In this document: positions 1-64,000 of the stretch, piece by piece
Position numbering within the stretch: position 1 is the stretch's first letter
Layout of the letters: every line of letters begins with the position of its first letter
Origin: Minisyncoccota bacterium
GTDB taxonomy: Bacteria; Patescibacteriota; Minisyncoccia; UBA6257; 2-01-FULL-56-20
Direction: 5' to 3'
NCBI GenBank assembly: GCA_025449695.1
Contig: JANWIW010000027.1
Location: forward strand, 283 to 64,282
DNA: 64,000 nucleotides
The notes under the pieces: generated by a model
What the model was told of the DNA's origin: nothing
The model's input: only the letters and a program-made list of their open reading frames with translations
Database searches by the model: none
Translations under genes and position numbers: made by a program

Positions 1-1131
1 TGGGCCTTTCATCTCGCGGACGAGTTGGCGCGCCACGGATACCTGGAACGCCTCATCACCTCTTATCCGAAGTTCGTACCGGTCAAGATGGGCGTGCCGC
101 GGGAGAAGATACGTTCGATCCTCATAAAAGAACTTCTGGAACGGGGCTGGCGGAAGATGCCGATGTTTCTCCAGAATCGCTTCGACCCTAAGGCTCCCAT
201 CACCGAACTCTACGACGCGCTGGCCCTGCGCAAGCTCGTTCCGTGCGATGTCCTGGACGGGTTCTCGAGCTTCTCTCTCCGCACCATGCGCGAGGCCAAG
301 CGCCGGTATGGCGCGGTGACGGTCATCGATCATGGCAGCGCGCACATACAGGCCCAGGAGTCGCTCATGGAGGAGGAATTTGCGCGCTGGAGCATGCCCC
401 GCATCCCATTCGAGCTGGCCAATAAGCGCATCGTCGAGAAGGAGCTCAAGGAATACGCGGAGGCGGACGCGATCGCGGTCCCGTCGCTTTTCTCGAAACG
501 GACGTTCCTCGAGCACGGCATCCCCGAATCGAAGCTGATCCATGTGCCGTATGGGGTGAACGCCGATCTCTTCCGGCCCGCGCCGAAGGAGGACAATGTG
601 TTCAGGGTGGTGTTCCGTGCCAACGTGACCCTGCGGAAGGGGATATTGTATCTTCTCCGGGCCTTCGCCGAGCTGAAGCTCAGGAATGCGGAGCTTCTCG
701 TGATCGGCGACATCGCTCCCTACATGCATCGGTTGCTGAAGCCTTATGCGGGCACCTTCATCCATGTCGGCCATCAATCCATGGAGGATCTCGCGAAGTC
801 CTACGTGCGCGGCTCGGTCTTCGTCCTGCCGACGGTCGAGGACGGCTTCGCTATGGTCCTGGTCCAGGCCATGGCGGCGGGACTGCCGGTCATCGCCACC
901 GTGAACAGCGGCGGGCCCGACCTCATCGAGGAGGGCAAACAGGGCTTCCTCGTACCCATCCGGGATGTGGACGCGCTGAAGGAAAAACTGCTCTACCTCT
1001 ACGAGCATCCCGAAGAACGCGCGGAGATGGGACGGGCGGCCGCGGCGCGGGTCGCGCAGGGGTTCACCTGGCACGATTATGGCGACGGGGTGATCGCCGC
1101 GTACGAGCGGCTGCTTGCCGCGCGCCACTAA
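1..1131 (+). CDS. glycosyltransferase family 4 (GT-B fold), 5'-truncated at window edge
   Basis: Frame is open from nt 1 with no upstream stop (track start 25 is TTG). C-terminal GT4 donor-binding motif EDGFAMVLVQAMAAGLPVIATVNSGGPDLIEEGKQGFLV. Confidence 0.8.
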   Translation, partial: WAFHLADELARHGYLERLITSYPKFVPVKMGVPREKIRSILIKELLERGWRKMPMFLQNRFDPKAPITELYDALALRKLVPCDVLDGFSSFSLRTMREAKRRYGAVTVIDHGSAHIQAQESLMEEEFARWSMPRIPFELANKRIVEKELKEYAEADAIAVPSLFSKRTFLEHGIPESKLIHVPYGVNADLFRPAPKEDNVFRVVFRANVTLRKGILYLLRAFAELKLRNAELLVIGDIAPYMHRLLKPYAGTFIHVGHQSMEDLAKSYVRGSVFVLPTVEDGFAMVLVQAMAAGLPVIATVNSGGPDLIEEGKQGFLVPIRDVDALKEKLLYLYEHPEERAEMGRAAAARVAQGFTWHDYGDGVIAAYERLLAARH

Positions 1132-1180
1132 GGTCCGGACTTCTTTACGGATGCCGCACGCGCCTCTACAATGACCCTCA

Positions 1181-1894
1181 ATGAAGGCCATTATCCAGGC
1201 TGGCGGCATGGGCACGCGCCTCAGGCCCGTCACCTACGAGATCCCGAAGCCCCTCCTGCCCGTCCACAAGCAGCCCATCATCAATCACCTGATCGAACTG
1301 TTCCTGAAGCACGGGATCAGGGAGGTAGCGCTCATTATTTCCACGCCTCACCGTGAGGATTTCGCCCGCTGGCAGAAGACCTGGGACGACGTGATTCCCA
1401 TGGACAAGGTGCACATCGTCTACGAGGAGAAGCCCCGGGGCACTTTCGGCGGCGTGGTGGACCTGAGGGACTGGCTTGGCGCGGAGGATTTCATCATGTC
1501 GCATGGCGATGAGCTGAAGGACTTTGATCTCACCGCCCTGGTGGAGTTCCACAAGAAGCAGGGAGCGGTGGGAACCATCGCTACAGTCCCGGTACCGGAT
1601 GCGCGTCCTTACGGCGTGCCGATGGTGGAGGGCGATGCCTCAGCCGGCTGGGTGACCGAGTTCCGGGAGAAACCGGAGAACCCTCCCTCGAACTTCGTGA
1701 ATTCGGGACTCTACGTCTTCTCTCCGAAGGTGTTCGAATACGTGGACCCGGCCCAGGAATCAATCATGACCGAATACCATGTCTTTCCCGAGCTGGCCAA
1801 AGCCAACAAGGTGGCGGCGATGCGGATGGAGAACGGGCGCTGGTACGATTGCGGCACGCTGGAGCGATGGGAGAAGGCGATGAACGAGTGGTGA
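1181..1894 (+). CDS. sugar-1-phosphate nucleotidyltransferase (thymidylyl/guanylyltransferase-like)
   Basis: N-terminal NTP-transferase signature MKAIIQAGGMGTRLRPVTYEIPKPLLPV. Lies inside the glycan cluster. Confidence 0.8.
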   Translation: MKAIIQAGGMGTRLRPVTYEIPKPLLPVHKQPIINHLIELFLKHGIREVALIISTPHREDFARWQKTWDDVIPMDKVHIVYEEKPRGTFGGVVDLRDWLGAEDFIMSHGDELKDFDLTALVEFHKKQGAVGTIATVPVPDARPYGVPMVEGDASAGWVTEFREKPENPPSNFVNSGLYVFSPKVFEYVDPAQESIMTEYHVFPELAKANKVAAMRMENGRWYDCGTLERWEKAMNEW

Positions 1895-1948
1895 GCTGGT
1901 TTTACGCGTTGTCACCGGCGCCTGGCTTTGGGATAATGAAGCCGTTCC

Positions 1949-3226
1949 ATGACGAAGCTATGGCGGCGGCTCGCCGCATATGACTGGTTCGCGCTCGGTC
2001 CCGCGGTACTCGCCTTCTACGCCGCGGATTTCTTTTTAGTACCCGTCCTCGCGCTCCTTGGCGTAAGAATCGGCTTCGCTCTTGAGGGATATGAGTTTTC
2101 CCTGCGTCCTCTTCTCATAGCCCTCCTTGGCGGGGCCGCCCTGGCTGCCGGCTATTGGCTTCTTCCGTTCCGCACCTTCGCCGCGCGCCTCCCGAATCCC
2201 TGGCGCGGGCCGTGGCACAAGGGCCGGGCCAAGTTCGTTTTCCTTGCCATCTTCGGCACGGGACTCGCGGTCAAGGTCATCAAGGTCCTGGCCGGGGGAT
2301 TCTCCCTTGTCCTGCCGAGCCCCTCCTTCATCGCTCATCCTTTCTACAGCACAGTGGGATTCCTGGACCAGGTGAACATCTTCGCGATCGCACTGGCCGC
2401 CGCCTTCGCGCTCCGCCCGCCCGCGGACGATCCCAAGGAGGCCAGGTTCTGGAGGATCGCCTCCCAGGTCGCGATCCTCACCGAGGTGGCATACAACTTC
2501 CCGACCTGCACCCGGACCGCCGTCGTAATACCCCTCCTCGTATGGATCATCGCGGAGTGGTATCTCGGCAAGCGCTCCTACAAGCCCATACTCGCCTTCG
2601 CCGTGGCGATGTGGTTCATCTTCAGCTGGGGCAGCGTGTGCCGTAATCCCCTAGGACTCAGGTCGTACAAGGTGCTGGACAGTTCCCTCGAGGTGCATGT
2701 GGAACATCTGCCGACCTTCGTGACTGATAATGTAGTGGGCCGTTTCAACCAGATGCGCGTCCTCGATCCCATCAGCCGGGACGTGGTCCCGCGCCGCGGT
2801 TTCGCATTCTTGGAGAACGTGCTGGTAAGTATGGGGCCGCCGCGCTTCCTCTGGCATTCCAAGCCGGCAATCAACGCGGATGGCCACGTGCTCGGGGTGA
2901 GGCTCGGTGCGCTCGCGCCTTCGGACACCGTTACTACCATTGGCGCGACCTGGGTCGGCGACTGGTACCTGGCGTTCGGCATATGGAGCGTAGTGATCGG
3001 CATGTTTCTGACCGGCGGCGTGCTGCGGCTTACTTACGAATATTTCATCTCGGCCACGCTCCGCGCCGCGACGGCGGTGGGCGCCTACGCCGCGCTATGG
3101 GTTTTCGTCCTCAGGAGCGTCGAGACGAGCCTCGCTCCCGCAATCGCCGGCAACCTCAAGCTTTTCATCGCGATGTTTCTCATCGCCCTTTTCGCGCGGG
3201 AGTGGCGCAGGACCCCGAAAGCCTGA
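1949..3226 (+). CDS. polytopic membrane protein, possible Wzy-like repeat-unit polymerase
   Basis: About 10 hydrophobic helices in 425 aa; glycan-cluster context; no diagnostic motif recognised. Confidence 0.4.
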   Translation: MTKLWRRLAAYDWFALGPAVLAFYAADFFLVPVLALLGVRIGFALEGYEFSLRPLLIALLGGAALAAGYWLLPFRTFAARLPNPWRGPWHKGRAKFVFLAIFGTGLAVKVIKVLAGGFSLVLPSPSFIAHPFYSTVGFLDQVNIFAIALAAAFALRPPADDPKEARFWRIASQVAILTEVAYNFPTCTRTAVVIPLLVWIIAEWYLGKRSYKPILAFAVAMWFIFSWGSVCRNPLGLRSYKVLDSSLEVHVEHLPTFVTDNVVGRFNQMRVLDPISRDVVPRRGFAFLENVLVSMGPPRFLWHSKPAINADGHVLGVRLGALAPSDTVTTIGATWVGDWYLAFGIWSVVIGMFLTGGVLRLTYEYFISATLRAATAVGAYAALWVFVLRSVETSLAPAIAGNLKLFIAMFLIALFAREWRRTPKA

Positions 3227-3380
3227 TTTGCGGGCGCGGCAGGAACTGCCATAATAACCGTCACGTGTCCCGTTTGAGACACCCTTACCATGCCCAGATT
3301 CTTTAATACAAAACTACCTGCTGGTGCGTCAGGTATGCCGGCAATTCACGGAAACGCTTGCGTTTCCGGTCTCTAACGGG

Positions 3381-4583
3381 ATGCGCATCCTGCACGTTTC
3401 GCCGACCTATCCTCCGGCGTACTACGGGGGAGCGATTGCGAGTGCTCATGCCGTGAACAAGTATCTGGTCCGTGCCGGGGCGGAGGTGGTCGTGTATACG
3501 ACCGCGGTGAACGGCGGCGCGGACCTGGACGTGCCGCTCGGCACGCCCCTCGACGTGGAAGGCGTGCAGGTGACGTATTTCAAGCCGGACTCTCCGCGGG
3601 CCTGGTTTTATTCCGGAGGTCTCCGCCGCGCGCTCTCCGCCGCCGCGCCCGGCTTCGATGCCCTCCACGAGACCTCCGTTTTTCTTTCCACGTCCTGGCT
3701 CACCGCGCGGGCGGCTGCGCGGAACCGCAAGCCTTACCTTATCTCCCCGCGAGGCGCTCTCATGCGCGCGCCGCTCCGGAGCAAGCAACTGAAGAAGGCG
3801 CTTTATATCGCCGCCATCGAGAAAAGAAATCTCAGGAACGCCACTGCCATCCATTTCACCGCCGCCATCGAGAAGGAGGAATACGATACGCTCGGGCTGC
3901 CCCGCCAGGGCAGCGTGCTCATCCCGAACGGGCTGGACACGGAGACGCTCGCGCCGGGCGACGGCACCGCCTTCCGGAAGCGGTTCGGCATCCGGCCGGA
4001 GCAAAAGGTAGTCTTGTTTCTCGGCCGTATCAGTTGGAAAAAGGGATTGGACACGCTCCTCGAGTCCTTCGGCGGGCTGGCGCGCGAGCTTCCGGATGCC
4101 GTGCTTGTGATCGCGGGCGGGGACGACGAAGGCTACATGCCCACGGTGCAAAAGCTGATCGCCGGGCAGGACATCTCCTCCCGGGTCGTCATGACCGGCA
4201 CCCTCCAGGGAGAGGACAGGTCGAATGCGTATGCCGCCGCGGATGTGTTCATCCTCGCTTCCTATGCCGAGAACTTCGGCAACTCCGTGGCGGAGGCCAT
4301 GCACTTCGGCGTGCCTGTGGTGATCACGGACGCGGTCGGCCTCGCGCCGCAGGTGCGTGCCGCGGAGGCGGGCTTCGTGACCCGCAAGGATCCGCTGGAG
4401 GTGAAGTTTGCGCTGTTCAAGCTCCTGCAGTCGCCGGCACTCCGCCGCGCGATGGGCGAGCATGGCCGGAGGCTGGTCAAGGAGGATCTCTCCTACACCG
4501 CCGTTGCCGGCAGGTTCCTGGAGGCATACACTCAATGCATTGCCGCGTACCGCACCGGCAGGACGCGCGCCATAGATCTATGA
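3381..4583 (+). CDS. glycosyltransferase family 4
   Basis: ATG at 3381 gives the GT4-typical start MRILHVSPTYPP (track start 3324 is an upstream GTG). C-terminal motif EDRSNAYAAADVFILASYAENFGNSVAEAMHFGVPVV. Confidence 0.8.
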   Translation: MRILHVSPTYPPAYYGGAIASAHAVNKYLVRAGAEVVVYTTAVNGGADLDVPLGTPLDVEGVQVTYFKPDSPRAWFYSGGLRRALSAAAPGFDALHETSVFLSTSWLTARAAARNRKPYLISPRGALMRAPLRSKQLKKALYIAAIEKRNLRNATAIHFTAAIEKEEYDTLGLPRQGSVLIPNGLDTETLAPGDGTAFRKRFGIRPEQKVVLFLGRISWKKGLDTLLESFGGLARELPDAVLVIAGGDDEGYMPTVQKLIAGQDISSRVVMTGTLQGEDRSNAYAAADVFILASYAENFGNSVAEAMHFGVPVVITDAVGLAPQVRAAEAGFVTRKDPLEVKFALFKLLQSPALRRAMGEHGRRLVKEDLSYTAVAGRFLEAYTQCIAAYRTGRTRAIDL

Positions 4584-5500
4584 GGATACTCATCACCGGC
4601 GGAGCGGGGTTCATCGGCAGCCATGTCACGGATGCATACGCGGCCAAAGGGCATAAGGTGACCGTGGTCGACAACCTCTCGAGCGGCACGCGAAAGAACG
4701 TGCCGCGCGCGGCCGGATTTTACCGGGCGGACATCCGGGACATCGGAGCGATGCGCAAGATAATGGCCAAAGAGCGGCCGGAGGTGGTGAGCCACCATGC
4801 GGCCATCATGGAGGTGGTGAAATCGGTTCGCGACCCGTTGGCCACGTTCGACGTGAACGTGCGGGGCACGCTGAACCTGCTCATGGCCTTCGGGGAAGAG
4901 GTTAGGGTGAAGCGCAAGCGGTACATCTTCGCTTCCTCCGGCGGGGCCATCTACGGCGACCCGCCCCGGCCGCCCGCCTCCGAAGCCGCCTTGCTCCGGC
5001 CGCTTTCCCCCTACGGCCATTCCAAGAAGCTCGGCGAGGAACTGGTGGAGTTCCATGCCCGATATTTCGGTTTCGACTATGTGAACCTGCGCTACGGCAA
5101 CGTGTTCGGCCCCCGGCAGAGCCCCCATGGAGCGGCAGGGGTCATCGCCATTTTCGGAGACCTGGTGAAGCAGGGGAAGCGTCCGACCATCTTCGGTGAC
5201 GGGTCCAAGACCCGGGATTATATATTCGTAGATGACGCGGTCGCGGCCAACCTCGCCGCGCTCCGCAAAGGAGGAGACATGACCTTCAACATAGGTTCGG
5301 GCAAGGGTACGTCCGATCAGGAGGTGTTCGAGGCCATCGCCGCGCGATATGGATATAAAGGGAAGGTCCGCTACGCGGCGCGGCGGAAGGGCGAGGTAAC
5401 CCATATTGTCCTCGACACCCGGCGCGCGAGGCGGATCCTCGGTTGGAAGTCCCGCACATCCTTCCGGGAAGGCGTCCGGCGTACTATGGACGCTCTATAA
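4580..5500 (+). CDS. NAD-dependent epimerase/dehydratase (UDP-sugar 4-epimerase-like)
   Basis: ATG at 4580 overlaps the preceding stop (ATGA) and gives the Rossmann start [16 protein letters not shown]; catalytic YxxxK region SPYGHSKK. Track ORF 4034-5500 is an unsupported upstream extension across the GT4 gene. Confidence 0.8.
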   Translation: MRILITGGAGFIGSHVTDAYAAKGHKVTVVDNLSSGTRKNVPRAAGFYRADIRDIGAMRKIMAKERPEVVSHHAAIMEVVKSVRDPLATFDVNVRGTLNLLMAFGEEVRVKRKRYIFASSGGAIYGDPPRPPASEAALLRPLSPYGHSKKLGEELVEFHARYFGFDYVNLRYGNVFGPRQSPHGAAGVIAIFGDLVKQGKRPTIFGDGSKTRDYIFVDDAVAANLAALRKGGDMTFNIGSGKGTSDQEVFEAIAARYGYKGKVRYAARRKGEVTHIVLDTRRARRILGWKSRTSFREGVRRTMDAL

Positions 5501-5514
5501 TAAGGGACATTGTC

Positions 5515-6387
5515 ATGAAACCCCTTCCGCTAAGCGCTATTGTCCTCACTTACAATGAGGAAGCGAACATAGAAGAGTGCCTGCAGAGCCTCGCCGGCCG
5601 GGTGGACGAGATATTTGTCGTGGACAGCGGCTCGACTGATGGCACTCTCGCGATCGCCAGGCGCTACACGTCCCATATCGCGGAGCATCCCTTCAGGAAC
5701 TGGGCGGACCAGTTCAACTGGGCCGCGGATACGCTGCCATTGAAACATCAGTGGATCATGCGCCTCGATGCCGACGAGCGCATGACGCCGGATGCGTGGC
5801 GGGAGCTCGGGGATCTCTGGCCGAATCTCGGCGAGGATGCCTCCGGCATCGCCATAATGAAAGAGTTCTACTTTATGGGACGGGTCATGAGGCATGGCGG
5901 GCATTTTCTGCCCTGGATACGCCTCTGGCGGCGGGACCGGGCGCATTTCGAGGAGAGGCCCATGGACGAGCATTTGATCTTTTCCTCGGGGCGAGTGACG
6001 ACCCTGAAACACCCTTTCCGGGAGGAGGATCGCAAGGGCTTCCGGGCCTGGCTCACGAAGCACGTGACCTACGCCGAGCGCGAGGTCCAGGCACTGACCG
6101 GTCCCGGCGGCGACCTGGTCGCGCCCGATCTCAAAGGTTCCGCCGTCGCGCGCAAGAAGTGGCTCAAGCAGAACGTGTACCAAAAGCTGCCCCTCTTCGT
6201 CCGTCCCTTCCTCTATTTCTTCTACCGCTACGTGGTGCAAAGGGGCTTCCTCGACGGCAAGGAGGGCTTCATCTTCCACTTCTTCCAGGGGCTCTGGTAC
6301 CGCATGCTTGTGGACGTGAAGCTGTACGAGCTAAGGAAGAATCGACCCTTCGATAAAGCTCAGGGTAAAGAATCGACCCTTCGATAA
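5515..6387 (+). CDS. glycosyltransferase family 2
   Basis: LSAIVLTYNEEANIEECLQSL ... VVDSGSTDGTLAIA (GT2 N-terminal motifs). ATG 5515 follows the epimerase stop. The 3' end contains a 31-bp tandem duplication. Confidence 0.8.
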   Translation: MKPLPLSAIVLTYNEEANIEECLQSLAGRVDEIFVVDSGSTDGTLAIARRYTSHIAEHPFRNWADQFNWAADTLPLKHQWIMRLDADERMTPDAWRELGDLWPNLGEDASGIAIMKEFYFMGRVMRHGGHFLPWIRLWRRDRAHFEERPMDEHLIFSSGRVTTLKHPFREEDRKGFRAWLTKHVTYAEREVQALTGPGGDLVAPDLKGSAVARKKWLKQNVYQKLPLFVRPFLYFFYRYVVQRGFLDGKEGFIFHFFQGLWYRMLVDVKLYELRKNRPFDKAQGKESTLR

Positions 6388-6408
6388 AGCTCAGGGTAAA
6401 GAATCGAG
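6338..6408 (+). repeat. 31-bp tandem duplication, 2.3 copies (AGAATCGACCCTTCGATAAAGCTCAGGGTAA)
   Basis: Exact copies at 6338-6368 and 6369-6399, partial third to 6408; shifts the frame at the GT2 C-terminus. Confidence 0.9.
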
Positions 6409-6498
6409 AATGAACGCGGGAGCTTTGCCGCGTGCCTTAGTTAACTGCGTAAAATGACGAGCGCCGAGCTAAGCTCGGCGTCGCATGTCTTCTCGCGC

Positions 6499-6840
6499 TC
6501 ACGGCGTGAGCAGTACGTTCTGGTGGGTAGAAGTGTACCAGGTCACGCTGGTGCCTTCATTGCCCGATGGTTGGAATTCGAAGCAGATGAACCCTTCGGG
6601 ATCCACGCCCACTTCGCAGGTGTGGCTGTGTGTGGGCAGATCTTCCGAGACTTCTTCGGCCTGGATGGTGCCCTGGGCCCACACTCCCTGACGGTCCGTG
6701 TCGAGGTGTGCCAGGTAGTTCCAATCCACCGAGCACGTGACCTCGAACTGCGCCGGATGCTTGTGCAGCAGGATCCTGCCGCTGGGGTACTGGTCGATCG
6801 TGATCGCGGTGACCGTGAACTGCCGCGTAGTAATGGTCAT
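6499..6840 (-). CDS. hypothetical protein, 113 aa
   Basis: High GC3 in the minus frame; the overlapping plus ORF 6454-6846 is Arg-rich and antisense-like. Contains HSHTCE, possibly metal-binding. No family recognised. Confidence 0.5.
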   Translation of the reverse strand: MTITTRQFTVTAITIDQYPSGRILLHKHPAQFEVTCSVDWNYLAHLDTDRQGVWAQGTIQAEEVSEDLPTHSHTCEVGVDPEGFICFEFQPSGNEGTSVTWYTSTHQNVLLTP

Positions 6841-6936
6841 CCTTGACTCCTCTCTGACGACATAGTGTAGTGGCTCGATTCCTGTCCGTCAACGGCAATT
6901 CCCATTTGGAAGTTTCGCGCTATACTACCAGCACTT

Positions 6937-8670
6937 ATGTTCATCCTGGGGCTGAACGCCTTCCACGGCGACTCTTCCGCCTGCATCGTGAAGGACGGGG
7001 AACTTTTGGCCGCCATCGAGGAGGAGCGCCTGCGCAGGGTAAAGCACTGGGCGGGATTGCCCGTCGAAGCGGTGAGGTTCTGCCTGGACCTCGCGGGCAT
7101 AACTCTGGACCAGGTGGATCGCATCGGCGTGTCGCGCGATCCCCGCGCGAACTTCTGGAAGAAGGTCGGTTTTGCGGTGACCCATGGCTTGAGCCCACGG
7201 GCGATGGCCGGCCGCGCGCGGAACCTCGGCAAAGTGAAAGGGGGAGTGGCGGAAGGTTTGGGCGCGGCGTTCGATATGTCGCCGGCCCTCCTTAGGAAAA
7301 AGATCGTGGGAGTGGAACATCACCGCGCGCACATCGCGAGCGCGTTCCTGGTGTCGCCGTTCGATGACGCCGCGGTGCTCTCGGTGGACGGGATGGGAGA
7401 CTTCGTGAGCACGATGTGGGGCGCGGGGCATGGGAACCGCATCCTTCCCGCCGCCACGGTGGAATATCCGCATTCGCTGGGATTCCTGTACACGGCACTC
7501 ACCCAGTATCTGGGATTCTGGAAGTATGGCGACGAGTACAAGGTGATGGGTCTCTCCGGTTTCGGCACGCCCCGGTTCCTGCCCGAGCTCCGCAAACTGA
7601 TCAGGCTCATGCCGGATGGCGGCTTCCAATTGAACCTGCGCTACTTTGCCCACCGCCGCGCGGTGGTCGGCATGTCCTGGGAAGGCGGCGAGCCGGTCAT
7701 CGGCCGCCTGTTCTCGGAAGAGCTGGAGCGTCTGCTCGGTCCCGCCCGCAGATATGAGGACCCTATTACCAGGGACCATGAGAATATCGCCGCATCGCTC
7801 CAGGCGCTCTACGAGGAGGTGTTCTTCCACATACTGGAAGACCTACACCGGCGGACCGGCTTAACCAAGCTCGCCTTCGCGGGCGGTTGCGCGCAGAACA
7901 GTCTCGCGAACGGCAGGATCTACGCGAATTCCGCGTTCCAAGAAGTGTACGTCCCGCCGGCGGGACATGACGCCGGTACGGCCATCGGCGCGGCTTTCTA
8001 TATCTGGAACCAGGTCCTCGGGAACCGGCGGGGTTTCGAGATGAGGAGTCCCTTCTGGGGCATGGAGTTCGGCGATGCGCAATGCAAGGCAGCGCTCGAC
8101 ACGGCGGGCCTCGCGCCGGAACATCTTGAGGACGACGAGCTCTTCCCGCGCGTCGCGAGGCTCGTCGCGGACGGGAACATCGTCGGTTGGTATCAGGGGC
8201 GCACGGAGTGGGGCCCCCGGGCGCTGGGCGACCGGAGTATCGTGGCCAATCCCGCTTTCCCGGAGATCAAGGAGCGCATGAACCTGAAGATCAAGAAGCG
8301 CGAGCCATTTCGTCCATTCGCGCCCTCCGTCCTTGAAGAGGCGGTGGGCGACTACTTCGAGTCGCACGGCCCCGTGCCGTTCATGGAGAAGGTATACGTT
8401 ATCCGTAAGGAGGTGCGCGATAAGATCCCCGCAGTGGTCCACGTGGACGGCACCGGCCGCCTGCAGACCGTGAGCCGGGATGTGAACCCGCGTTATCACC
8501 GCCTGATCGAAGCGGTCGGCAAGCTAACCGGCGTCCCTATGGTGTTGAACACCTCCTTCAACGAGAACGAGCCGATCGTGAACCGGCCGGAAGAGGCAAT
8601 AGACTGCTTCTTGCGCACCAAAATGGACGCGCTGGTGCTGGGAAACTACCTCGTTGAGCGAAAAACATAA
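6937..8670 (+). CDS. carbamoyltransferase, NodU/CmcH family
   Basis: MFILGLNAFHGDSSACIVKDGELLAAIEEERLRRVKH (Kae1/YgjD-like N-domain) plus a C-terminal carbamoyltransferase domain, 577 aa. Confidence 0.85.
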   Translation: MFILGLNAFHGDSSACIVKDGELLAAIEEERLRRVKHWAGLPVEAVRFCLDLAGITLDQVDRIGVSRDPRANFWKKVGFAVTHGLSPRAMAGRARNLGKVKGGVAEGLGAAFDMSPALLRKKIVGVEHHRAHIASAFLVSPFDDAAVLSVDGMGDFVSTMWGAGHGNRILPAATVEYPHSLGFLYTALTQYLGFWKYGDEYKVMGLSGFGTPRFLPELRKLIRLMPDGGFQLNLRYFAHRRAVVGMSWEGGEPVIGRLFSEELERLLGPARRYEDPITRDHENIAASLQALYEEVFFHILEDLHRRTGLTKLAFAGGCAQNSLANGRIYANSAFQEVYVPPAGHDAGTAIGAAFYIWNQVLGNRRGFEMRSPFWGMEFGDAQCKAALDTAGLAPEHLEDDELFPRVARLVADGNIVGWYQGRTEWGPRALGDRSIVANPAFPEIKERMNLKIKKREPFRPFAPSVLEEAVGDYFESHGPVPFMEKVYVIRKEVRDKIPAVVHVDGTGRLQTVSRDVNPRYHRLIEAVGKLTGVPMVLNTSFNENEPIVNRPEEAIDCFLRTKMDALVLGNYLVERKT

Positions 8671-8780
8671 TCGTGATATCTTTTTCTGTCGTCCTGAGGT
8701 ATTCCGAAGGACCTTCTGCCCCCGAAAAGAGAAGGTTCTTCGCCCGTCCGCTGGAGGGCTCAGAATGACAAACATTACAC

Positions 8781-9533
8781 ATGATCTCTTTACCCAAAGT
8801 AACCGTCATCACCGTGGTCCGGAACGGGCGCGAGTTCATTCGCGACTGCGTGGAGAGCGTTCTCGCGCAGGCCCATCCGGACATCGAGTACATCGTGAAG
8901 GACGCGGGCTCGACCGATGGCACGCTGGATATTCTCGCGGAATACGGAAACAGGCTAAAGGTCATATCCTCGCCGGACACCGGAATGTACGACGGCCTGA
9001 ACCAGGCGCTGGCCGCGGCGACGGGAAATATCGTCGCCACGCTGAACAGCGACGACATGTACACGACGCCGAAGGCGGTCGCCGGCATGGTCGCGAAGAT
9101 GGAAGAGAGCGGCGCGGACATGGGCTGGGGCGACCTGGTCATCGTGGATCGTGCCGACGTCTCCAGGGTGGTGCGCCGCTGGACCGCCGGGGCTTATATC
9201 CCGGGCAAGCTCCGCTGGGGGTGGCATCCGCCGCATCCCAGCACGTTCGTCCGCCGGAGCGCCTACGGGAAATACGGGGCCTTCCGTACGGACATGCGCA
9301 TCTCCGCAGATTACGAGCTCATGCTGCGCATGCTCGGCAGGCATCATATCGCTTCTTGTTACCTGCCCGAGACCCTGGTTACAATGAGGGCTGGCGGCGC
9401 CAGTAACCGGCCGCTCGCCGTTCTCTGGAAGTCGCGTGTGGAGGACGCACGGGCCTGGCGAGTGAACGGCATGGGTGGCGGATGGTTCACGGCGCTCGTT
9501 AAGCCATTCTCGAAATTACTCCAGCTGATATGA
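8781..9533 (+). CDS. glycosyltransferase family 2
   Basis: KVTVITVVRNGREFIRDCVESVLAQ ... VKDAGSTDGTLDIL. Confidence 0.8.
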   Translation: MISLPKVTVITVVRNGREFIRDCVESVLAQAHPDIEYIVKDAGSTDGTLDILAEYGNRLKVISSPDTGMYDGLNQALAAATGNIVATLNSDDMYTTPKAVAGMVAKMEESGADMGWGDLVIVDRADVSRVVRRWTAGAYIPGKLRWGWHPPHPSTFVRRSAYGKYGAFRTDMRISADYELMLRMLGRHHIASCYLPETLVTMRAGGASNRPLAVLWKSRVEDARAWRVNGMGGGWFTALVKPFSKLLQLI

Positions 9534-9534
9534 T

Positions 9535-10559
<1,025 letters not shown>

Positions 10560-10574
10560 TTTTAAAACGAGTCG

Positions 10575-10610
10575 AGGGCGCCTGCGAAAGGCGCCCTCTT
10601 TATTGTTTCT
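10575..10610. terminator. bidirectional rho-independent terminator
   Basis: GAGGGCGCC-TGCGAAA-GGCGCCCTC followed by TTTATTGTTTC. Confidence 0.75.
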
Positions 10611-10995
10611 AGAGCCGGACTCCCCATATCCGGTCCAGAATGAAGAACAGGTGGTCGGCTGCCTCCGGCGTCATAAGCGAGCCGGCGATCCATCCGCCCA
10701 GCAAGCAGATGCCGAAGCCGCTCAACACGAACATCGGCAGCACCACCCAGCGGATGCAGTTCTTCGGCCGCGACAGGCGGTAACCCTCAAAGGGTTGGTA
10801 GGCCGCCTTGTAATAGCCGAGAGCCAGAGCCGCGGCGACTAGTGCGGTCACCGATCCCTCATAAGAGAGGCCGGTCCAGCCGGTGCGTCCGAGAAGGGGA
10901 AGGAGAACTAATCCGACGATGGTGAGGCCGTCGGAGTTACGGAAGTATTTCCGCACGAGGGGGTAGTCCCAGGCGCGGAGCGCGAGAGCGTGCAT
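10609..10995 (-). CDS. small membrane protein, hypothetical
   Basis: 3-4 hydrophobic helices in 128 aa; converges on the bidirectional terminator shared with fcl. Confidence 0.45.
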   Translation of the reverse strand: MHALALRAWDYPLVRKYFRNSDGLTIVGLVLLPLLGRTGWTGLSYEGSVTALVAAALALGYYKAAYQPFEGYRLSRPKNCIRWVVLPMFVLSGFGICLLGGWIAGSLMTPEAADHLFFILDRIWGVRL

Positions 10996-11117
10996 CTAAA
11001 GCTCCTTTCGTCAGTTGCAGCTCCAAATGCCCTTACAAGGACGCTTGGAGCCGCAACCGACGGATTTCAAAATGCGCTTTCATTATAACACATAACTATA
11101 CAAAAAGCAAGTTTCTG

Positions 11118-12479
11118 TCAAGCCGTGGTCTGCTCGGATGGGACATGCTTGCCTGCTTCCACGTTCACGAAGAGGTACTTCGCCGTTTTCAGGATAATAG
11201 CCAGGTCCACCAGGAAGGAGCGGTTCTTCACGTAGTAGATGTCGTACTTCAGCTTCTCCCTGGCCTCGTCCAGGGAGGCGGAAGGCCGGAAATTTATCTG
11301 AGCCCAGCCGGTCAGGCCGGGTTTTACCACATGGCGGATGTTGTAGTAGGGAAAGGCCCGGTATTGCTCCACGAGTTCAACCCGTTCCGGCCGCGGGCCG
11401 GTGAAGGAGATGTCCCCGCGGACGACGTTCCAAAGCTGGGGGATCTCATCCAGATGGGTGAGCCTGAGGAGCTTGCCGAACGGCGTGACGCGCCGGTCGT
11501 TTTTCTCCGTCCAGGCGGGCGTGCCGTCGTTCCCGCCCTGCCAGGTGGTCATGGTGCGGAACTTGTAGAGCGTGAATGTCTCGTCGTTCTTGCCCACGCG
11601 CGCCTGCGCGAAGATGGCGGGGCCGCGTGAGGTGAGCTTGATGAGGAACGCGATGAGGAGGGTGAGGGGGATGAGCGCCACAGAGAACGCGACTCCCAGC
11701 ACGAAATCCACAAACCGCTTGACCAGGTCGTAACCCGGGCGGCGAGTCGTGACGTGCTCGAGGAACCAGCCCTCTTCCAGCTCGCCGAGCGGTACGCGCT
11801 CGAAGACCAATTCGTAGAAGTCGGTGAAGTTCACGATGGTCACCCCGAGCGGCAGGAGATCGTATAGGGCTCGTATGGCCGCCGGGTCCTTGGTGAGCGA
11901 AGGTTGGATGATGAGCGTATGCGCGCCGTGCTTCTCGATGAGCCGGGGCAGATCCTCCATTTGCAGGGGCCCGAACTCCTCAATCCATGCCGCCGCCTCG
12001 TAGCCGGCATGGGGATGCTTCTTCAGGAACTTCAGGAGCTCCTCGATCTCCGGAGAGCGGCCGATGACGATGGCGGGGGAGGGACGGAAGCGCGCCACCG
12101 CCAGAAAGGTGCTGCGGAATAAATACTCCCCGGCGATCACGACCGCCGCGAAAAGGAATAGGTTGGTCTTAGGGGTGAGCTGGAAGAGCGACTGGAAAAG
12201 ATAGAAAAGTACGATGGAGACCAGGGCGGCGATGCCCACCGCGGTCATGATCCGGTTCACGAGCGAGTTGTAGTTCACGAACGCCCGCTCGCGGTAGAGG
12301 TCCATGACCATGAATACGAAGAGCCACCCGATGAAGAGCAGGGAGAACGGCGCGAGGTGGATGCGCCAATAGTCCTCGAAATTACGGCCCTGATAGCGTA
12401 TCAAAAGCGTCGCGGCGAGCGCGGCGTAGAGTAATATCACGTCCCCGGCGAGCAGGACGAGCTTCTTTGTCCGGGACAT
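11118..12479 (-). CDS. polyprenyl-phosphate sugar phosphotransferase (Bac_transf; initiating enzyme, WbaP-type)
   Basis: SRGPAIFAQARVGKN ... YKFRTM ... DEIPQLWNVVRGDISFTGPRPERV ... KPGLTGWAQI, plus N-terminal TM helices. Confidence 0.9.
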   Translation of the reverse strand: MSRTKKLVLLAGDVILLYAALAATLLIRYQGRNFEDYWRIHLAPFSLLFIGWLFVFMVMDLYRERAFVNYNSLVNRIMTAVGIAALVSIVLFYLFQSLFQLTPKTNLFLFAAVVIAGEYLFRSTFLAVARFRPSPAIVIGRSPEIEELLKFLKKHPHAGYEAAAWIEEFGPLQMEDLPRLIEKHGAHTLIIQPSLTKDPAAIRALYDLLPLGVTIVNFTDFYELVFERVPLGELEEGWFLEHVTTRRPGYDLVKRFVDFVLGVAFSVALIPLTLLIAFLIKLTSRGPAIFAQARVGKNDETFTLYKFRTMTTWQGGNDGTPAWTEKNDRRVTPFGKLLRLTHLDEIPQLWNVVRGDISFTGPRPERVELVEQYRAFPYYNIRHVVKPGLTGWAQINFRPSASLDEAREKLKYDIYYVKNRSFLVDLAIILKTAKYLFVNVEAGKHVPSEQTTA

Positions 12480-12513
12480 CGTTCTTTATAGTAGCACTGG
12501 GAAACGCCCGGCG

Positions 12514-13983
12514 CTACGAGAATAGGCTGCGGGGATCGAGGTACCTCAAGAGTTCTTCGCGCATGGCGACGAGCGCCGCGCCGTAGACTGCGATGCCCGC
12601 CAGGATGGAAATAATGACGTGCACGCCCATCCGTTCCAGAACGAACACGAACGCTCCCATGAGGAGGCTCGCCGCGGCAATCTTCCCCAGATGCCGCAGC
12701 GTCTGGAAGGGAGCGACTCGCTTCAGTCTCCACCAGGTGAATCCGTTCGCGAGGATCTGCGCGAGGATGGTCGCGACAGCGGAGCCCGCGATCCCCCAGT
12801 GGGGGATGAGTAGGAAGTTGAAGAGCGCGTTGCCGAGGGTGCCTATCGCCAGGAACACGATGGCGCTTCGCTGTTCGTTCTTCGCGAAGATGCCGTTCGC
12901 GAGGAAGGAGGCGGGGAAATGCGTGAGGGCGGTGGCGAGAAGGATCAGGAAGGCCGGGGTCGCCGCCTCGTATTCAGCGCCGAAGAGGAGGACGATGATG
13001 TTCCTCCCGAGAACGAGACCGCCCACGAAGATGGGGATGGCGAGAAAGAAGGCGAAGCTCATGATCCTCTCCATGAGCATCCGGAAGCGATCGCCCTCGA
13101 GGATGGCCAGGCGAGACATGGCCGGGAAGAGGACCGTGGACAGGGTCTGCGGCACCATGTACAGGATGAAGATCGGCCGCTGGGCCGCGCTGTACAGGCC
13201 GAGGGCGGTGGCGTTCATATACCAGCCGAGCATCACGGTGTCCGTGTTCAGCATCAGGCTGCCGAGGAAGCCCATGAGACCGAACGGGATTCCCTCGACG
13301 AGAATCCGCCTCACAAGGCCCTTTTCGAAGTGCCGCCAGAAACCCCAAAAGTGCTTCCAGAGCATCGCATAGGCGAGCACCATGCCGCAGCCCGCGCCGA
13401 GGGTGTAGCCGATCATGAGCGCGAGCGGGCTCGGCTGGAGGATAAGAAGCCCCAGGCCGATGCCGGTGATAGCGACGTTCGTGAAGGTGATGATAAGAGC
13501 CTCGAGCTCCATCCGCTCCGAGGCGCGAGTGAGCGACGTCGTGAAATCCCTCAGGCCGTCGAAAGCGATGAGGAGCGCGGCCCACGGCAGGAGGGCCAGG
13601 GCGCCGCTGATGTTCGTGAAGAAAGGTACCACCGCGAAGAGGAGGATGGTGTTCGCGGCGACGAGTACGAGCTTAATGGCGAAAGACGTGCCCAAGTATG
13701 CGGGCAGCCGGGCGGGATTGCGCGCGCCCTCGCGGGTGAGGATTGAGCTTACCCCGATATCCGAAAAGAGAGAGAAAAAGCCGGCCAGTCCCACCGCGTA
13801 GGAGAACACGCCGTAGCCAGCCGCGCCGAGCACGCGCGCCGCGTAAATGAGAATAACGGCGCGGATGATCCGGCCGCCTATCGTGGACGCGGAGAGCCAA
13901 AAGGTGTTCTTGAACACGGTCTGGCGCATGGAGCTGTTCTCGAAGAGCAGGCTTTTCGCGCGGGGAAAAAATCCAGGCATCAT
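12514..13983 (-). CDS. polysaccharide flippase (Wzx, MOP superfamily)
   Basis: Many TM helices; region MRQTVFKNTFWLSASTIGGRIIRAV is typical of a Wzx N-terminus. Start uncertain: ATG candidates at 13983 and 13929, track start 14079. Confidence 0.75.
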   Translation of the reverse strand: MMPGFFPRAKSLLFENSSMRQTVFKNTFWLSASTIGGRIIRAVILIYAARVLGAAGYGVFSYAVGLAGFFSLFSDIGVSSILTREGARNPARLPAYLGTSFAIKLVLVAANTILLFAVVPFFTNISGALALLPWAALLIAFDGLRDFTTSLTRASERMELEALIITFTNVAITGIGLGLLILQPSPLALMIGYTLGAGCGMVLAYAMLWKHFWGFWRHFEKGLVRRILVEGIPFGLMGFLGSLMLNTDTVMLGWYMNATALGLYSAAQRPIFILYMVPQTLSTVLFPAMSRLAILEGDRFRMLMERIMSFAFFLAIPIFVGGLVLGRNIIVLLFGAEYEAATPAFLILLATALTHFPASFLANGIFAKNEQRSAIVFLAIGTLGNALFNFLLIPHWGIAGSAVATILAQILANGFTWWRLKRVAPFQTLRHLGKIAAASLLMGAFVFVLERMGVHVIISILAGIAVYGAALVAMREELLRYLDPRSLFS

Positions 13984-14071
13984 TTCCAAAATAGCTTGTC
14001 CGCGAGGCCGAGAACTGCGCCGTTCCCGCGCTGAGACTTGACTCGCCAACTCATGTTGATACGATTGTAGC

Positions 14072-14833
14072 ATGGACAATCAAAACAACCCCGCCTTCTT
14101 AGATAAATATTTGCTGCCCGCGTCGATCCTCGTCGCGGCGGTCCTCATCGCCGGTTCGGTGTTCTACTCCACTCAGCGCGGCTCCGTCACGAACGGCAAC
14201 AATGTCGCGGTGAATCCCGGTGACAACGGCGATAACGAGCCCGCCCCGGCCGCGCAGCTGCCTCCTATCGGCTCGAACGACGTGGTTCTCGGGCAGGCCA
14301 GCGCGCCGGTCTCGGTGATCGAGTACGGCGACTATCAGTGCCCCTGGTGCAGCAAGTTCTTCGTGGAAGTGGAACCGATGATCCGTAAAGAATTCATCGA
14401 TAAGGGCAAGGTGAAGATGGCCTTCCGCAGCTTTCAGTTTCTCGGTGCGGAATCAAAGCTCGCCGCGGAAGCGGTAGAGTGCGCGAAGGACCAGGGCAAG
14501 TTTTGGGAGTTCCACGATGCGATATACAACGCGGAACATGTCGACGGGCAGGAGAACAACGGCAACCTGGACAAGGCCCTGTTCATGAAGCTCGCAGGGG
14601 ACTTGAAGATGGATACAGGCCCTTTTGGCAGCTGTTTCGATTCGCATAAACACGCGGCCAAGGTGCAGAGCGATTATGCCGCCGCAGGCAGCGCCGGCGT
14701 GAACGGTACCCCCAGCGTGTTCGTGAACGGCAAGACCTTGGGGGCCTGGACCGCCCAGACCAACCCGTTCCAGTCCCCGGCCAACCTGGCTGCGGTACGC
14801 ACTTTCTTGAACGACGCATTGGCGGGCAACTAA
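14072..14833 (+). CDS. DsbA-family thiol:disulfide oxidoreductase, membrane-anchored
   Basis: N-terminal TM anchor, then a thioredoxin fold with the CPWC active site (EYGDYQCPWCSKF). Confidence 0.8.
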   Translation: MDNQNNPAFLDKYLLPASILVAAVLIAGSVFYSTQRGSVTNGNNVAVNPGDNGDNEPAPAAQLPPIGSNDVVLGQASAPVSVIEYGDYQCPWCSKFFVEVEPMIRKEFIDKGKVKMAFRSFQFLGAESKLAAEAVECAKDQGKFWEFHDAIYNAEHVDGQENNGNLDKALFMKLAGDLKMDTGPFGSCFDSHKHAAKVQSDYAAAGSAGVNGTPSVFVNGKTLGAWTAQTNPFQSPANLAAVRTFLNDALAGN

Positions 14834-14906
14834 GGGGCGACAACGGTGTGAAATGAACGAGGGCCGCGCGGTGCGGCCCCTTTGGGTTGGGATGCGCGGC
14901 GCCTTT

Positions 14907-15167
14907 CTAGCAACGCGCGAAGACGAAGTGAGGACGGCCGACGACGGTGGTGGCCCTCTCCTGTTTTCTTACCGTGGTGCTCCTGCCGTGTTTCATGATG
15001 ACCACGGCCTGGAAGACATCTTCTTCGTCCAGCGCCAGGGGATTCAGTCCCTTAGCGATGGCGATGTCTCCGGCCAGGCGCGGCCCGAGAATCGTCTTTC
15101 CGGGCGGCGGTAACGCGGCGAGCAGATCGGTGAAGCTGACGGTTGGTTTTGCAAATTGCGAGAACAT
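14907..15167 (-). CDS. hypothetical small protein, 86 aa
   Basis: ATG at 15167 is preceded 5 nt upstream by a perfect SD AAGGAGG; the track start 15308 is an upstream extension. Confidence 0.5.
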   Translation of the reverse strand: MFSQFAKPTVSFTDLLAALPPPGKTILGPRLAGDIAIAKGLNPLALDEEDVFQAVVIMKHGRSTTVRKQERATTVVGRPHFVFARC

Positions 15168-15243
15168 TCGAACCTCCTTGAAAGCATTTATATAAGTATA
15201 TGCGGCGGAAGTCAACTTTGCGCCCTTGCGACCCGGTATTGTT

Positions 15244-15357
15244 CTGTCATCCCGGCCTTGCGGTGTCCTTCGAAGCCTAGGCGAAGGAGGGAGCCGGGAT
15301 CCAGACAAGTCATACTGGATTCTGGATAGCTCTCCTGGGCTTCCGGAATGACAAACA
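15244..15357. repeat. TGTCATCCCGGC ... GGCTTCCGGAATGACAA repeat (subfamily 2); copies at 51145-51239, 19889-19927 (half, inverted) and 52485-52534 (partial)
   Basis: 15244-15357 and 51145-51239 align over about 95 bp, with an internal hairpin GCCGGGATCCAG/CTGGATTCCGG. Confidence 0.75.
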
Positions 15358-15462
15358 GGCCTGAAAATAAACCTTACCAGACCATCCTACTTGCGCCGCT
15401 GCCATCGCCAGAATAAAATGATGCCCTAGGGTCCGTTCGGTCAGCCAACCAATCATTTTTCC

Positions 15463-15705
15463 ATGCCCAAGACGGTAAAGATATATTCCACCCCCAGTTG
15501 TGTCTATTGCCGGATGGCGAAGGCGTTCTTCGTGGAGAAGAACGTGCCGTACGAGGAGTTCAACGTCCAGGAGGACATGAAGGCGCGCGAAGAGATGTTC
15601 TCCAAATCCCATCAGCTGGGAGTGCCCGTGATCGACGTCGAAGGGGAGATCTACGTGGGCTTCGACCGGAGCGCGATAGCGGAGGCGCTTGGGATCAGTC
15701 AATAG
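15463..15705 (+). CDS. glutaredoxin-like protein (Grx/NrdH family)
   Basis: 80 aa with N-terminal redox motif CVYC (KIYSTPSCVYCRMAK). Confidence 0.75.
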   Translation: MPKTVKIYSTPSCVYCRMAKAFFVEKNVPYEEFNVQEDMKAREEMFSKSHQLGVPVIDVEGEIYVGFDRSAIAEALGISQ

Positions 15706-15767
15706 GGGATAGGGTATGGGGTATGGAATCCCCGTCCCTAAACCCAATACCCTAAACCAATACCCTT

Positions 15768-16691
15768 ATGTATGACCTGATCATCATCGGTGGCGGGCCG
15801 GCGGCCGTTGCTGCAGGCGTCTACGCGGCTCGCAAGAAGATAAAGACCGCCGTGGTCGCGGAGGCTTTCGGCGGCCAATCGCTCGTGTCCGCCGACGTGC
15901 AGAACTGGATCGGCACGCCTTCTATTTCCGGCTTCGATCTAGCCGAGAATTTGAAGAAACACCTGTACGCGTACCGCGAGGGCGTCGATATTCTGGAGGG
16001 CGAGCTCGTGACTGGCATATCCAGGAAGGATGACGGGACCTTCAGCCTGGCGCTCCGGAACGGCAAGGAGATGGAAGCGAAGCATGTCCTTCTCGCGTCC
16101 GGCAGCCGGCGGAAAAAGCTCGAAGTTCCCGGCGAGCAGAAGTTCGAGGGCCGGGGCGTGGTTTACTGTTCCATCTGCGACGCGCCGCTCTTCGGCGATA
16201 AGGTGGTGGCCGTGGTCGGCGGCGGCAATGCCGGGCTTGAGGCCGTCATCGATCTGCTGCCCTACGCCTCTAAGATATACCTCCTCGTCCGTTCCGAGCC
16301 CAAGGGAGACGCGGTGACGCTGGAGAAGATCAAGAACGATCCCAAGGTGGAGATCCTCACCAACACCATCGTGGAATCCATCGAGGGGCAGGATCTTGTG
16401 ACTGGCGTGGTCGTGAAGGACACGCGGACCGGCGAGCCGCGCAAGATCGCTCTGGAAGGCGTTTTTGTGGAGATCGGCGCCCTGCCGAACTCCGAATTCG
16501 TGAAGGGTCTCGTCGAGTTGAACGGAGGGGGCGAAGTGACCGTTGACCACAAGACCCAGCGTTCTTCGGTGCCCGGGATATGGGCGGCGGGGGACGTCTC
16601 AGACGTCATTTACAAGCAAAACAACATCTCCGCAGGAGATGCGGTAAAGGCGGTGCTGAACATCTACGAAATGATGGTGAAAGGGAAATAG
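15768..16691 (+). CDS. trxB: thioredoxin-disulfide reductase
   Basis: FAD site LIIIGGGPAAVAAGVYAAR, redox CSIC, NAD(P) site AVVGGGNAGLEA; adjacent to grx. Confidence 0.8.
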   Translation: MYDLIIIGGGPAAVAAGVYAARKKIKTAVVAEAFGGQSLVSADVQNWIGTPSISGFDLAENLKKHLYAYREGVDILEGELVTGISRKDDGTFSLALRNGKEMEAKHVLLASGSRRKKLEVPGEQKFEGRGVVYCSICDAPLFGDKVVAVVGGGNAGLEAVIDLLPYASKIYLLVRSEPKGDAVTLEKIKNDPKVEILTNTIVESIEGQDLVTGVVVKDTRTGEPRKIALEGVFVEIGALPNSEFVKGLVELNGGGEVTVDHKTQRSSVPGIWAAGDVSDVIYKQNNISAGDAVKAVLNIYEMMVKGK

Positions 16692-16738
16692 AACTTTGCT
16701 TGCTCATGAAAACGCGAGCAGGGTGAGCCATTGCGGTC

Positions 16739-17464
16739 TCACCCTGTCGTTTGATGCCGTTCGTCGCATTCCGGTTCGATGAGCTGTACGTACCCGTGCG
16801 ACGTGATGCTGATCTTCGGCCAATGATCGGGATGTTCCTCGTACCAGGCCCTGATCCGCTTGATGAGTCCTTCGAGGGCATACTGCACTCTTGCTGGAGG
16901 CGACTTTCGAGGTACATAGCCGAACCGGCCTTGTAGTTCCGAACAGAGCTCGCGGAAGGGCAGCATCTTCCCTCGTCGAAGCCCCTCCGCGATGAGCGTG
17001 ATCAGCCCATTCCTGTCTACCCCGCCTGGAATGCTTGCAGGCAGGGCAGGTAGGGCCCGCACTACACGCTCCAGTTCTTGAGCCATCATCTCGAAATACT
17101 CGCTCCAGTGCGGCTCGCTGAATTCCAAGCGCCCGTGTGCCGTCATGCTGATTTGCGGCCTATGGCCGGGATGCTCTTCGTACCAGGCCCTGATCCGCTT
17201 ACGGAACTCATAGAGCGCGCTCACCACGCCTGCCGTACCGGAACGTCTCTTCGGCGCGTAACCGAACCGCTTTTGCAGCTCGGACGAGATCTCCGGGAGC
17301 GAAAGCATCTTGCCCTGCCGCAGGCTTTCGGCGACGACCGTGACGAGGCCCTTTTTGTCGATGCCGCCAGGAACGATGACGAGCGGCCTGCCCACGGCGT
17401 ACGACACCGCTTTCGCCACCCGCTCCAGTTCCTCGGCAAGCCGTTCAAAGTACTCATTGGCCAT
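16739..17464 (-). CDS. hypothetical protein built of two homologous ~115-aa halves
   Basis: EYFERLAEELERV..GGIDKKGLVT..IRAWYEEHPGH versus EYFEMMAQELERV..GGVDRNGLIT..IRAWYEEHPDH; high GC3. Confidence 0.55.
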   Translation of the reverse strand: MANEYFERLAEELERVAKAVSYAVGRPLVIVPGGIDKKGLVTVVAESLRQGKMLSLPEISSELQKRFGYAPKRRSGTAGVVSALYEFRKRIRAWYEEHPGHRPQISMTAHGRLEFSEPHWSEYFEMMAQELERVVRALPALPASIPGGVDRNGLITLIAEGLRRGKMLPFRELCSELQGRFGYVPRKSPPARVQYALEGLIKRIRAWYEEHPDHWPKISITSHGYVQLIEPECDERHQTTG

Positions 17465-17557
17465 AATCTCCCCCTTTTCAACCCCTGCACGAACCGGTGC
17501 TTACCATGTCATCTAAAAATGATTTTGTCAAAAAAGATGCGCGTGGCAGAGGCGGAA

Positions 17558-17586
17558 TTGACAGTCCTTCAAAGGGAAACTACAAT
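17558..17586 (+). promoter_or_regulatory. sigma70-type promoter of groES-groEL: TTGACA, 17-nt spacer, TACAAT
   Basis: -35 TTGACA at 17558-17563, exact 17-nt spacer, -10 TACAAT at 17581-17586, immediately upstream of CIRCE. Confidence 0.6.
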
Positions 17587-17588
17587 CT

Positions 17589-17616
17589 TTCAGCACTCCA
17601 TGGTCGGGAGTGCCAA
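17589..17616 (+). promoter_or_regulatory. CIRCE (HrcA) operator: TTcAGCACTC-N9-GAGTGCcAA
   Basis: Matches CIRCE consensus TTAGCACTC-N9-GAGTGCTAA with 2 mismatches; sits between the promoter and groES. Confidence 0.7.
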
Positions 17617-17749
17617 TTTAAAATGTTTTCGGTTTACCGTGAGAACCCATCTCAAAAATACCCTCGCGGCCGGCGGTACTTCTGAGATGAGTTCTAGTTT
17701 TAAGGGAAATTTAACTGGAGACTGTAAACTCAAAACTAATAAAAAATAA

Positions 17750-18037
17750 ATGATGATAAAACCATTGTCGAACCACATTCTCCTCGAACCCCAGGCGGAG
17801 GAGAAGACCACCAAGTCCGGCATCGTGATCCCGGACACCGCGGACAAGGAGCGCCCGACCCGCGGCACGGTAGTGGCGGTAGGGCCTGGCAAGTCGGAAG
17901 ACGGCAAAATAACTCCCATGTCGGTCAAGGTCGGCGACAGCGTTCTCTTCAAGAAGTACGGTCCGGACGAACTCGAGATCGACGGCAAGAAGTACCTCAT
18001 CGGTGACGAGGACGATATATTGGGCATCATAGAATAA
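17750..18037 (+). CDS. groES: co-chaperonin GroES
   Basis: MIKPLSNHILLEP..GIVIPDTA..GTVVAVGPG; the second ATG (17753) may be the true start. Confidence 0.9.
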   Translation: MMIKPLSNHILLEPQAEEKTTKSGIVIPDTADKERPTRGTVVAVGPGKSEDGKITPMSVKVGDSVLFKKYGPDELEIDGKKYLIGDEDDILGIIE

Positions 18038-19774
<1,737 letters not shown>

Positions 19775-19810
19775 TCGCTTCGCGACGTGGTAGCGTTGTA
19801 CTCGTTGGAT

Positions 19811-19843
19811 CGCCGCGCGCCCGTAAGGGCGCGCGGCTTGTTG
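19811..19843 (+). terminator. rho-independent terminator after groEL
   Basis: Hairpin CGCCGCGCGCCC-GTAA-GGGCGCGCGG followed by a CTTGTTG tail. Confidence 0.5.
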
Positions 19844-20016
19844 TAGGCGTTCGAATGCGCTTGCCGCTACCGTTATTATTCTTTTCAGTGTCATCCCGGA
19901 AGCCCAGCAGGGCTATCCGGGATCCAGCTGAGCGTGAGATGCTCCTCAAAGCATTGATTACCCAATGTTCCCCGCATTTGCGAAAGGCGTTTACCAAAAG
20001 GGGCTACTGGTCTACC

Positions 20017-21720
20017 ATGAGAGCCATGCAAACTCCGGAAGAGTTGCGCGACTACAAGCCCGACTTCGAACCGCACCATTGGACCGACGAGGACAGGCGG
20101 TATCTTTCGCCCTTCGTGACAAACGTGGATGGACTCGTCTCGGTCATCAGCCACAACCTGCCGCCGGAGATCACGGGAGCGCTCTGCTCCCGCGCAAGCC
20201 GCGCCACGGGTTCCCTCACGGAGGTTCTGCTCAAGGAATATATCAAGCCGATTCTGGAAGGGGAGGACAAAGAGCTTGCCGCCGAGTTGAACCGCACCAT
20301 CGAGTTCCTGGAGCGCGGCGGCTTCCGGAAAATCCTGAACAATCAGCGGGCGCAATCCTTCTACGCCCGTTGGCTCTCCCAATACGGCGACGACTCCATC
20401 GCCCAGCTCACCGGGACCCACGTAGTGCTCTGGGGCATCTCGCAGCTTGCCATGAAGTTTCTGGAGGACCGCCGCATTGGCCTGGAGCCCTTGGAGAAGT
20501 CGACCCGTTACGTTAATTTCAGCAACAAGGTCAACGGAAATTACCTGTACTACACCCCGAAGCCCGATCTGGAGAAACTGAACCTGCTTCAGGACTATCG
20601 AGCGACTCTCGACCATCTTTTCGATACGTATGCCGCGCTCTTGCCAAAGCTGCTCGAATGGCTGAAGGTCACCTTCGACGACAAAGAGTCGGTGCTGGAA
20701 AAAAAGGCTTTCGATACCCTGCGGGGTCTTTTACCCATGGCTACCCTCGGCCAGGTCGCATTCCGCGGGAATGCGCAGGCTTTCGAGTATGCCATCAACC
20801 GCATGGCAGGCAGCAATCTCGGCGAGTTCCGCTGGCTCGCCGCGTCTCTGAAGCAGGAATTAGACAAAGAGATCTACTCCCTGCTGCTGCGCCTGGAAGA
20901 CGAGAAAACCAAGCACTACCAGGAGTATCTCTCCCGCCGGCACGACAAGATCCGTGAGTTCATAGGGGAAAAGCAATGGGAAAAAGATGCGCCTGCGGCA
21001 AAGCCGGGCGTGCAGGAGGTCTTGCTTGCGGAATACACTCCCGATGCCGAGGAAAATATCATTGCAGGGATCCTCTTTCCCGAATTCCACGGTAGCTGGG
21101 CGGAGGCGCTGGCTCATGTGAAAAACTTGGATGAGGCCGGCCGCCGGGAGGTCATCAAGCGCTATCTGCCCGGACGGGAGCAGCGCTGGTACAAAGTGGG
21201 CCGGGCCTTCGAGAACGCGTATCTCCGGTTCGAGATCACTATGGACATCGGCGCCTACCGCGACGTCCAGCGCCACCGCATGATGACCCAGGACCGTCAG
21301 CGGTTCTCCACGCATCACGGCTATGCCGTCCCGGCGGAGCTGACCGGTGCCGGACTGGAAACTCCTTATCGCGAGGCGATGGACAAAGCAGCCGAGCTGT
21401 TCCGGAGACTCGAGGGAGCTGATCCCGACCTTGCTCAATATGTGGTGCCTCTCGGTTACCACATCCGTTTCTATCAATGGCAGAACTTCCGACAGTTCTT
21501 CTGGGAGGCCGAATTGCGGACCATCTCCCAAGGACATCCCGATTACCGGACCGTCGAGCAAAAGAAATATCTTCTGGTAAAAGAGAAGTTCCCGCTTCTC
21601 GCCGAGTTCATGCTGGTGGACATGAACGATTACGCCATCGCCCGCCGTGGCACCGAAGATAAGATCGTGGAGAAAGAGAAGAAGATACTGGAGCGGCTGC
21701 AGAATAAGGCCGGAAGCTAG
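20017..21720 (+). CDS. thyX: FAD-dependent thymidylate synthase ThyX-like, long form
   Basis: Thy1 motif RHRMMTQDRQRFS in the C-terminal half; long N-terminal extension as in long ThyX forms; folA directly downstream. Start uncertain (ATG 20017 or 19939; track 19855). Confidence 0.6.
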   Translation: MRAMQTPEELRDYKPDFEPHHWTDEDRRYLSPFVTNVDGLVSVISHNLPPEITGALCSRASRATGSLTEVLLKEYIKPILEGEDKELAAELNRTIEFLERGGFRKILNNQRAQSFYARWLSQYGDDSIAQLTGTHVVLWGISQLAMKFLEDRRIGLEPLEKSTRYVNFSNKVNGNYLYYTPKPDLEKLNLLQDYRATLDHLFDTYAALLPKLLEWLKVTFDDKESVLEKKAFDTLRGLLPMATLGQVAFRGNAQAFEYAINRMAGSNLGEFRWLAASLKQELDKEIYSLLLRLEDEKTKHYQEYLSRRHDKIREFIGEKQWEKDAPAAKPGVQEVLLAEYTPDAEENIIAGILFPEFHGSWAEALAHVKNLDEAGRREVIKRYLPGREQRWYKVGRAFENAYLRFEITMDIGAYRDVQRHRMMTQDRQRFSTHHGYAVPAELTGAGLETPYREAMDKAAELFRRLEGADPDLAQYVVPLGYHIRFYQWQNFRQFFWEAELRTISQGHPDYRTVEQKKYLLVKEKFPLLAEFMLVDMNDYAIARRGTEDKIVEKEKKILERLQNKAGS

Positions 21721-21722
21721 TC

Positions 21723-22262
21723 ATGCTTTCGATCGTCGTCGCTGTTTCCACGAACGGTGTCATCGGCCACCGCGGCCAATTGCCATGGCATCTTCCCGCC
21801 GACCTCAAGCATTTCAAGGACGTGACTGAGGGGCACGCCGTCATCATGGGACGGAAGACCTTCGAATCCATCGGCCGCCCCCTGCCGAACCGCCGCAACA
21901 TCGTAGTCACGCGGCAGGAAGACTACAAGCCCGCCTCCGCCGAGGCTTCGGTGGGCAAGCCCGCTGGCGTAGAGTTCGTGCATTCGATCGAAGAAGCTCT
22001 TGCCCTCTGTCATCCTGACCCCGCACTTGATGCGGGGGAAAGACCTTCTCCTGAAGTCTTTCTCATCGGCGGCGCGGAGCTCTACCGACAGATGTTCGAT
22101 CGCACGGACCGCATCTATCTCACCCGTATCCACGAGGATTTCGCGGGGGACGTCTTTTTTCCGGAGCTGGGCCCGGAATGGAAGGAGATATCGAAGCAAG
22201 AGGGGATAGTTGACGGGAAGAACGCATATCCCCATACTTTTCTTATCTACGAACGCAAATGA
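21723..22262 (+). CDS. folA: dihydrofolate reductase
   Basis: MLSIVVAVSTNGVIGHRGQLPWHLPADLKHFKDVTEGHAVIMGRKTFESIGRPLPNRRNIVVTRQ. Confidence 0.9.
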   Translation: MLSIVVAVSTNGVIGHRGQLPWHLPADLKHFKDVTEGHAVIMGRKTFESIGRPLPNRRNIVVTRQEDYKPASAEASVGKPAGVEFVHSIEEALALCHPDPALDAGERPSPEVFLIGGAELYRQMFDRTDRIYLTRIHEDFAGDVFFPELGPEWKEISKQEGIVDGKNAYPHTFLIYERK

Positions 22263-23020
22263 CCATTGTCGCGATCGCGGTCATCTTCATCTGCTTCCGC
22301 GTTCTCCAGGTGATCAACGGTTTCTTGTTCGCGCTCATTTTAGAGAACAAGACAGGGATATGGATAGTCATTGCAAGCGTCGCGATCATGGGAGGGCTCC
22401 ATCTTGTACGGGTTCTATTGCCAGAGAGCAAGGCTACGCGTGTCGCTGTGGTGGGTATCATGGCAATCGCCGGCGCAGCGTTATTAGCGGGACCACAATA
22501 TCTCGGAGGCTTCTTTTTCGCAGTTCTTTTTTATGTGCTGATCGGCGCGGAGCATAAGTTTTACGCCGCGCTTGAAGCCGTGGTGCGCCTGCCGGCATGG
22601 ACATCGAACCTCTTCGGTGCCGCGCTTTTCGTGCCGGCATGGTGGCTCGGTCGGTATCTCTCCCTGGATGTCGAGGCGGGGTATGTCGCCGTGTTCGCGG
22701 TGGCGGAGCTCGTCTTATTGATGCTTTGGATGCGGGAGGCCAAGGATCGTCCGGAGGATGACGGCCGCATGGACCCACCACTTTTCATGGCGCTGCCGTT
22801 TCTGGGATTTCCCATAGGTTTTTATTTCGCTTTCAAAGCGAATGGCCAGGATCTCCTAGAGGCTCCTTTGGTCTTGAACATCCTCGGAGCCCTGTATGTC
22901 GCGGGTATGATGATTGTGTATCTCGCCTTCTCGCGATGGGTGTTCGCGATTGGCAAGCGTCGTCAGAGCTCGTTTCTATCCCGCGTGGATACAGGACATC
23001 TTCATGCCGGACCGGATTGA
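22259..23020 (+). CDS. hypothetical membrane protein
   Basis: ATGA overlap with the folA stop; about 8 hydrophobic helices. Confidence 0.5.
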   Translation: MTIVAIAVIFICFRVLQVINGFLFALILENKTGIWIVIASVAIMGGLHLVRVLLPESKATRVAVVGIMAIAGAALLAGPQYLGGFFFAVLFYVLIGAEHKFYAALEAVVRLPAWTSNLFGAALFVPAWWLGRYLSLDVEAGYVAVFAVAELVLLMLWMREAKDRPEDDGRMDPPLFMALPFLGFPIGFYFAFKANGQDLLEAPLVLNILGALYVAGMMIVYLAFSRWVFAIGKRRQSSFLSRVDTGHLHAGPD

Positions 23021-23045
23021 CGGAGTGGATAAGGATACATATAAT
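23017..23045 (+). promoter_or_regulatory. near-consensus sigma70 promoter TTGACG-N17-TATAAT with no ORF downstream
   Basis: -35 at 23017-23022, 17-nt spacer, -10 at 23040-23045; nearest intrinsic terminator at 23219-23248. Confidence 0.5.
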
Positions 23046-23049
23046 CGTC

Positions 23050-23248
23050 CCACCTCTTTGAATTCAAGGTGTGGCGGCAGACCTGCCGGGTGTTTGTGGG
23101 ATCAGAAGGGCTGCCGGTTGAGTGTGAAGAGCGCTAATTGTCGGCCTTTGGAGTCTAGGGCTATGCGTTCAGCCTGGGGAAGCTAAGTCCTTTGCTTTGG
23201 CAACTCCGATCAGTCGCCACGGGCGCTTCCGAAGGGAAGCGCCTTTAT
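23050..23248 (+). ncRNA. candidate small non-coding RNA, about 200 nt, class unknown
   Basis: Bounded by a consensus promoter and a GC hairpin (GGCGCTTCC-GAAG-GGAAGCGCC) plus TTTATTC terminator; no credible ORF or SD within it. Confidence 0.35.
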
Positions 23249-23327
23249 TCATTGCGTGCAGTACGCCGTCCCCTATCCCTTGGACTATTTCTTTTAAATG
23301 AGGCTCGGTTGCGGTATAATAATCCTC

Positions 23328-23882
23328 ATGACGACGATCGGAATAGTGATCGCAGTAATAGTAGTGGTGGCCCTCTGGCTTATCGCGGTCTTCAACGGCC
23401 TGGTTCGCGCGCGTATGCGCGCGCGGGAGGCGATGTCGGACATCGACGTACAGACCAAGCGACGCTACGACCTCATCCCAAACTTGGTAGAGACTGTTAA
23501 AGGCTACGCGAAGCACGAGAGCGGCGTCTTCGAGCGGGTGACCGCGGCCCGCACCGCCGCCATGCAGGCGCCGATGGGCAATGCGAAGCTGGAGGCGGAG
23601 AACGCGCTTAGCGGGACCCTGAAATCGCTCTTTGCGGTGGCGGAGAACTACCCAGACCTCAAGGCGAACCAGAACTTCCTGCATCTCCAGCAGGAGCTCA
23701 CCGACACCGAGAACAAGATCCAGGCGTCGCGCCGCTTCTATAACTCGAATGTCATGGAGTTGAACACGAAGATCGAGACCTTCCCCACGAATCTCATCGC
23801 CGGCCCTTTCGGTTTCTCCAAGATGGAATTCTTCGAGGTTCAGAATGACGTTGAGCGCGCCCCGGTGCAGGTGAAGTTCTAG
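23328..23882 (+). CDS. lemA: LemA family protein
   Basis: N-terminal TM helix then the LemA domain (RRYDLIPNLVETVKGYAKHE ... NYPDLKANQNF ... RRFYN). ATG 23328 preferred over track start 23298. Confidence 0.8.
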   Translation: MTTIGIVIAVIVVVALWLIAVFNGLVRARMRAREAMSDIDVQTKRRYDLIPNLVETVKGYAKHESGVFERVTAARTAAMQAPMGNAKLEAENALSGTLKSLFAVAENYPDLKANQNFLHLQQELTDTENKIQASRRFYNSNVMELNTKIETFPTNLIAGPFGFSKMEFFEVQNDVERAPVQVKF

Positions 23883-23891
23883 TGCACAAGC

Positions 23892-23934
23892 GTTGTAGTT
23901 GTTCTAATCGTTCTACTCGTTGTAGCGTGGATGA
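23892..23934. repeat. same family, left arm flanking the four-helix-bundle gene (locus C-left)
   Basis: gttgta-gtt-gttcta-atc-gttcta-ctc-gttgta immediately upstream of the GTG start. Confidence 0.8.
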
Positions 23935-24321
23935 GTGGCAAAGCTGCTCTTCACCCGTTATAGATTTGAGGATCTGGAAGTATGGCAAGTCGCCCAATCT
24001 ATTGTGACGGAAACTTATAAACTCACGCGCAGCTTCCCGAGTGACGAGCGTTTTGGATTGACAAGTCAATTCAGAAGGGCCGCGATATCTATCTCTCTAA
24101 ACATCGCCGAAGGAAGCGGCCAGCAGAGTCCGAAAGGCTTTGCGAACTATGTAAATCGAGCAAAGGGCTCGTTGTTGGAATGCGTCGCGTGCGCTAGAAT
24201 TGCGGAACAGGAAGACTTCTCGCGCAACGACGATATGCGCACACTCGTCGTTTTGCTTGAGAAGGAGTATTTCAAACTGATTGCTTTAGAAAAGGCGCTA
24301 CGGAGCAGGATTCACGATTAA
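23935..24321 (+). CDS. four-helix-bundle protein (23S rRNA intervening-sequence protein family)
   Basis: DLEVWQVAQSIVTETYKLTRSFPSDERFGLTSQFRRAAISISLNIAEG matches the IVS four-helix-bundle family; GTG start; flanked by GTTCTA/TAGAAC dyad arrays. Confidence 0.8.
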   Translation: MAKLLFTRYRFEDLEVWQVAQSIVTETYKLTRSFPSDERFGLTSQFRRAAISISLNIAEGSGQQSPKGFANYVNRAKGSLLECVACARIAEQEDFSRNDDMRTLVVLLEKEYFKLIALEKALRSRIHD

Positions 24322-24336
24322 AACATTCGCATCGGT

Positions 24337-24351
24337 TACAACGATTAGAAC
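24337..24351. repeat. same family, right arm flanking the four-helix-bundle gene (locus C-right)
   Basis: tacaac-gat-tagaac between the IVS-protein stop and the htpX start. Confidence 0.7.
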
Positions 24352-24358
24352 ACTGCCC

Positions 24359-25261
24359 ATGGCCACCATCTACTCCCACAAGGACGCCAACGTACGCAAG
24401 ACCTGGTTCTTGTTTACAGGCTTCCTCGGCGTCGTCATCGCGCTCGGCTGGGTAATCTCCCAGTACTACGGCGATCCGTCCATCCTCCTCTTCGCGGTGA
24501 TCTTCTCGACGGTCATGAGCCTCGTGAGCTACTGGTATTCCGACAAGATCGTCCTCTCCATGGCCCACGCCAAGGAAGTGGACCTCAAGGCCAACCCGGA
24601 GCTCTACCGGATCGTGGAAAACCTCGCCATCACCGCCGGACTGCCCATGCCAAAGCTTTATATAGTACCCGAGGCGCAATTGAACGCCTTCGCGACCGGC
24701 AGGGACCCGAAGCATGCGGTCGTCGCCGTGACCGAAGGCCTGCTCGCGAAGCTCGATAAGACGGAGCTGGAGGGCGTCCTTGCCCATGAGATGTCGCACA
24801 TAGGGAACCGCGACATTCTGGTCAACACCATGGCGGTCATCTTGGTGGGTTTCATTTCCCTCGTCGCCGACATGTTCATGCGCTCCATCTTTTGGGGTTC
24901 CGGCAACCGCGACCGGGAGGGCGGGGGAGGAGCCATCGCCATCATCGGCCTCGCGCTCGCGATCCTCGCGCCCATCTCGGCCACGCTCCTCCAGCTGGCC
25001 ATTTCCCGCCGGCGCGAATCCCTGGCGGACGCCTCCGGCGCCCTCCTCACCCGTTACCCTCGGGGGCTTGCCTCTGCCCTGGAGAAAATCGCCCGGGACG
25101 TTACGCCCATGCGCCGCGCCCGGAATACCACCGCCCACCTTTGGATAGACGACCCTTTCACCGGCCAGCAGCGTACCGCCTGGTGGCACAAGGCATTCAT
25201 GACCCATCCTCCCATCGAGGAGCGCATCCGCGCATTGAGGGAAATGAGCTTGGGTGGATGA
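24359..25261 (+). CDS. htpX: protease HtpX (M48 family)
   Basis: N-terminal TM helices, HEMSH zinc motif (VLAHEMSHIGNRD), C-terminal TM helices. Confidence 0.9.
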   Translation: MATIYSHKDANVRKTWFLFTGFLGVVIALGWVISQYYGDPSILLFAVIFSTVMSLVSYWYSDKIVLSMAHAKEVDLKANPELYRIVENLAITAGLPMPKLYIVPEAQLNAFATGRDPKHAVVAVTEGLLAKLDKTELEGVLAHEMSHIGNRDILVNTMAVILVGFISLVADMFMRSIFWGSGNRDREGGGGAIAIIGLALAILAPISATLLQLAISRRRESLADASGALLTRYPRGLASALEKIARDVTPMRRARNTTAHLWIDDPFTGQQRTAWWHKAFMTHPPIEERIRALREMSLGG

Positions 25262-25294
25262 CCGCCATTCCGCCATTGCAGTATTCACTTACAA

Positions 25295-25342
25295 CCCTCG
25301 CCTTTCCTTAAAATGCGGCCGCATTTTAAGGAAAGGCGAGGG
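25295..25342. repeat. perfect 48-bp palindrome centred on GCGGCCGC; a degenerate second copy lies at 25433-25470
   Basis: CCCTCGCCTTTCCTTAAAATGCGGCCGCATTTTAAGGAAAGGCGAGGG; second copy CCCTTTCCTTAGGATGCGGCCGCATTTTAAGGAAAGGG. Confidence 0.8.
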
Positions 25343-25512
25343 CGTGAGAATCGCCGGTAGCAGGGTGCCACCCTGGAAAAAGCGAATACTTGGTGATATC
25401 CTTCCTCCTGTTCCCACGCCTTTCTTTCTGTCCCTTTCCTTAGGATGCGGCCGCATTTTAAGGAAAGGGAAGATGGAACAGTTGGAGATTTTCCCGGGCA
25501 ATGTAACCTGGA

Positions 25513-26214
25513 ATGAGTTCAAACATGCATCACAAATTCGGCAAGACAATCGTCATGGCCCTGGGTGGCTCTATCGTGTATCCCAGTGAGATCAATTCCC
25601 GGTTCATCCGGGATTTTAAGAGGTTCGTGGAGCGGTTCGTGAAAAAGGGCTACAAGTTCGTGATCGTGGTGGGTGGCGGGAGCATCTGCCGCGTCTATCA
25701 GAAGGCCGCGGCGGAGGTGGCACCTCTGACCGACGAAGACAAGGACTGGCTCGGCATCCACGTCACCCGCCTGAACGCGCACCTCATCCGCACCATCTTC
25801 CGTGACATCGCGAACCCGGTCGTCATAGACACGCGGGGCAAGATCAAGAAGCTGAACCATGCGGTCACCGTCGGCTCCGGCTGGCATCCCGGTTCGTCCA
25901 CCGACCACGTGGCGACCGCGCTCGCTTCCGATTTCAAGATTCCGGAGGTGGTGATCATAGGCAAGCCCGATCACGTCTACGACAAGGACCCCAACAAGTT
26001 CAAGGGCGCGAAGCCCCTGCCGCAGCTTTCCTGGAAGGCATACCGCAAGCTGATCCCTTCCGAATGGACGCCCGGTTTCCACTCGCCGGTGGACCCGCTC
26101 GCGGCGAGGTTCGGCCAGAAGGAAGGCATTGACGCCATCATCGTGAACGGAGACCTGAAGAACCTCCAGGCTCTCCTCGAAGGCAAGGAATTCAGGGGGA
26201 CCGTGATATCGTAG
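25513..26214 (+). CDS. pyrH: amino-acid-kinase family protein, UMP kinase-like
   Basis: KTIVMALGGSIV ... KFVIVVGGGSICR nucleotide-binding loops of the AAK fold; about 230 aa. Confidence 0.6.
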   Translation: MSSNMHHKFGKTIVMALGGSIVYPSEINSRFIRDFKRFVERFVKKGYKFVIVVGGGSICRVYQKAAAEVAPLTDEDKDWLGIHVTRLNAHLIRTIFRDIANPVVIDTRGKIKKLNHAVTVGSGWHPGSSTDHVATALASDFKIPEVVIIGKPDHVYDKDPNKFKGAKPLPQLSWKAYRKLIPSEWTPGFHSPVDPLAARFGQKEGIDAIIVNGDLKNLQALLEGKEFRGTVIS

Positions 26215-26226
26215 CCGCGTTCCGGC

Positions 26227-27147
26227 CTACGCCCCTGCGGTCCTCAGTGCCACTTTCGATTTCCAGAAGAAGAAGCCAATGGTCACGAAGGTCATGAACG
26301 GGGAAACCCAGCTCGGCACGTGAATGCCGAACGCGTCTATGATCATGATCGCGCCGAGGAAGAGGATGGAGTACATGGCGCCGTTCTTCAGATAGATATA
26401 TTTCTTGACCCGGTGGATGTTGCCGATGGTCATCTGCCGGACGACCAAGGCTCCGATGCCGTTCCCGATCAGGATGAGCGGCACGGCCATGGTGAATGCG
26501 AAGGCGCCGAGCACGCCGTCGATCGAGAACGTGGCGTCGATCACCTCGAGGTAGAGCAATTTGCTGAGGTCGGAGCGGTCCTTCGTGACCAAGTCCTTTT
26601 CCCGCGCTTCCGCGTTCTCCTTGAAGCCGTGGGTGATGAAGAAGACCGTCGAGCCTATGACCGCCCCGAAGGCCATAAGCTGATTCTGGGATAGGGAATA
26701 CCACACGAGCGCGGAGAGCACTATGGACACGATGGCGTAGAACCACACGCCGTTCCGCAGGAAGAACTGTTCCGTGCGCGGCAAGCCGAAGTGCTTTTCT
26801 TCCAGGAAGAGCCAATGGAAGAAGAGGAAGACCAGGAACACGCCGCCGCCCATGAGGAGGATGGGCGCCGACCTCTCGATGGATTCCATCACCGCCGGGT
26901 CGCTCGAGAAGGTGGCGGTTAGAGAGCCGAGGAGGCCAAGGGCGGGGTTGAACACCCATACGATGAGCCAGGGCAGGAGGCCTCGGATAAGGAATACGGC
27001 GATGAGCATTCCCCAAAACAGGAACCATTTCCTCGCTTTGGCGCCCATGGTGTTCAATACCTCTGCGTTGATGACGGCATTATCCACGCTCGAAACAGTC
27101 TCGAAGAGCGCGAGGCCGAGCGTGGTGATGATGAGCGACAGGATCAT
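26227..27147 (-). CDS. TerC family integral membrane protein
   Basis: Polytopic; NAVINAEVL and FSIDGVLGAFAFT motifs typical of TerC. Confidence 0.75.
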   Translation of the reverse strand: MILSLIITTLGLALFETVSSVDNAVINAEVLNTMGAKARKWFLFWGMLIAVFLIRGLLPWLIVWVFNPALGLLGSLTATFSSDPAVMESIERSAPILLMGGGVFLVFLFFHWLFLEEKHFGLPRTEQFFLRNGVWFYAIVSIVLSALVWYSLSQNQLMAFGAVIGSTVFFITHGFKENAEAREKDLVTKDRSDLSKLLYLEVIDATFSIDGVLGAFAFTMAVPLILIGNGIGALVVRQMTIGNIHRVKKYIYLKNGAMYSILFLGAIMIIDAFGIHVPSWVSPFMTFVTIGFFFWKSKVALRTAGA

Positions 27148-27226
27148 GGGATGGGTCTAATTATGCCACAGTCTAATTGCCCCTTCCTGTAAGTTGGGTT
27201 AAAATGACCCCGTTCGAAAATCCACA

Positions 27227-27311
27227 GGAGGGGTCGCATAGCGGTCTAGTGCGCACGCTTGGAAAGCGTGTGTACCGAAAGGTACCGAGGGTTCGAATCC
27301 CTCCCCCTCCG
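27227..27311 (+). tRNA. tRNA-Ser (anticodon GGA)
   Basis: Acceptor GGAGGGG/CCCCTCC, anticodon loop TTGGAAA, long variable arm, T-arm GAGGGTTCGAATCCCTC. Confidence 0.7.
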
Positions 27312-27457
27312 CGAGAAGGTCTTATGAGCGAAGCGAGCTAGGGCTTCTCGCGCCCCGCGCTGCGTCCCGCGAAGCTTTAGCGGAGTGGGATTGCTTTGTA
27401 GAACCTTCGTTCGTTGGGTAGTTTTATTTTTGTGGATTCTATGTTGTACTAAACGGT

Positions 27458-28591
27458 ATGATTGATGAGTGGCAGGAAGCCGAGTCTTTTGAAGGAAGCA
27501 CGCTTCATAGTGCGCTGGGAGGGCCCGCGGAGCATCCCGAGGCGAGCGCCAAAAGCGAGTTCGCAGAGACGATATCCCTTCTCAGGTTTTTGAACGAAGG
27601 GGCTCTTCGGGGCGTACTGACACAGTTTCTGACTCAGTTTCCCGGAAGTAGGGAAAGCATGGAGGCAGTCATAAAGAACGTGGCGCGACGCAAGATAGAG
27701 CAAAGGGATCCCGACGAGATAGACGCAATTCTTGATCAGGCTGACAAGAATGGAGCGAATCCCGAGGCGCTGGTACAAATGCTTATGCAGAGTATCTCGC
27801 TGGGTAATAGCAAATTGCGTAGGGACTGGAGTGTTTTCACGGGCGCGACCGCAAATGTACGTTTCGCGTTGTCACACGTAGAGAACGCGGAAGCCGACGT
27901 CGAGAGTGAGCTGAGAGCCCTCGCAAAGGAGAGGTCGGACCACACGGCCAGTATCACCTTTATGAAAAGACTTATACTGAAGAAGCTGCCGGACAGGGCT
28001 AAGGATATCAAAAGATTCTTCGAAGAATCTGATCTTGCGGCAGCGGAGGTTGATTACCGCGCGAGGATTTTCTTCTCTCATGGCCGCGCGGATCTCCATG
28101 ACGCTGGTCCGAAAGGAAAGCGGATGGAGGAGATACTTTCGACGCTGAAGCATGACAAGAAGGTGGAGGTGTGGCAGGACGTACAGGGCATACAAACAGC
28201 GGATGATTTTCAGGAGCGTATCTTAAACGCTATCATCCATTCCGACCGGGCAGTGGTAATGCTCGGCAACGCCTCCATTCGCAGCGAGTGGGTCTTCAGG
28301 GAAATACAGGCCTTTCAGCTTTATGGAATCGATATCGTGCCAATCCTTGTAGAGGATATTGTCCCGCCCGACCAAGAGAAAGAACCTGAAGCATGGGCCC
28401 GCTATCAGGAGATCCGAGAGCGTATAGGCGCACTCAATTATATTGACGTGCGCAAATTAGAACCCTTGCCCTCTGCCGGGAAGGAAAAAGCTTCGGAATC
28501 GGCGGCATTGCGCAAGAAGATCTCGGGCGATTTCGAGAGACTGCTCCCTTTGAACGATCAGGAGCGTTTCGATCGATTCTATAAAGTCTGA
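27458..28591 (+). CDS. TIR-domain protein (C-terminal TIR, N-terminal helical domain of unknown function)
   Basis: TIR box 1 RIFFSHGRAD and catalytic-Glu motif SIRSEWVFREIQ at about aa 205-340; gene is about 50% GC against about 62% in flanks and follows tRNA-Ser. Confidence 0.7.
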   Translation: MIDEWQEAESFEGSTLHSALGGPAEHPEASAKSEFAETISLLRFLNEGALRGVLTQFLTQFPGSRESMEAVIKNVARRKIEQRDPDEIDAILDQADKNGANPEALVQMLMQSISLGNSKLRRDWSVFTGATANVRFALSHVENAEADVESELRALAKERSDHTASITFMKRLILKKLPDRAKDIKRFFEESDLAAAEVDYRARIFFSHGRADLHDAGPKGKRMEEILSTLKHDKKVEVWQDVQGIQTADDFQERILNAIIHSDRAVVMLGNASIRSEWVFREIQAFQLYGIDIVPILVEDIVPPDQEKEPEAWARYQEIRERIGALNYIDVRKLEPLPSAGKEKASESAALRKKISGDFERLLPLNDQERFDRFYKV

Positions 28592-28627
28592 TCTTCAATA
28601 GAGTACCGCAAGGCCAAAATTTCAACA

Positions 28628-28659
28628 GCCGCTCCGTGAGGAGCGGCCGTCGATGTTTT
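28628..28659 (+). terminator. bidirectional terminator between the TIR gene and the convergent operon
   Basis: GCCGCTCC-GTGAG-GAGCGGC followed by CGTCGATGTTTTC. Confidence 0.5.
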
Positions 28660-28677
28660 CGCGATTGAGAATCACGA

Positions 28678-29223
28678 TCAGTTGATGCCGAGGAATCCGC
28701 CGTCGCCTGCGGTGCGGAAGAGGGTCTTCAAGATGTCGTGGGCGGCGAGCCAGTGCGTGGCATCGTCTCCGGTCATGACAGCCGTCACCTTTGCCGTAAG
28801 CGACTCACCCTCCATCTTCTCGATGGCGGCGAGGAGCTTGGCACAGGTGGCCCCCGCGATGACGACCGGCGTTCCATGATCTACCACGTCGATGGCGCGG
28901 ATGAAGGTGGAGAACGGCCGCCGCGTACGAAGCGCGTCCACGGTCGTGCCGCCTACCTTGGCGAGGCCCTCGAGCCACCACGTGGGGGCGCCACTCGGCC
29001 GACGATAGCTGACTCCCGCGCCGTTCTCCGCGACGTAGCAGCCGGATTCGATGCCCCGGCTGAAACCGCGGGTCTTCGTCGACGGGTACACGCCGAAGTG
29101 CTCCATCATGCAGAAGCCCTCGGCGTGGATCTCCCGGTCGCTCATCCTGCCGCCGCCCGGCTTCGGATGCACTTCGTGGGTCACGCGTTGGACGTTGCTC
29201 ATCGCTCGCATAACAATACTCAT
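28678..29223 (-). CDS. hypothetical protein, 181 aa
   Basis: High GC3 on minus; SD GAGAGGAAA upstream of ATG 29223; track start 29319 is an extension. No family recognised. Confidence 0.5.
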   Translation of the reverse strand: MSIVMRAMSNVQRVTHEVHPKPGGGRMSDREIHAEGFCMMEHFGVYPSTKTRGFSRGIESGCYVAENGAGVSYRRPSGAPTWWLEGLAKVGGTTVDALRTRRPFSTFIRAIDVVDHGTPVVIAGATCAKLLAAIEKMEGESLTAKVTAVMTGDDATHWLAAHDILKTLFRTAGDGGFLGIN

Positions 29224-29239
29224 CGTCGTTTCCTCTCTG

Positions 29240-29848
29240 TTACCGCTGGTAGTTCCTGAATTCGATGTCGAGCGTCCGACGGTCGATCCCGATCGCCACC
29301 GAGCCTTCGTCGCGCGCACCCTCGCCGCTTTTGAGGCGAGTGCCGTTCGGCGACAGGGTCATGCGGTCGTGGACGCTGATGTAGACCGTCGTGACGCCTT
29401 CCCGCTCCCACGCGTAATACTTGCAGGTCCAGTGGAACTGGAGCCGGCTCGTCATCCAGCGCGTTTCGATGACGCGCTCCTTGGTGTCGCGGCCGCAGAA
29501 AGATTCGAGGCGTCCTTCCACTTCGCGGATGTCCTTTGCGTCGCCGACGATCTTCTCGATCTCGTCGACTGCGGGAGCGATCTGCTGGCGGAACACGGCG
29601 CGCGTCTGGACGCAGATGAGAAGAATGAGAGCGAGAATTGCGAGAGCGGGCATGAAACCGATGCTGAGCAGACTGCCTGCAGTCGTGGGTTGTCTCGGGG
29701 TCGTGGTCGTCTGAGCTTTCACATTGCCTCCTGTTGTTGGTTGAACTGAAATTTCCTCGGTCGTATGGGCCGAGGACCGGGAAGAAGGCGAGTGAGCGCC
29801 CTCTTCCCGACCTCCGGCTATATCAAGAAGCGTTTCCATATTATACAA
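29240..29848 (-). CDS. hypothetical membrane-anchored protein (S/T/P-rich N-terminus, one TM)
   Basis: TM segment ALAILALILLICV; stop lies 17 nt upstream of the next gene's start (operon). Start may be ATG 29839 rather than TTG 29848. Confidence 0.5.
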   Translation of the reverse strand: MYNMETLLDIAGGREEGAHSPSSRSSAHTTEEISVQPTTGGNVKAQTTTTPRQPTTAGSLLSIGFMPALAILALILLICVQTRAVFRQQIAPAVDEIEKIVGDAKDIREVEGRLESFCGRDTKERVIETRWMTSRLQFHWTCKYYAWEREGVTTVYISVHDRMTLSPNGTRLKSGEGARDEGSVAIGIDRRTLDIEFRNYQR

Positions 29849-29985
29849 TATACACGGTAAATGTCAAAGCAGTGCATTGGATGTGCCCGGAGGTCGAATT
29901 TTGATATAAACTCGCGTGCTCGGCAGCATGCCTGTGGAAAGAGAACTGATCTGCGGGGGCTTCAACACCATCTCCCTATACCCCG

Positions 29986-31191
29986 GTGCTATACTTAGAC
30001 CATACGATGGCTGTTTCTTCTCATAAGGCTCAGAAGATCTATATCGGCGGCTGGTTCCAGCGCACCACCCTCCACCTTTCGGAGGTGTACGATTTCCTGA
30101 AGAGAGGGGAGTCGCCCTTGCCGCTCGACAAGGATAAGCTGAGGACGCTCCACCTGCAGGCGGACATTGCCTCGGTCGCGATGCATCCCGGGAGCCTCGA
30201 TCACATCGGCGTGCGCACGAACGCAGGTATCGAGATCAAGATATACGAAGACGGCCTCGTCCTCTTCAGTAAGGAGAACCTGACCTCCCTCGACGAGGAC
30301 ATCCACGACCTCACGAGTTATTACGAGGAAAAGCTCTCCCCGGGCATAGGCTACATCTTCAGCCTGGGCGCGCCGGTCCCAAAGGAACTCGCTAATATCA
30401 AGACGGTCTATCCGTATTTCATCGTCCTCCATCGCGGCACCCGCAAGGACGTCCAGGCCATCCTGGAGCATTTCCGCGAGGAGGAATACCTGGAGATACG
30501 CAAAAAAGAGTTCGAAATCTACCGGGGCAACAACGTCTATATAGTGAACAACATCTCCGAGCAGATGCCCCAGGTGGAGCGCCTGATCGAGGAGCAGGTC
30601 TTCATGCGCGAGTTCAAAGGCCAGCTCCACCGCTATCTGAACCTCCACCGCATCATCTGGGAGCGCATCGCCGAGGTGAAGGAGAAGGGAGAGATCAAGG
30701 GCGGAGAAGTGGGCGCGTTCAAGGAAAAGGTGGAGAGCTACGCGAAGACCATCAACCTCATCGAGGCGCGCATCGGCCAGATGGGCACGTATCTGCATAC
30801 CCGGGAGAAGATCGCCAGAGAAAGCAAGGATTTCGCGCGCCTCCTTACGGTGCTGGATTTCAAGCACGAGACCTTGTCCGACACGCTGGACTACGTGAAG
30901 GGCATCTGGGGGATGACCAAGAACTATGTGACCTCCACCCTCGATCTCTTTTCGAGCATCCAGGCCAAGAGCACCGAGGCTTCCGTGAAGAACCTGACCA
31001 TCATCACTTCCATGGGCGTCGCGGCGACCCTCGTGAACTTCGCCCAGAAGGTGCCCCAGTTCAACGGGGGCGGCCTGGTCTACGTGGCGATACTCGCCGC
31101 GGTCGGCTACTCCACTGACCGCATCCTGAAGACGATCTACAAACGCCGGATGTACAAGATCAAGGACACGAAGCTCGCGAAAGACCTCTGA
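29986..31191 (+). CDS. CorA-like divalent-cation transporter family protein, divergent (GMN replaced by LVN)
   Basis: N-terminal globular domain, long coiled-coil, two C-terminal TM helices with LTIITSMGVAATLVNFAQKVPQF resembling CorA LTIIS..YGMNF..MPEL. The antisense ORF 29995-30867 is L/D/A-rich and artefactual. Confidence 0.45.
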   Translation: MLYLDHTMAVSSHKAQKIYIGGWFQRTTLHLSEVYDFLKRGESPLPLDKDKLRTLHLQADIASVAMHPGSLDHIGVRTNAGIEIKIYEDGLVLFSKENLTSLDEDIHDLTSYYEEKLSPGIGYIFSLGAPVPKELANIKTVYPYFIVLHRGTRKDVQAILEHFREEEYLEIRKKEFEIYRGNNVYIVNNISEQMPQVERLIEEQVFMREFKGQLHRYLNLHRIIWERIAEVKEKGEIKGGEVGAFKEKVESYAKTINLIEARIGQMGTYLHTREKIARESKDFARLLTVLDFKHETLSDTLDYVKGIWGMTKNYVTSTLDLFSSIQAKSTEASVKNLTIITSMGVAATLVNFAQKVPQFNGGGLVYVAILAAVGYSTDRILKTIYKRRMYKIKDTKLAKDL

Positions 31192-31226
31192 ATCGGGTTA
31201 TGAGCGCGGCGGGACGGGCCGGGCGC

Positions 31227-31562
31227 CTACAAGCTCATAAGCACCGCCCCAATTACGGCGAGAATAATGCCTGCGCCCTTTACGGCGGATAGGCTTTCTT
31301 TGAATATAAGGATGCCGGATAGGACGCCTAGAATGGAGTAAAAGACGACGTAGAGGGTTGTGTAGATGGTCAGCTCTCCCTTATACACGAAGATATAGAT
31401 GGCGAAGAGAATCTGGACAAAGTAGAGGGCGTAAACCACGAGCATCCATGGATCCCGAAGCGCGTCCATGATCGTGCCGGAACTGACCTTCTTAATGATC
31501 GAATCTCCGACAATAACGGTGAGCGCGGAGAGGAAGATGAGCGCCGTCCCGGCTAGGTTCAT
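31227..31562 (-). CDS. SMR-like 4-TM small transporter (DMT superfamily)
   Basis: Four hydrophobic helices in 111 aa; internal Met (MNLAG) preferred over the non-ATG track start at 31613. Confidence 0.5.
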   Translation of the reverse strand: MNLAGTALIFLSALTVIVGDSIIKKVSSGTIMDALRDPWMLVVYALYFVQILFAIYIFVYKGELTIYTTLYVVFYSILGVLSGILIFKESLSAVKGAGIILAVIGAVLMSL

Positions 31563-31712
31563 GCCGTGATTATTCCATGAGCAGCAGAGAGTCACAATGC
31601 GTTCTATTGACAACTTCCTGCACGATGGTTTAATTTGGCCAGTCCACTAAACCCAACTGGATACGGTATCCGTGCTGCCCACGGACCTGAATCAGAGTAC
31701 TGACAGGAGTGT

Positions 31713-32267
31713 GTGATGACATCGGTTTGCAGAGAAGTGTTGCTTCAGAACGGCCAAGAGGCCCGCATCGTTATCCCCGAGAAAACACTCCGGCGACTGG
31801 ACACTACGTGTTTCCGCGGAGCGCACCTCGAGCTGGCGGGCAACTTCCACCGCTGGGAGTGGGCGGATGACTTCATGGACGATAAGTCCATCCTCGACCA
31901 GCTCACTATCCAGATCTCGGAGGCCTTGATCGCGGGCGATATTGGCACCAACAGCGTCACGCTCGCATACGGATCGGCCGTCGGCTGGGCAAGCACTTCT
32001 CCTCTGGCCGGGTTTCGTCCGGAGGATTTGGAAGCGTTCCAGCCGAACCGCAGGAGCACCGCGCTCCGCGTTCGTCCTGACCGTGTTCACCTGCGCGCTC
32101 CCCAGACCTCCGAGCTCACCGTGATCTTCGAGTTGAGGCTCGAAGAAGAGCGTCCCGTCGGCGTCGTCCACTCCATCTACCCCGGTCAAGACATCGGGGA
32201 ACTGAATGGTGACGTCAGCGCGAGGGAAGAGATCGCGTTCTTCGACTGGAAGCATCCCGGCGTCTAG
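31713..32267 (+). CDS. hypothetical protein, 184 aa
   Basis: High GC3 in the plus frame; the overlapping minus ORF is antisense-like. Confidence 0.5.
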   Translation: MMTSVCREVLLQNGQEARIVIPEKTLRRLDTTCFRGAHLELAGNFHRWEWADDFMDDKSILDQLTIQISEALIAGDIGTNSVTLAYGSAVGWASTSPLAGFRPEDLEAFQPNRRSTALRVRPDRVHLRAPQTSELTVIFELRLEEERPVGVVHSIYPGQDIGELNGDVSAREEIAFFDWKHPGV

Positions 32268-32362
32268 TCATCGATCGAGGGAGAGGGTCTCACCACCCTC
32301 TCCGCTCAACCCAAGCCCATGAACAATGGATTTAGGTTGGGGGCGTGGTATAAAGTAGGCAT

Positions 32363-34150
32363 ATGGGTCCGGAGACCCCTTCGACGGCTTCAATAAGTTC
32401 ACCGCAAGCAAGCTCAGGGCAAGACCGGGTATGCGCGAACTGCAAGGAACGGTTCACACTTGATCCGGATGATTTTTCTTTTTATCAAAAAATAGAGGTC
32501 CCGGCGCCTAGGTTCTGTCCCGCCTGCCGCAATCAGCGCCGGAGAGCATGGCGGAACGACATCTCTTTCTATAAAAGACAGTGCGATCTTTGCAAGAAGA
32601 ACATTGTCTCCCTCTACTCGCCGGACAAGACCCTTACCGTCTATTGCCAGAAATGCTGGTGGTCGGACGCTTGGGACCCGAAAGCTTACGGGCGAGATTT
32701 CGATTTCTCGCGGCCGTTTTTCGAGCAGTACCGCGAGCTTCAGAACGTGGTGCCCCTGATCGCGCTCATGAACGACGATGGGATAGGGAGCATCAACTGC
32801 GAATACACGCAGAACGTATCCTCGGCAAAGAACTGCTACATGGTGTCCTCTTCCTGGAAGAACGAGGAGTGCGCGTACGACATGCAAATATCCGGTCCGG
32901 AGCTTCGCGAGGTGTTCGATTCCCTGGATATCTTCCAGAAGTGCGAGATGGTGTACGACAGCATCTTTCTGGAGAGCTGTTACCGCGTACGAAACTGCTA
33001 CCGATCGTTCGCGCTCGTTGATTGCGCGTTTTGCCTGGAGTGCCGGGATTGCCAGGACTGCTTCATGTGCGTAGGGCTTCGCCGCAAGCGCTACTGTTTC
33101 AAGAACAAGCAGTATACGAAAGAGGAGTACGAGAAGATACTGGCGGAGTACAGGTTAGATACTTGGGACGGCAGGGAGCGCGCCCGGAAAGAATTCCAGG
33201 AGTTCATCCTGGAATATCCCCGCGAGTTCGCTATCCTCCGGAACTGCGTGAACTGTACGGGCGATCAGATGTTCAACTGCAAGAATATGAAGTATTCCTT
33301 CAATGTGCGGGGAAGCGAGGATACGGCATATTTCGAGAACGGTAATATCATCAAGACAGGATACGACATGGCGACAGGCGGCGAGAACGAAGAATGCTAC
33401 GAGGGCATCACTCCCGACAACGACTATCGGGCATTATTCACCATCTTCTCCTGGAAGAACTCGCATGCTGAGTATTGCGAGAATTGCCACTCTGGACAGA
33501 ATCTTTTCGGATGCTCCAGCCTGCGCGGCGCAAAGTACTGCATCTTGAACAAGGAATACACCAAAGAGGATTATCACGAGCTCCGCATCAGAATCGTCGA
33601 GCATATGAAGAAGACCGGGGAATATGGAGAGTTCTTCCCGGCGAAGCTCTCCCATTTTTGTTATAACGAGACCACTGCCCAGATGTATTTCCCGATCACC
33701 AAAGAAGAAGCACTGGCCAAAGGATATCGCTGGCAGGATAGCTTCCAGTTCACGACCGGCAAAGAGACGATCAAGGTAGAAGCTCTGCCCCAGACCATCG
33801 CGGAGGTGGGTGATGGCATTATGAAAGAGGTGCTTGCTTGTACTAACTGCAAACGTAATTACATCATCGTCCATCAGGAGCTCCAATTCTATCGGCGAAT
33901 GAACCTGCCTTTGCCGCGCCAATGTTTCTACTGCCGCAATGACGAGCGAATGCGTCTTCGGAACCCGTTCCGCCTTTGGCAGAGGCAGTGTGACTGCAAG
34001 GGCGCAGGATCGACTAACGGCATATATGCGAACGGAGAACCCCACTTCCACGGGGAAAAGGCATGTCCCAACACGTTCCAAACCCCCTATGCTCCCGAGC
34101 GCCCGGAGATAGTGTATTGTGAAGAATGCTATCAAGCCGAAGTCGTATGA
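32363..34150 (+). CDS. cysteine-rich multi-zinc-ribbon protein, paralog 1 of 4 (unknown function)
   Basis: 595 aa, about 8% Cys. N-terminal CxxC-x14-FYxK-x3-PxPxxCPxCRxQRR ribbon repeated near the C-terminus; central CxxCxDCxxC clusters each followed by YC(I/F)xNK(Q/E)YTKE(E/D)Y; conserved C-terminus PEIVYCExCYQAEVV. Confidence 0.7.
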   Translation: MGPETPSTASISSPQASSGQDRVCANCKERFTLDPDDFSFYQKIEVPAPRFCPACRNQRRRAWRNDISFYKRQCDLCKKNIVSLYSPDKTLTVYCQKCWWSDAWDPKAYGRDFDFSRPFFEQYRELQNVVPLIALMNDDGIGSINCEYTQNVSSAKNCYMVSSSWKNEECAYDMQISGPELREVFDSLDIFQKCEMVYDSIFLESCYRVRNCYRSFALVDCAFCLECRDCQDCFMCVGLRRKRYCFKNKQYTKEEYEKILAEYRLDTWDGRERARKEFQEFILEYPREFAILRNCVNCTGDQMFNCKNMKYSFNVRGSEDTAYFENGNIIKTGYDMATGGENEECYEGITPDNDYRALFTIFSWKNSHAEYCENCHSGQNLFGCSSLRGAKYCILNKEYTKEDYHELRIRIVEHMKKTGEYGEFFPAKLSHFCYNETTAQMYFPITKEEALAKGYRWQDSFQFTTGKETIKVEALPQTIAEVGDGIMKEVLACTNCKRNYIIVHQELQFYRRMNLPLPRQCFYCRNDERMRLRNPFRLWQRQCDCKGAGSTNGIYANGEPHFHGEKACPNTFQTPYAPERPEIVYCEECYQAEVV

Positions 34151-35901
34151 CCGAAACGCGCACTTGCGGTCATTGCCGGAGATCCTTTGTCGTGGAGGCG
34201 GACGATTTCTCGTTCTACGAAAAACTCAACGTGCCGCCTCCGACCTTCTGTCCGGATTGTCGCAAGCAGCGGCGGTTGGCATGGCGCAATGATAGTACGC
34301 TTTACTCAAGAGCTTGCGGTCTTTGCGATAAGAACACGATATCCATCTACGCGCCAAACGGCCCCATGCAGATCGTCTATTGCCAGAAGTGCTGGTGGTC
34401 CGACAAATGGGACCCCAAAGAGTACGGCGCAGAATACGATTTCTCCAAAACTTTCTTCGAGCAGTTTGCGGAACTTCAGCGGCGCGTTCCCGCACTCGCG
34501 ATGACCAATGACGACGGCATTAGCAGTGTCAATTCTGAATATACCCAGGATTTTGCGCGAGCAAAGAACTGCTACATGTGTTTCATCGGCTGGAAGGTGG
34601 AGGACTGCCTGTACGATTTCTACATCATAGGAGGTAAAGAGATAGTAGACGCGATCAACAGCATGGGGGAATGCGAGTACACTTATGAAACCGTCTATAC
34701 GGAGAAGTGCTATCAGAGCAGATATATCTACTCCTCGGTTTCCGTCTCCGACAGCGCTTTTTGTTATGATTGCAGGGACTGCACGGATTGTTTTATGTGC
34801 GTCGGTTTGCGGCACAAGCGGTATTGTTTCAAGAACAAGCAATACACCAAAGAAGAATACGAGAAAATACTTGCCGATTATCGCTTGGACACATACACCG
34901 GCGTGGAGCGTGCGAAGAAGGAGTTCGCGGACGTATTTTTCAGCAAGCCCAGGCGGTTCGCCATGCTCCGTAACTGCTTCAACTGCACTGGTGATGCGCT
35001 GATCAACGGCAAGAACTCAAAATACTGCTTTAACGTGCAGCGCCCCGAAGAAACCCGGTGGGTGGAGAATGGCGATACGCCGAAAGACAGCTACGATTTG
35101 AGCGTGGGAGGCGAGTTGCAGCAATGTTATGAAGGAATCACTCCGGACCATTCGTACCAAAGCCGCTTTGCCATATTTTCCTGGAGGAATACAGATGTTT
35201 CTTATGTCGACGGCTGTCATGCATCCGAACATCTTTTTGGATGTGCGGGCCTTAAGAAGGGACAGTACTGCATTTTCAACAGGCAATATCCGAAAGAGGA
35301 ATACGAGTCATTGGTAAAAAAGATAAAAGCGCAGATGGATGGTATGCCCTACGCCGACCGGCAAGGCATAAGCTACAAGTTTGGGGAGTTCTTCCCTGCG
35401 GAACTCTCCTATTTCCGATACAACGAGACCGTTGCACAGGAATCCTTCCCTCTTACCAAGGAGAAGGCCTCTGCGGAGGGATTGGATTGGCAGGAGCAAT
35501 TCCAGGTCACGATCGGGAAGGAGACGATCGATATCGCTAAGGTCCCCGATGCGATCGCCGACGTACCCGACTCCATAGTGGACGAGGTGCTTGCATGCGC
35601 AGGATGCGCGAGAAATTATCGCATAGTGCCTGCCGAGCTCAAGTTCTATCGCAGGATGAGGATCCCCCTTCCCCGGCGTTGTTTTTACTGTCGTCAGGCA
35701 GACCGGCTGAAATTCAAGAACCCCCATAAACTGTGGCACAGGCAGTGCCAATGCGCAGGAGAAAAGGAAAGCGGTTTCAAGAACACAGCAGCTCATTTCC
35801 ATGGCAAGAATTCTTGCCCCAATGAATTCGAAACCCCTTATGCTCCCGAGAGCCCCGAGATAGTGTATTGTGAACAGTGTTACCAAGCCGAAGTCGTATG
35901 A
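34147..35901 (+). CDS. cysteine-rich multi-zinc-ribbon protein, paralog 2
   Basis: Start MTETRTCGHC overlaps the paralog-1 stop (ATGA); same architecture. Confidence 0.7.
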   Translation: MTETRTCGHCRRSFVVEADDFSFYEKLNVPPPTFCPDCRKQRRLAWRNDSTLYSRACGLCDKNTISIYAPNGPMQIVYCQKCWWSDKWDPKEYGAEYDFSKTFFEQFAELQRRVPALAMTNDDGISSVNSEYTQDFARAKNCYMCFIGWKVEDCLYDFYIIGGKEIVDAINSMGECEYTYETVYTEKCYQSRYIYSSVSVSDSAFCYDCRDCTDCFMCVGLRHKRYCFKNKQYTKEEYEKILADYRLDTYTGVERAKKEFADVFFSKPRRFAMLRNCFNCTGDALINGKNSKYCFNVQRPEETRWVENGDTPKDSYDLSVGGELQQCYEGITPDHSYQSRFAIFSWRNTDVSYVDGCHASEHLFGCAGLKKGQYCIFNRQYPKEEYESLVKKIKAQMDGMPYADRQGISYKFGEFFPAELSYFRYNETVAQESFPLTKEKASAEGLDWQEQFQVTIGKETIDIAKVPDAIADVPDSIVDEVLACAGCARNYRIVPAELKFYRRMRIPLPRRCFYCRQADRLKFKNPHKLWHRQCQCAGEKESGFKNTAAHFHGKNSCPNEFETPYAPESPEIVYCEQCYQAEVV

Positions 35902-37580
35902 CCGAAACGCGCACTTGCCAGAACTGCAGCCAAGGGTTCTCCATAGAGGACGAGGACTTCAATTTCTACAAGAAGATAGAAGTGCCGCCGCCGACTCTCT
36001 GCCCCGACTGCCGCCAACAGCGTCGTATGGCTCATCGAGACAAAAACTATTTTCTAAGAAACTGCGACAAGTGCGGCAAAAGCTCCATTTCCATTTGGCA
36101 CCCCGACATTAAAGGCTATCTTTTTTATTGCAACGATTGCTGGTGGAAGGATGATTGGGATGCCTTCGAGTACGGGCGGGATTTCGACTTCTCTCGTCCG
36201 TTCTTCGAGCAATTCAACGAGCTGTACAAAGCCGTGCCGAAGCATATCTCGAACGCGATGCTTAATATGAAAAACTCCGACTACTGCATCAATGCCTCGC
36301 GGAGCAAAGACTGTTATATGGCTGACGAGATAGACGAATCAGAGCGTTGCGCCTACGGATACTGCGTCCAGAACTGCAAAGACTGCACAGATTGCCTCTA
36401 TGTCAACGAATGCGAGATAGGCTATGAGCTGGTGAAGTGCGATAACAACTATAAGGTTTTCTATGCCTACGATTCACACGCTTGTAATAACTCCGCGTTC
36501 CTGGCTCATTGTCGGGGCGTTTCAAATTCGCTGTTTTGCACCAATAAATACAACGTCACGAATTACTTGTTCAATGAACCCTCCACCGCAGAGGAAGTGA
36601 AGAAGGCCTGGGACGAAATCTTCTGTGGCAAAAACGGCAAACTCCAGGAGGCGCTCGCCAAGTACCAGGAGATCCTCAAGTCCTCCATCTCTCGTCCGCT
36701 TATCGGTACGAACGTCAAGAACTCATCGGGCAATTTTCTGGTTAACGTCCAGAATTGCAAAGACTGTTATTCGATAGACAACAGTATCAACTGTAAATAC
36801 TGCACGGACATCCATCATTCCAAAGACAGCATGGACGTGCATATTTACATCAGCGAACTGAGCTATGAGAGCCTTCACGCCTGGGGTTATAAACAGCTAT
36901 TCTCGCATCTCCTTTGGAACTGCTCCGATGCTACCTACGCCGACGAATGCCATAACAGCCAAGACCTCTTCGCCTGTTGCGGCCTCAAGAAAAAACAGTT
37001 CTGTATCCTCAACAAGCCTTATAGCAAGGAAGAATATCTGGAGTTGAAAGAAAAGATCATTGCCCACATGAAGCAGACCGGCGAGTACGGCGAATACTTT
37101 CCGGTTTCCATGTCGCCGCACGGCTACAACCACACCTTCGCGCAAGAGTTCTATCCGATGACCGAAGGAGAAGTAAAACAGCGCGGCTGGCAATGGCTTC
37201 CTGAAATCAACATCAGGGACAAGTACAAAGACAAAGTGATCACCCAGCTTCCTGATGATATCGCGGAAACCACACCCGCAATCTGTAATGAGATATTCGA
37301 GTGCGAAGCGAGTGGCAGGTTCTATCGGATAATTCCCGATGAGTACCAGTTTTATAAGAAGCACGGCTTGCCCCTGCCGCGTTTGTCGTCTCAAGAGCGC
37401 GACCATCTGCGTTGGGAGAAAACGAAGCCACGCCATCTATGGGACAGGGAATGTGCCTGTGCGAAGCAGTCCCACTTCCACGGGGCCAGCTCTTGCTCCA
37501 ATGCATTTAGGACCACACATGCTCCCGAGAGCCCCGAGATAGTGTATTGTGAGCAGTGTTACCAAGCTGAAGTCGTATGA
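35898..37580 (+). CDS. cysteine-rich multi-zinc-ribbon protein, paralog 3
   Basis: Start MTETRTCQNC overlaps the paralog-2 stop (ATGA); same architecture, more diverged middle. Confidence 0.7.
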   Translation: MTETRTCQNCSQGFSIEDEDFNFYKKIEVPPPTLCPDCRQQRRMAHRDKNYFLRNCDKCGKSSISIWHPDIKGYLFYCNDCWWKDDWDAFEYGRDFDFSRPFFEQFNELYKAVPKHISNAMLNMKNSDYCINASRSKDCYMADEIDESERCAYGYCVQNCKDCTDCLYVNECEIGYELVKCDNNYKVFYAYDSHACNNSAFLAHCRGVSNSLFCTNKYNVTNYLFNEPSTAEEVKKAWDEIFCGKNGKLQEALAKYQEILKSSISRPLIGTNVKNSSGNFLVNVQNCKDCYSIDNSINCKYCTDIHHSKDSMDVHIYISELSYESLHAWGYKQLFSHLLWNCSDATYADECHNSQDLFACCGLKKKQFCILNKPYSKEEYLELKEKIIAHMKQTGEYGEYFPVSMSPHGYNHTFAQEFYPMTEGEVKQRGWQWLPEINIRDKYKDKVITQLPDDIAETTPAICNEIFECEASGRFYRIIPDEYQFYKKHGLPLPRLSSQERDHLRWEKTKPRHLWDRECACAKQSHFHGASSCSNAFRTTHAPESPEIVYCEQCYQAEVV

Positions 37581-39286
37581 GCAACGAAACCAAAACCTGC
37601 CAAAACTGCAAGAAGGAGTTCGTTATCGAACCGGACAACGCCGCGTTCTGCGCGCACATGCAGGTGCCGCTCCCGACCTGGTGCCCGCCCTGCCGCCGCT
37701 TGCGGCGCATGGGCTGGACCGGCTACAGGATCCTCTATAAAAGGAAATGCGCCTACTCGGGGGAGGATATCATCACCTTCTACCATCCCAACGCTCCGTA
37801 TGTGATCTACAAGCAGGACATATGGTGGAGCGACAAGTGGGACCCCAAGAGCTACGGACGGGACTACGATTTCTCCAAGCCGTTCTTCCAGCAGTTCGAC
37901 GAGCTTCTGCGGTCGGTGCCCCTGCCCTCGCTCCATACGGAGTACACGACTCTCGTGAACAGCGACTACTGCAATGCCGTAGGGGGCCTGAAGAACTGCT
38001 ATCTGGTCTTCCAGTCCGGGGACGGGGCCTCGCATATAGGCCACGAGAATACGGCATACATGCACATGGTGGACGACACGAAGGACAGCATGGACATGTC
38101 CTTCTCCTCGAACTGCGAGCTTTGCTACGAGTGCGTGCGCTGCTTTGGATGCTTCCGGGCGCGCTGGTCCGCGAACTGCGACGAATGCCATAACGTCGCG
38201 TTTTGCCAGAGCTGCATTGGCTGTTCCGACTGCGTCGGCTGCGTGAATTTAAAGAACAAGTCGTATTGCATCTTCAACGAGCAGTATTCCAAGGAAGAGT
38301 ACGAGCGCAAGCTGAAGGAGCTCGATCTGGGATCCCGCGAAGGATTGGACAGGTTCGCGGTGGAATTCGCCAAGTTCGCGGAAAAGATGCCCCATCGCAT
38401 GTTCTACGGCCGGCACAACACTTCTACTTCCGGCGACTACATCTCCAATTCCAAGAACGTCCACGATTCCTACATCGTCCATGGCGCAGAGAACGTGCGC
38501 TACGGGCAGCTGCTGAGCGCGCCCGCGGCCAACGCCTACGACTACACGCTCTTCGGCACGTTTGCGGAGTGGATCTACGAATGCGCGTGGAATGGCTTGA
38601 GCAGCAACACGCTCAAGTTCTGCTTCTGGAACTACCACGCCCATCATCTTGATTACTCCCTCGGCTGCCACGGGTCGGAGAACCTGTTCGGCTGCGTGGG
38701 GGTTCGCAAGGGCTCCTATTGCATCTTGAACAAGCAATATTCCAGGGAGGAGTATCAGGAACTCGTCGCGGATATAAAACAGCAGATGGCGGAAATGCCC
38801 TACGTGGACCGCCTGGGCCGGAACTACTCGTACGGGGAGTTCTTCCCGCCGGAGATATCGCCCTGGACCTTCAACGAGTCTATGGCGTCCCTGGGCTTCC
38901 TCCCTTTGTCCCGCGAGGAAGCCCTGGCGCAGGGGTTTAACTGGCGCGAGGATGATGGCCGCCAGTATCGGGAGCCGACCGCGCCGGTACCGGCAAGTAT
39001 CAAGGATGTTCCCGAAGATTTCTCCAAGGAGATACTGAAGTGCGAGTATTGCGGTAAGAACTACCAGATCATCCCCATGGAATTGGATTTCTATCGCCAG
39101 TGGGACGTTCCCATCCCTTTGCGCTGCCCCTTGTGCAGGGAGAAAGACAGGGTCGCCAGCCTGAACCCCATGGCCATCTACGACCGGGAGTGCATGAAGT
39201 GCGGCAAGTCCATTCAAACCTCCTACGCGCCAGAAAGGAAAGAGATTGTATATTGCGAGACCTGCTATCAAAACGAAGTTGCATAG
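37577..39286 (+). CDS. cysteine-rich multi-zinc-ribbon protein, paralog 4
   Basis: Start MSNETKTCQNC overlaps the paralog-3 stop (ATGA); CIGCSDCVGCVNLKNKSYCIFNEQYSKEEYE; C-terminus IVYCETCYQNEVA. Confidence 0.7.
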   Translation: MSNETKTCQNCKKEFVIEPDNAAFCAHMQVPLPTWCPPCRRLRRMGWTGYRILYKRKCAYSGEDIITFYHPNAPYVIYKQDIWWSDKWDPKSYGRDYDFSKPFFQQFDELLRSVPLPSLHTEYTTLVNSDYCNAVGGLKNCYLVFQSGDGASHIGHENTAYMHMVDDTKDSMDMSFSSNCELCYECVRCFGCFRARWSANCDECHNVAFCQSCIGCSDCVGCVNLKNKSYCIFNEQYSKEEYERKLKELDLGSREGLDRFAVEFAKFAEKMPHRMFYGRHNTSTSGDYISNSKNVHDSYIVHGAENVRYGQLLSAPAANAYDYTLFGTFAEWIYECAWNGLSSNTLKFCFWNYHAHHLDYSLGCHGSENLFGCVGVRKGSYCILNKQYSREEYQELVADIKQQMAEMPYVDRLGRNYSYGEFFPPEISPWTFNESMASLGFLPLSREEALAQGFNWREDDGRQYREPTAPVPASIKDVPEDFSKEILKCEYCGKNYQIIPMELDFYRQWDVPIPLRCPLCREKDRVASLNPMAIYDRECMKCGKSIQTSYAPERKEIVYCETCYQNEVA

Positions 39287-39456
39287 GGTTGGTGTTACCG
39301 CGTCCTTCCGAAGCCTTGCAGCGTCCACCCGAAGCCTGGCGAAGGAGGAGCGAAGGAGGGTCAGGCGGAAGTCGCATAGCGCTTGCCATCCGGAGTGGCG
39401 CGCCGTATCCTGACGCGGTGAAAGAAAACTTCTGGTTGTATTTGAAGAGACCTATC

Positions 39457-40392
39457 ATGGCGCTTGCCCCGATGGCGAATGTGACCGACGCCGCGTTCCG
39501 GCGCCTTTTCGCCAAATACGGGAAACCGGACGTGACGTGGACCGAGTTCGTTTCCGTGGAAGGCCTGCTCTCCAAGGGGCGCGAGAAACTCCTTGTCGAT
39601 TTCTGGTTCACCGAAGCGGAGCGGCCCATCGTGGCGCAGATATTCGGCGGCAAGCCGGAACAGTTCGAGGAGATCGGCCCGCTCATCCGGGAGCTTGGTT
39701 TCGACGGCATAGATATCAATATGGGTTGCCCGGACCGGTCCATCGAGCGCTCCGGCGCGGCCGCCGCGCTCATCAAGGATCCCGCGCGCGCAAAGGAGAT
39801 CATCCGCGCCGCGAAGCGCGGCGCGGGCGGCCTGCCCGTTTCCGTGAAGACCCGCATCGGTTATAACAGGGACCAGACAGAGGACTGGATCCCCGCGCTC
39901 CTCGAAGAGGGCCTGGACGCGCTCTCCGTCCACCTCCGTACTCGCAAGGAGATGTCCGACGTCCCCGCGCGCTGGGAACTCGCGCCGCGGATAAGGGCGC
40001 TCCGGGACAAGCTTGCGCCGCAGACCCTGCTTTTGGGGAACGGCGATGTGGATTCGCTCGAGCTTGCCCGCTCAAGGACCGAGGCAAGCGGCTTCGACGG
40101 CGTGATGATCGGGCGCGGCATCTTCGGCAATCCCTGGTTCTTCTCCGGGCACGCGCCCTCCGTGGAGGAGAAGCTCGCGGTCATGATGGAACACACGGAA
40201 CTCTTCGAAGAACTGTTCGGATCGAACGGGCCGAAGCGCCTCAAGAACTTCGACGTCATGAAGAAGCACTACAAGGCGTATGCAAACGGCTTCGACGGTG
40301 CGAGAGACCTGCGCGCGAGGCTTATGGACGCGGGTGACGCGGCCGGGGTGCGCCGGATCACGGAGGAGTTCCTCGCCAGTCTGTCATCCTGA
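39457..40392 (+). CDS. dus: tRNA-dihydrouridine synthase
   Basis: MALAPMANVTDAAFRRL ... GIDINMGCP ... TIM-barrel Dus motifs; track start 39100 is an upstream extension. Confidence 0.85.
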   Translation: MALAPMANVTDAAFRRLFAKYGKPDVTWTEFVSVEGLLSKGREKLLVDFWFTEAERPIVAQIFGGKPEQFEEIGPLIRELGFDGIDINMGCPDRSIERSGAAAALIKDPARAKEIIRAAKRGAGGLPVSVKTRIGYNRDQTEDWIPALLEEGLDALSVHLRTRKEMSDVPARWELAPRIRALRDKLAPQTLLLGNGDVDSLELARSRTEASGFDGVMIGRGIFGNPWFFSGHAPSVEEKLAVMMEHTELFEELFGSNGPKRLKNFDVMKKHYKAYANGFDGARDLRARLMDAGDAAGVRRITEEFLASLSS

Positions 40393-40500
40393 GGTATTCC
40401 GAAGGTCCTTCGGCCACTGTTGTGGCCTCAGGATGACAGAGGGAAGAGACTTCCTAAGTCGCCCCTGAAGGGACTTCCTGCGGTCGCTCAGGGTGACAGA
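40381..40500. repeat. TGTCATCCTGAGG hairpin repeat (same superfamily); a related copy lies at 8686-8773
   Basis: CTGTCATCCTGAGGTATTCCGAAGG ... GCCTCAGGATGACAG; the first 12 nt encode the Dus C-terminus LSS*. The copy after the carbamoyltransferase shares 25 nt. Confidence 0.7.
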
Positions 40501-40519
40501 ATAGTGATATCATTTCCTC

Positions 40520-41098
40520 ATGCGTAAGATCATCCTTGCCTCCACTTCCCCGCGCCGCAGGGAGCTCATGGGTTTTTTGGGCATCCCGTTCCGCGTCGAG
40601 CCGGGGGATTTCGAGGAGACCATGGTGCCCGGCCTGGACGCTTTTTCTTTAGCCAAGGCGATGGCGCTCGGCAAGGCCAGGGCGGTCGCGAAAAAACATA
40701 AGGATGCGATCGTGATCGGCGCGGACACGGTGGTCGGGCTGGGCAGAAAAGTGTACGGTAAGCCGAGAGACGCGCGCGATGCGAAGCGCATATTGCGCGA
40801 GCTGTCCGGCAAGACGCAGATCGTCGCGACGGGCCTGGCCATCATCGATACCAGGACAAAGAAGACCATACTCCGCGGGTCGCGGCACAAAGTGTATTTC
40901 CGGAAGCTCTCGGCGCGGGAGATCGCGAGCTATGTGGCCTCCGGCGAGCCCATGGGTAAGGCAGGCGCATGGGCCATCCAGGGCAAGGGAACTTTGTTCA
41001 TAAAGAAGATTGAAGGAGATTACCCGGCCATCGTGGGATTGCCGGTCTTCACTCTGGCGAGGGAATTGGAGAAGCTGGGAATAAAATCGTGGAAGTAA
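40520..41098 (+). CDS. maf: Maf-like nucleoside triphosphate pyrophosphatase
   Basis: ILASTSPRRRELM ... IGADTVV ... full-length Maf fold, 192 aa. Confidence 0.9.
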   Translation: MRKIILASTSPRRRELMGFLGIPFRVEPGDFEETMVPGLDAFSLAKAMALGKARAVAKKHKDAIVIGADTVVGLGRKVYGKPRDARDAKRILRELSGKTQIVATGLAIIDTRTKKTILRGSRHKVYFRKLSAREIASYVASGEPMGKAGAWAIQGKGTLFIKKIEGDYPAIVGLPVFTLARELEKLGIKSWK

Positions 41099-41110
41099 CG
41101 CGCCGATCGC

Positions 41111-41560
41111 ATGCCGGAACCCCGCAAACAATGGAAAAAACAATCCTCCGCGGGCGGCCTTGTCCTGAGAGGCGAGGGGGACGACGCGTTCATCCTGATG
41201 ATCCGTCCGCGTCGCGAGGACGCAAAGACAATCTGGGGGTTTCCTAAAGGCATGGCCACGGACCACGCGGACGGTTCTCTCGAGGCTACGGCCCTGCGGG
41301 AAGTGCGCGAGGAGGGCGGGGTGCAGGCGAGCATTCTTAAATATTTAGGCGAGATCCACTACTTCTTTTCGTTCAGGGAAGAAAATATCTCGAAGACGGT
41401 GCATTATTTCCTTATGGAGTACCTGGACGGCGACACCAAGGATCATGATGAGGAGGTGGAAGAAGCGGTGTGGGTGCCGCTCGCCGAGGCCGGGTCCAGG
41501 CTCTCTTATAAGAACGACAGGGAGATGTTGGGGAAAGCCCTGCGTGGCCTGAATGTCTAG
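41111..41560 (+). CDS. NUDIX hydrolase
   Basis: Nudix box GFPKGMATDHADGSLEATALREVREEGGV. Confidence 0.8.
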   Translation: MPEPRKQWKKQSSAGGLVLRGEGDDAFILMIRPRREDAKTIWGFPKGMATDHADGSLEATALREVREEGGVQASILKYLGEIHYFFSFREENISKTVHYFLMEYLDGDTKDHDEEVEEAVWVPLAEAGSRLSYKNDREMLGKALRGLNV

Positions 41561-41667
41561 CGGTTTCGCCCTGTGTACAAGAGCGCTTGTACCGTCCTGG
41601 GGAGGGGGTAGTATTTAGATACAAACCAAGCTAACATAAACCCATGACCGGTTCCCACTAGTCTCCT

Positions 41668-41699
41668 AACCAAAAAGCCCCTTCGGGGGCTTTTTGGTT
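41668..41699. terminator. bidirectional rho-independent terminator
   Basis: AACCAAAAAGCCCCTTCGGGGGCTTTTTGGTT lies between the convergent NUDIX and ATP-grasp genes. Confidence 0.7.
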
Positions 41700-41869
41700 A
41701 GGAAGCATTTTGTCATTTTCTTTGACGCTGCATTTCTCTCCAGCGCGGAGCGCTAAGGCCGCTGCATATCCAGTAAGTCACGATCGTGAGTTACTGGATA
41801 TGCAGGGGATCTATTTTCCGTATCGCCCTACTGGGCCCCCTGGTTGGAATGACAGGGAACGATGCGGCC

Positions 41870-43093
41870 TTAGGAGGCCGAGGCGGGATAGATCATGTCC
41901 CAGATCGCGCCCGCCACGTTCCGCACCGGTCCTTCGAAGGGGAAATGATGGTTGCCGAGATGGGGGAGGCTATTCAATTCGATGACACCGCAGCGTTCCT
42001 GGTCCCGCCAGGAGCGAGAAATGTCCTCGATCATGAAATCGACGCCCACGATGTCGTCGTCCAGGTATTCGCCGATGTCCTCGAAGAGCTGAATCGTGTC
42101 CGGATGAACCTCCGGCGTGGCGTCCCTTGAGGTGCCGCCCACGCCCCAGTTCACTTTGAAGTGGAAGTAGACCACCCGGCCTTTCGCGGGGACGCTCTGG
42201 GGCGTGAGCTGCTGGCGCTCCAGCTCCGCGCGGCTGATCTTGGAATCCAAATTGATATCGGCGAACACCGGCCCGCGCCGTAGGGGGTTCACGTTTTCCC
42301 GTTCCACCAGCTCACGGATGCTCAACCTGCCGTCGCCCGTCACCTGCGGCGGGTCCCGCCTCAGAACGCCCGCCAGTTTGCGGTGGACCAGGGTGGCGCG
42401 GAAGACGGGACCGCGCAGTTCCTCTTCAACGATCACGAATGGGGATACGAGCCGCGCGTTTTCGAAGGCGGCCTTCAGTTTCTCCTCGGTATCTATATGC
42501 ACGGTAGTATGCCGTCCGCCGGAGCCCTCGTTCGGCTTCACGATAACCGGGGCCTCTAGCGAGCGGAAGAGCTTCTGCGCCTGCCCCCACGTACGGCACA
42601 ACCCTCCGTTCGCGACGGGGAAGCCGGCCTTGCGGAAACGCCTCTTCATTTCCGCCTTGTCGTCGATCCACATGAGGGACCTCTGCCAGTGAGTGAGTCG
42701 CGGCAATCCCTGGAACACCCACGGACGCCCGCCGTGGCGGGTGATGAAAAGGCTGCGCCGGAGGCCGAACGGCCGTATCTCATAGATCGCGATGCCCCTC
42801 TGTTCCGCCTCTCTCCACAGGGCAAGGGTCGTCTCAGAGGAGTTTGGGTCGAGCTCGTTCACGCGCATGGCGAGGCCCGCCTTCGCCATGCTGTTTAGAA
42901 AGAGGGGCCCGCCGAGATTCATGGCCCGGTCGGTGAGCGGCACCGCCCAGCTGATCAGGAAGCTGAAGGGACGGAAAAGGCGGCTGAAGACGAAGTCCAG
43001 CGCGAGCGAGGTGCGTTCCAGGCGGTGGTTCACCGGAGACATGCCGCACTCCTCGCAGGGAGCAACATTCAGCTCGGGGATTACGATCGCCAT
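41870..43093 (-). CDS. ATP-grasp domain protein (RimK/cyanophycin-synthetase-like ligase)
   Basis: ATP-grasp blocks KPNEGSGGRHTTV and IVGVDFMIED; 407 aa. Confidence 0.55.
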   Translation of the reverse strand: MAIVIPELNVAPCEECGMSPVNHRLERTSLALDFVFSRLFRPFSFLISWAVPLTDRAMNLGGPLFLNSMAKAGLAMRVNELDPNSSETTLALWREAEQRGIAIYEIRPFGLRRSLFITRHGGRPWVFQGLPRLTHWQRSLMWIDDKAEMKRRFRKAGFPVANGGLCRTWGQAQKLFRSLEAPVIVKPNEGSGGRHTTVHIDTEEKLKAAFENARLVSPFVIVEEELRGPVFRATLVHRKLAGVLRRDPPQVTGDGRLSIRELVERENVNPLRRGPVFADINLDSKISRAELERQQLTPQSVPAKGRVVYFHFKVNWGVGGTSRDATPEVHPDTIQLFEDIGEYLDDDIVGVDFMIEDISRSWRDQERCGVIELNSLPHLGNHHFPFEGPVRNVAGAIWDMIYPASAS

Positions 43094-43137
43094 GCCGAAA
43101 TTTTAACAGAAATAAGCACATGGCGGGAACGAAGGTT

Positions 43138-43393
43138 TGTCATCCCGAGCCCCTCGCCATACTCGGGGTAAACTCCGGCGAGGGACCTCTGAGCGATATC
43201 AAGGCATCATTGTTTGAGCGAGCGAAAAATGTGATTCGTGTCCGAGCCGGTTTATAAAGACTGACAAACTTCAGAAATACTTCTGCACTCAAAGCTTGCT
43301 ATAACATAGAGGTCCCTCGCCTGGGCTCGGGATGGCAGAGTGAGATCGCCGAAGTTAATCCCGTGTATGCCCGCAGGGCTCAAGATGACAGAG
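43138..43393. mobile_element. MITE-like element of the same family (TGTCATCCCGAGC ... GGCGAGGGACCTCTG // AGAGGTCCCTCGCC ... GCTCGGGATGGCAGAG)
   Basis: Same terminal and sub-terminal inverted repeats as 47256-47432 with a different core; sits in a divergent intergenic region. Confidence 0.65.
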
Positions 43394-43424
43394 TTAGTTC
43401 ATTTGTATTACTATTGGCCTATCT

Positions 43425-44363
43425 ATGAAAGTATTGGTTTCCGGCCTGGTGGCCTTCGACAAGGTCCTGAACTTTCCCGGAGTGTTCTCGGACCATATCC
43501 TGCCGAACAAGGTTCACGACCTGAACGTGAGCTTCGTGACGGAGAACATGTCCGAGCATTTCGGGGGGACGGGCGGGAACATCGCCTATAACCTTGCCAC
43601 GCTCGGCCTCGACCCCGTCCTTGTCGCATCGGCCGGGAGCGACTTCCAGACCTACCAGTACTGGCTGGAGACGAAGGGAGTGGACCTCTCCCTCGTCCGG
43701 ATCATCCCTGACAAGGTCACGGCTTTCGTGACGGTCATGACCGACCGCAAGGACAACCAGATCGCGGCGGCTTACTACGGCGCGGCGGACGAGGCTTGCG
43801 CATGGGAAGACCAACACATTCCCAAGGTGCCCTTGGCCATCGTCTCGCCGGGGAACGCCGACGATATGCGCCGCTTCCCGGCGCTCTTCCGCAAGCGGAA
43901 GACGCCTTTCATCTTCGATCCCGGCCAGCAGATACCCGCCCTCTCCGCCGACGACTTGAGGTCCGGCATGGAAGGGGCCCGGGTGCTGATCGCGAACGAT
44001 TACGAGCTTTCACTGGTCATGGAGAAGACCGGCTGGACGGAGGAGGAGATATTGAAACATGCGCATATGCTCGTTACCACTTTCGGAGAGGAGGGCTCGC
44101 GGGTGCGCACGGCTGACCGCACCTTAGACATACCCGCCGTGCGGACGCCGGATGTGAAGGATCCTACTGGAGCGGGTGACGCATATCGGTCGGGGCTTAT
44201 CTACGGCATGCTGAAAGAATGGCCGCTTGATATCGCCGGGCGCTTTGGCAGCGTGATGGCCGCGTACGCCGTGGAGGGGGTAGGTCCCCAGTTCCACGAA
44301 GTTTCGCTCCACGCCGCCCGCGCCCGGTACGCACGGAGTTTTGGAAAAGAGTTGCCCTCATAA
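43425..44363 (+). CDS. PfkB-family carbohydrate/nucleoside kinase, adenosine-kinase-like
   Basis: GGTGGNIAYNLA and DPTGAGDAYRSG PfkB motifs; lies upstream of ahcY. Confidence 0.8.
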   Translation: MKVLVSGLVAFDKVLNFPGVFSDHILPNKVHDLNVSFVTENMSEHFGGTGGNIAYNLATLGLDPVLVASAGSDFQTYQYWLETKGVDLSLVRIIPDKVTAFVTVMTDRKDNQIAAAYYGAADEACAWEDQHIPKVPLAIVSPGNADDMRRFPALFRKRKTPFIFDPGQQIPALSADDLRSGMEGARVLIANDYELSLVMEKTGWTEEEILKHAHMLVTTFGEEGSRVRTADRTLDIPAVRTPDVKDPTGAGDAYRSGLIYGMLKEWPLDIAGRFGSVMAAYAVEGVGPQFHEVSLHAARARYARSFGKELPS

Positions 44364-44409
44364 AAAGCAAAGGGGGCGCTCAGGGCGCCCCTATCTTGTC
44401 GTCGTTGCT

Positions 44410-44586
44410 CAGTCGGCAGCGAACTCGCTGAAGGCCATGACGTCGGCTGTCGGCAGCTTGGACTCGTGCCGGACTGTGGCGGTGACCTCCGTCAAGTTCG
44501 TTTTGCTGATCTCGTCTTCCCGGTCGATGACCAGGGTGCCGAAGCGGCCAGTCGGGGTCATGTAGGCGATAAGGTACTTATGCATA
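44410..44586 (-). CDS. small protein, 58 aa, missing from ORF track (below 60-aa cut-off)
   Basis: MHKYLIAYMTPTGRFGTLVIDREDEISKTNLTEVTATVRHESKLPTADVMAFSEFAAD; SD GGGAGGA 3 nt upstream of ATG; high GC3. Confidence 0.45.
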
Positions 44587-44618
44587 AGTCCTCCCTCATG
44601 CCTTTATGGCATGATTAG

Positions 44619-45962
<1,344 letters not shown>

Positions 45963-46029
45963 ATAGTTTTCAGTTGCAAGTTGTCAGTTGTTAGTGCATT
46001 CGGCTAAGAACTAAGAACTGTATCAGCTC

Positions 46030-47229
46030 ATGGATAACTTTAAAACCAGCTCCAAAGAAGGTTTCGGCAACGACGCGTTTGGCCCGGAGTACGTCGTGAA
46101 GGTATACGACCCCAAGCTGGACATGCAGGCATTCCTCGTGATCGACAATACCGTGATCGGGCTTGGCAAAGGCGGCATCCGCATGACCCCTACCGTGACC
46201 GAGGAAGAAGTACGGCGCCTGGCACGCGCCATGACCTGGAAGAACGCGCTCGCAGGGCTGCCCTTCGGCGGCGCCAAGGGCGGCATCGTTATGCCGAAGG
46301 AGGTGCTCCGGGACCGCGCACTCAAGAAAAAGTACGTGCAGTCTTTCGCTCGCGCCATCAAGCCCCTTTTGCTCGAGAAATACATTGCCGGTCCCGACGT
46401 GAACAACGGTGAGGCGGAGATGCAGTGGATCGCGGAAGCGGCGGGGGATTGGCGCGCCTCGACGGGCAAGCCCGTGAGCTACAAGCGCCGCGGCATGAAG
46501 AAGGGTTATTGGCGGGGCTTGCCGCACGAGCTGGGTTCCACCGGCTTCGGCGTCGCGCATTCGACCGCCGTCGCAGCCATGATGATAGGCCTGAACATCA
46601 AGGGCGCCCGCGTCGCCATCGAGGGTTTTGGCAACGTCGGTACGTTCGCGTTCAAGTTCCTGTCCGAGATGGGGGCCAAGGTGGTGGCCGTCGCTGACTC
46701 CAAAACCTGCGCGTACCTGCCGGCAGGCCTGGATTATAAGAAAGCGATGTCCGTGAAGAAGAAGACCGGTGCGGTCTCCGGATATCCCGGCGCGAAGGCG
46801 CTCCACCACGACGAGATATTCGGCCTGGAGGTCGACATCCTCATTCCCGCCGCAGTGACCGACGTCATCAACGATTCCAACAAGAACGATATCAGGGCGC
46901 GTCTTATCGTGGAGGGCGCAAACATCCCCATGCGCGAATCGATAGAGGACGAACTCTTCCGCCGCGGCATTTTCATAGTTCCCGACTTCGTGGCCAATGC
47001 GGGCGGGGTTATCTCCTCGTACGCCGAATACATGGGCTACGATCCCGAAACGATGTTCCGCATCGTGAAGCAAAAGATCATGAAGACTACGAAGGAAGTG
47101 GTCGAGCGGAGCCTCAAGGCCCGCAAGAACCCGCGCGTTACCGCAATCCGCCTGGCCATGGAGAAAGTGGCGAAGAAGGGAGGCGGCGTAGGCTTGTCCC
47201 GGCCTTTGAACCGGGATAGTAGGTCGTAG
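46030..47229 (+). CDS. gdh: Glu/Leu/Phe/Val dehydrogenase family (glutamate dehydrogenase-like)
   Basis: GLGKGGIRM and LPFGGAKGGIVMPKE catalytic glycine-rich motifs. Confidence 0.85.
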   Translation: MDNFKTSSKEGFGNDAFGPEYVVKVYDPKLDMQAFLVIDNTVIGLGKGGIRMTPTVTEEEVRRLARAMTWKNALAGLPFGGAKGGIVMPKEVLRDRALKKKYVQSFARAIKPLLLEKYIAGPDVNNGEAEMQWIAEAAGDWRASTGKPVSYKRRGMKKGYWRGLPHELGSTGFGVAHSTAVAAMMIGLNIKGARVAIEGFGNVGTFAFKFLSEMGAKVVAVADSKTCAYLPAGLDYKKAMSVKKKTGAVSGYPGAKALHHDEIFGLEVDILIPAAVTDVINDSNKNDIRARLIVEGANIPMRESIEDELFRRGIFIVPDFVANAGGVISSYAEYMGYDPETMFRIVKQKIMKTTKEVVERSLKARKNPRVTAIRLAMEKVAKKGGGVGLSRPLNRDSRS

Positions 47230-47255
47230 GATTTCCTTCACAGGCTCTCTTTTTC

Positions 47256-47432
47256 TGTCATCCCGAGCAGCGGCGAGGGACCTCTGTGCGAGCACAGCCT
47301 TTGAGTAGGGAACCTGTTTTTGGAGTTATCAAACTTGGTCAGCCGACTCGGACGCTAAGGACGTTCTCTGTATCATGGAACGTGAAGTATCGTTATTGCC
47401 GGGAGGTCCCTCGCCGCTGCTCGGGATGACAG
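47256..47432. mobile_element. MITE-like element with 29-bp terminal inverted repeats TGTCATCCCGAGCAGCGGCGAGGGACCTC
   Basis: Near-perfect TIRs flank a ~119-bp non-coding core; between gdh and the next gene. Confidence 0.7.
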
Positions 47433-47479
47433 ATTATATTACCCTACAACCTGTTAGCTAAAAGCGGTAAGCTATACGC

Positions 47480-47962
47480 ATGCGTTACGGGCATCTGATC
47501 GCCGTCATTCTTTTCGTGCTATGCGCGGCAGTGTTTGCCTTACTCTTCGTCACCCGGCCGCTATCCGGCCGCATTGGTGTCGCCGCGCCGCGCCCCAACC
47601 CCGGCGGCCAGGCCGCGACCGCCACCACTTCCGCAGGCCTCTTCTACACCGAGCCCCAGAGCTCGGAGATAAGGAACGTCATGTATACCGACAAGGGTTT
47701 TACCCCGCTCGCACTCACTGTGCCGGCCGGCACCACGGTGGTATTCCAAAACCGTTCCAGCCAGCCCTTTTGGCCCGCCTCCACGTCCACCGCCATCTAT
47801 CCCGACTACCCTGCGAAGGGCTCTTGCGGTGCCACCGCCTTCAATGCCTGCAGCGCCCTGCCTACCAATATGAGCTGGGCCTTCAAATTTGACACAATAG
47901 GAATATGGGCGTATGATGACATCCTAAATACAGGGCATACGGGCGTTATCATAGTCAAGTAA
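47480..47962 (+). CDS. membrane-anchored protein with a possible cupredoxin-like beta-sandwich domain
   Basis: N-terminal TM helix; segment YTDKGFTPLALTVPAGTTVVFQNRS resembles cupredoxin-like domains. Weak call. Confidence 0.35.
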   Translation: MRYGHLIAVILFVLCAAVFALLFVTRPLSGRIGVAAPRPNPGGQAATATTSAGLFYTEPQSSEIRNVMYTDKGFTPLALTVPAGTTVVFQNRSSQPFWPASTSTAIYPDYPAKGSCGATAFNACSALPTNMSWAFKFDTIGIWAYDDILNTGHTGVIIVK

Positions 47963-48039
47963 CCAGCCCGTTTTACCTAGGTTTTTCAGCCCTTCCGCCT
48001 CACCGTTTCTTCACCACAGAATGATAATCTCCTAAAACC

Positions 48040-48684
48040 ATGAAATACGCATCCGTCATCATTGGTGTTATCGTCCTCATTATTGTCCTTGGGGTGGTCT
48101 TCGCGGTCATGCCGAAGAACAATGCAGGCGTGGCATATAATACGTATCCCATCTATTCGGCGGGCCTGCCGGAGAACATCCCCGTGCGGAGCTATAACCT
48201 CCAGCCGGTCAACTACCAGGCTTCCGCGCTCGGTACCTACCAATCCGGCTATCAGCCCTACCAAGCCTCATATGGCTACCGTCCCTACCAGGCATCCGTC
48301 ATCAACGCCGTCCCGGTTTCGACCGGCGGGATCGTGACCAACATGGCGGTGAATGCCCCCGCGGCGGGCACCATAGTCGCGGCAGGCTATCCGTATCCCG
48401 GCAACACTTATGGCACGGTCCCGGCGGTGCCGGTCGTACCCGTCGTCTGGTACACCGCCCCGAGCGGCCCGTACACCATCTCCGTTCCCGCTTCCACGTA
48501 TTACTCCGCACAGTCGGGCGTGTACGCCAATCCTTCGTACAATTACTCTTCCCAGTACAGTACGGTTATCCCCGGCAACACCACGGTCACCCCGGGTGGG
48601 ACCAACGTATATAACTACAATACTCCCGGCTATTCGAACGGCATGCCCATCTATCAGACTGGCAACGGCCAGTGGTATCAGTAA
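48040..48684 (+). CDS. membrane-anchored low-complexity protein rich in Tyr/Gln/Pro/Ser/Asn
   Basis: N-terminal TM helix then YQ-rich repeats (YQSGYQPYQASYGYRPYQAS ...); strong terminator downstream. Confidence 0.5.
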   Translation: MKYASVIIGVIVLIIVLGVVFAVMPKNNAGVAYNTYPIYSAGLPENIPVRSYNLQPVNYQASALGTYQSGYQPYQASYGYRPYQASVINAVPVSTGGIVTNMAVNAPAAGTIVAAGYPYPGNTYGTVPAVPVVPVVWYTAPSGPYTISVPASTYYSAQSGVYANPSYNYSSQYSTVIPGNTTVTPGGTNVYNYNTPGYSNGMPIYQTGNGQWYQ

Positions 48685-48697
48685 ACGACATCGCATG

Positions 48698-48732
48698 AAA
48701 GGAAAACGCCCCGATGGGGCGTTTTCCTTTTG
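48698..48732 (+). terminator. rho-independent terminator
   Basis: GAAAGGAAAACGCCCC-GATG-GGGCGTTTTCCTTTT. Confidence 0.75.
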
Positions 48733-48888
48733 AGATACCCGTTAAGATCGCTTCGCGATACCCACGGACTGGACTCGAAGAGTTTCGCTCCCACGTAAAA
48801 CAAAAATCCCTGTTGGAAGGGATTTTGCCACATGGCGCTAGAAATGCTGGCCGCGCCGCGTGATGCGGCTCGTCCGCATTTTACGCGG

Positions 48889-48970
48889 TGCCCGGGGTGG
48901 GAGTCGAACCCACACGCCTTACGGCATTCGATCTTAAGTCGAACGCGGCTGCCAGTTACGCCACCCGGGC
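48889..48970 (-). tRNA. tRNA-Leu (anticodon TAA), provisional
   Basis: Reverse complement folds with acceptor GCCCGGG/CCCGGGC, anticodon loop CTTAAGA, extra arm, T-arm GTGGGTTCGACTCCCAC. Terminator hairpin CAAAATCCC-TTCCAACA-GGGATTTTG at about 48800-48828. Confidence 0.55.
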
Positions 48971-49019
48971 AAAAACAGCTTTCAGCTTATAGCTTAAAGC
49001 TGTCAGTTTCAATCACATG

Positions 49020-49092
49020 AGGCGCAGGAGGGATTCGCACCCTCGCATAGCGGTTTTGCAGACCGCCGCGTTTACTTCTTCGCCACTGCGCC
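49020..49092 (-). tRNA. tRNA-Cys (anticodon GCA)
   Basis: Reverse complement GGCGCAGTGGCGAAGAAGTAAACGCGGCGGTCTGCAAAACCGCTATGCGAGGGTGCGAATCCCTCCTGCGCC; anticodon loop CTGCAAA. Confidence 0.65.
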
Positions 49093-49126
49093 AATTCGGC
49101 AATTGTACTGCGGCAGACGTACTTTT

Positions 49127-49480
49127 TCAATTCGCTCCTTCGTCCTCGGGTGCGGGATGATCGAGCAGTTTCTTTTCCACGCGCGCCGCGTTCTCCGGCC
49201 CATGGTCCGGGAAGAAGTCGATCCGGGGCATAGGCCGGATGTTCAGTTTGTGGTTCAGGAGGCGCTGGAGCTGTCCCTGCGAGCGCTTGAGAACGGCCAT
49301 GGTCTCATCCGCCTTCTCGGAAGGGAAGACGGTCACGCCCACTTTGGCGAGCTCCAGCTTCTTGTTCACTTCCACGTCGGTCAGGGTGACCAAGGTGTCC
49401 GGGAACTCAAGCTCCCGCACGATAAGGAGGGAAAGTTCCTCCCGGATGAGGCTTGCAACGCGTTCGGGCCGGTGGTTCAT
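49127..49480 (-). CDS. rbfA: ribosome-binding factor A
   Basis: RVASLIREELSLLIVRELEFPDTLVTLTDVEV ... RbfA KH-like fold; downstream of infB. Confidence 0.85.
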   Translation of the reverse strand: MNHRPERVASLIREELSLLIVRELEFPDTLVTLTDVEVNKKLELAKVGVTVFPSEKADETMAVLKRSQGQLQRLLNHKLNIRPMPRIDFFPDHGPENAARVEKKLLDHPAPEDEGAN

Positions 49481-49494
49481 TGGATAGTTTGAGC

Positions 49495-49560
49495 GTTCAA
49501 ATCGTTCTATCCGTTGTATCGTTCGCCTAGAACGGATTGAACGGTGAGAACGATTACAAC
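49495..49560. repeat. same dyad array family (locus D), between infB and rbfA
   Basis: gttcaa-atc-gttcta-tcc-gttgta ... tagaac-gga-ttgaac-ggt-gagaac-gat-tacaac; the last unit overlaps the infB stop codon. Confidence 0.85.
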
Positions 49561-51086
49561 TTCTTCTCTTCGTCGAACACTAATAGATGGTCGCCTTTCT
49601 CGATCGTGATGGAGGCGCCGGCAAGCACGCCGCATTCGTAGCCCTCCGGCACGGAGGAAGTATCTTTCTTCTGGGCCTGGAGGTTCGTGACCCGGCCCTG
49701 GCCCACGATCTTGCCTTCGCCCTTGCCCTCCGCGCCTTCACTGCGTCCGTCCGAAGCCTGGGACGAAGAGGGAGCAGGGGAGAAGCGCATTATCTGGAAC
49801 GGAGCCTTCTTGAAGTTTCCGGAGACAACCCGGCCGCCCACCACCTGTTTGTCCAGCTTGGCCGAATTGAAGACCGCGAGGATCTCGAGCACTCCGGACG
49901 GGCCCGCGACCTGGAGCTCCTTCAGCTTCTTCTCGACCGCGATGATCAGGTCGTAAACGATGTCCGAACTCACGACCTCCGTGCCTTGAGCCTGGGCGAG
50001 GTTCCTGGCGGCCTTGTCCACGTTGCTCTTGAAGGCGACGATGAGGGCCTTGCCGGACACTGCGAGCTTCACGTCGTTCTCGCCCACATCTCCCACCCCT
50101 TCGGCAAGGAGCACGAGAGGCTGTTCCGCGCCGAGGGCATGCAATATCTGGGAGAGTACCTCCAGAGAACCCGCATCACCCGCCTTCAGGATGAGGTTCA
50201 GGGCATCTCCTTTGAGGGTAGGCATCTCCGCGCCGGCCACGGCGGTCTTGATCTGGGCGGTCTTGGCCTTCTCGCCGGTCGTGAAGGTCTCGCCCACCTG
50301 GGGCAGGGACTCCAGGCCGACGACGAGCGCCGGCGCGCCGGCCGGGACCTCGTTTGCCGCTTTGCCTAAGAAGTTCTCCAGCATCTTCGCCTTGCCTTTC
50401 GCGGTCGGGGTGGCGATGTCGTCGCCCCGGCGCAAGGTGCCCTCGCGCACGATGAGCGAGGCTTCCATGCCGCGGTTCTTGTTGGTGCGCGTCTCGAGGA
50501 TGAAGCCTTCCGCAGGAAGCGAGGGGTCGTAGCGCAGTTCCTCGAGTTCCGCCGCGAGGATCAGGAGGTCCAGCAGCTCGTTCACGCCCTCGCCGGTCTT
50601 CGAGGACACCGGCTGGTAGCTCGTGGAGCCGCCGTAACCCTCCAGGTAAACGCCGTTCGCGAGAAGGTCGTTCTTGACCCGGTCCACGTCCGCGCTCGGC
50701 TTGTCGATCTTCGTGAGAGCGACCACATAGGGCGTCTTGGCCTGCTCCAGGATCTGGATGGCTTCCTTGGTCTGCGGCTTCACCCCTTCTTCCGCAGCGA
50801 CCACGAGTACGGCCAGGTCGGCTGCGTCCGCTCCGCGGGAACGCATCTTGGTGAAGGCCTCGTGGCCGGGGGTATCTATGAAGGTAAGTTTCTTTGCCTG
50901 TGTTGAGCCCGTCGAAACGTGTTCGATCTCGTAAGCGCCGATGGCCTGGGTGATGCCGCCCGCTTCGCGTCCGGCGACGTTCGCCTTGCGGATGTAATCG
51001 AGGAGGGAGGTCTTGCCGTGGTCCACGTGGCCCATAACCACGATGACCGGCTGGCGCTCCTTCAAATTGTTGGGTTTGTCGGCCAT
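49554..51086 (-). CDS. infB: translation initiation factor IF-2, short form
   Basis: G-domain [24 protein letters not shown] ... 510 aa, lacking the long N-terminal domains. Confidence 0.9.
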
Positions 51087-51417
51087 GTTAGCCCGCCCAT
51101 GATATCAAAAGAACGGCATTCCGTCGAATTTGGCTGTCCGGGACCTGTCATCCCGGCCTTGAGCCGGGATCCAGGATAACAGGGAAATACTGGATTCCGG
51201 ATAGCCCTGCTGGGCTTCCGGAATGACAAGCGGGCCTATTCGCTTTGTTTTCCGGATAGTATCCGTTCGATTTGACACGCTTCTACATTTGGCGTTGAAT
51301 AAGCAATCGTCCCTTGATAAGCAGGTCCGGAAAACCCAAGGGCAGCTATCTGCGCTTGGGTTTTCCGGACCGAACGCCGAATGCATCCTAACGATGTTGA
51401 AACCTGTGGAGGGACCG

Positions 51418-51801
51418 ATGAACAAGAACATTCGAGACGATATCACCGTGCTCACCGACCTGGACGACACGGATTACGACCGCATGATAACGCGGTTATA
51501 CATCATGCTGACCGAAACTCCGCCGTCCAAGCTCGTGCTCGACGTCACCGCAATGCGTAGCGCCAGTAATGCCGTGGCAAGCACGATCTGGCTGCGTTGG
51601 ACCATGGTGAACCAGAACCGCGTGCTCGCGGTCGTAGTCACCAGGGAGCAGCGTACGCGCCTGGCAGCGAACCGCGTGGCCGAGCTCCTCAACACTTTCG
51701 ACGACGTTGAGGCGGCTGTCGCGGCTGTCACCGCGGGCACGGTGCCTCCGGTGACCGATTCCGTCGAACCACAACAGGTTCAAGAGGAGGTTGTGTCATG
51801 A
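51418..51801 (+). CDS. STAS-domain protein (anti-sigma-factor antagonist-like)
   Basis: ATG 51418 preceded by SD GGAGGG; LVLDVTAMRSASNAVASTIWLRW ... LLNTFDDVEAAV resembles SpoIIAA-like STAS. Track start 51223 is an extension. Confidence 0.5.
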   Translation: MNKNIRDDITVLTDLDDTDYDRMITRLYIMLTETPPSKLVLDVTAMRSASNAVASTIWLRWTMVNQNRVLAVVVTREQRTRLAANRVAELLNTFDDVEAAVAAVTAGTVPPVTDSVEPQQVQEEVVS

Positions 51802-52142
51802 AGACCTATGTGGAGCAGAGCGTCCTGGTCGTGGTCCTTGGTGACGGCGACTACGACGACTGGGACCGCACCATCGCCGCCCTCGAGCCGGCCTGTCTGG
51901 TCGTGCTCGATCTCCGGAGTAATCTGGATCCCGGAGAGTCGGTGCGGAGAGCGGTGTCGGCACAGCGGCACGTCCAGGCCCACCACGGTGCTATTGCCGT
52001 CGTCCTGTCACCGCAGCTCAGCCTCGACTTCGAAGCCGATCCGAGACTGGCTTCCAATTTCGCTTCGTACCCGGGCGTCGGCAGGGCGGTGGACGCGCTC
52101 CTCAACGGCGAGGTGCCGCAAGCCATGGCGGTGACAGTATGA
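51798..52142 (+). CDS. hypothetical protein, 114 aa, possibly a second STAS-like module
   Basis: ATGA overlap with the upstream gene; high GC3. Confidence 0.4.
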   Translation: MKTYVEQSVLVVVLGDGDYDDWDRTIAALEPACLVVLDLRSNLDPGESVRRAVSAQRHVQAHHGAIAVVLSPQLSLDFEADPRLASNFASYPGVGRAVDALLNGEVPQAMAVTV

Positions 52143-52653
52143 ACCGCCACCCTTGCCGCAGAAGACCGCGGGCGTGTCATGGCTGTGATGGGAGCGACGA
52201 CACATCGGCGTACAAGGGCAACTGCGCGTGCCCGCAGCGGCGGATTCAGAACGCGCAGATCGAATGACGAGCGACGGGAAACCGTCGCTTCGTTCGTTTT
52301 TAGGAATTCCTTTATCCAATTCTTCCAGTGCCCAGAGACTTTTTTCTAGCTCGGCTGGACGATGATCCAATGCGCCCATCCCCCTCGCATTCCTTGAAGT
52401 CCGTAGGCGCCTTGGAGCTTGAGAATCGGGACCGAATGGAATAAACTTACGCCGCGAGGCAATTACCTCAACCTTGTCATTCCCGCGCAGCGCCCTTCCG
52501 TAGCCTTGCGCGGAGGAGGGAAGGCGGGAATCCAGTAAGTCGAGATGCGCAGGTAGCTGAGCGCCAGGATTTTTTGGGACCCGCCAGTCCTTACAAATTC
52601 CACTCCCTTTAGGGATGGCCGACGGTGTCAGTAGTTGAAAACGCTAACAATAC

Positions 52654-52742
52654 GGAGAGGTGGCTGAGTGGTCGAAAGCGGCTCCTTGCTAAGGAGTTAG
52701 AGGGGTTAAACCCTCTCGTGGGTTCGAATCCCACCCTCTCCG
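52654..52742 (+). tRNA. tRNA-Ser (anticodon GCT)
   Basis: Acceptor GGAGAGG/CCTCTCC, anticodon loop TTGCTAA, long variable arm, T-arm GTGGGTTCGAATCCCAC. Confidence 0.75.
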
Positions 52743-52874
52743 CCTTCGCCCGACGTAGCTTTAGCGAAGTCGGGATTCGCTAAAGCCGTCGGGCTTCGGC
52801 GGACGCAGTCCGCTCTAAAGGACAGCTTCGCCGAACTTTATAAATAGCTGATAAAGCACCTTTAGCATAAGGAT

Positions 52875-53123
52875 GTGTTTTACGTTTACATCTTAAAATG
52901 TGCAGATGGCCACCTTTATACTGGATGTACGGAAAATCTAAAGGAACGCTTATCCCGACATCGGGCCGGCCACGTTCCGGCCACAGCTTCACGCCTGCCT
53001 GTTGAATTAATCTGCTATGTTGCTTTTCATGATAAATATATAGCATTCGCATTCGAGAAATATTTAAAATTTGGTTCAGGGAGAGCATTCTTAAAGAAAC
53101 ATCTAACTATAGGAAGCGCATAG
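52875..53123 (+). CDS. GIY-YIG nuclease family protein (small stand-alone form)
   Basis: MFYVYILKCADGHLYTGCTENLKERLSRH is the classic GIY-YIG N-terminus; 82 aa; lower-GC region after tRNA-Ser. Confidence 0.75.
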   Translation: MFYVYILKCADGHLYTGCTENLKERLSRHRAGHVPATASRLPVELICYVAFHDKYIAFAFEKYLKFGSGRAFLKKHLTIGSA

Positions 53124-53265
53124 TGCCTGCCTGCAGGACACGGCCATGCCACCCGCTCCGCTGTCAAGCACCGTGACATTTGAAAAACCAACCGCCAAAC
53201 CTGTTTTCTTCGAGATGTTGCCAAGGTGCTGATACACTGCGTTGTAGTTGATCGATATGGAAATT

Positions 53266-53345
53266 TTATGTTTAGATAACTCATCGATCTTTGAAAAGCT
53301 TGTGACACCAGAAAAGGCTTGTCAGACCTTTTCTGGCGTCACAAG
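53266..53345 (+). promoter_or_regulatory. conserved 30-nt leader motif plus long hairpin; paralogous copy at 57471-57564
   Basis: TTATGTTTAGATAACTCATCGATCTTTGAAA versus TTATGTTTAGATAATTCACCGATCATTGAAA, each followed by a 16-19-bp stem hairpin, then SD and gene start about 40-110 nt downstream. Confidence 0.5.
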
Positions 53346-53384
53346 ACAAAGCCAGCAAATCTAACGCGAAAAGGAGAACGACAA

Positions 53385-53750
53385 GTGCAACAGATTCTCG
53401 TCATCACCCACAACGGCCTCCCGCCGAGCCAGGGAGGCAAGCGCCTCGGTTACGTCTGCGGCGACCTCGCCTTCATGTTCGGTGGTCCACCGCAAGGCAT
53501 CTCCCTCTCACGCCTCCGCATGATTCGAGAAGAGGAAGAGAAGAAAGCCGTGCCCGTACCCCCGTCATCCTCGCCGCCAGTCACGATGGTGGTCTACAAC
53601 ACGTTGAAGGAGGCGCAGTATTCGGACGGCGAGTGCCCGCACTGCGGCAAGTACCCGAACCCGACGGTGGACCTTCTCACCACGACGGGTATGCGACGGG
53701 TCGTTCAATGCACGAAATGCAACGAGTTCGCCCGTCCGTACGGGACCTAA
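53385..53750 (+). CDS. hypothetical zinc-ribbon protein
   Basis: GTG start with SD AAGGAGA 7 nt upstream; CPHCG ... CTKCNEF pair of Cys dyads. Confidence 0.45.
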   Translation: MQQILVITHNGLPPSQGGKRLGYVCGDLAFMFGGPPQGISLSRLRMIREEEEKKAVPVPPSSSPPVTMVVYNTLKEAQYSDGECPHCGKYPNPTVDLLTTTGMRRVVQCTKCNEFARPYGT

Positions 53751-53843
53751 CAACTCATCACGGCTCCGTCAGGAGGCTTCGGCCCCTCACGGAGCCGAAG
53801 TCTTTTAATGATCAGGCAAAAGAAAGTCGCAAAACCTAGCTGC

Positions 53844-53861
53844 AGGTTCGAACGTCCTCCA
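53844..53861 (+). repeat. 18-bp direct repeat AGGTTCGAACGTCCTCCA; second copy at 56182-56199
   Basis: Exact copies bracket the small-membrane-protein plus lipase module (about 2.3 kb); sequence resembles a tRNA T-loop (GGTTCGAA). Confidence 0.8.
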
Positions 53862-53914
53862 ATAACCCCTGCGTCGTATCGCATTTGCATAGGACGGAGC
53901 TTGTTCTACAATAG

Positions 53915-54244
53915 TTGCATATGGCCGAGCCGCAGGTGGTTCACCGGGTCTTAAAAGGAAGGATGTTTTTAAGTATCTTCTGGGGCGTCCTTATAGTGCC
54001 GTCGTTATTCTTTTTCGTAATGTCCCTGTTCGCGTTCGATGGGAATGGCGCTGGGCAAAGCCCGCTCGTGTGGACGGCCTTCCTGACCTCCTTCACCCTG
54101 CCGCTCGTTCTTCTCATTTGTTGTGTCGGCGGGATCATAGTCTCGCGTGGTGTCCGCACGAAAAGTAAGGATCGCGTGGCGACTATTTTCAGTATCGTCC
54201 CTGTAATCGCGCTCCTCGGGGCCGCACTGATCTTCGTCATATGA
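53915..54244 (+). CDS. small membrane protein
   Basis: Three hydrophobic helices; stop overlaps the lipase start (ATGA). Confidence 0.45.
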   Translation: MHMAEPQVVHRVLKGRMFLSIFWGVLIVPSLFFFVMSLFAFDGNGAGQSPLVWTAFLTSFTLPLVLLICCVGGIIVSRGVRTKSKDRVATIFSIVPVIALLGAALIFVI

Positions 54245-56031
54245 AAAAGATGCTCTTGATCCAGAAAGTGATGATGGCCGCCGCCGCGCTCGGCGTGCTC
54301 TTGAGTCCTCTCACCACCTTCGCCCTGGTCAAGAACGTCGCGAACAGTCCCGCGGGTACCTACGGCGTCGTGGACAAGCGCGAGTACCCGATCATCTTCG
54401 TCCACGGCGCGGCGGGATCGGAATTGGACAGGGGTGGCACCAATCTTTGGCCGGGATACATCGGCGGCATTATCAACGATTCGGGAGCGGCGCAAATGGC
54501 GCTGAACTCCGACGGCAAGACGGATTGCTGCGGCAAGGTCACGGCGACCAAGGTCCTCCGGTACGGGGCGGGTTATGACATAGGCAGTTCCTGGATCAAC
54601 CCTCAGTTCGCGCCCGTGTACCAGGGCTTCTACGACTACATGACGGGGCAGGGTTTCGCGTACGAGAACCCCGGCGAGGATGGCAAGGTGTTCTACGATT
54701 TCGTCTACGACTGGCGCAAGGACAACCGCGCCTGGACGCCGGAGCTAGACCGCAAGGTCAACCAGGTTCTCAAGGAAACGAAAGCCGATAAAGTCATACT
54801 GGCCGGCCACTCCATGGGCGGCATCCAAGTCCGCCTCTATATGAACAACCCGGCGTACGCGAAGAAGGTCGCCGCCGTCATTTTCCTCGCGACGCCCCAT
54901 CATGGTGCTCCCCAGGTGCTCTGGGCCTACACCTACGGGTACAACTTCGGCAACTCCAAGGTGGGGGACACGCGCATGTGGGAAGTCATGAAGAACTGGC
55001 CTGCAGGCTACCAGTTGCTGCCGGATTACCCTTCGGTCCAGGACGACGAGACGGGTAAGTTCTGGACGATGGACCAGCTTCTGGCCGGACAATTCTACAG
55101 CCAACAGGAATACCAGCACACGCTCGATAGCGCGACGGGCAGGGGAGCGACCTATCTGCCGCACGCCGGCCTGCCCAACGCGACGTTCGCGAGGGATGCG
55201 CTCGCCTTCCACCAGAACGTGTTGGGCGATTCGGTGAAACAGTACCCAGGGGTCAAGTATTACATGGTCGCCGGCACGGGACAGGACACCGTCCAGTACT
55301 TCACCGGCAAGCTTGTGTCGCGGCCGGGGTTCACGTTGCCGATCCTGGAGCTGACCAAAGTGAAGAGCAAGAACGGCGACGGCACTGTGCCGACGGCCGG
55401 CGCGAAGATAAACGGCGTTGACGAATTCGTCACCGTCGTCGGCGAGCACGGTGCTATACCGTCCACGCCCGCCGCGCAAGTCCTCGTCACCAAGTTCAGG
55501 AAGACTACCAACGACGAAGACTTCCGTAAGAGCCTGGATACGGCGTTTGCGCGGTACGCGACGCAGAAACTGCCGGAGGCCGCGCGCATGAGAAACGCGG
55601 GCCTTAACCGGAAGGAAGGTTCGGACAGCAAGGATGACAACCTTGCTATGAGCATCCTCAGACTGCTTTTCTTCCCCATTCCCAATGAAGAGAAGATCAA
55701 GGAGCGCGACGCCATGCAGCGCGACGCGGCGCGCATCTTCGAGAATCAAAACGTGAATGTAGAAATAACCGCGAGCGGGGATAAAAGCGACGACACGCTC
55801 CACGCGGTCATCAGAAACTTCGAATTGGCCGCTCATGGTAACGGCGTGGTATCGCCCGCGCAGACCACGATCCACGTGCCGAGCTACGAGATATTCGACG
55901 CCATCGTGAGCGGGAAGCTGGATGGCTGGGAGGCCTACAAGAACGGCACTGTCACGATTACCGGGAACGGCCTCATTAACGGGTTGAGGATGCGGTTCGT
56001 GTCTTGGCTCTCGAAGTTCGCGGGCATGTAG
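54241..56031 (+). CDS. secreted alpha/beta-hydrolase lipase (LCAT/PGAP1-like) fused to a C-terminal SCP2-like lipid-binding domain
   Basis: Signal peptide MKKMLLIQKVMMAAAALGVLLSPLTTFA; nucleophile elbow LAGHSMGG; C-terminal FDAIVSGKLDGWEAYKNGTVTITGNGLINGLRMRF resembles SCP2. Confidence 0.7.
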   Translation: MKKMLLIQKVMMAAAALGVLLSPLTTFALVKNVANSPAGTYGVVDKREYPIIFVHGAAGSELDRGGTNLWPGYIGGIINDSGAAQMALNSDGKTDCCGKVTATKVLRYGAGYDIGSSWINPQFAPVYQGFYDYMTGQGFAYENPGEDGKVFYDFVYDWRKDNRAWTPELDRKVNQVLKETKADKVILAGHSMGGIQVRLYMNNPAYAKKVAAVIFLATPHHGAPQVLWAYTYGYNFGNSKVGDTRMWEVMKNWPAGYQLLPDYPSVQDDETGKFWTMDQLLAGQFYSQQEYQHTLDSATGRGATYLPHAGLPNATFARDALAFHQNVLGDSVKQYPGVKYYMVAGTGQDTVQYFTGKLVSRPGFTLPILELTKVKSKNGDGTVPTAGAKINGVDEFVTVVGEHGAIPSTPAAQVLVTKFRKTTNDEDFRKSLDTAFARYATQKLPEAARMRNAGLNRKEGSDSKDDNLAMSILRLLFFPIPNEEKIKERDAMQRDAARIFENQNVNVEITASGDKSDDTLHAVIRNFELAAHGNGVVSPAQTTIHVPSYEIFDAIVSGKLDGWEAYKNGTVTITGNGLINGLRMRFVSWLSKFAGM

Positions 56032-56230
56032 TCCCGGCGTAGTTCGGGTTGCCGCCCGAACCGACCGCAGCCGGGGCAGCGACCAGAAGCCGTACTGGCC
56101 GGAAAGCGACCTCGCATCGAACGAGCGGCAAGCAGGTCGGGGCGAGAAGTACTCCGTGGTCTTCCAGGACCAGAAGGTAAGAGGTTCGAACGTCCTCCAG
56201 GAGCCCTCGCGTGACAACTTTTTACCGGCG

Positions 56231-56434
56231 TTATTTTTCGTATTCTAAAATGTCCCCGGGCTGGCATTCTAAAGCTTTGCAGATAGCTTCCAAAGTTGAG
56301 AGGCGAATTGCTTTTGCCTTTCCGTTTTTCAACACGGAGATATTGGCTATCGTGATGCCGACCCTCCCAGCAAGCTCGGTAACGCTCATTTTTCGCTTCG
56401 CCAACATGACGTCGATGTTGATGATGATTGCCAT
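56231..56434 (-). CDS. XRE-family HTH transcriptional regulator (Cro/C1-type)
   Basis: MSVTELAGRVGITIANISVLKNGKAKAIRLSTLEAICKAL; SD AAGGAG; 67 aa. Confidence 0.8.
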   Translation of the reverse strand: MAIIINIDVMLAKRKMSVTELAGRVGITIANISVLKNGKAKAIRLSTLEAICKALECQPGDILEYEK

Positions 56435-56444
56435 GTTGGTCTCC

Positions 56445-56927
56445 TTATACCGTTAAATCGTTCTCGGATTTTATATCCACGGCGTTTTGCAAAATCCGTT
56501 CAAACACGGCCGCCGCTGTGCCGATAACAATAGAGGCGAAGATAGCTACGAGACCCATCATTACACCTCCCGCAATGTCGTCCTTGCCTCTGATAGCTAT
56601 GAATAGATAAGCTTCTGCCCCCACGATAAAACCCGCGGTAGCTAGTGCGCAATATTTTATAGTCCGTAAAGCGTTCACGGCCGCTTGCGAGAATACCTCG
56701 TTTTGTCCGGTATATTCCAACACCCTGAATGCCTGATAGAGCGCAACGAAAAACGGAATAGACGCTATATACATATACGCCAGAAACGGATCTTTGAAGT
56801 AGATTGCGAAGAGCGTGGCGTGCGCATTCCTGCCTTCGAGGCGGGGCTCCCAAAGCATGAGGCCAATAACGCCGATGCTTAGAGCCACAATGACTACCTG
56901 AAGAAATATCGTTGAGCTTTTTTTCAT
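56445..56927 (-). CDS. DUF2975-family membrane protein
   Basis: 4-TM, 160 aa, immediately upstream of the XRE regulator (the conserved DUF2975 plus HTH pair). Confidence 0.65.
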   Translation of the reverse strand: MKKSSTIFLQVVIVALSIGVIGLMLWEPRLEGRNAHATLFAIYFKDPFLAYMYIASIPFFVALYQAFRVLEYTGQNEVFSQAAVNALRTIKYCALATAGFIVGAEAYLFIAIRGKDDIAGGVMMGLVAIFASIVIGTAAAVFERILQNAVDIKSENDLTV

Positions 56928-57673
56928 AGGTGGTTCTTACAGATTCTTATAGTTTCAAGCTTAATTTAGTGGTTATCGTTTGTCAATATATATTTATCGT
57001 TACTAGCTACTCTCAATAATTGTCATCTTTTGTCCCTCATAGTTCAGCCTGCCTCAGTATCGGGCTTGACCCGAATGCTTATGATGGCAGAGGCGATCCG
57101 AGTATGTGTCTTGATATGCTAAGATCAAAATATTATGAGGATTCATCCAATTGTCCGCATCTTGGCAGGTATAGCTTTACTCGTCCTTATTTTTGTGGGC
57201 TTTGTAGCATGGCGCATGGGACTTCCGTCATTCCAGGGAACAGGAGGCGTGTTTGGTGCTTTAGCTGGGCTAGTGGGCGGTGTGATAGTCGTCTACATAC
57301 TGAATTGGTTTTGGAAAAACTATCGAAAATAGCTTGCGACCCACAAGGCTATTGTGCGAACTTTGCTGAGCCTAGAAAAATCCTGCTTTACCCTGTATCG
57401 ACTGGGGACTTAACTCACGTGGCCCGCTGGTGTAGAACGGCCTCGAACCTGTTTGACGAATCTGGATTATTTATGTTTAGATAATTCACCGATCATTGAA
57501 ATGAATTTATACGGAACTTGACCTGGAAGCCTAAGCGCAAAGACCGTTTAGGCTTCCAGGTCAGGAAAGACTACGTAAAGGAGGTTGGAACGATCGTGGA
57601 GCTTGAGACTGCGAGCGACGTGCATGTCGCTGGCTTGTGGTTGTTACCTTTGAACTGAGACGGAGGTTCTCCT

Positions 57674-59080
57674 ATGTTCAACGCTAAACTCGCCCTCATG
57701 GATTCCAGGGATCTCTGGCGAGAAAAATTACTCGCCCCTCTCATTGAGTTCGGGCGTATCCCGGGCATCTCGCCCGGCTATGCCCCGACCTGGGCCGCCG
57801 ACGGGCACATCCAGCGCACCGCCGAATTCATGGCGTCGTGGTGCAGGACGTTGCCCATCCGTGGACTCAAGGTGAAGATCATGCGCTCCGGCAAGAGGAC
57901 GCCGATGCTTCTCGTCACCGTCCGCGGCAAGGTGCGCGGCACAGTGGTCGGGTACGCACACGGCGACAAACAGCCGGTGCTCGAAGCCTGGCGCCGCGGT
58001 CTCGATCCGTGGACGCCTCTGCGGAGGGGCAGGAAGCTCTTCGGCCGGGGCCTGGCCGACGACGGCTACGGACTCTTCGCGCTCATGGGCGCGCTCATGA
58101 TCCTTCAGCAACAGGAGGTTGACCACCGTACCTGCGTCTGCATCATCGAGTTCTCCGAGGAATCGGGGAGCGTCGACCTGCCGGCGTATCTCAAGAAGCT
58201 GCGGCGCCAGCTCGCCAACCCGTCGCTCATCGTCTGTCTCGATTCCGGAGCAGGCGACTATGGTCATCTGTGGCTGACCGGCTCCCTGCGCGGCGTCGGC
58301 AACGGCTTCCTGGAAGTCAAAACGATGCTGACCGGCAAGCACTCTGGTGAAGGTACAAACATCGTGGCCGACACGTCGCGCATCACCCGCCACCTGCTTG
58401 ACCGCATCGAGGACTCCGCGACCGGCCGGATCATCATTCCCGGCGTCGACGTGGAGATTCCCGAGGACCGCATGGCGGAGCTCAGGGCGGCCGCGGAGGC
58501 CATGGGTGACAATGTGTGGAAGGATATGCCTCTCCTCCCCGGCGTGCGGCCGATGAGCGATGACCCGCTCGAGCTGCTTCTGAACCGCACCTGGCGCGCG
58601 GGCCTCACGCAGACCGGCATTGCCGGCATCCCCGGCCTTGACGGAGGCAACGTGCTCCGGCCGAGCACCACCACCAAGCTCTCTATGCGGTTCGCGCCGA
58701 CGGCCGACGCCCACGCCCTCATGGCGAGGATGAAAGAGATTCTCGAAGCGGATCCGCCGTACGGCGCGCAGGTCACCTTCACGCTGAGCCAGGTCGTCCA
58801 GGGCTGGACCGCCCCCGAGATGCCGGCATGGCTTGCGGCGAGCGCAGCCGAATCTTCCCAGGCCTTCTTCGGACGGCTGGTCAAGATCCTCGGCGAGGGC
58901 GGCTCGATCCCGTTCATGAAGATGATGAGCGACTACTTTCCCGGCTCGCCGCTCTTCATTACCGGTCTGCTCGGACCCGGAGCCAACGCTCACGCGCCGA
59001 ACGAGTCGCTCGACCTGCCGACGGTCGTGAAGCTCACGGCCACGATCGCCAAGCTGCTCGCGGACGACGCGCGCCGCTGA
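57674..59080 (+). CDS. M20-family metallopeptidase (dipeptidase/deacylase)
   Basis: HGDKQPV and GRGLADDG metal-binding motifs; SD GGAGG upstream. Confidence 0.8.
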   Translation: MFNAKLALMDSRDLWREKLLAPLIEFGRIPGISPGYAPTWAADGHIQRTAEFMASWCRTLPIRGLKVKIMRSGKRTPMLLVTVRGKVRGTVVGYAHGDKQPVLEAWRRGLDPWTPLRRGRKLFGRGLADDGYGLFALMGALMILQQQEVDHRTCVCIIEFSEESGSVDLPAYLKKLRRQLANPSLIVCLDSGAGDYGHLWLTGSLRGVGNGFLEVKTMLTGKHSGEGTNIVADTSRITRHLLDRIEDSATGRIIIPGVDVEIPEDRMAELRAAAEAMGDNVWKDMPLLPGVRPMSDDPLELLLNRTWRAGLTQTGIAGIPGLDGGNVLRPSTTTKLSMRFAPTADAHALMARMKEILEADPPYGAQVTFTLSQVVQGWTAPEMPAWLAASAAESSQAFFGRLVKILGEGGSIPFMKMMSDYFPGSPLFITGLLGPGANAHAPNESLDLPTVVKLTATIAKLLADDARR

Positions 59081-59279
59081 TCTACCTTCGTACGCAGTCT
59101 TTTCGGGAAGCAATCATGTCCCGGCGGATGGCAGCCCGAACTGCCATCCGCCACTTACAAACACCTTCGCAATGGTGTTTTGTCGTTTTATGGCAGCGAA
59201 TTGCTTCTCTAGCGGTTCGAACATGTTCCAGGAACCCCGCGGCGAAAACCTGTCGAGCGCGATAGGGTATACTCAAAAA

Positions 59280-59939
59280 ATGACCGTACCGGCAGCAGTG
59301 ACCGCACAGTCACTATACGACCGTTTTTCGGTGCCTCCGAACCTCCAGGAGCATATGCTGCGGGTCGCCGCCGTGGCCGAGATTATTGCCGGACGGTGCG
59401 CGGGGGTGACGGTAGACTTTTCCAGCCTCATGTCCGCCTGCCTCCTCCATGACCTTGGGAATATCGTCAAATTCGAGATCGACAAGTACCCTCACTATCT
59501 GGGCGCGGAAGTGGTTCGCCGCGATTATTGGGAAGGCGTCCAGCGCGATATGATCGAACGGTACGGGACGGATGATCACGCGGTTACCGCCGTGATGCTC
59601 GAAGAAGCGGGCATCCCCGTCGTCGTGAGGCGGTTGATAGACTCAAAGAGCTTTCCCCATGCCATAGAGATAGCCGATGGAACGGACTGGACCCGCAAGA
59701 TCTTCCTCTATTCCGATCTGCGCGTTGCGCCGCTCGGCATCGTCTCCTTGGATGAGCGCCTGGACGAGGCGCTGGCCCGGTTGGAGAAATACCGGGGACG
59801 CGCCGATTTGGCGGATGCGGCCCGGCGTATCGAAAGCCAACTCGCCTCGGTTTCTTCTCCGCTCCTCACCGATGCCGATTCAGGGGTCATCGATAGCCGT
59901 ATCCCGGAGCTACGCAAGTTTCCTCTCCCCGGCGGTTAA
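59280..59939 (+). CDS. HD-domain phosphohydrolase
   Basis: H..HD motif in LLHDLGN; ATG 59280 preferred (track start 59172). Confidence 0.65.
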   Translation: MTVPAAVTAQSLYDRFSVPPNLQEHMLRVAAVAEIIAGRCAGVTVDFSSLMSACLLHDLGNIVKFEIDKYPHYLGAEVVRRDYWEGVQRDMIERYGTDDHAVTAVMLEEAGIPVVVRRLIDSKSFPHAIEIADGTDWTRKIFLYSDLRVAPLGIVSLDERLDEALARLEKYRGRADLADAARRIESQLASVSSPLLTDADSGVIDSRIPELRKFPLPGG

Positions 59940-59963
59940 ACCGCCGCGCTATACACTACGCGC

Positions 59964-60437
59964 ATGCAGCCGAATATCACTTTCTCGTCCACCACCAATA
60001 TGCTTCTCATGAGAGAAGGGAAGATACTTCTCTTAAAGAGGAGCGATGCCAAGACATTTTCCGGCCGGTATATGCTTCCGGGAGGGAAGCAACACGAGAA
60101 CGAAACCCTCGAGGAAGCCGCTATTCGGGAAACCTTCGAGGAGACCGGCCTCAAAGTATCCGATGCTTCTTTGAGGGTCGTCTCTACCAACTATCATGAA
60201 TACAAAGCGAGGGTATACCTCGTGCACATCTTTACGTCCTCGAAGTTCGCGGGGTCGCTCACCGGCTCCCGAGAAGGGACCTTGGAGTGGGTTGGTACAA
60301 AAGATGCCCTTGCCAATCCCATGCTCTATCCCGACCTCAAGCGGCACATTCAGTTTATTCTCGACCCCAAGTCTCCAAACCTCGCCTTCACTTATCACAA
60401 GTTCAACGAGGCGCTCGAAATCACGGAGTCTAGGTAA
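59964..60437 (+). CDS. NUDIX hydrolase
   Basis: Nudix box GGKQHENETLEEAAIRETFEETGL. Confidence 0.8.
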   Translation: MQPNITFSSTTNMLLMREGKILLLKRSDAKTFSGRYMLPGGKQHENETLEEAAIRETFEETGLKVSDASLRVVSTNYHEYKARVYLVHIFTSSKFAGSLTGSREGTLEWVGTKDALANPMLYPDLKRHIQFILDPKSPNLAFTYHKFNEALEITESR

Positions 60438-61101
60438 ATTTTTCGGATTTCACGTTCGCTTCAAGAGCTCCCAGCTCCAGGACATTATCGACCATCTCAT
60501 CGATAAAGCCGTCCGGTCCGCAGATGTAGAAAAGAGCCTGTGGGTTCTTGGCCAGTGCGCCGACGGGATCTTTGAGGAAGCCCAGATCAATCCTCTCTTC
60601 GGTGGCGGTAAAGCGGGTGATCAAAATGTCCTTCAGGGCATCATAGTGCATGATGCGGGAGGCGTCCTTCGCGCTCATCACGAACGCGCAGGTGCCATGA
60701 GGATACTTGAAGCGATAAGCGCGATAGATAGACAGCAGGGGAGTGATGCCCGAACCGGCTCCGAGGAGCACGAGCGGCCCGGAAGCGTCGGCGTCCCAGA
60801 CGAAAGATTCGCCGAGCGGTCCGCGGATCTCGATCTCGCTGCCCTCCGCGAGGCCCCAAAGCTGGGGGGATAACACCCCGTTCCGGATCAGCTGGACCCC
60901 GAACTCCAGGCTGTCTCCCGGCTCGTACGGACTGGATGCGATGGAGTACTTCCGGGAGATGTCGCTTCCCGGCATGCGCAGTTCATAGTGCTGGCCGGCC
61001 CTGTAGGGGATGTAGGACTCGGGCTTCAGAACGAGAGACCTGATATCGAAAGAGGCGGGAGCGCTCTTCACGATCTTTGCTTTTTGCCAGGAAGGGTTCA
61101 T
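60430..61101 (-). CDS. FNR-like FAD/NAD(P)-binding oxidoreductase
   Basis: RxYS FAD motif (RKYSIAS) and GAGSGITP NAD(P) motif; ATGA-coupled to the MOSC gene. Confidence 0.7.
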   Translation of the reverse strand: MNPSWQKAKIVKSAPASFDIRSLVLKPESYIPYRAGQHYELRMPGSDISRKYSIASSPYEPGDSLEFGVQLIRNGVLSPQLWGLAEGSEIEIRGPLGESFVWDADASGPLVLLGAGSGITPLLSIYRAYRFKYPHGTCAFVMSAKDASRIMHYDALKDILITRFTATEERIDLGFLKDPVGALAKNPQALFYICGPDGFIDEMVDNVLELGALEANVKSEKFT

Positions 61102-61904
61102 AGCAGTTCAACCGGGTCGCCGACGGCAATGGTGCCCGGACCTTCATGGGCGAGGTTCTGGCCGAACATGATGCCTTTGGGCTTGGTGCGATAGGTGCCG
61201 AGCGTCTCCAGCGGTTCTATGCCTTTTTCGCCGGTCGCCTGGTCCACGGTCGTGATCTCGCAGCGGGAACAGGGTTTCGCGGCGCGAAGCACCACGTCGC
61301 CGATCTTTATCTTTTGCCATGCGTCTTCCTGATACGGCGTTCCTCCGGCGACGACTATGTTCGGCCGGAACCTGTTCATAGGGAGCTTCTCCGCCAATCT
61401 CGAATTGAGGTCTTCCAAAGACGCTTCCGAGATCAGCAAAAACGGGAAGCCGTCCGCGAAGCCGACTACCTCCTTCTTTTCGGACTGGTATTTCTCTTTG
61501 ACCGGCCGCTTGAAATCCGGGGCCATGCGGATGAGGCGGGCCTGCCTGCCCATAAAATCGGTAAGCCAGCTCTCTACGCTTTCACCCTGGTCTATGCCGA
61601 TACAAGGGCTTTCCCAGACCTCGGTTTGGATGCGTGTTCCTTCTATCAAGATCGGTACGTCGAGAGGCGATCTCCCTTCGGCCGCGAGCCGGACCCCTCC
61701 GGGAAAAAGAATTACGCTGACCAATGCCAGCTTGGGGTGTTGGCGCTGGGTAATGAAATTTCCTTCGCCGTCTACGATCATCCACTCCCGGTCATGCTCG
61801 AACCCCGTATCAACCACCCTGCCGGACGTGAGCGCGATGCCGGCGCACGATTTCACCGGATAGATGTTGACCTCGGAAACCCTCAAGTTATTCAATCCCT
61901 CCAT
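61098..61904 (-). CDS. MOSC-domain protein (YcbX-like)
   Basis: YPVKSCAG ... RPNIVV ... KPCSRCEITTVDQATG; internal ATG 61904 preferred over track start 62003. Confidence 0.8.
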   Translation of the reverse strand: MEGLNNLRVSEVNIYPVKSCAGIALTSGRVVDTGFEHDREWMIVDGEGNFITQRQHPKLALVSVILFPGGVRLAAEGRSPLDVPILIEGTRIQTEVWESPCIGIDQGESVESWLTDFMGRQARLIRMAPDFKRPVKEKYQSEKKEVVGFADGFPFLLISEASLEDLNSRLAEKLPMNRFRPNIVVAGGTPYQEDAWQKIKIGDVVLRAAKPCSRCEITTVDQATGEKGIEPLETLGTYRTKPKGIMFGQNLAHEGPGTIAVGDPVELL

Positions 61905-62120
61905 GGTCCTCATAATACCTCGTGAGGCAAAGGTTCGTAATCCCATCCGCATCCGATACAGTAAGACGGAGATAGCAAGCGAGGACAGTTTGGAAATTGA
62001 CAAATTATCCTATTTTGTGTTTCATAGAGTATGATCTTTGATGCTTCAATACGTAAGTTGATTCGGGAACCTAAGTGCCCGCAAGGCCTTTAGGTTCCCG
62101 AATCAAAAGAGGAGGACTTT

Positions 62121-62330
62121 GTGGAACAGGCAGCACTCGTGACAAGTCTCCAAGGCTTCAAGGGCCAGATCGTAAACCTCGCCTTCAACAACGGCGATGA
62201 GTTGTTGGGTTGCTTTGTGTGCGCCGTGTTCAAAAGCGTTGCGCGTCCAGGCGCCTGGGTCGTGATCATCGACAACGGCAAGCAACAGAGCCTCGACATT
62301 GCGACCATCAAAGATGTCCAGTCCGTATAG
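62121..62330 (+). CDS. hypothetical small protein, 69 aa
   Basis: GTG start with strong SD AAGAGGAGG 4 nt upstream; preceded by a long hairpin. Confidence 0.5.
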   Translation: MEQAALVTSLQGFKGQIVNLAFNNGDELLGCFVCAVFKSVARPGAWVVIIDNGKQQSLDIATIKDVQSV

Positions 62331-62693
62331 CGAGGCGTCGAGAAAATGACTGAACAGCCAGTACTAAGGCTGCGGAATGGGACGGCTTCGGCCTCGCCCG
62401 CCGCAGCCTCTCATTTTTCATGATCGAGTTGAGCAATGCGGACGTATTGGATCAATGAAAGAATAAAATGGTGTTGTGCGTGGCGCGGGCCACGCACAAC
62501 ACCATGAGGATTGAAAGAGCGAGGAGCGCTTTATTGCGAATACGCATGCCTCCATGATCAGACAGGGGAATTGGGGCAAACCGAACCGTGGACAGGTACT
62601 TACCACACCACTTATTACAAAAAAAGCAAGTGACTACCACAGTGAGGGTTTTCCGTGTATATTCAATGCAATATAAAAATCAACCTAAAACAC

Positions 62694-62948
62694 ATGGCCA
62701 AAGAAAATTCCGCATTCATGAAGCCGATGAACATAAGCGCCGACCTCGCGGCCGTCATTGGCAAAGGTCCCATGCCGAGAGCGCAGGTCGTGAAGAAGCT
62801 CTGGGAGTACATCAAAAAGAATAACCTGCAGGACGCGAAGAATAAGCGGAACATCAATGCCGACGAGAACCTGAAGAAGGTCTTTGACGGCAAGGCGACG
62901 GTGAACATGTTCGAAATGACGAAGCTCGTCTCGAAGCATCTTTCCTAG
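62694..62948 (+). CDS. SWIB/MDM2-domain protein
   Basis: SADLAAVIGKGPMPRAQVVKKLWEYIKKNNLQD ... VNMFEMTKLVSKHL matches the SWIB fold. Confidence 0.7.
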   Translation: MAKENSAFMKPMNISADLAAVIGKGPMPRAQVVKKLWEYIKKNNLQDAKNKRNINADENLKKVFDGKATVNMFEMTKLVSKHLS

Positions 62949-63024
62949 GAGACCGTTGCCTGCGAACGCGAAGCTGCATCCGCCGTAAGGCGGGTTTAGC
63001 TTTAGCGAACCTGCGCGCATGCCG

Positions 63025-63927
63025 CTACTGCACGAAGAAGCCGCCGATCGCGAGCAGCGCGATGCCGCCCAGTTTGAAGGCAAGCCGCTTGCCGGAGAAC
63101 TCCTCTTCCGCCTTGAACCCGAGCTCCTGCTGCAGGACGAACACGACGCCGAGCAGGATGACGGGATAGAGCGCGCTCAGGGCCTGGACCTGAGAGATCG
63201 TCGCGAGGATCATCGCGCGAAGCCAGAGGAGCGACGCCAGGGCATCGAACCCTTTGCTGATCGTCACGTTCCACAAATAGTGCTTCTCCCGCGCCACGCG
63301 CCAGAGCGCCGCATGGTCCTTCTTGATGATGAGCGGCGGCAGAAAAGCGATCATCATGATGATCCACAGGCTGAAGTAAAAGCTCGGCTCGTTCAAGCCC
63401 TGGCCCTGGAAGTGATACTTGAACCCATAGTATTCGACGACGCCCAGCGCGAAGTTGTAGAGGAAGATCCCCCAGACCAGCGGGGTGAACTCCTTCCGGA
63501 AGCGGAACTTGCCGGGCACGACGACGAACATGAGGCCGCCCGTGACGAGAAGGAGGATGCCGAGCATCTGGAGCGTGGTGAGTCCGAGATGCAGTATTAC
63601 CACGTCGATCAGGAGGTAGAGGAACGGGGCGGCATATGAGATCGCCGCCTCGCTCGTGATCTCGATGCGCTTCAGGAGATAGGTGTAAAAGATGGCGTTG
63701 CCGGTCCAGAGGATGCCTATGACGACCATGAGAGGGGAGAAAGAGACTTCGATCGTCCCGAAAAGGCCAACGAGGCCGAACGCGCCGATCCACAGGCCCC
63801 ACACGAAATTGCGCCATATGGTGGCGGCGAGCGTATCTATCGCCTTGTCGCTTACTACTACGATCTTGTCCACGGTGTCCCCGAAAGCGCCGAGGACGAG
63901 CGATCCCGCTGCCAATAGCGACCACAT
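63025..63927 (-). CDS. EamA/DMT-family transporter, 10 TM
   Basis: Two EamA-like 5-TM repeats; internal ATG preferred (track 63966). Confidence 0.65.
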   Translation of the reverse strand: MWSLLAAGSLVLGAFGDTVDKIVVVSDKAIDTLAATIWRNFVWGLWIGAFGLVGLFGTIEVSFSPLMVVIGILWTGNAIFYTYLLKRIEITSEAAISYAAPFLYLLIDVVILHLGLTTLQMLGILLLVTGGLMFVVVPGKFRFRKEFTPLVWGIFLYNFALGVVEYYGFKYHFQGQGLNEPSFYFSLWIIMMIAFLPPLIIKKDHAALWRVAREKHYLWNVTISKGFDALASLLWLRAMILATISQVQALSALYPVILLGVVFVLQQELGFKAEEEFSGKRLAFKLGGIALLAIGGFFVQ

Positions 63928-64000
63928 GTCCTTTATTGTATCCTTTTTAGCAAGGTTAGGTTTCAATGAATTGTCCCCATTGACACCTCGCCGGAGTTTG

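Follow-up and report, generated by a model that had tools for sequence, protein, structure and literature searches.

Direct repeats around a lipase-SCP2 module in a Minisyncoccota genome match the attachment-site signature of tRNA-integrating large serine recombinases

We find that a two-gene module in the genome of a Minisyncoccota bacterium, encoding a small membrane protein and a predicted exported lipase with a C-terminal SCP2-fold domain, lies between two identical 18-bp sequences that resemble the attachment sites used by one family of large serine recombinases (LSRs). The two 18-mers are probably copies of the attachment-site core of a tRNA-integrating LSR family found in Patescibacteria and other small-celled lineages, and the repeats are best read as attachment-site scars bounding an LSR-less cassette in a tRNA-anchored island. 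Because the repeats match the LSR attachment-site signature, the lipase module would sit in a patchwork island of imported DNA. For this particular module we infer both the integration and the position of the crossover. All coordinates refer to the window, the whole 64,000-nucleotide (64-kb) stretch of DNA that was analysed.

The 18-mer AGGTTCGAACGTCCTCCA occurs exactly twice in the 64-kb window, at 53844-53861 and 56182-56199, both times on the + strand, as had been reported in an earlier note on this DNA, which described exact 18-bp direct repeats flanking the module. No further match was found in the window at up to two mismatches, and 0 of 100 shuffled sequences contained a match; by our own arithmetic, about 0.03 exact 18-mer pairs are expected by chance in 64 kb. 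The likeness between the two copies reaches 31 nt (84%; 53844-53874 and 56182-56212), and a probable third copy was found downstream on the same strand:

53844..53874, + strand: motif copy 1, the 18-mer plus outer arm, a pseudo T-arm (motif HMM, E 7e-7)
56182..56212, + strand: motif copy 2, the 18-mer at 56182-56199 plus outer arm GGAGCCCTCGCGT (motif HMM, E 2.6e-8)
59213..59243, + strand: probable degenerate motif copy 3, CGGTTCGAACATGTTCCAGGAACCCCGCGGC, intergenic (repeat family D7, 68%; pattern match)

Copy 3 is the third-best match to the motif HMM, with an E of 0.19 that is not significant alone, and it is the best match to copy 2 in the window (p ~0.03). When translated on the minus strand, copy 1 reads ...GLLEDVRTCS* and copy 2 reads ...RGLLEDVRTSY.... 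The repeat contains a T-loop-like stretch that would form a loop of 9 nt (TTCGAACGT), compared with the canonical 7, on a stem of 3-4 bp, compared with 5 bp in a T-arm, and neither ARAGORN nor Rfam returned a tRNA model at copies 1 and 2. ARAGORN and Rfam were negative for the window and for 20 loci from metagenomes, and on these grounds we rejected the idea that the repeats are pieces of a tRNA or tmRNA or belong to a known RNA family. The resemblance to the 3' part of a tRNA that had been pointed out previously is real in the sense of a tRNA-3'-like T-arm mimic, but does not extend to a genuine tRNA fragment. A derivation of the outer arms of the window copies from tRNA-Ser 3' ends was also discarded, the likeness being only loose.

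Two other kinds of mobile DNA were set aside as explanations of the module. Its ends have no inverted repeats and no transposase was found by Pfam, which argues against an IS element or MITE, and a target-site duplication of that kind is unlikely because 18-31 nt exceeds the length of such duplications. As an integron cassette the module was rejected on the grounds that the repeats are direct, with a short palindromic core only, and that the enzyme found with them belongs to the serine recombinases; the loci examined showed no tyrosine recombinase.

To place the repeat in a wider context we turn to public metagenomes, where a scan for the 18-mer gave 41 loci, perhaps 10 of them chance or unrelated coding matches (our own rough expectation for a collection this large was ~15 chance matches). 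At most of the 41 loci the flanks are unrelated and a block of ~30 nt is held in common, a pseudo T-arm of which the 18-mer is the core. This mimic has two extra loop bases (TTCGA[AC]GT), and the reverse complement of the 18-mer encodes (V/L)EDVRT, with (F/Y) next, which is the near-C-terminal tail of an LSR. At least two same-strand copies, 0.6-3.7 kb apart, are present at ~15 of the 41 loci, and the genes between such copies, judged by sequence, include a toxin-antitoxin-like pair, a methyltransferase-like gene and membrane proteins. The flanks of some loci switch at the motif. L053 and L055 have the right flank in common and differ to the left of the 18-mer, while L019, L026 and L034 have the left flank in common and differ after the motif, where L034 has a recombinase gene. 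L022 and L054 come from related genomes and have one tyrosyl-tRNA synthetase-like gene in common, upstream of which the motif copies enclose different cassettes in the two. In IMG/VR the 18-mer was absent, and a degenerate pattern gave four uninformative matches.

The motif can also be aligned with tRNA genes: in L047/L058, the motif and ~170 nt beyond it align with the 3' end of tRNA-Asn and its downstream flank. This alignment suggested a tRNA 3' end into which 5 nt had been inserted, and we considered a tie to the known 5-bp spacing difference between the attP and attB sites of LSRs. We dropped the spacing reading because the comparison with tRNA-Leu (L067) shows that two nucleotides inserted in the loop account more simply for both the motif and the shift of frame from EDSNL to EDVRT.

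The link between the motif and the recombinases is provided by the LSR genes themselves. At three loci (L025, L034 and L038), ORFs of 529-583 aa, which share just 35-41% identity, have the motif as their 3' end; the two that were scanned (L025 and L038) contain Resolvase, Recombinase and Zn_ribbon_recom domains. A protein-only search for such LSRs gave more than 5,258 relatives, mostly from Patescibacteria, with some labelled Thaumarchaeota and Nitrospirota. Among the best 120 of these, 98 have xDVRT near the C-terminus and eight have tails of the (E/D)SN type. LSR genes found without the 18-mer carry the same DNA, namely GAGGACGTTCGAACT in L068 and L070 and GATGTTCGAACC in L063. In all three cases of an (E/D)SN-type tail in which the DNA was read, the LSR gene runs antisense into an intact tRNA, the overlaps being with tRNA-Asn in L047, tRNA-Leu in L067 and tRNA-Val in L071. 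In the 10 kb beyond the distal end of the L071 element, no mimic was found.

In motif copies other than exact 18-mers the Val codon is GTT in ~15 of 16 by our own count, and synonymous changes are found elsewhere in the same copies (GTG>GTA, GAC>GAT, CGA>AGA, ACC>ACT). With the Val codon nearly fixed and other positions synonymously variable, constraints at the level of both DNA and protein seem to act. Because the core, read antisense, encodes the tail of the LSR, the recombination site, with a crossover position that we infer, would lie within the 3' end of the LSR gene. We rejected a phage origin of the family, which is hardly represented on viral contigs (4 loci, best 44% identity). Identity to GenBank phage integrases is only 23-27%. 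A full-text literature search of incomplete coverage found no description of the arrangement of LSR and motif, and this large family is apparently undescribed.

In the window, the motif copies divide a region that begins at a tRNA gene. The features on either side of the module are as follows:

52654..52744, + strand: tRNA-Ser(GCT) (ARAGORN; Rfam tRNA, 61.3 bits)
52745..53843, + strand: island segment E1, GC 0.516
52875-53123: GIY-YIG nuclease gene, in E1 (Pfam GIY-YIG, E 2.6e-13)
53385-53750: gene for a 121-aa zinc-ribbon protein, in E1
53761-53797: terminator after the zinc-ribbon gene (terminator-like hairpin)
56231..59080, mixed strands: island segment E3, four genes (Pfam, ORFs)
56231-56434, - strand: HTH_26 regulator, in E3 (Pfam)
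56445-56927, - strand: DUF2975 membrane protein, in E3 (Pfam)
57135-57332, + strand: 65-aa membrane ORF, in E3
57674-59080, + strand: M20 peptidase, in E3 (Pfam)

The tRNA-Ser(GCT) gene is 1.1 kb upstream of copy 1, the distance given in the earlier note, and shares its strand with every motif copy; it probably served as the original target of integration and as the island's anchor. An analogous layout, a tRNA and then downstream same-strand motif copies, is seen in L047/L058, L023 and L054. The GC content of the region is a mosaic (E1 0.516, module 0.592, 56200-57600 0.46, M20 peptidase gene 0.655; whole window 0.582), and the module is not compositionally foreign because its GC equals that of the genome. 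The best homologues of the M20 peptidase have ~50% identity, one 100%-identical fragment aside, and the named homologues are from outside the Patescibacteria (e.g. Rokubacteria and Myxococcales); judged from these homologues, the peptidase looks foreign or horizontally acquired. A tblastn search of the 64-kb window with four LSRs as queries found no LSR gene or fragment (none below E 0.1), and Pfam found no recombinase domain in the module and its neighbour genes. The proposal that site-specific integration left the repeats behind is upheld by the identity of the motif as an LSR attachment-site signature, but the 64 kb hold no recombinase. The layout of the window, with tRNA-Ser, copies 1-3 on one strand, the GC mosaic and a foreign-looking M20 peptidase, fits a reading of the repeats as scars.

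The module itself occupies the interval between copies 1 and 2:

53884..53912, + strand: sigma-70-type promoter of the module, TTTGCA-17-TACAAT (promoter scan; conserved in L014 by alignment)
53921..54244, + strand: small membrane protein, 107 aa, three hydrophobic segments (ORF list; no Pfam match)
54241..56031, + strand: LCAT/PGAP1-type alpha/beta hydrolase, 596 aa, predicted extracytoplasmic (Pfam; homologues)
55672..56028, + strand: SCP2-fold domain, lipase residues 478-596 (~119 residues) (profile search, Pfam, AF2, Foldseek)

The two genes agree with the two-gene module described previously. The -35 box of the module promoter follows 23 nt after the end of copy 1, and the mRNA is probably leaderless because the ATG is 8 nt after the -10 box. 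The membrane protein has 107 aa from this ATG and 109 aa from a TTG at 53915, and an existing record gives it as a 107-aa protein; its stop and the hydrolase start overlap in ATGA. Only in L014 and L017 does the same membrane protein gene also precede the lipase. The hydrolase begins with an N-terminal signal-peptide-like segment (residues 1-28) and matches Pfam LCAT (E 7e-15, 55.5 bits; cut-off 21) and PGAP1 (E 3e-9, 37.3 bits; cut-off 24.3). It has GHSMGG, a GxSxG elbow, at residues 189-194 and a predicted catalytic triad, S191/D380/H403, that is invariant in 33 homologues, which supports its original assignment as a signal-peptide-bearing hydrolase of the LCAT/PGAP1 type. Full-length homologues number 36, and those that are named come from Patescibacteria (most), Vogelbacteria or Dehalococcoidia MAGs.

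The resemblance of the C-terminal part to SCP2, also claimed from the sequence, is confirmed as a fold, whereas the sequence match falls short: Pfam SCP2 (PF02036) is the best domain match yet remains below the cut-off (15.1 vs 21.3 bits, E 0.029). In a profile search of PDB sequences, the top 10 matches were all SCP2 proteins or SCP2-like domains (E 0.06-0.4). The AF2 model of the domain has a pLDDT of 75, and each of the 35 best Foldseek matches to this model in the PDB has the SCP2 fold (best E 1.7e-5, probability 1.00, TM 0.5-0.63). The modelled domain has the alpha/beta SCP2 fold, and lipid binding is predicted. To our knowledge, no LCAT-SCP2 fusion has been described. Judging from these domains, the cargo is probably an exported phospholipase or acyltransferase with the SCP2 domain holding lipid. 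CPR bacteria are reported to be incapable of membrane-lipid synthesis and enriched in lysolipids (PMC7242380), and an exported lipase that holds lipid would suit this organism because its lineage is reported unable to make membrane lipids. Host-lipid scavenging is plausible as the putative role of the enzyme in the organism.

The closest relative of the module, L014, has a lipase that is 83% identical and different flanks. The 18-mer is absent from L014, but a 15/17 relic of the copy-2 arm is found upstream of the conserved promoter (p ~0.0035), indicating that the module occurs in a relative without the exact repeats and with a trace of the motif; a motif-like stretch downstream is marginal (p 0.04-0.4). 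No empty-site or single-repeat relative was found among the retrieved lipase-bearing relatives, which included no syntenic one, and the M20 peptidase is a poor synteny anchor because it looks horizontally acquired itself. The motif was not found flanking the lipase genes of more distant lineages. In L005, two motif copies lie 4 kb from the lipase, within a longer duplicated element.

If the repeats are attachment-site scars, integration at a tRNA would join the body of the LSR gene to the real tRNA 3' end, and the tail would then read (E/D)SNL, with the mimic staying behind at the insert's distal end. Further rounds of integration, and decay, would produce an island of short segments between same-strand copies of the mimic. 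The island in the window would start at tRNA-Ser(GCT) and consist of three segments, with copy 1, copy 2 and the degenerate copy 3 as their boundaries. The operon of membrane protein and lipase-SCP2 would be the middle segment, without a recombinase of its own, and could be either a decayed insert or a cassette that was moved in trans. The repeats may mark several integrations at the tRNA, one after another, and not the two ends of one 2.3-kb element.

A related possibility, which we consider unlikely, is an integron-like platform on which an LSR acting in trans moves single cassettes between copies, such that the 2.3-kb lipase module is currently mobile and not a fossil scar. In many loci two or three same-strand copies enclose LSR-less segments of 0.6-1.8 kb with one or two genes, L022 and L054 carry different cassettes at one locus, and in L014 the module has other surroundings; that copies 1 and 2 are exactly identical points to sites that are recent or have been maintained. 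However, excised circles, empty sites and a trans-acting LSR were not observed here, and LSRs normally need distinct attP and attB sites, plus a directionality factor for attL x attR. Moreover, successive integration of whole elements followed by decay yields the same pattern, as in tRNA-anchored islands (10.1101/2020.12.28.424599). It is far less probable that the repeats are a cis-regulatory motif of co-regulated promoters, such as a transcription-factor site, with no role in recombination. The spacing of copy 1 to the module promoter, the position of copy 3 ~55 nt before a -10-like TATACT of an HD-domain gene, and a palindrome in the 18-mer core (GTTCGAAC) would suit such a motif, but copy 2 sits where two genes converge and is followed by no + strand gene, and unrelated lineages have the motif as the coding 3' end of a recombinase and at flank-switch junctions. 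A chance duplicate, or a functionless remnant of a local segmental duplication, is effectively refuted: a prior of ~0.03 per 64-kb window is not negligible over many windows, but no shuffled sequence matched, the likeness exceeds 18 nt, and the 18-mer, together with the longer signature around it, is found again in dozens of independent loci from metagenomes, linked to one recombinase family.

Attachment-site scars in a tRNA-anchored island thus remain our preferred reading of the repeats. As a tentative extension, which goes beyond this window and which we consider unlikely, a very large LSR family could carry a near-universal pseudo-T-arm (GGTTCGAACGTCC) in its own C-terminal coding sequence as attachment site, target tRNA T-arms and maintain arrays of LSR-less cassettes, with the lipase-SCP2 operon as a cassette exchangeable between symbionts. 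If true, such a system would amount to an integron counterpart built on serine recombinases, and the operon would be a lipid-acquisition tool passed between symbionts. Ultra-small symbiotic bacteria hold many genomic islands (PMC12455944), and the scars would point to a concrete mechanism for the gain and exchange of accessory genes in such organisms, by an LSR whose site is recognisable from ~30 nt. LSRs with predictable attachment sites are wanted for genome engineering, and the family described here has more than 5,000 members, a common core and a natural tRNA target, which should make assays straightforward. A recombination site in the LSR's own 3' end would mean that integration rewrites the tail of the enzyme, which could switch between free and integrated states. 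The lipase-SCP2 protein is a candidate for the route by which lipid-auxotrophic bacteria acquire membrane lipids (PMC7242380).

Several known systems can be compared with these findings. The module lipase resembles the hydrolase-SCP2 fusions (the alkylsulfatases SdsA1 and Pisa1, the thiolase-SCP2 protein SCPx, and MFE-2) in having a catalytic domain followed by a C-terminal SCP2 fold; in those enzymes, which are among the fold-search matches, the SCP2 part is thought to bind the hydrophobic substrate. It differs from them in that its catalytic domain is of the LCAT/PGAP1 type and carries a predicted signal peptide. In tRNA-anchored islands, successive site-specific integrations occur, newer inserts displace older ones outward and integrase-less remnants are common; in the tycheposon islands of Prochlorococcus, 910 of 937 elements use tyrosine recombinases (10.1101/2020.12.28.424599). 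Such islands, tycheposons included, are like the window island in having a tRNA at the edge and partial-tRNA-like direct repeats at the ends of tandem inserts, and their cargo consists of adaptive or defence genes. The tycheposon repeats are true partial tRNAs, whereas the window repeat, a modified T-arm mimic with a 9-nt loop, hardly varies between lineages and is at the same time LSR coding sequence.

SCCmec-type islands depend on the LSRs CcrAB, their direct repeats lie at the rlmH/orfX 3' end, and recombinase-less SCC pseudo-elements have the same flanking repeats and are movable in trans. Like the proposed island, they are LSR-dependent and their tandem elements are separated by short integration-site direct repeats; unlike it, the SCC target is the 3' end of a protein gene, the repeats lie outside the recombinase gene and the hosts are staphylococci. 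Integron arrays share with the motif arrays the cassettes of one or two genes, mostly promoter-poor or self-contained, with a recurring recombination site between them, as well as toxin-antitoxin and accessory cargo and the existence of integrase-less arrays. Integrons rely on IntI, a tyrosine recombinase, and on attC sites that fold from single strands into hairpins and vary in sequence, in contrast to the conserved double-strand-type site and serine recombinases of the motif arrays, in which cassette mobility is hypothetical. In integration-dependent gene remodelling, attP lies inside a gene, as in the repressor genes of mycobacteriophages. There, as with the LSR motif, the site is within the coding region of the element and integration exchanges the C-terminal tail of a protein, but with the LSR motif the altered gene would be that of the recombinase itself and the new tail an antisense reading of the tRNA.

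Two perfect copies of the 18-mer AGGTTCGAACGTCCTCCA lie in the window, at 53844-53861 and 56182-56199 and both on the + strand, with no third occurrence in the window at two or fewer mismatches and no match in 100 shuffled sequences. The earlier note described exact direct repeats around a two-gene module, and we confirmed both copies and both genes; the likeness between the copies extends beyond the 18-mer, over 31 nt at 84%. It also likened the repeats to the 3' part of a tRNA; neither copy scored as a tRNA or as any Rfam family. The features of the region are as follows.

52654-52744, + strand, tRNA-Ser(GCT)
53844-53874, + strand, copy 1 with its outer arm
53884-53912, sigma-70-type promoter TTTGCA-17-TACAAT, 23 nt past the first 18-mer and 8 nt ahead of the ATG
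53921, ATG of the small membrane protein gene (107 aa), between copies 1 and 2
54241-56031, 596-aa ORF, overlapping the membrane protein gene in ATGA
56182-56212, + strand, copy 2 with its outer arm
56200-57600, HTH regulator, DUF2975 gene and small membrane ORF, GC 0.46
57674-59080, M20 peptidase gene, GC 0.655, the highest in the window
59213-59243, + strand, probable degenerate copy 3, CGGTTCGAACATGTTCCAGGAACCCC

The tRNA gene and the three copies, all on the same strand, follow one another at spacings of 1.1, 2.3 and 3.0 kb. Copy 3 is the best match to copy 2 within the window (p ~0.03) and the third-best match there to an HMM of the motif (E 0.19). The inter-copy segments form a compositional mosaic (window mean GC 0.582), the segment with the GIY-YIG and zinc-ribbon genes having a GC of 0.516 and the lipase module 0.592. 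The M20 peptidase gene was probably acquired horizontally: setting aside one 100%-identical fragment, its best relatives are ~50% identical, and those that are named belong to Rokubacteria, Myxococcales and further groups outside the Patescibacteria. No recombinase gene was found in the 64 kb window.

Other repeats are also present. At 53248-53345 and 57453-57563, upstream of the zinc-ribbon and the M20 peptidase gene respectively, there are two direct copies of a 49-nt sequence (80% identity, with a promoter-like TTGAY...TAGATAA and no Rfam match), each followed by a different 19-bp-stem hairpin; the two enclose 4.2 kb with both 18-mers and may be a common promoter or leader, or another boundary. 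What looks like a MITE, an intergenic element of 95-120 nt with inverted ends CTGTCATCCCGG ... CCGGAATGACA, lies at 15244-15362 and 51145-51237, with a 51-nt core ~90% identical and a ~30-nt internal insertion in one copy. There are further a 36-nt pair with an internal hairpin (8685-8720 and 40380-40415, 92% identity), a 36-nt palindromic pair 132 nt apart (25301-25336 and 25433-25468), an exact 31-nt tandem duplication (6337-6398), and three or four tandem paralogous stretches at 32650-38770 (period ~1.7 kb, DNA identity 60-80%), one repeated segment of which is a 48-nt unit, TAYTGYATCTTGAACAAG...GAGGA.TA, in seven copies.

Scanning public metagenome contigs for the 18-mer gave 41 loci, most of which have ~30 nt in common (the motif) within unrelated flanks, often with a terminator hairpin downstream. 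The reverse complement of the 18-mer, TG GAG GAC GTT CGA ACC T, encodes (V/L)EDVRT, and in three loci (L025, L034 and L038) this peptide is the near-C-terminal end of ORFs of 529-583 aa. These ORFs are large serine recombinases (LSRs), mutually only 35-41% identical; the two scanned, in L025 and L038, carry Resolvase, Recombinase and Zn_ribbon_recom domains. A protein-only search with one LSR returned more than 5,258 relatives, and among the best 120 the tail xDVRT lies near the C-terminus in 98 and an (E/D)SN-type tail in 8, while several end just short of the motif. A more distant LSR (28% identical) at 2214-4024 of locus L052 has a geometry unlike the main family: the motif precedes the start of the LSR gene by 256 nt, in the same orientation, and at its 3' end the LSR gene overlaps the beginning of a tRNA-Lys gene.

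LSR ORFs with the (E/D)SN-type tail run antisense into an intact tRNA gene in all three loci whose DNA was read, namely tRNA-Asn in L047, tRNA-Leu(TAG) in L067 and tRNA-Val(TAC) in L071. The L067 tail reads gag gac tcg aac ctc (EDSNL), against gag gac gtt cga acc (EDVRT) in the motif. By this comparison the motif is a T-arm with two additional loop bases, through which the tRNA likeness is lost and the frame shifted. Between L047 and a second locus, L058, the motif and ~170 nt downstream can be aligned to the 3' end of tRNA-Asn and the sequence that follows it, which is how a displaced target half-site would look. Identical nucleotides recur in LSR genes found independently of the 18-mer (GAGGACGTTCGAACT in L068 and L070, GATGTTCGAACC in L063). 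Constraints on DNA and protein both seem to act on the motif, since the Val codon GTT is kept in ~15/16 copies not chosen via the exact 18-mer (our own count) while the remaining positions vary synonymously, for example CGA to AGA; this would be expected if the site sits within a coding tail.

Comparison of loci supports recombination at the motif. L053 and L055 have a common right flank and diverge directly left of the 18-mer, while L019/L047, contigs of the L026 type and L034 have a common left flank and motif and diverge beyond, the recombinase gene in L034 coming after the motif. A 6.4-kb recombinase-bearing insert at tRNA-Asn in L047 is absent from L058. In L022 and L054 a neighbouring tyrosyl-tRNA synthetase-like gene is 80-90% identical, yet the cassettes between motif copies differ. 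In about 15 of the 41 loci the motif is present two or three times on one strand, at distances of 0.6-3.7 kb, and the segments so bounded hold, on sequence inspection, a toxin-antitoxin-like pair, a methyltransferase-like gene, membrane proteins and unknowns. Elements that bear a recombinase carry cargo for defence; a small HTH_3 gene recurs in them, and a RuvC-like gene is often close by. Type ISP restriction enzyme, AbiE, Shedu and HxsD/radical-SAM genes are among their cargo. One island, L072, contains a pair of recombinases and two copies of the motif together with tRNA-like scars, and has the look of a defence island based on this system. Between its two adjoining serine recombinase genes, at 11561-11700, there are three antisense T-loop-like remnants in tandem (ggaatcgaacc), and Shedu (SduA) and SocA/Panacea genes at 12015-13616 between the motif copies.

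The 596-aa protein in the module matches Pfam LCAT and PGAP1 above cut-off and has 36 full-length homologues (567-617 aa), the few named ones mostly from Patescibacteria MAGs. It carries GHSMGG, and S191, D380 and H403 are invariant among homologues. In all members a positively charged N-terminus is followed by a hydrophobic stretch ending in a conserved A-L-x-K, a putative export signal. The last 119 residues are a distinct conserved domain, whose resemblance to SCP2, proposed in the earlier note, holds at the fold level: SCP2 proteins or SCP2-like domains make up the top 10 matches in a profile search of PDB sequences (E sub-significant), Pfam SCP2 is the best match, yet under its cut-off, and the first 35 Foldseek matches of the AlphaFold model (pLDDT 75) are SCP2-fold only (E from 1.7e-5). 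A putative lipid-scavenging role fits the reported inability of CPR bacteria to make membrane lipids and their enrichment in lysolipids (PMC7242380).

Of the relatives, only the closest, L014 and L017, pair the membrane protein gene with the lipase. L014, the nearest module (83% identity), is placed between other genes and lacks the 18-mer; directly upstream of the conserved promoter it retains a remnant of the outer arm of copy 2 (15/17, p ~0.0035), and downstream an extra 94-aa ORF precedes a marginal motif-like stretch. This ORF (2963-3247) has an N-terminus that looks transposase-like, with Pfam DDE_Tnp_1_5 at only E 0.27, and a degenerate T-loop-like stretch after it reads TGCAGTTTCCGAACATTTTCCGAAC. 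The lipase genes of more distant relatives lie in assorted housekeeping contexts with no motif nearby. A Vogelbacteria lipase locus, L005, has two identical element copies of at least 110 nt each, 1.17 kb apart and 4 kb upstream of the lipase, with the motif variant GTAGAGGATGTTAGAACT (664-690 and 1835-1861).

That the repeats arose by chance, or that they are a regulatory motif, is very unlikely because the motif recurs across lineages. On the best explanation, the repeats are scars of attachment sites of this LSR family and mark off a segment, itself lacking a recombinase, of an island anchored at a tRNA. The 2.3-kb module would then be either an insert that has decayed or a cassette that is still mobilised in trans, and the same pattern has been described for tRNA-anchored islands formed by successive integrations (10.1101/2020.12.28.424599). 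In the incomplete literature searched, there appears to be no description of the near-universal pseudo-T-arm within the 3' coding end of this LSR family, of the dimorphism of LSR tails, or of arrays of small recombinase-less cassettes. Hydrolase-SCP2 fusions are already known, as are tRNA-anchored islands with att-repeat scars.
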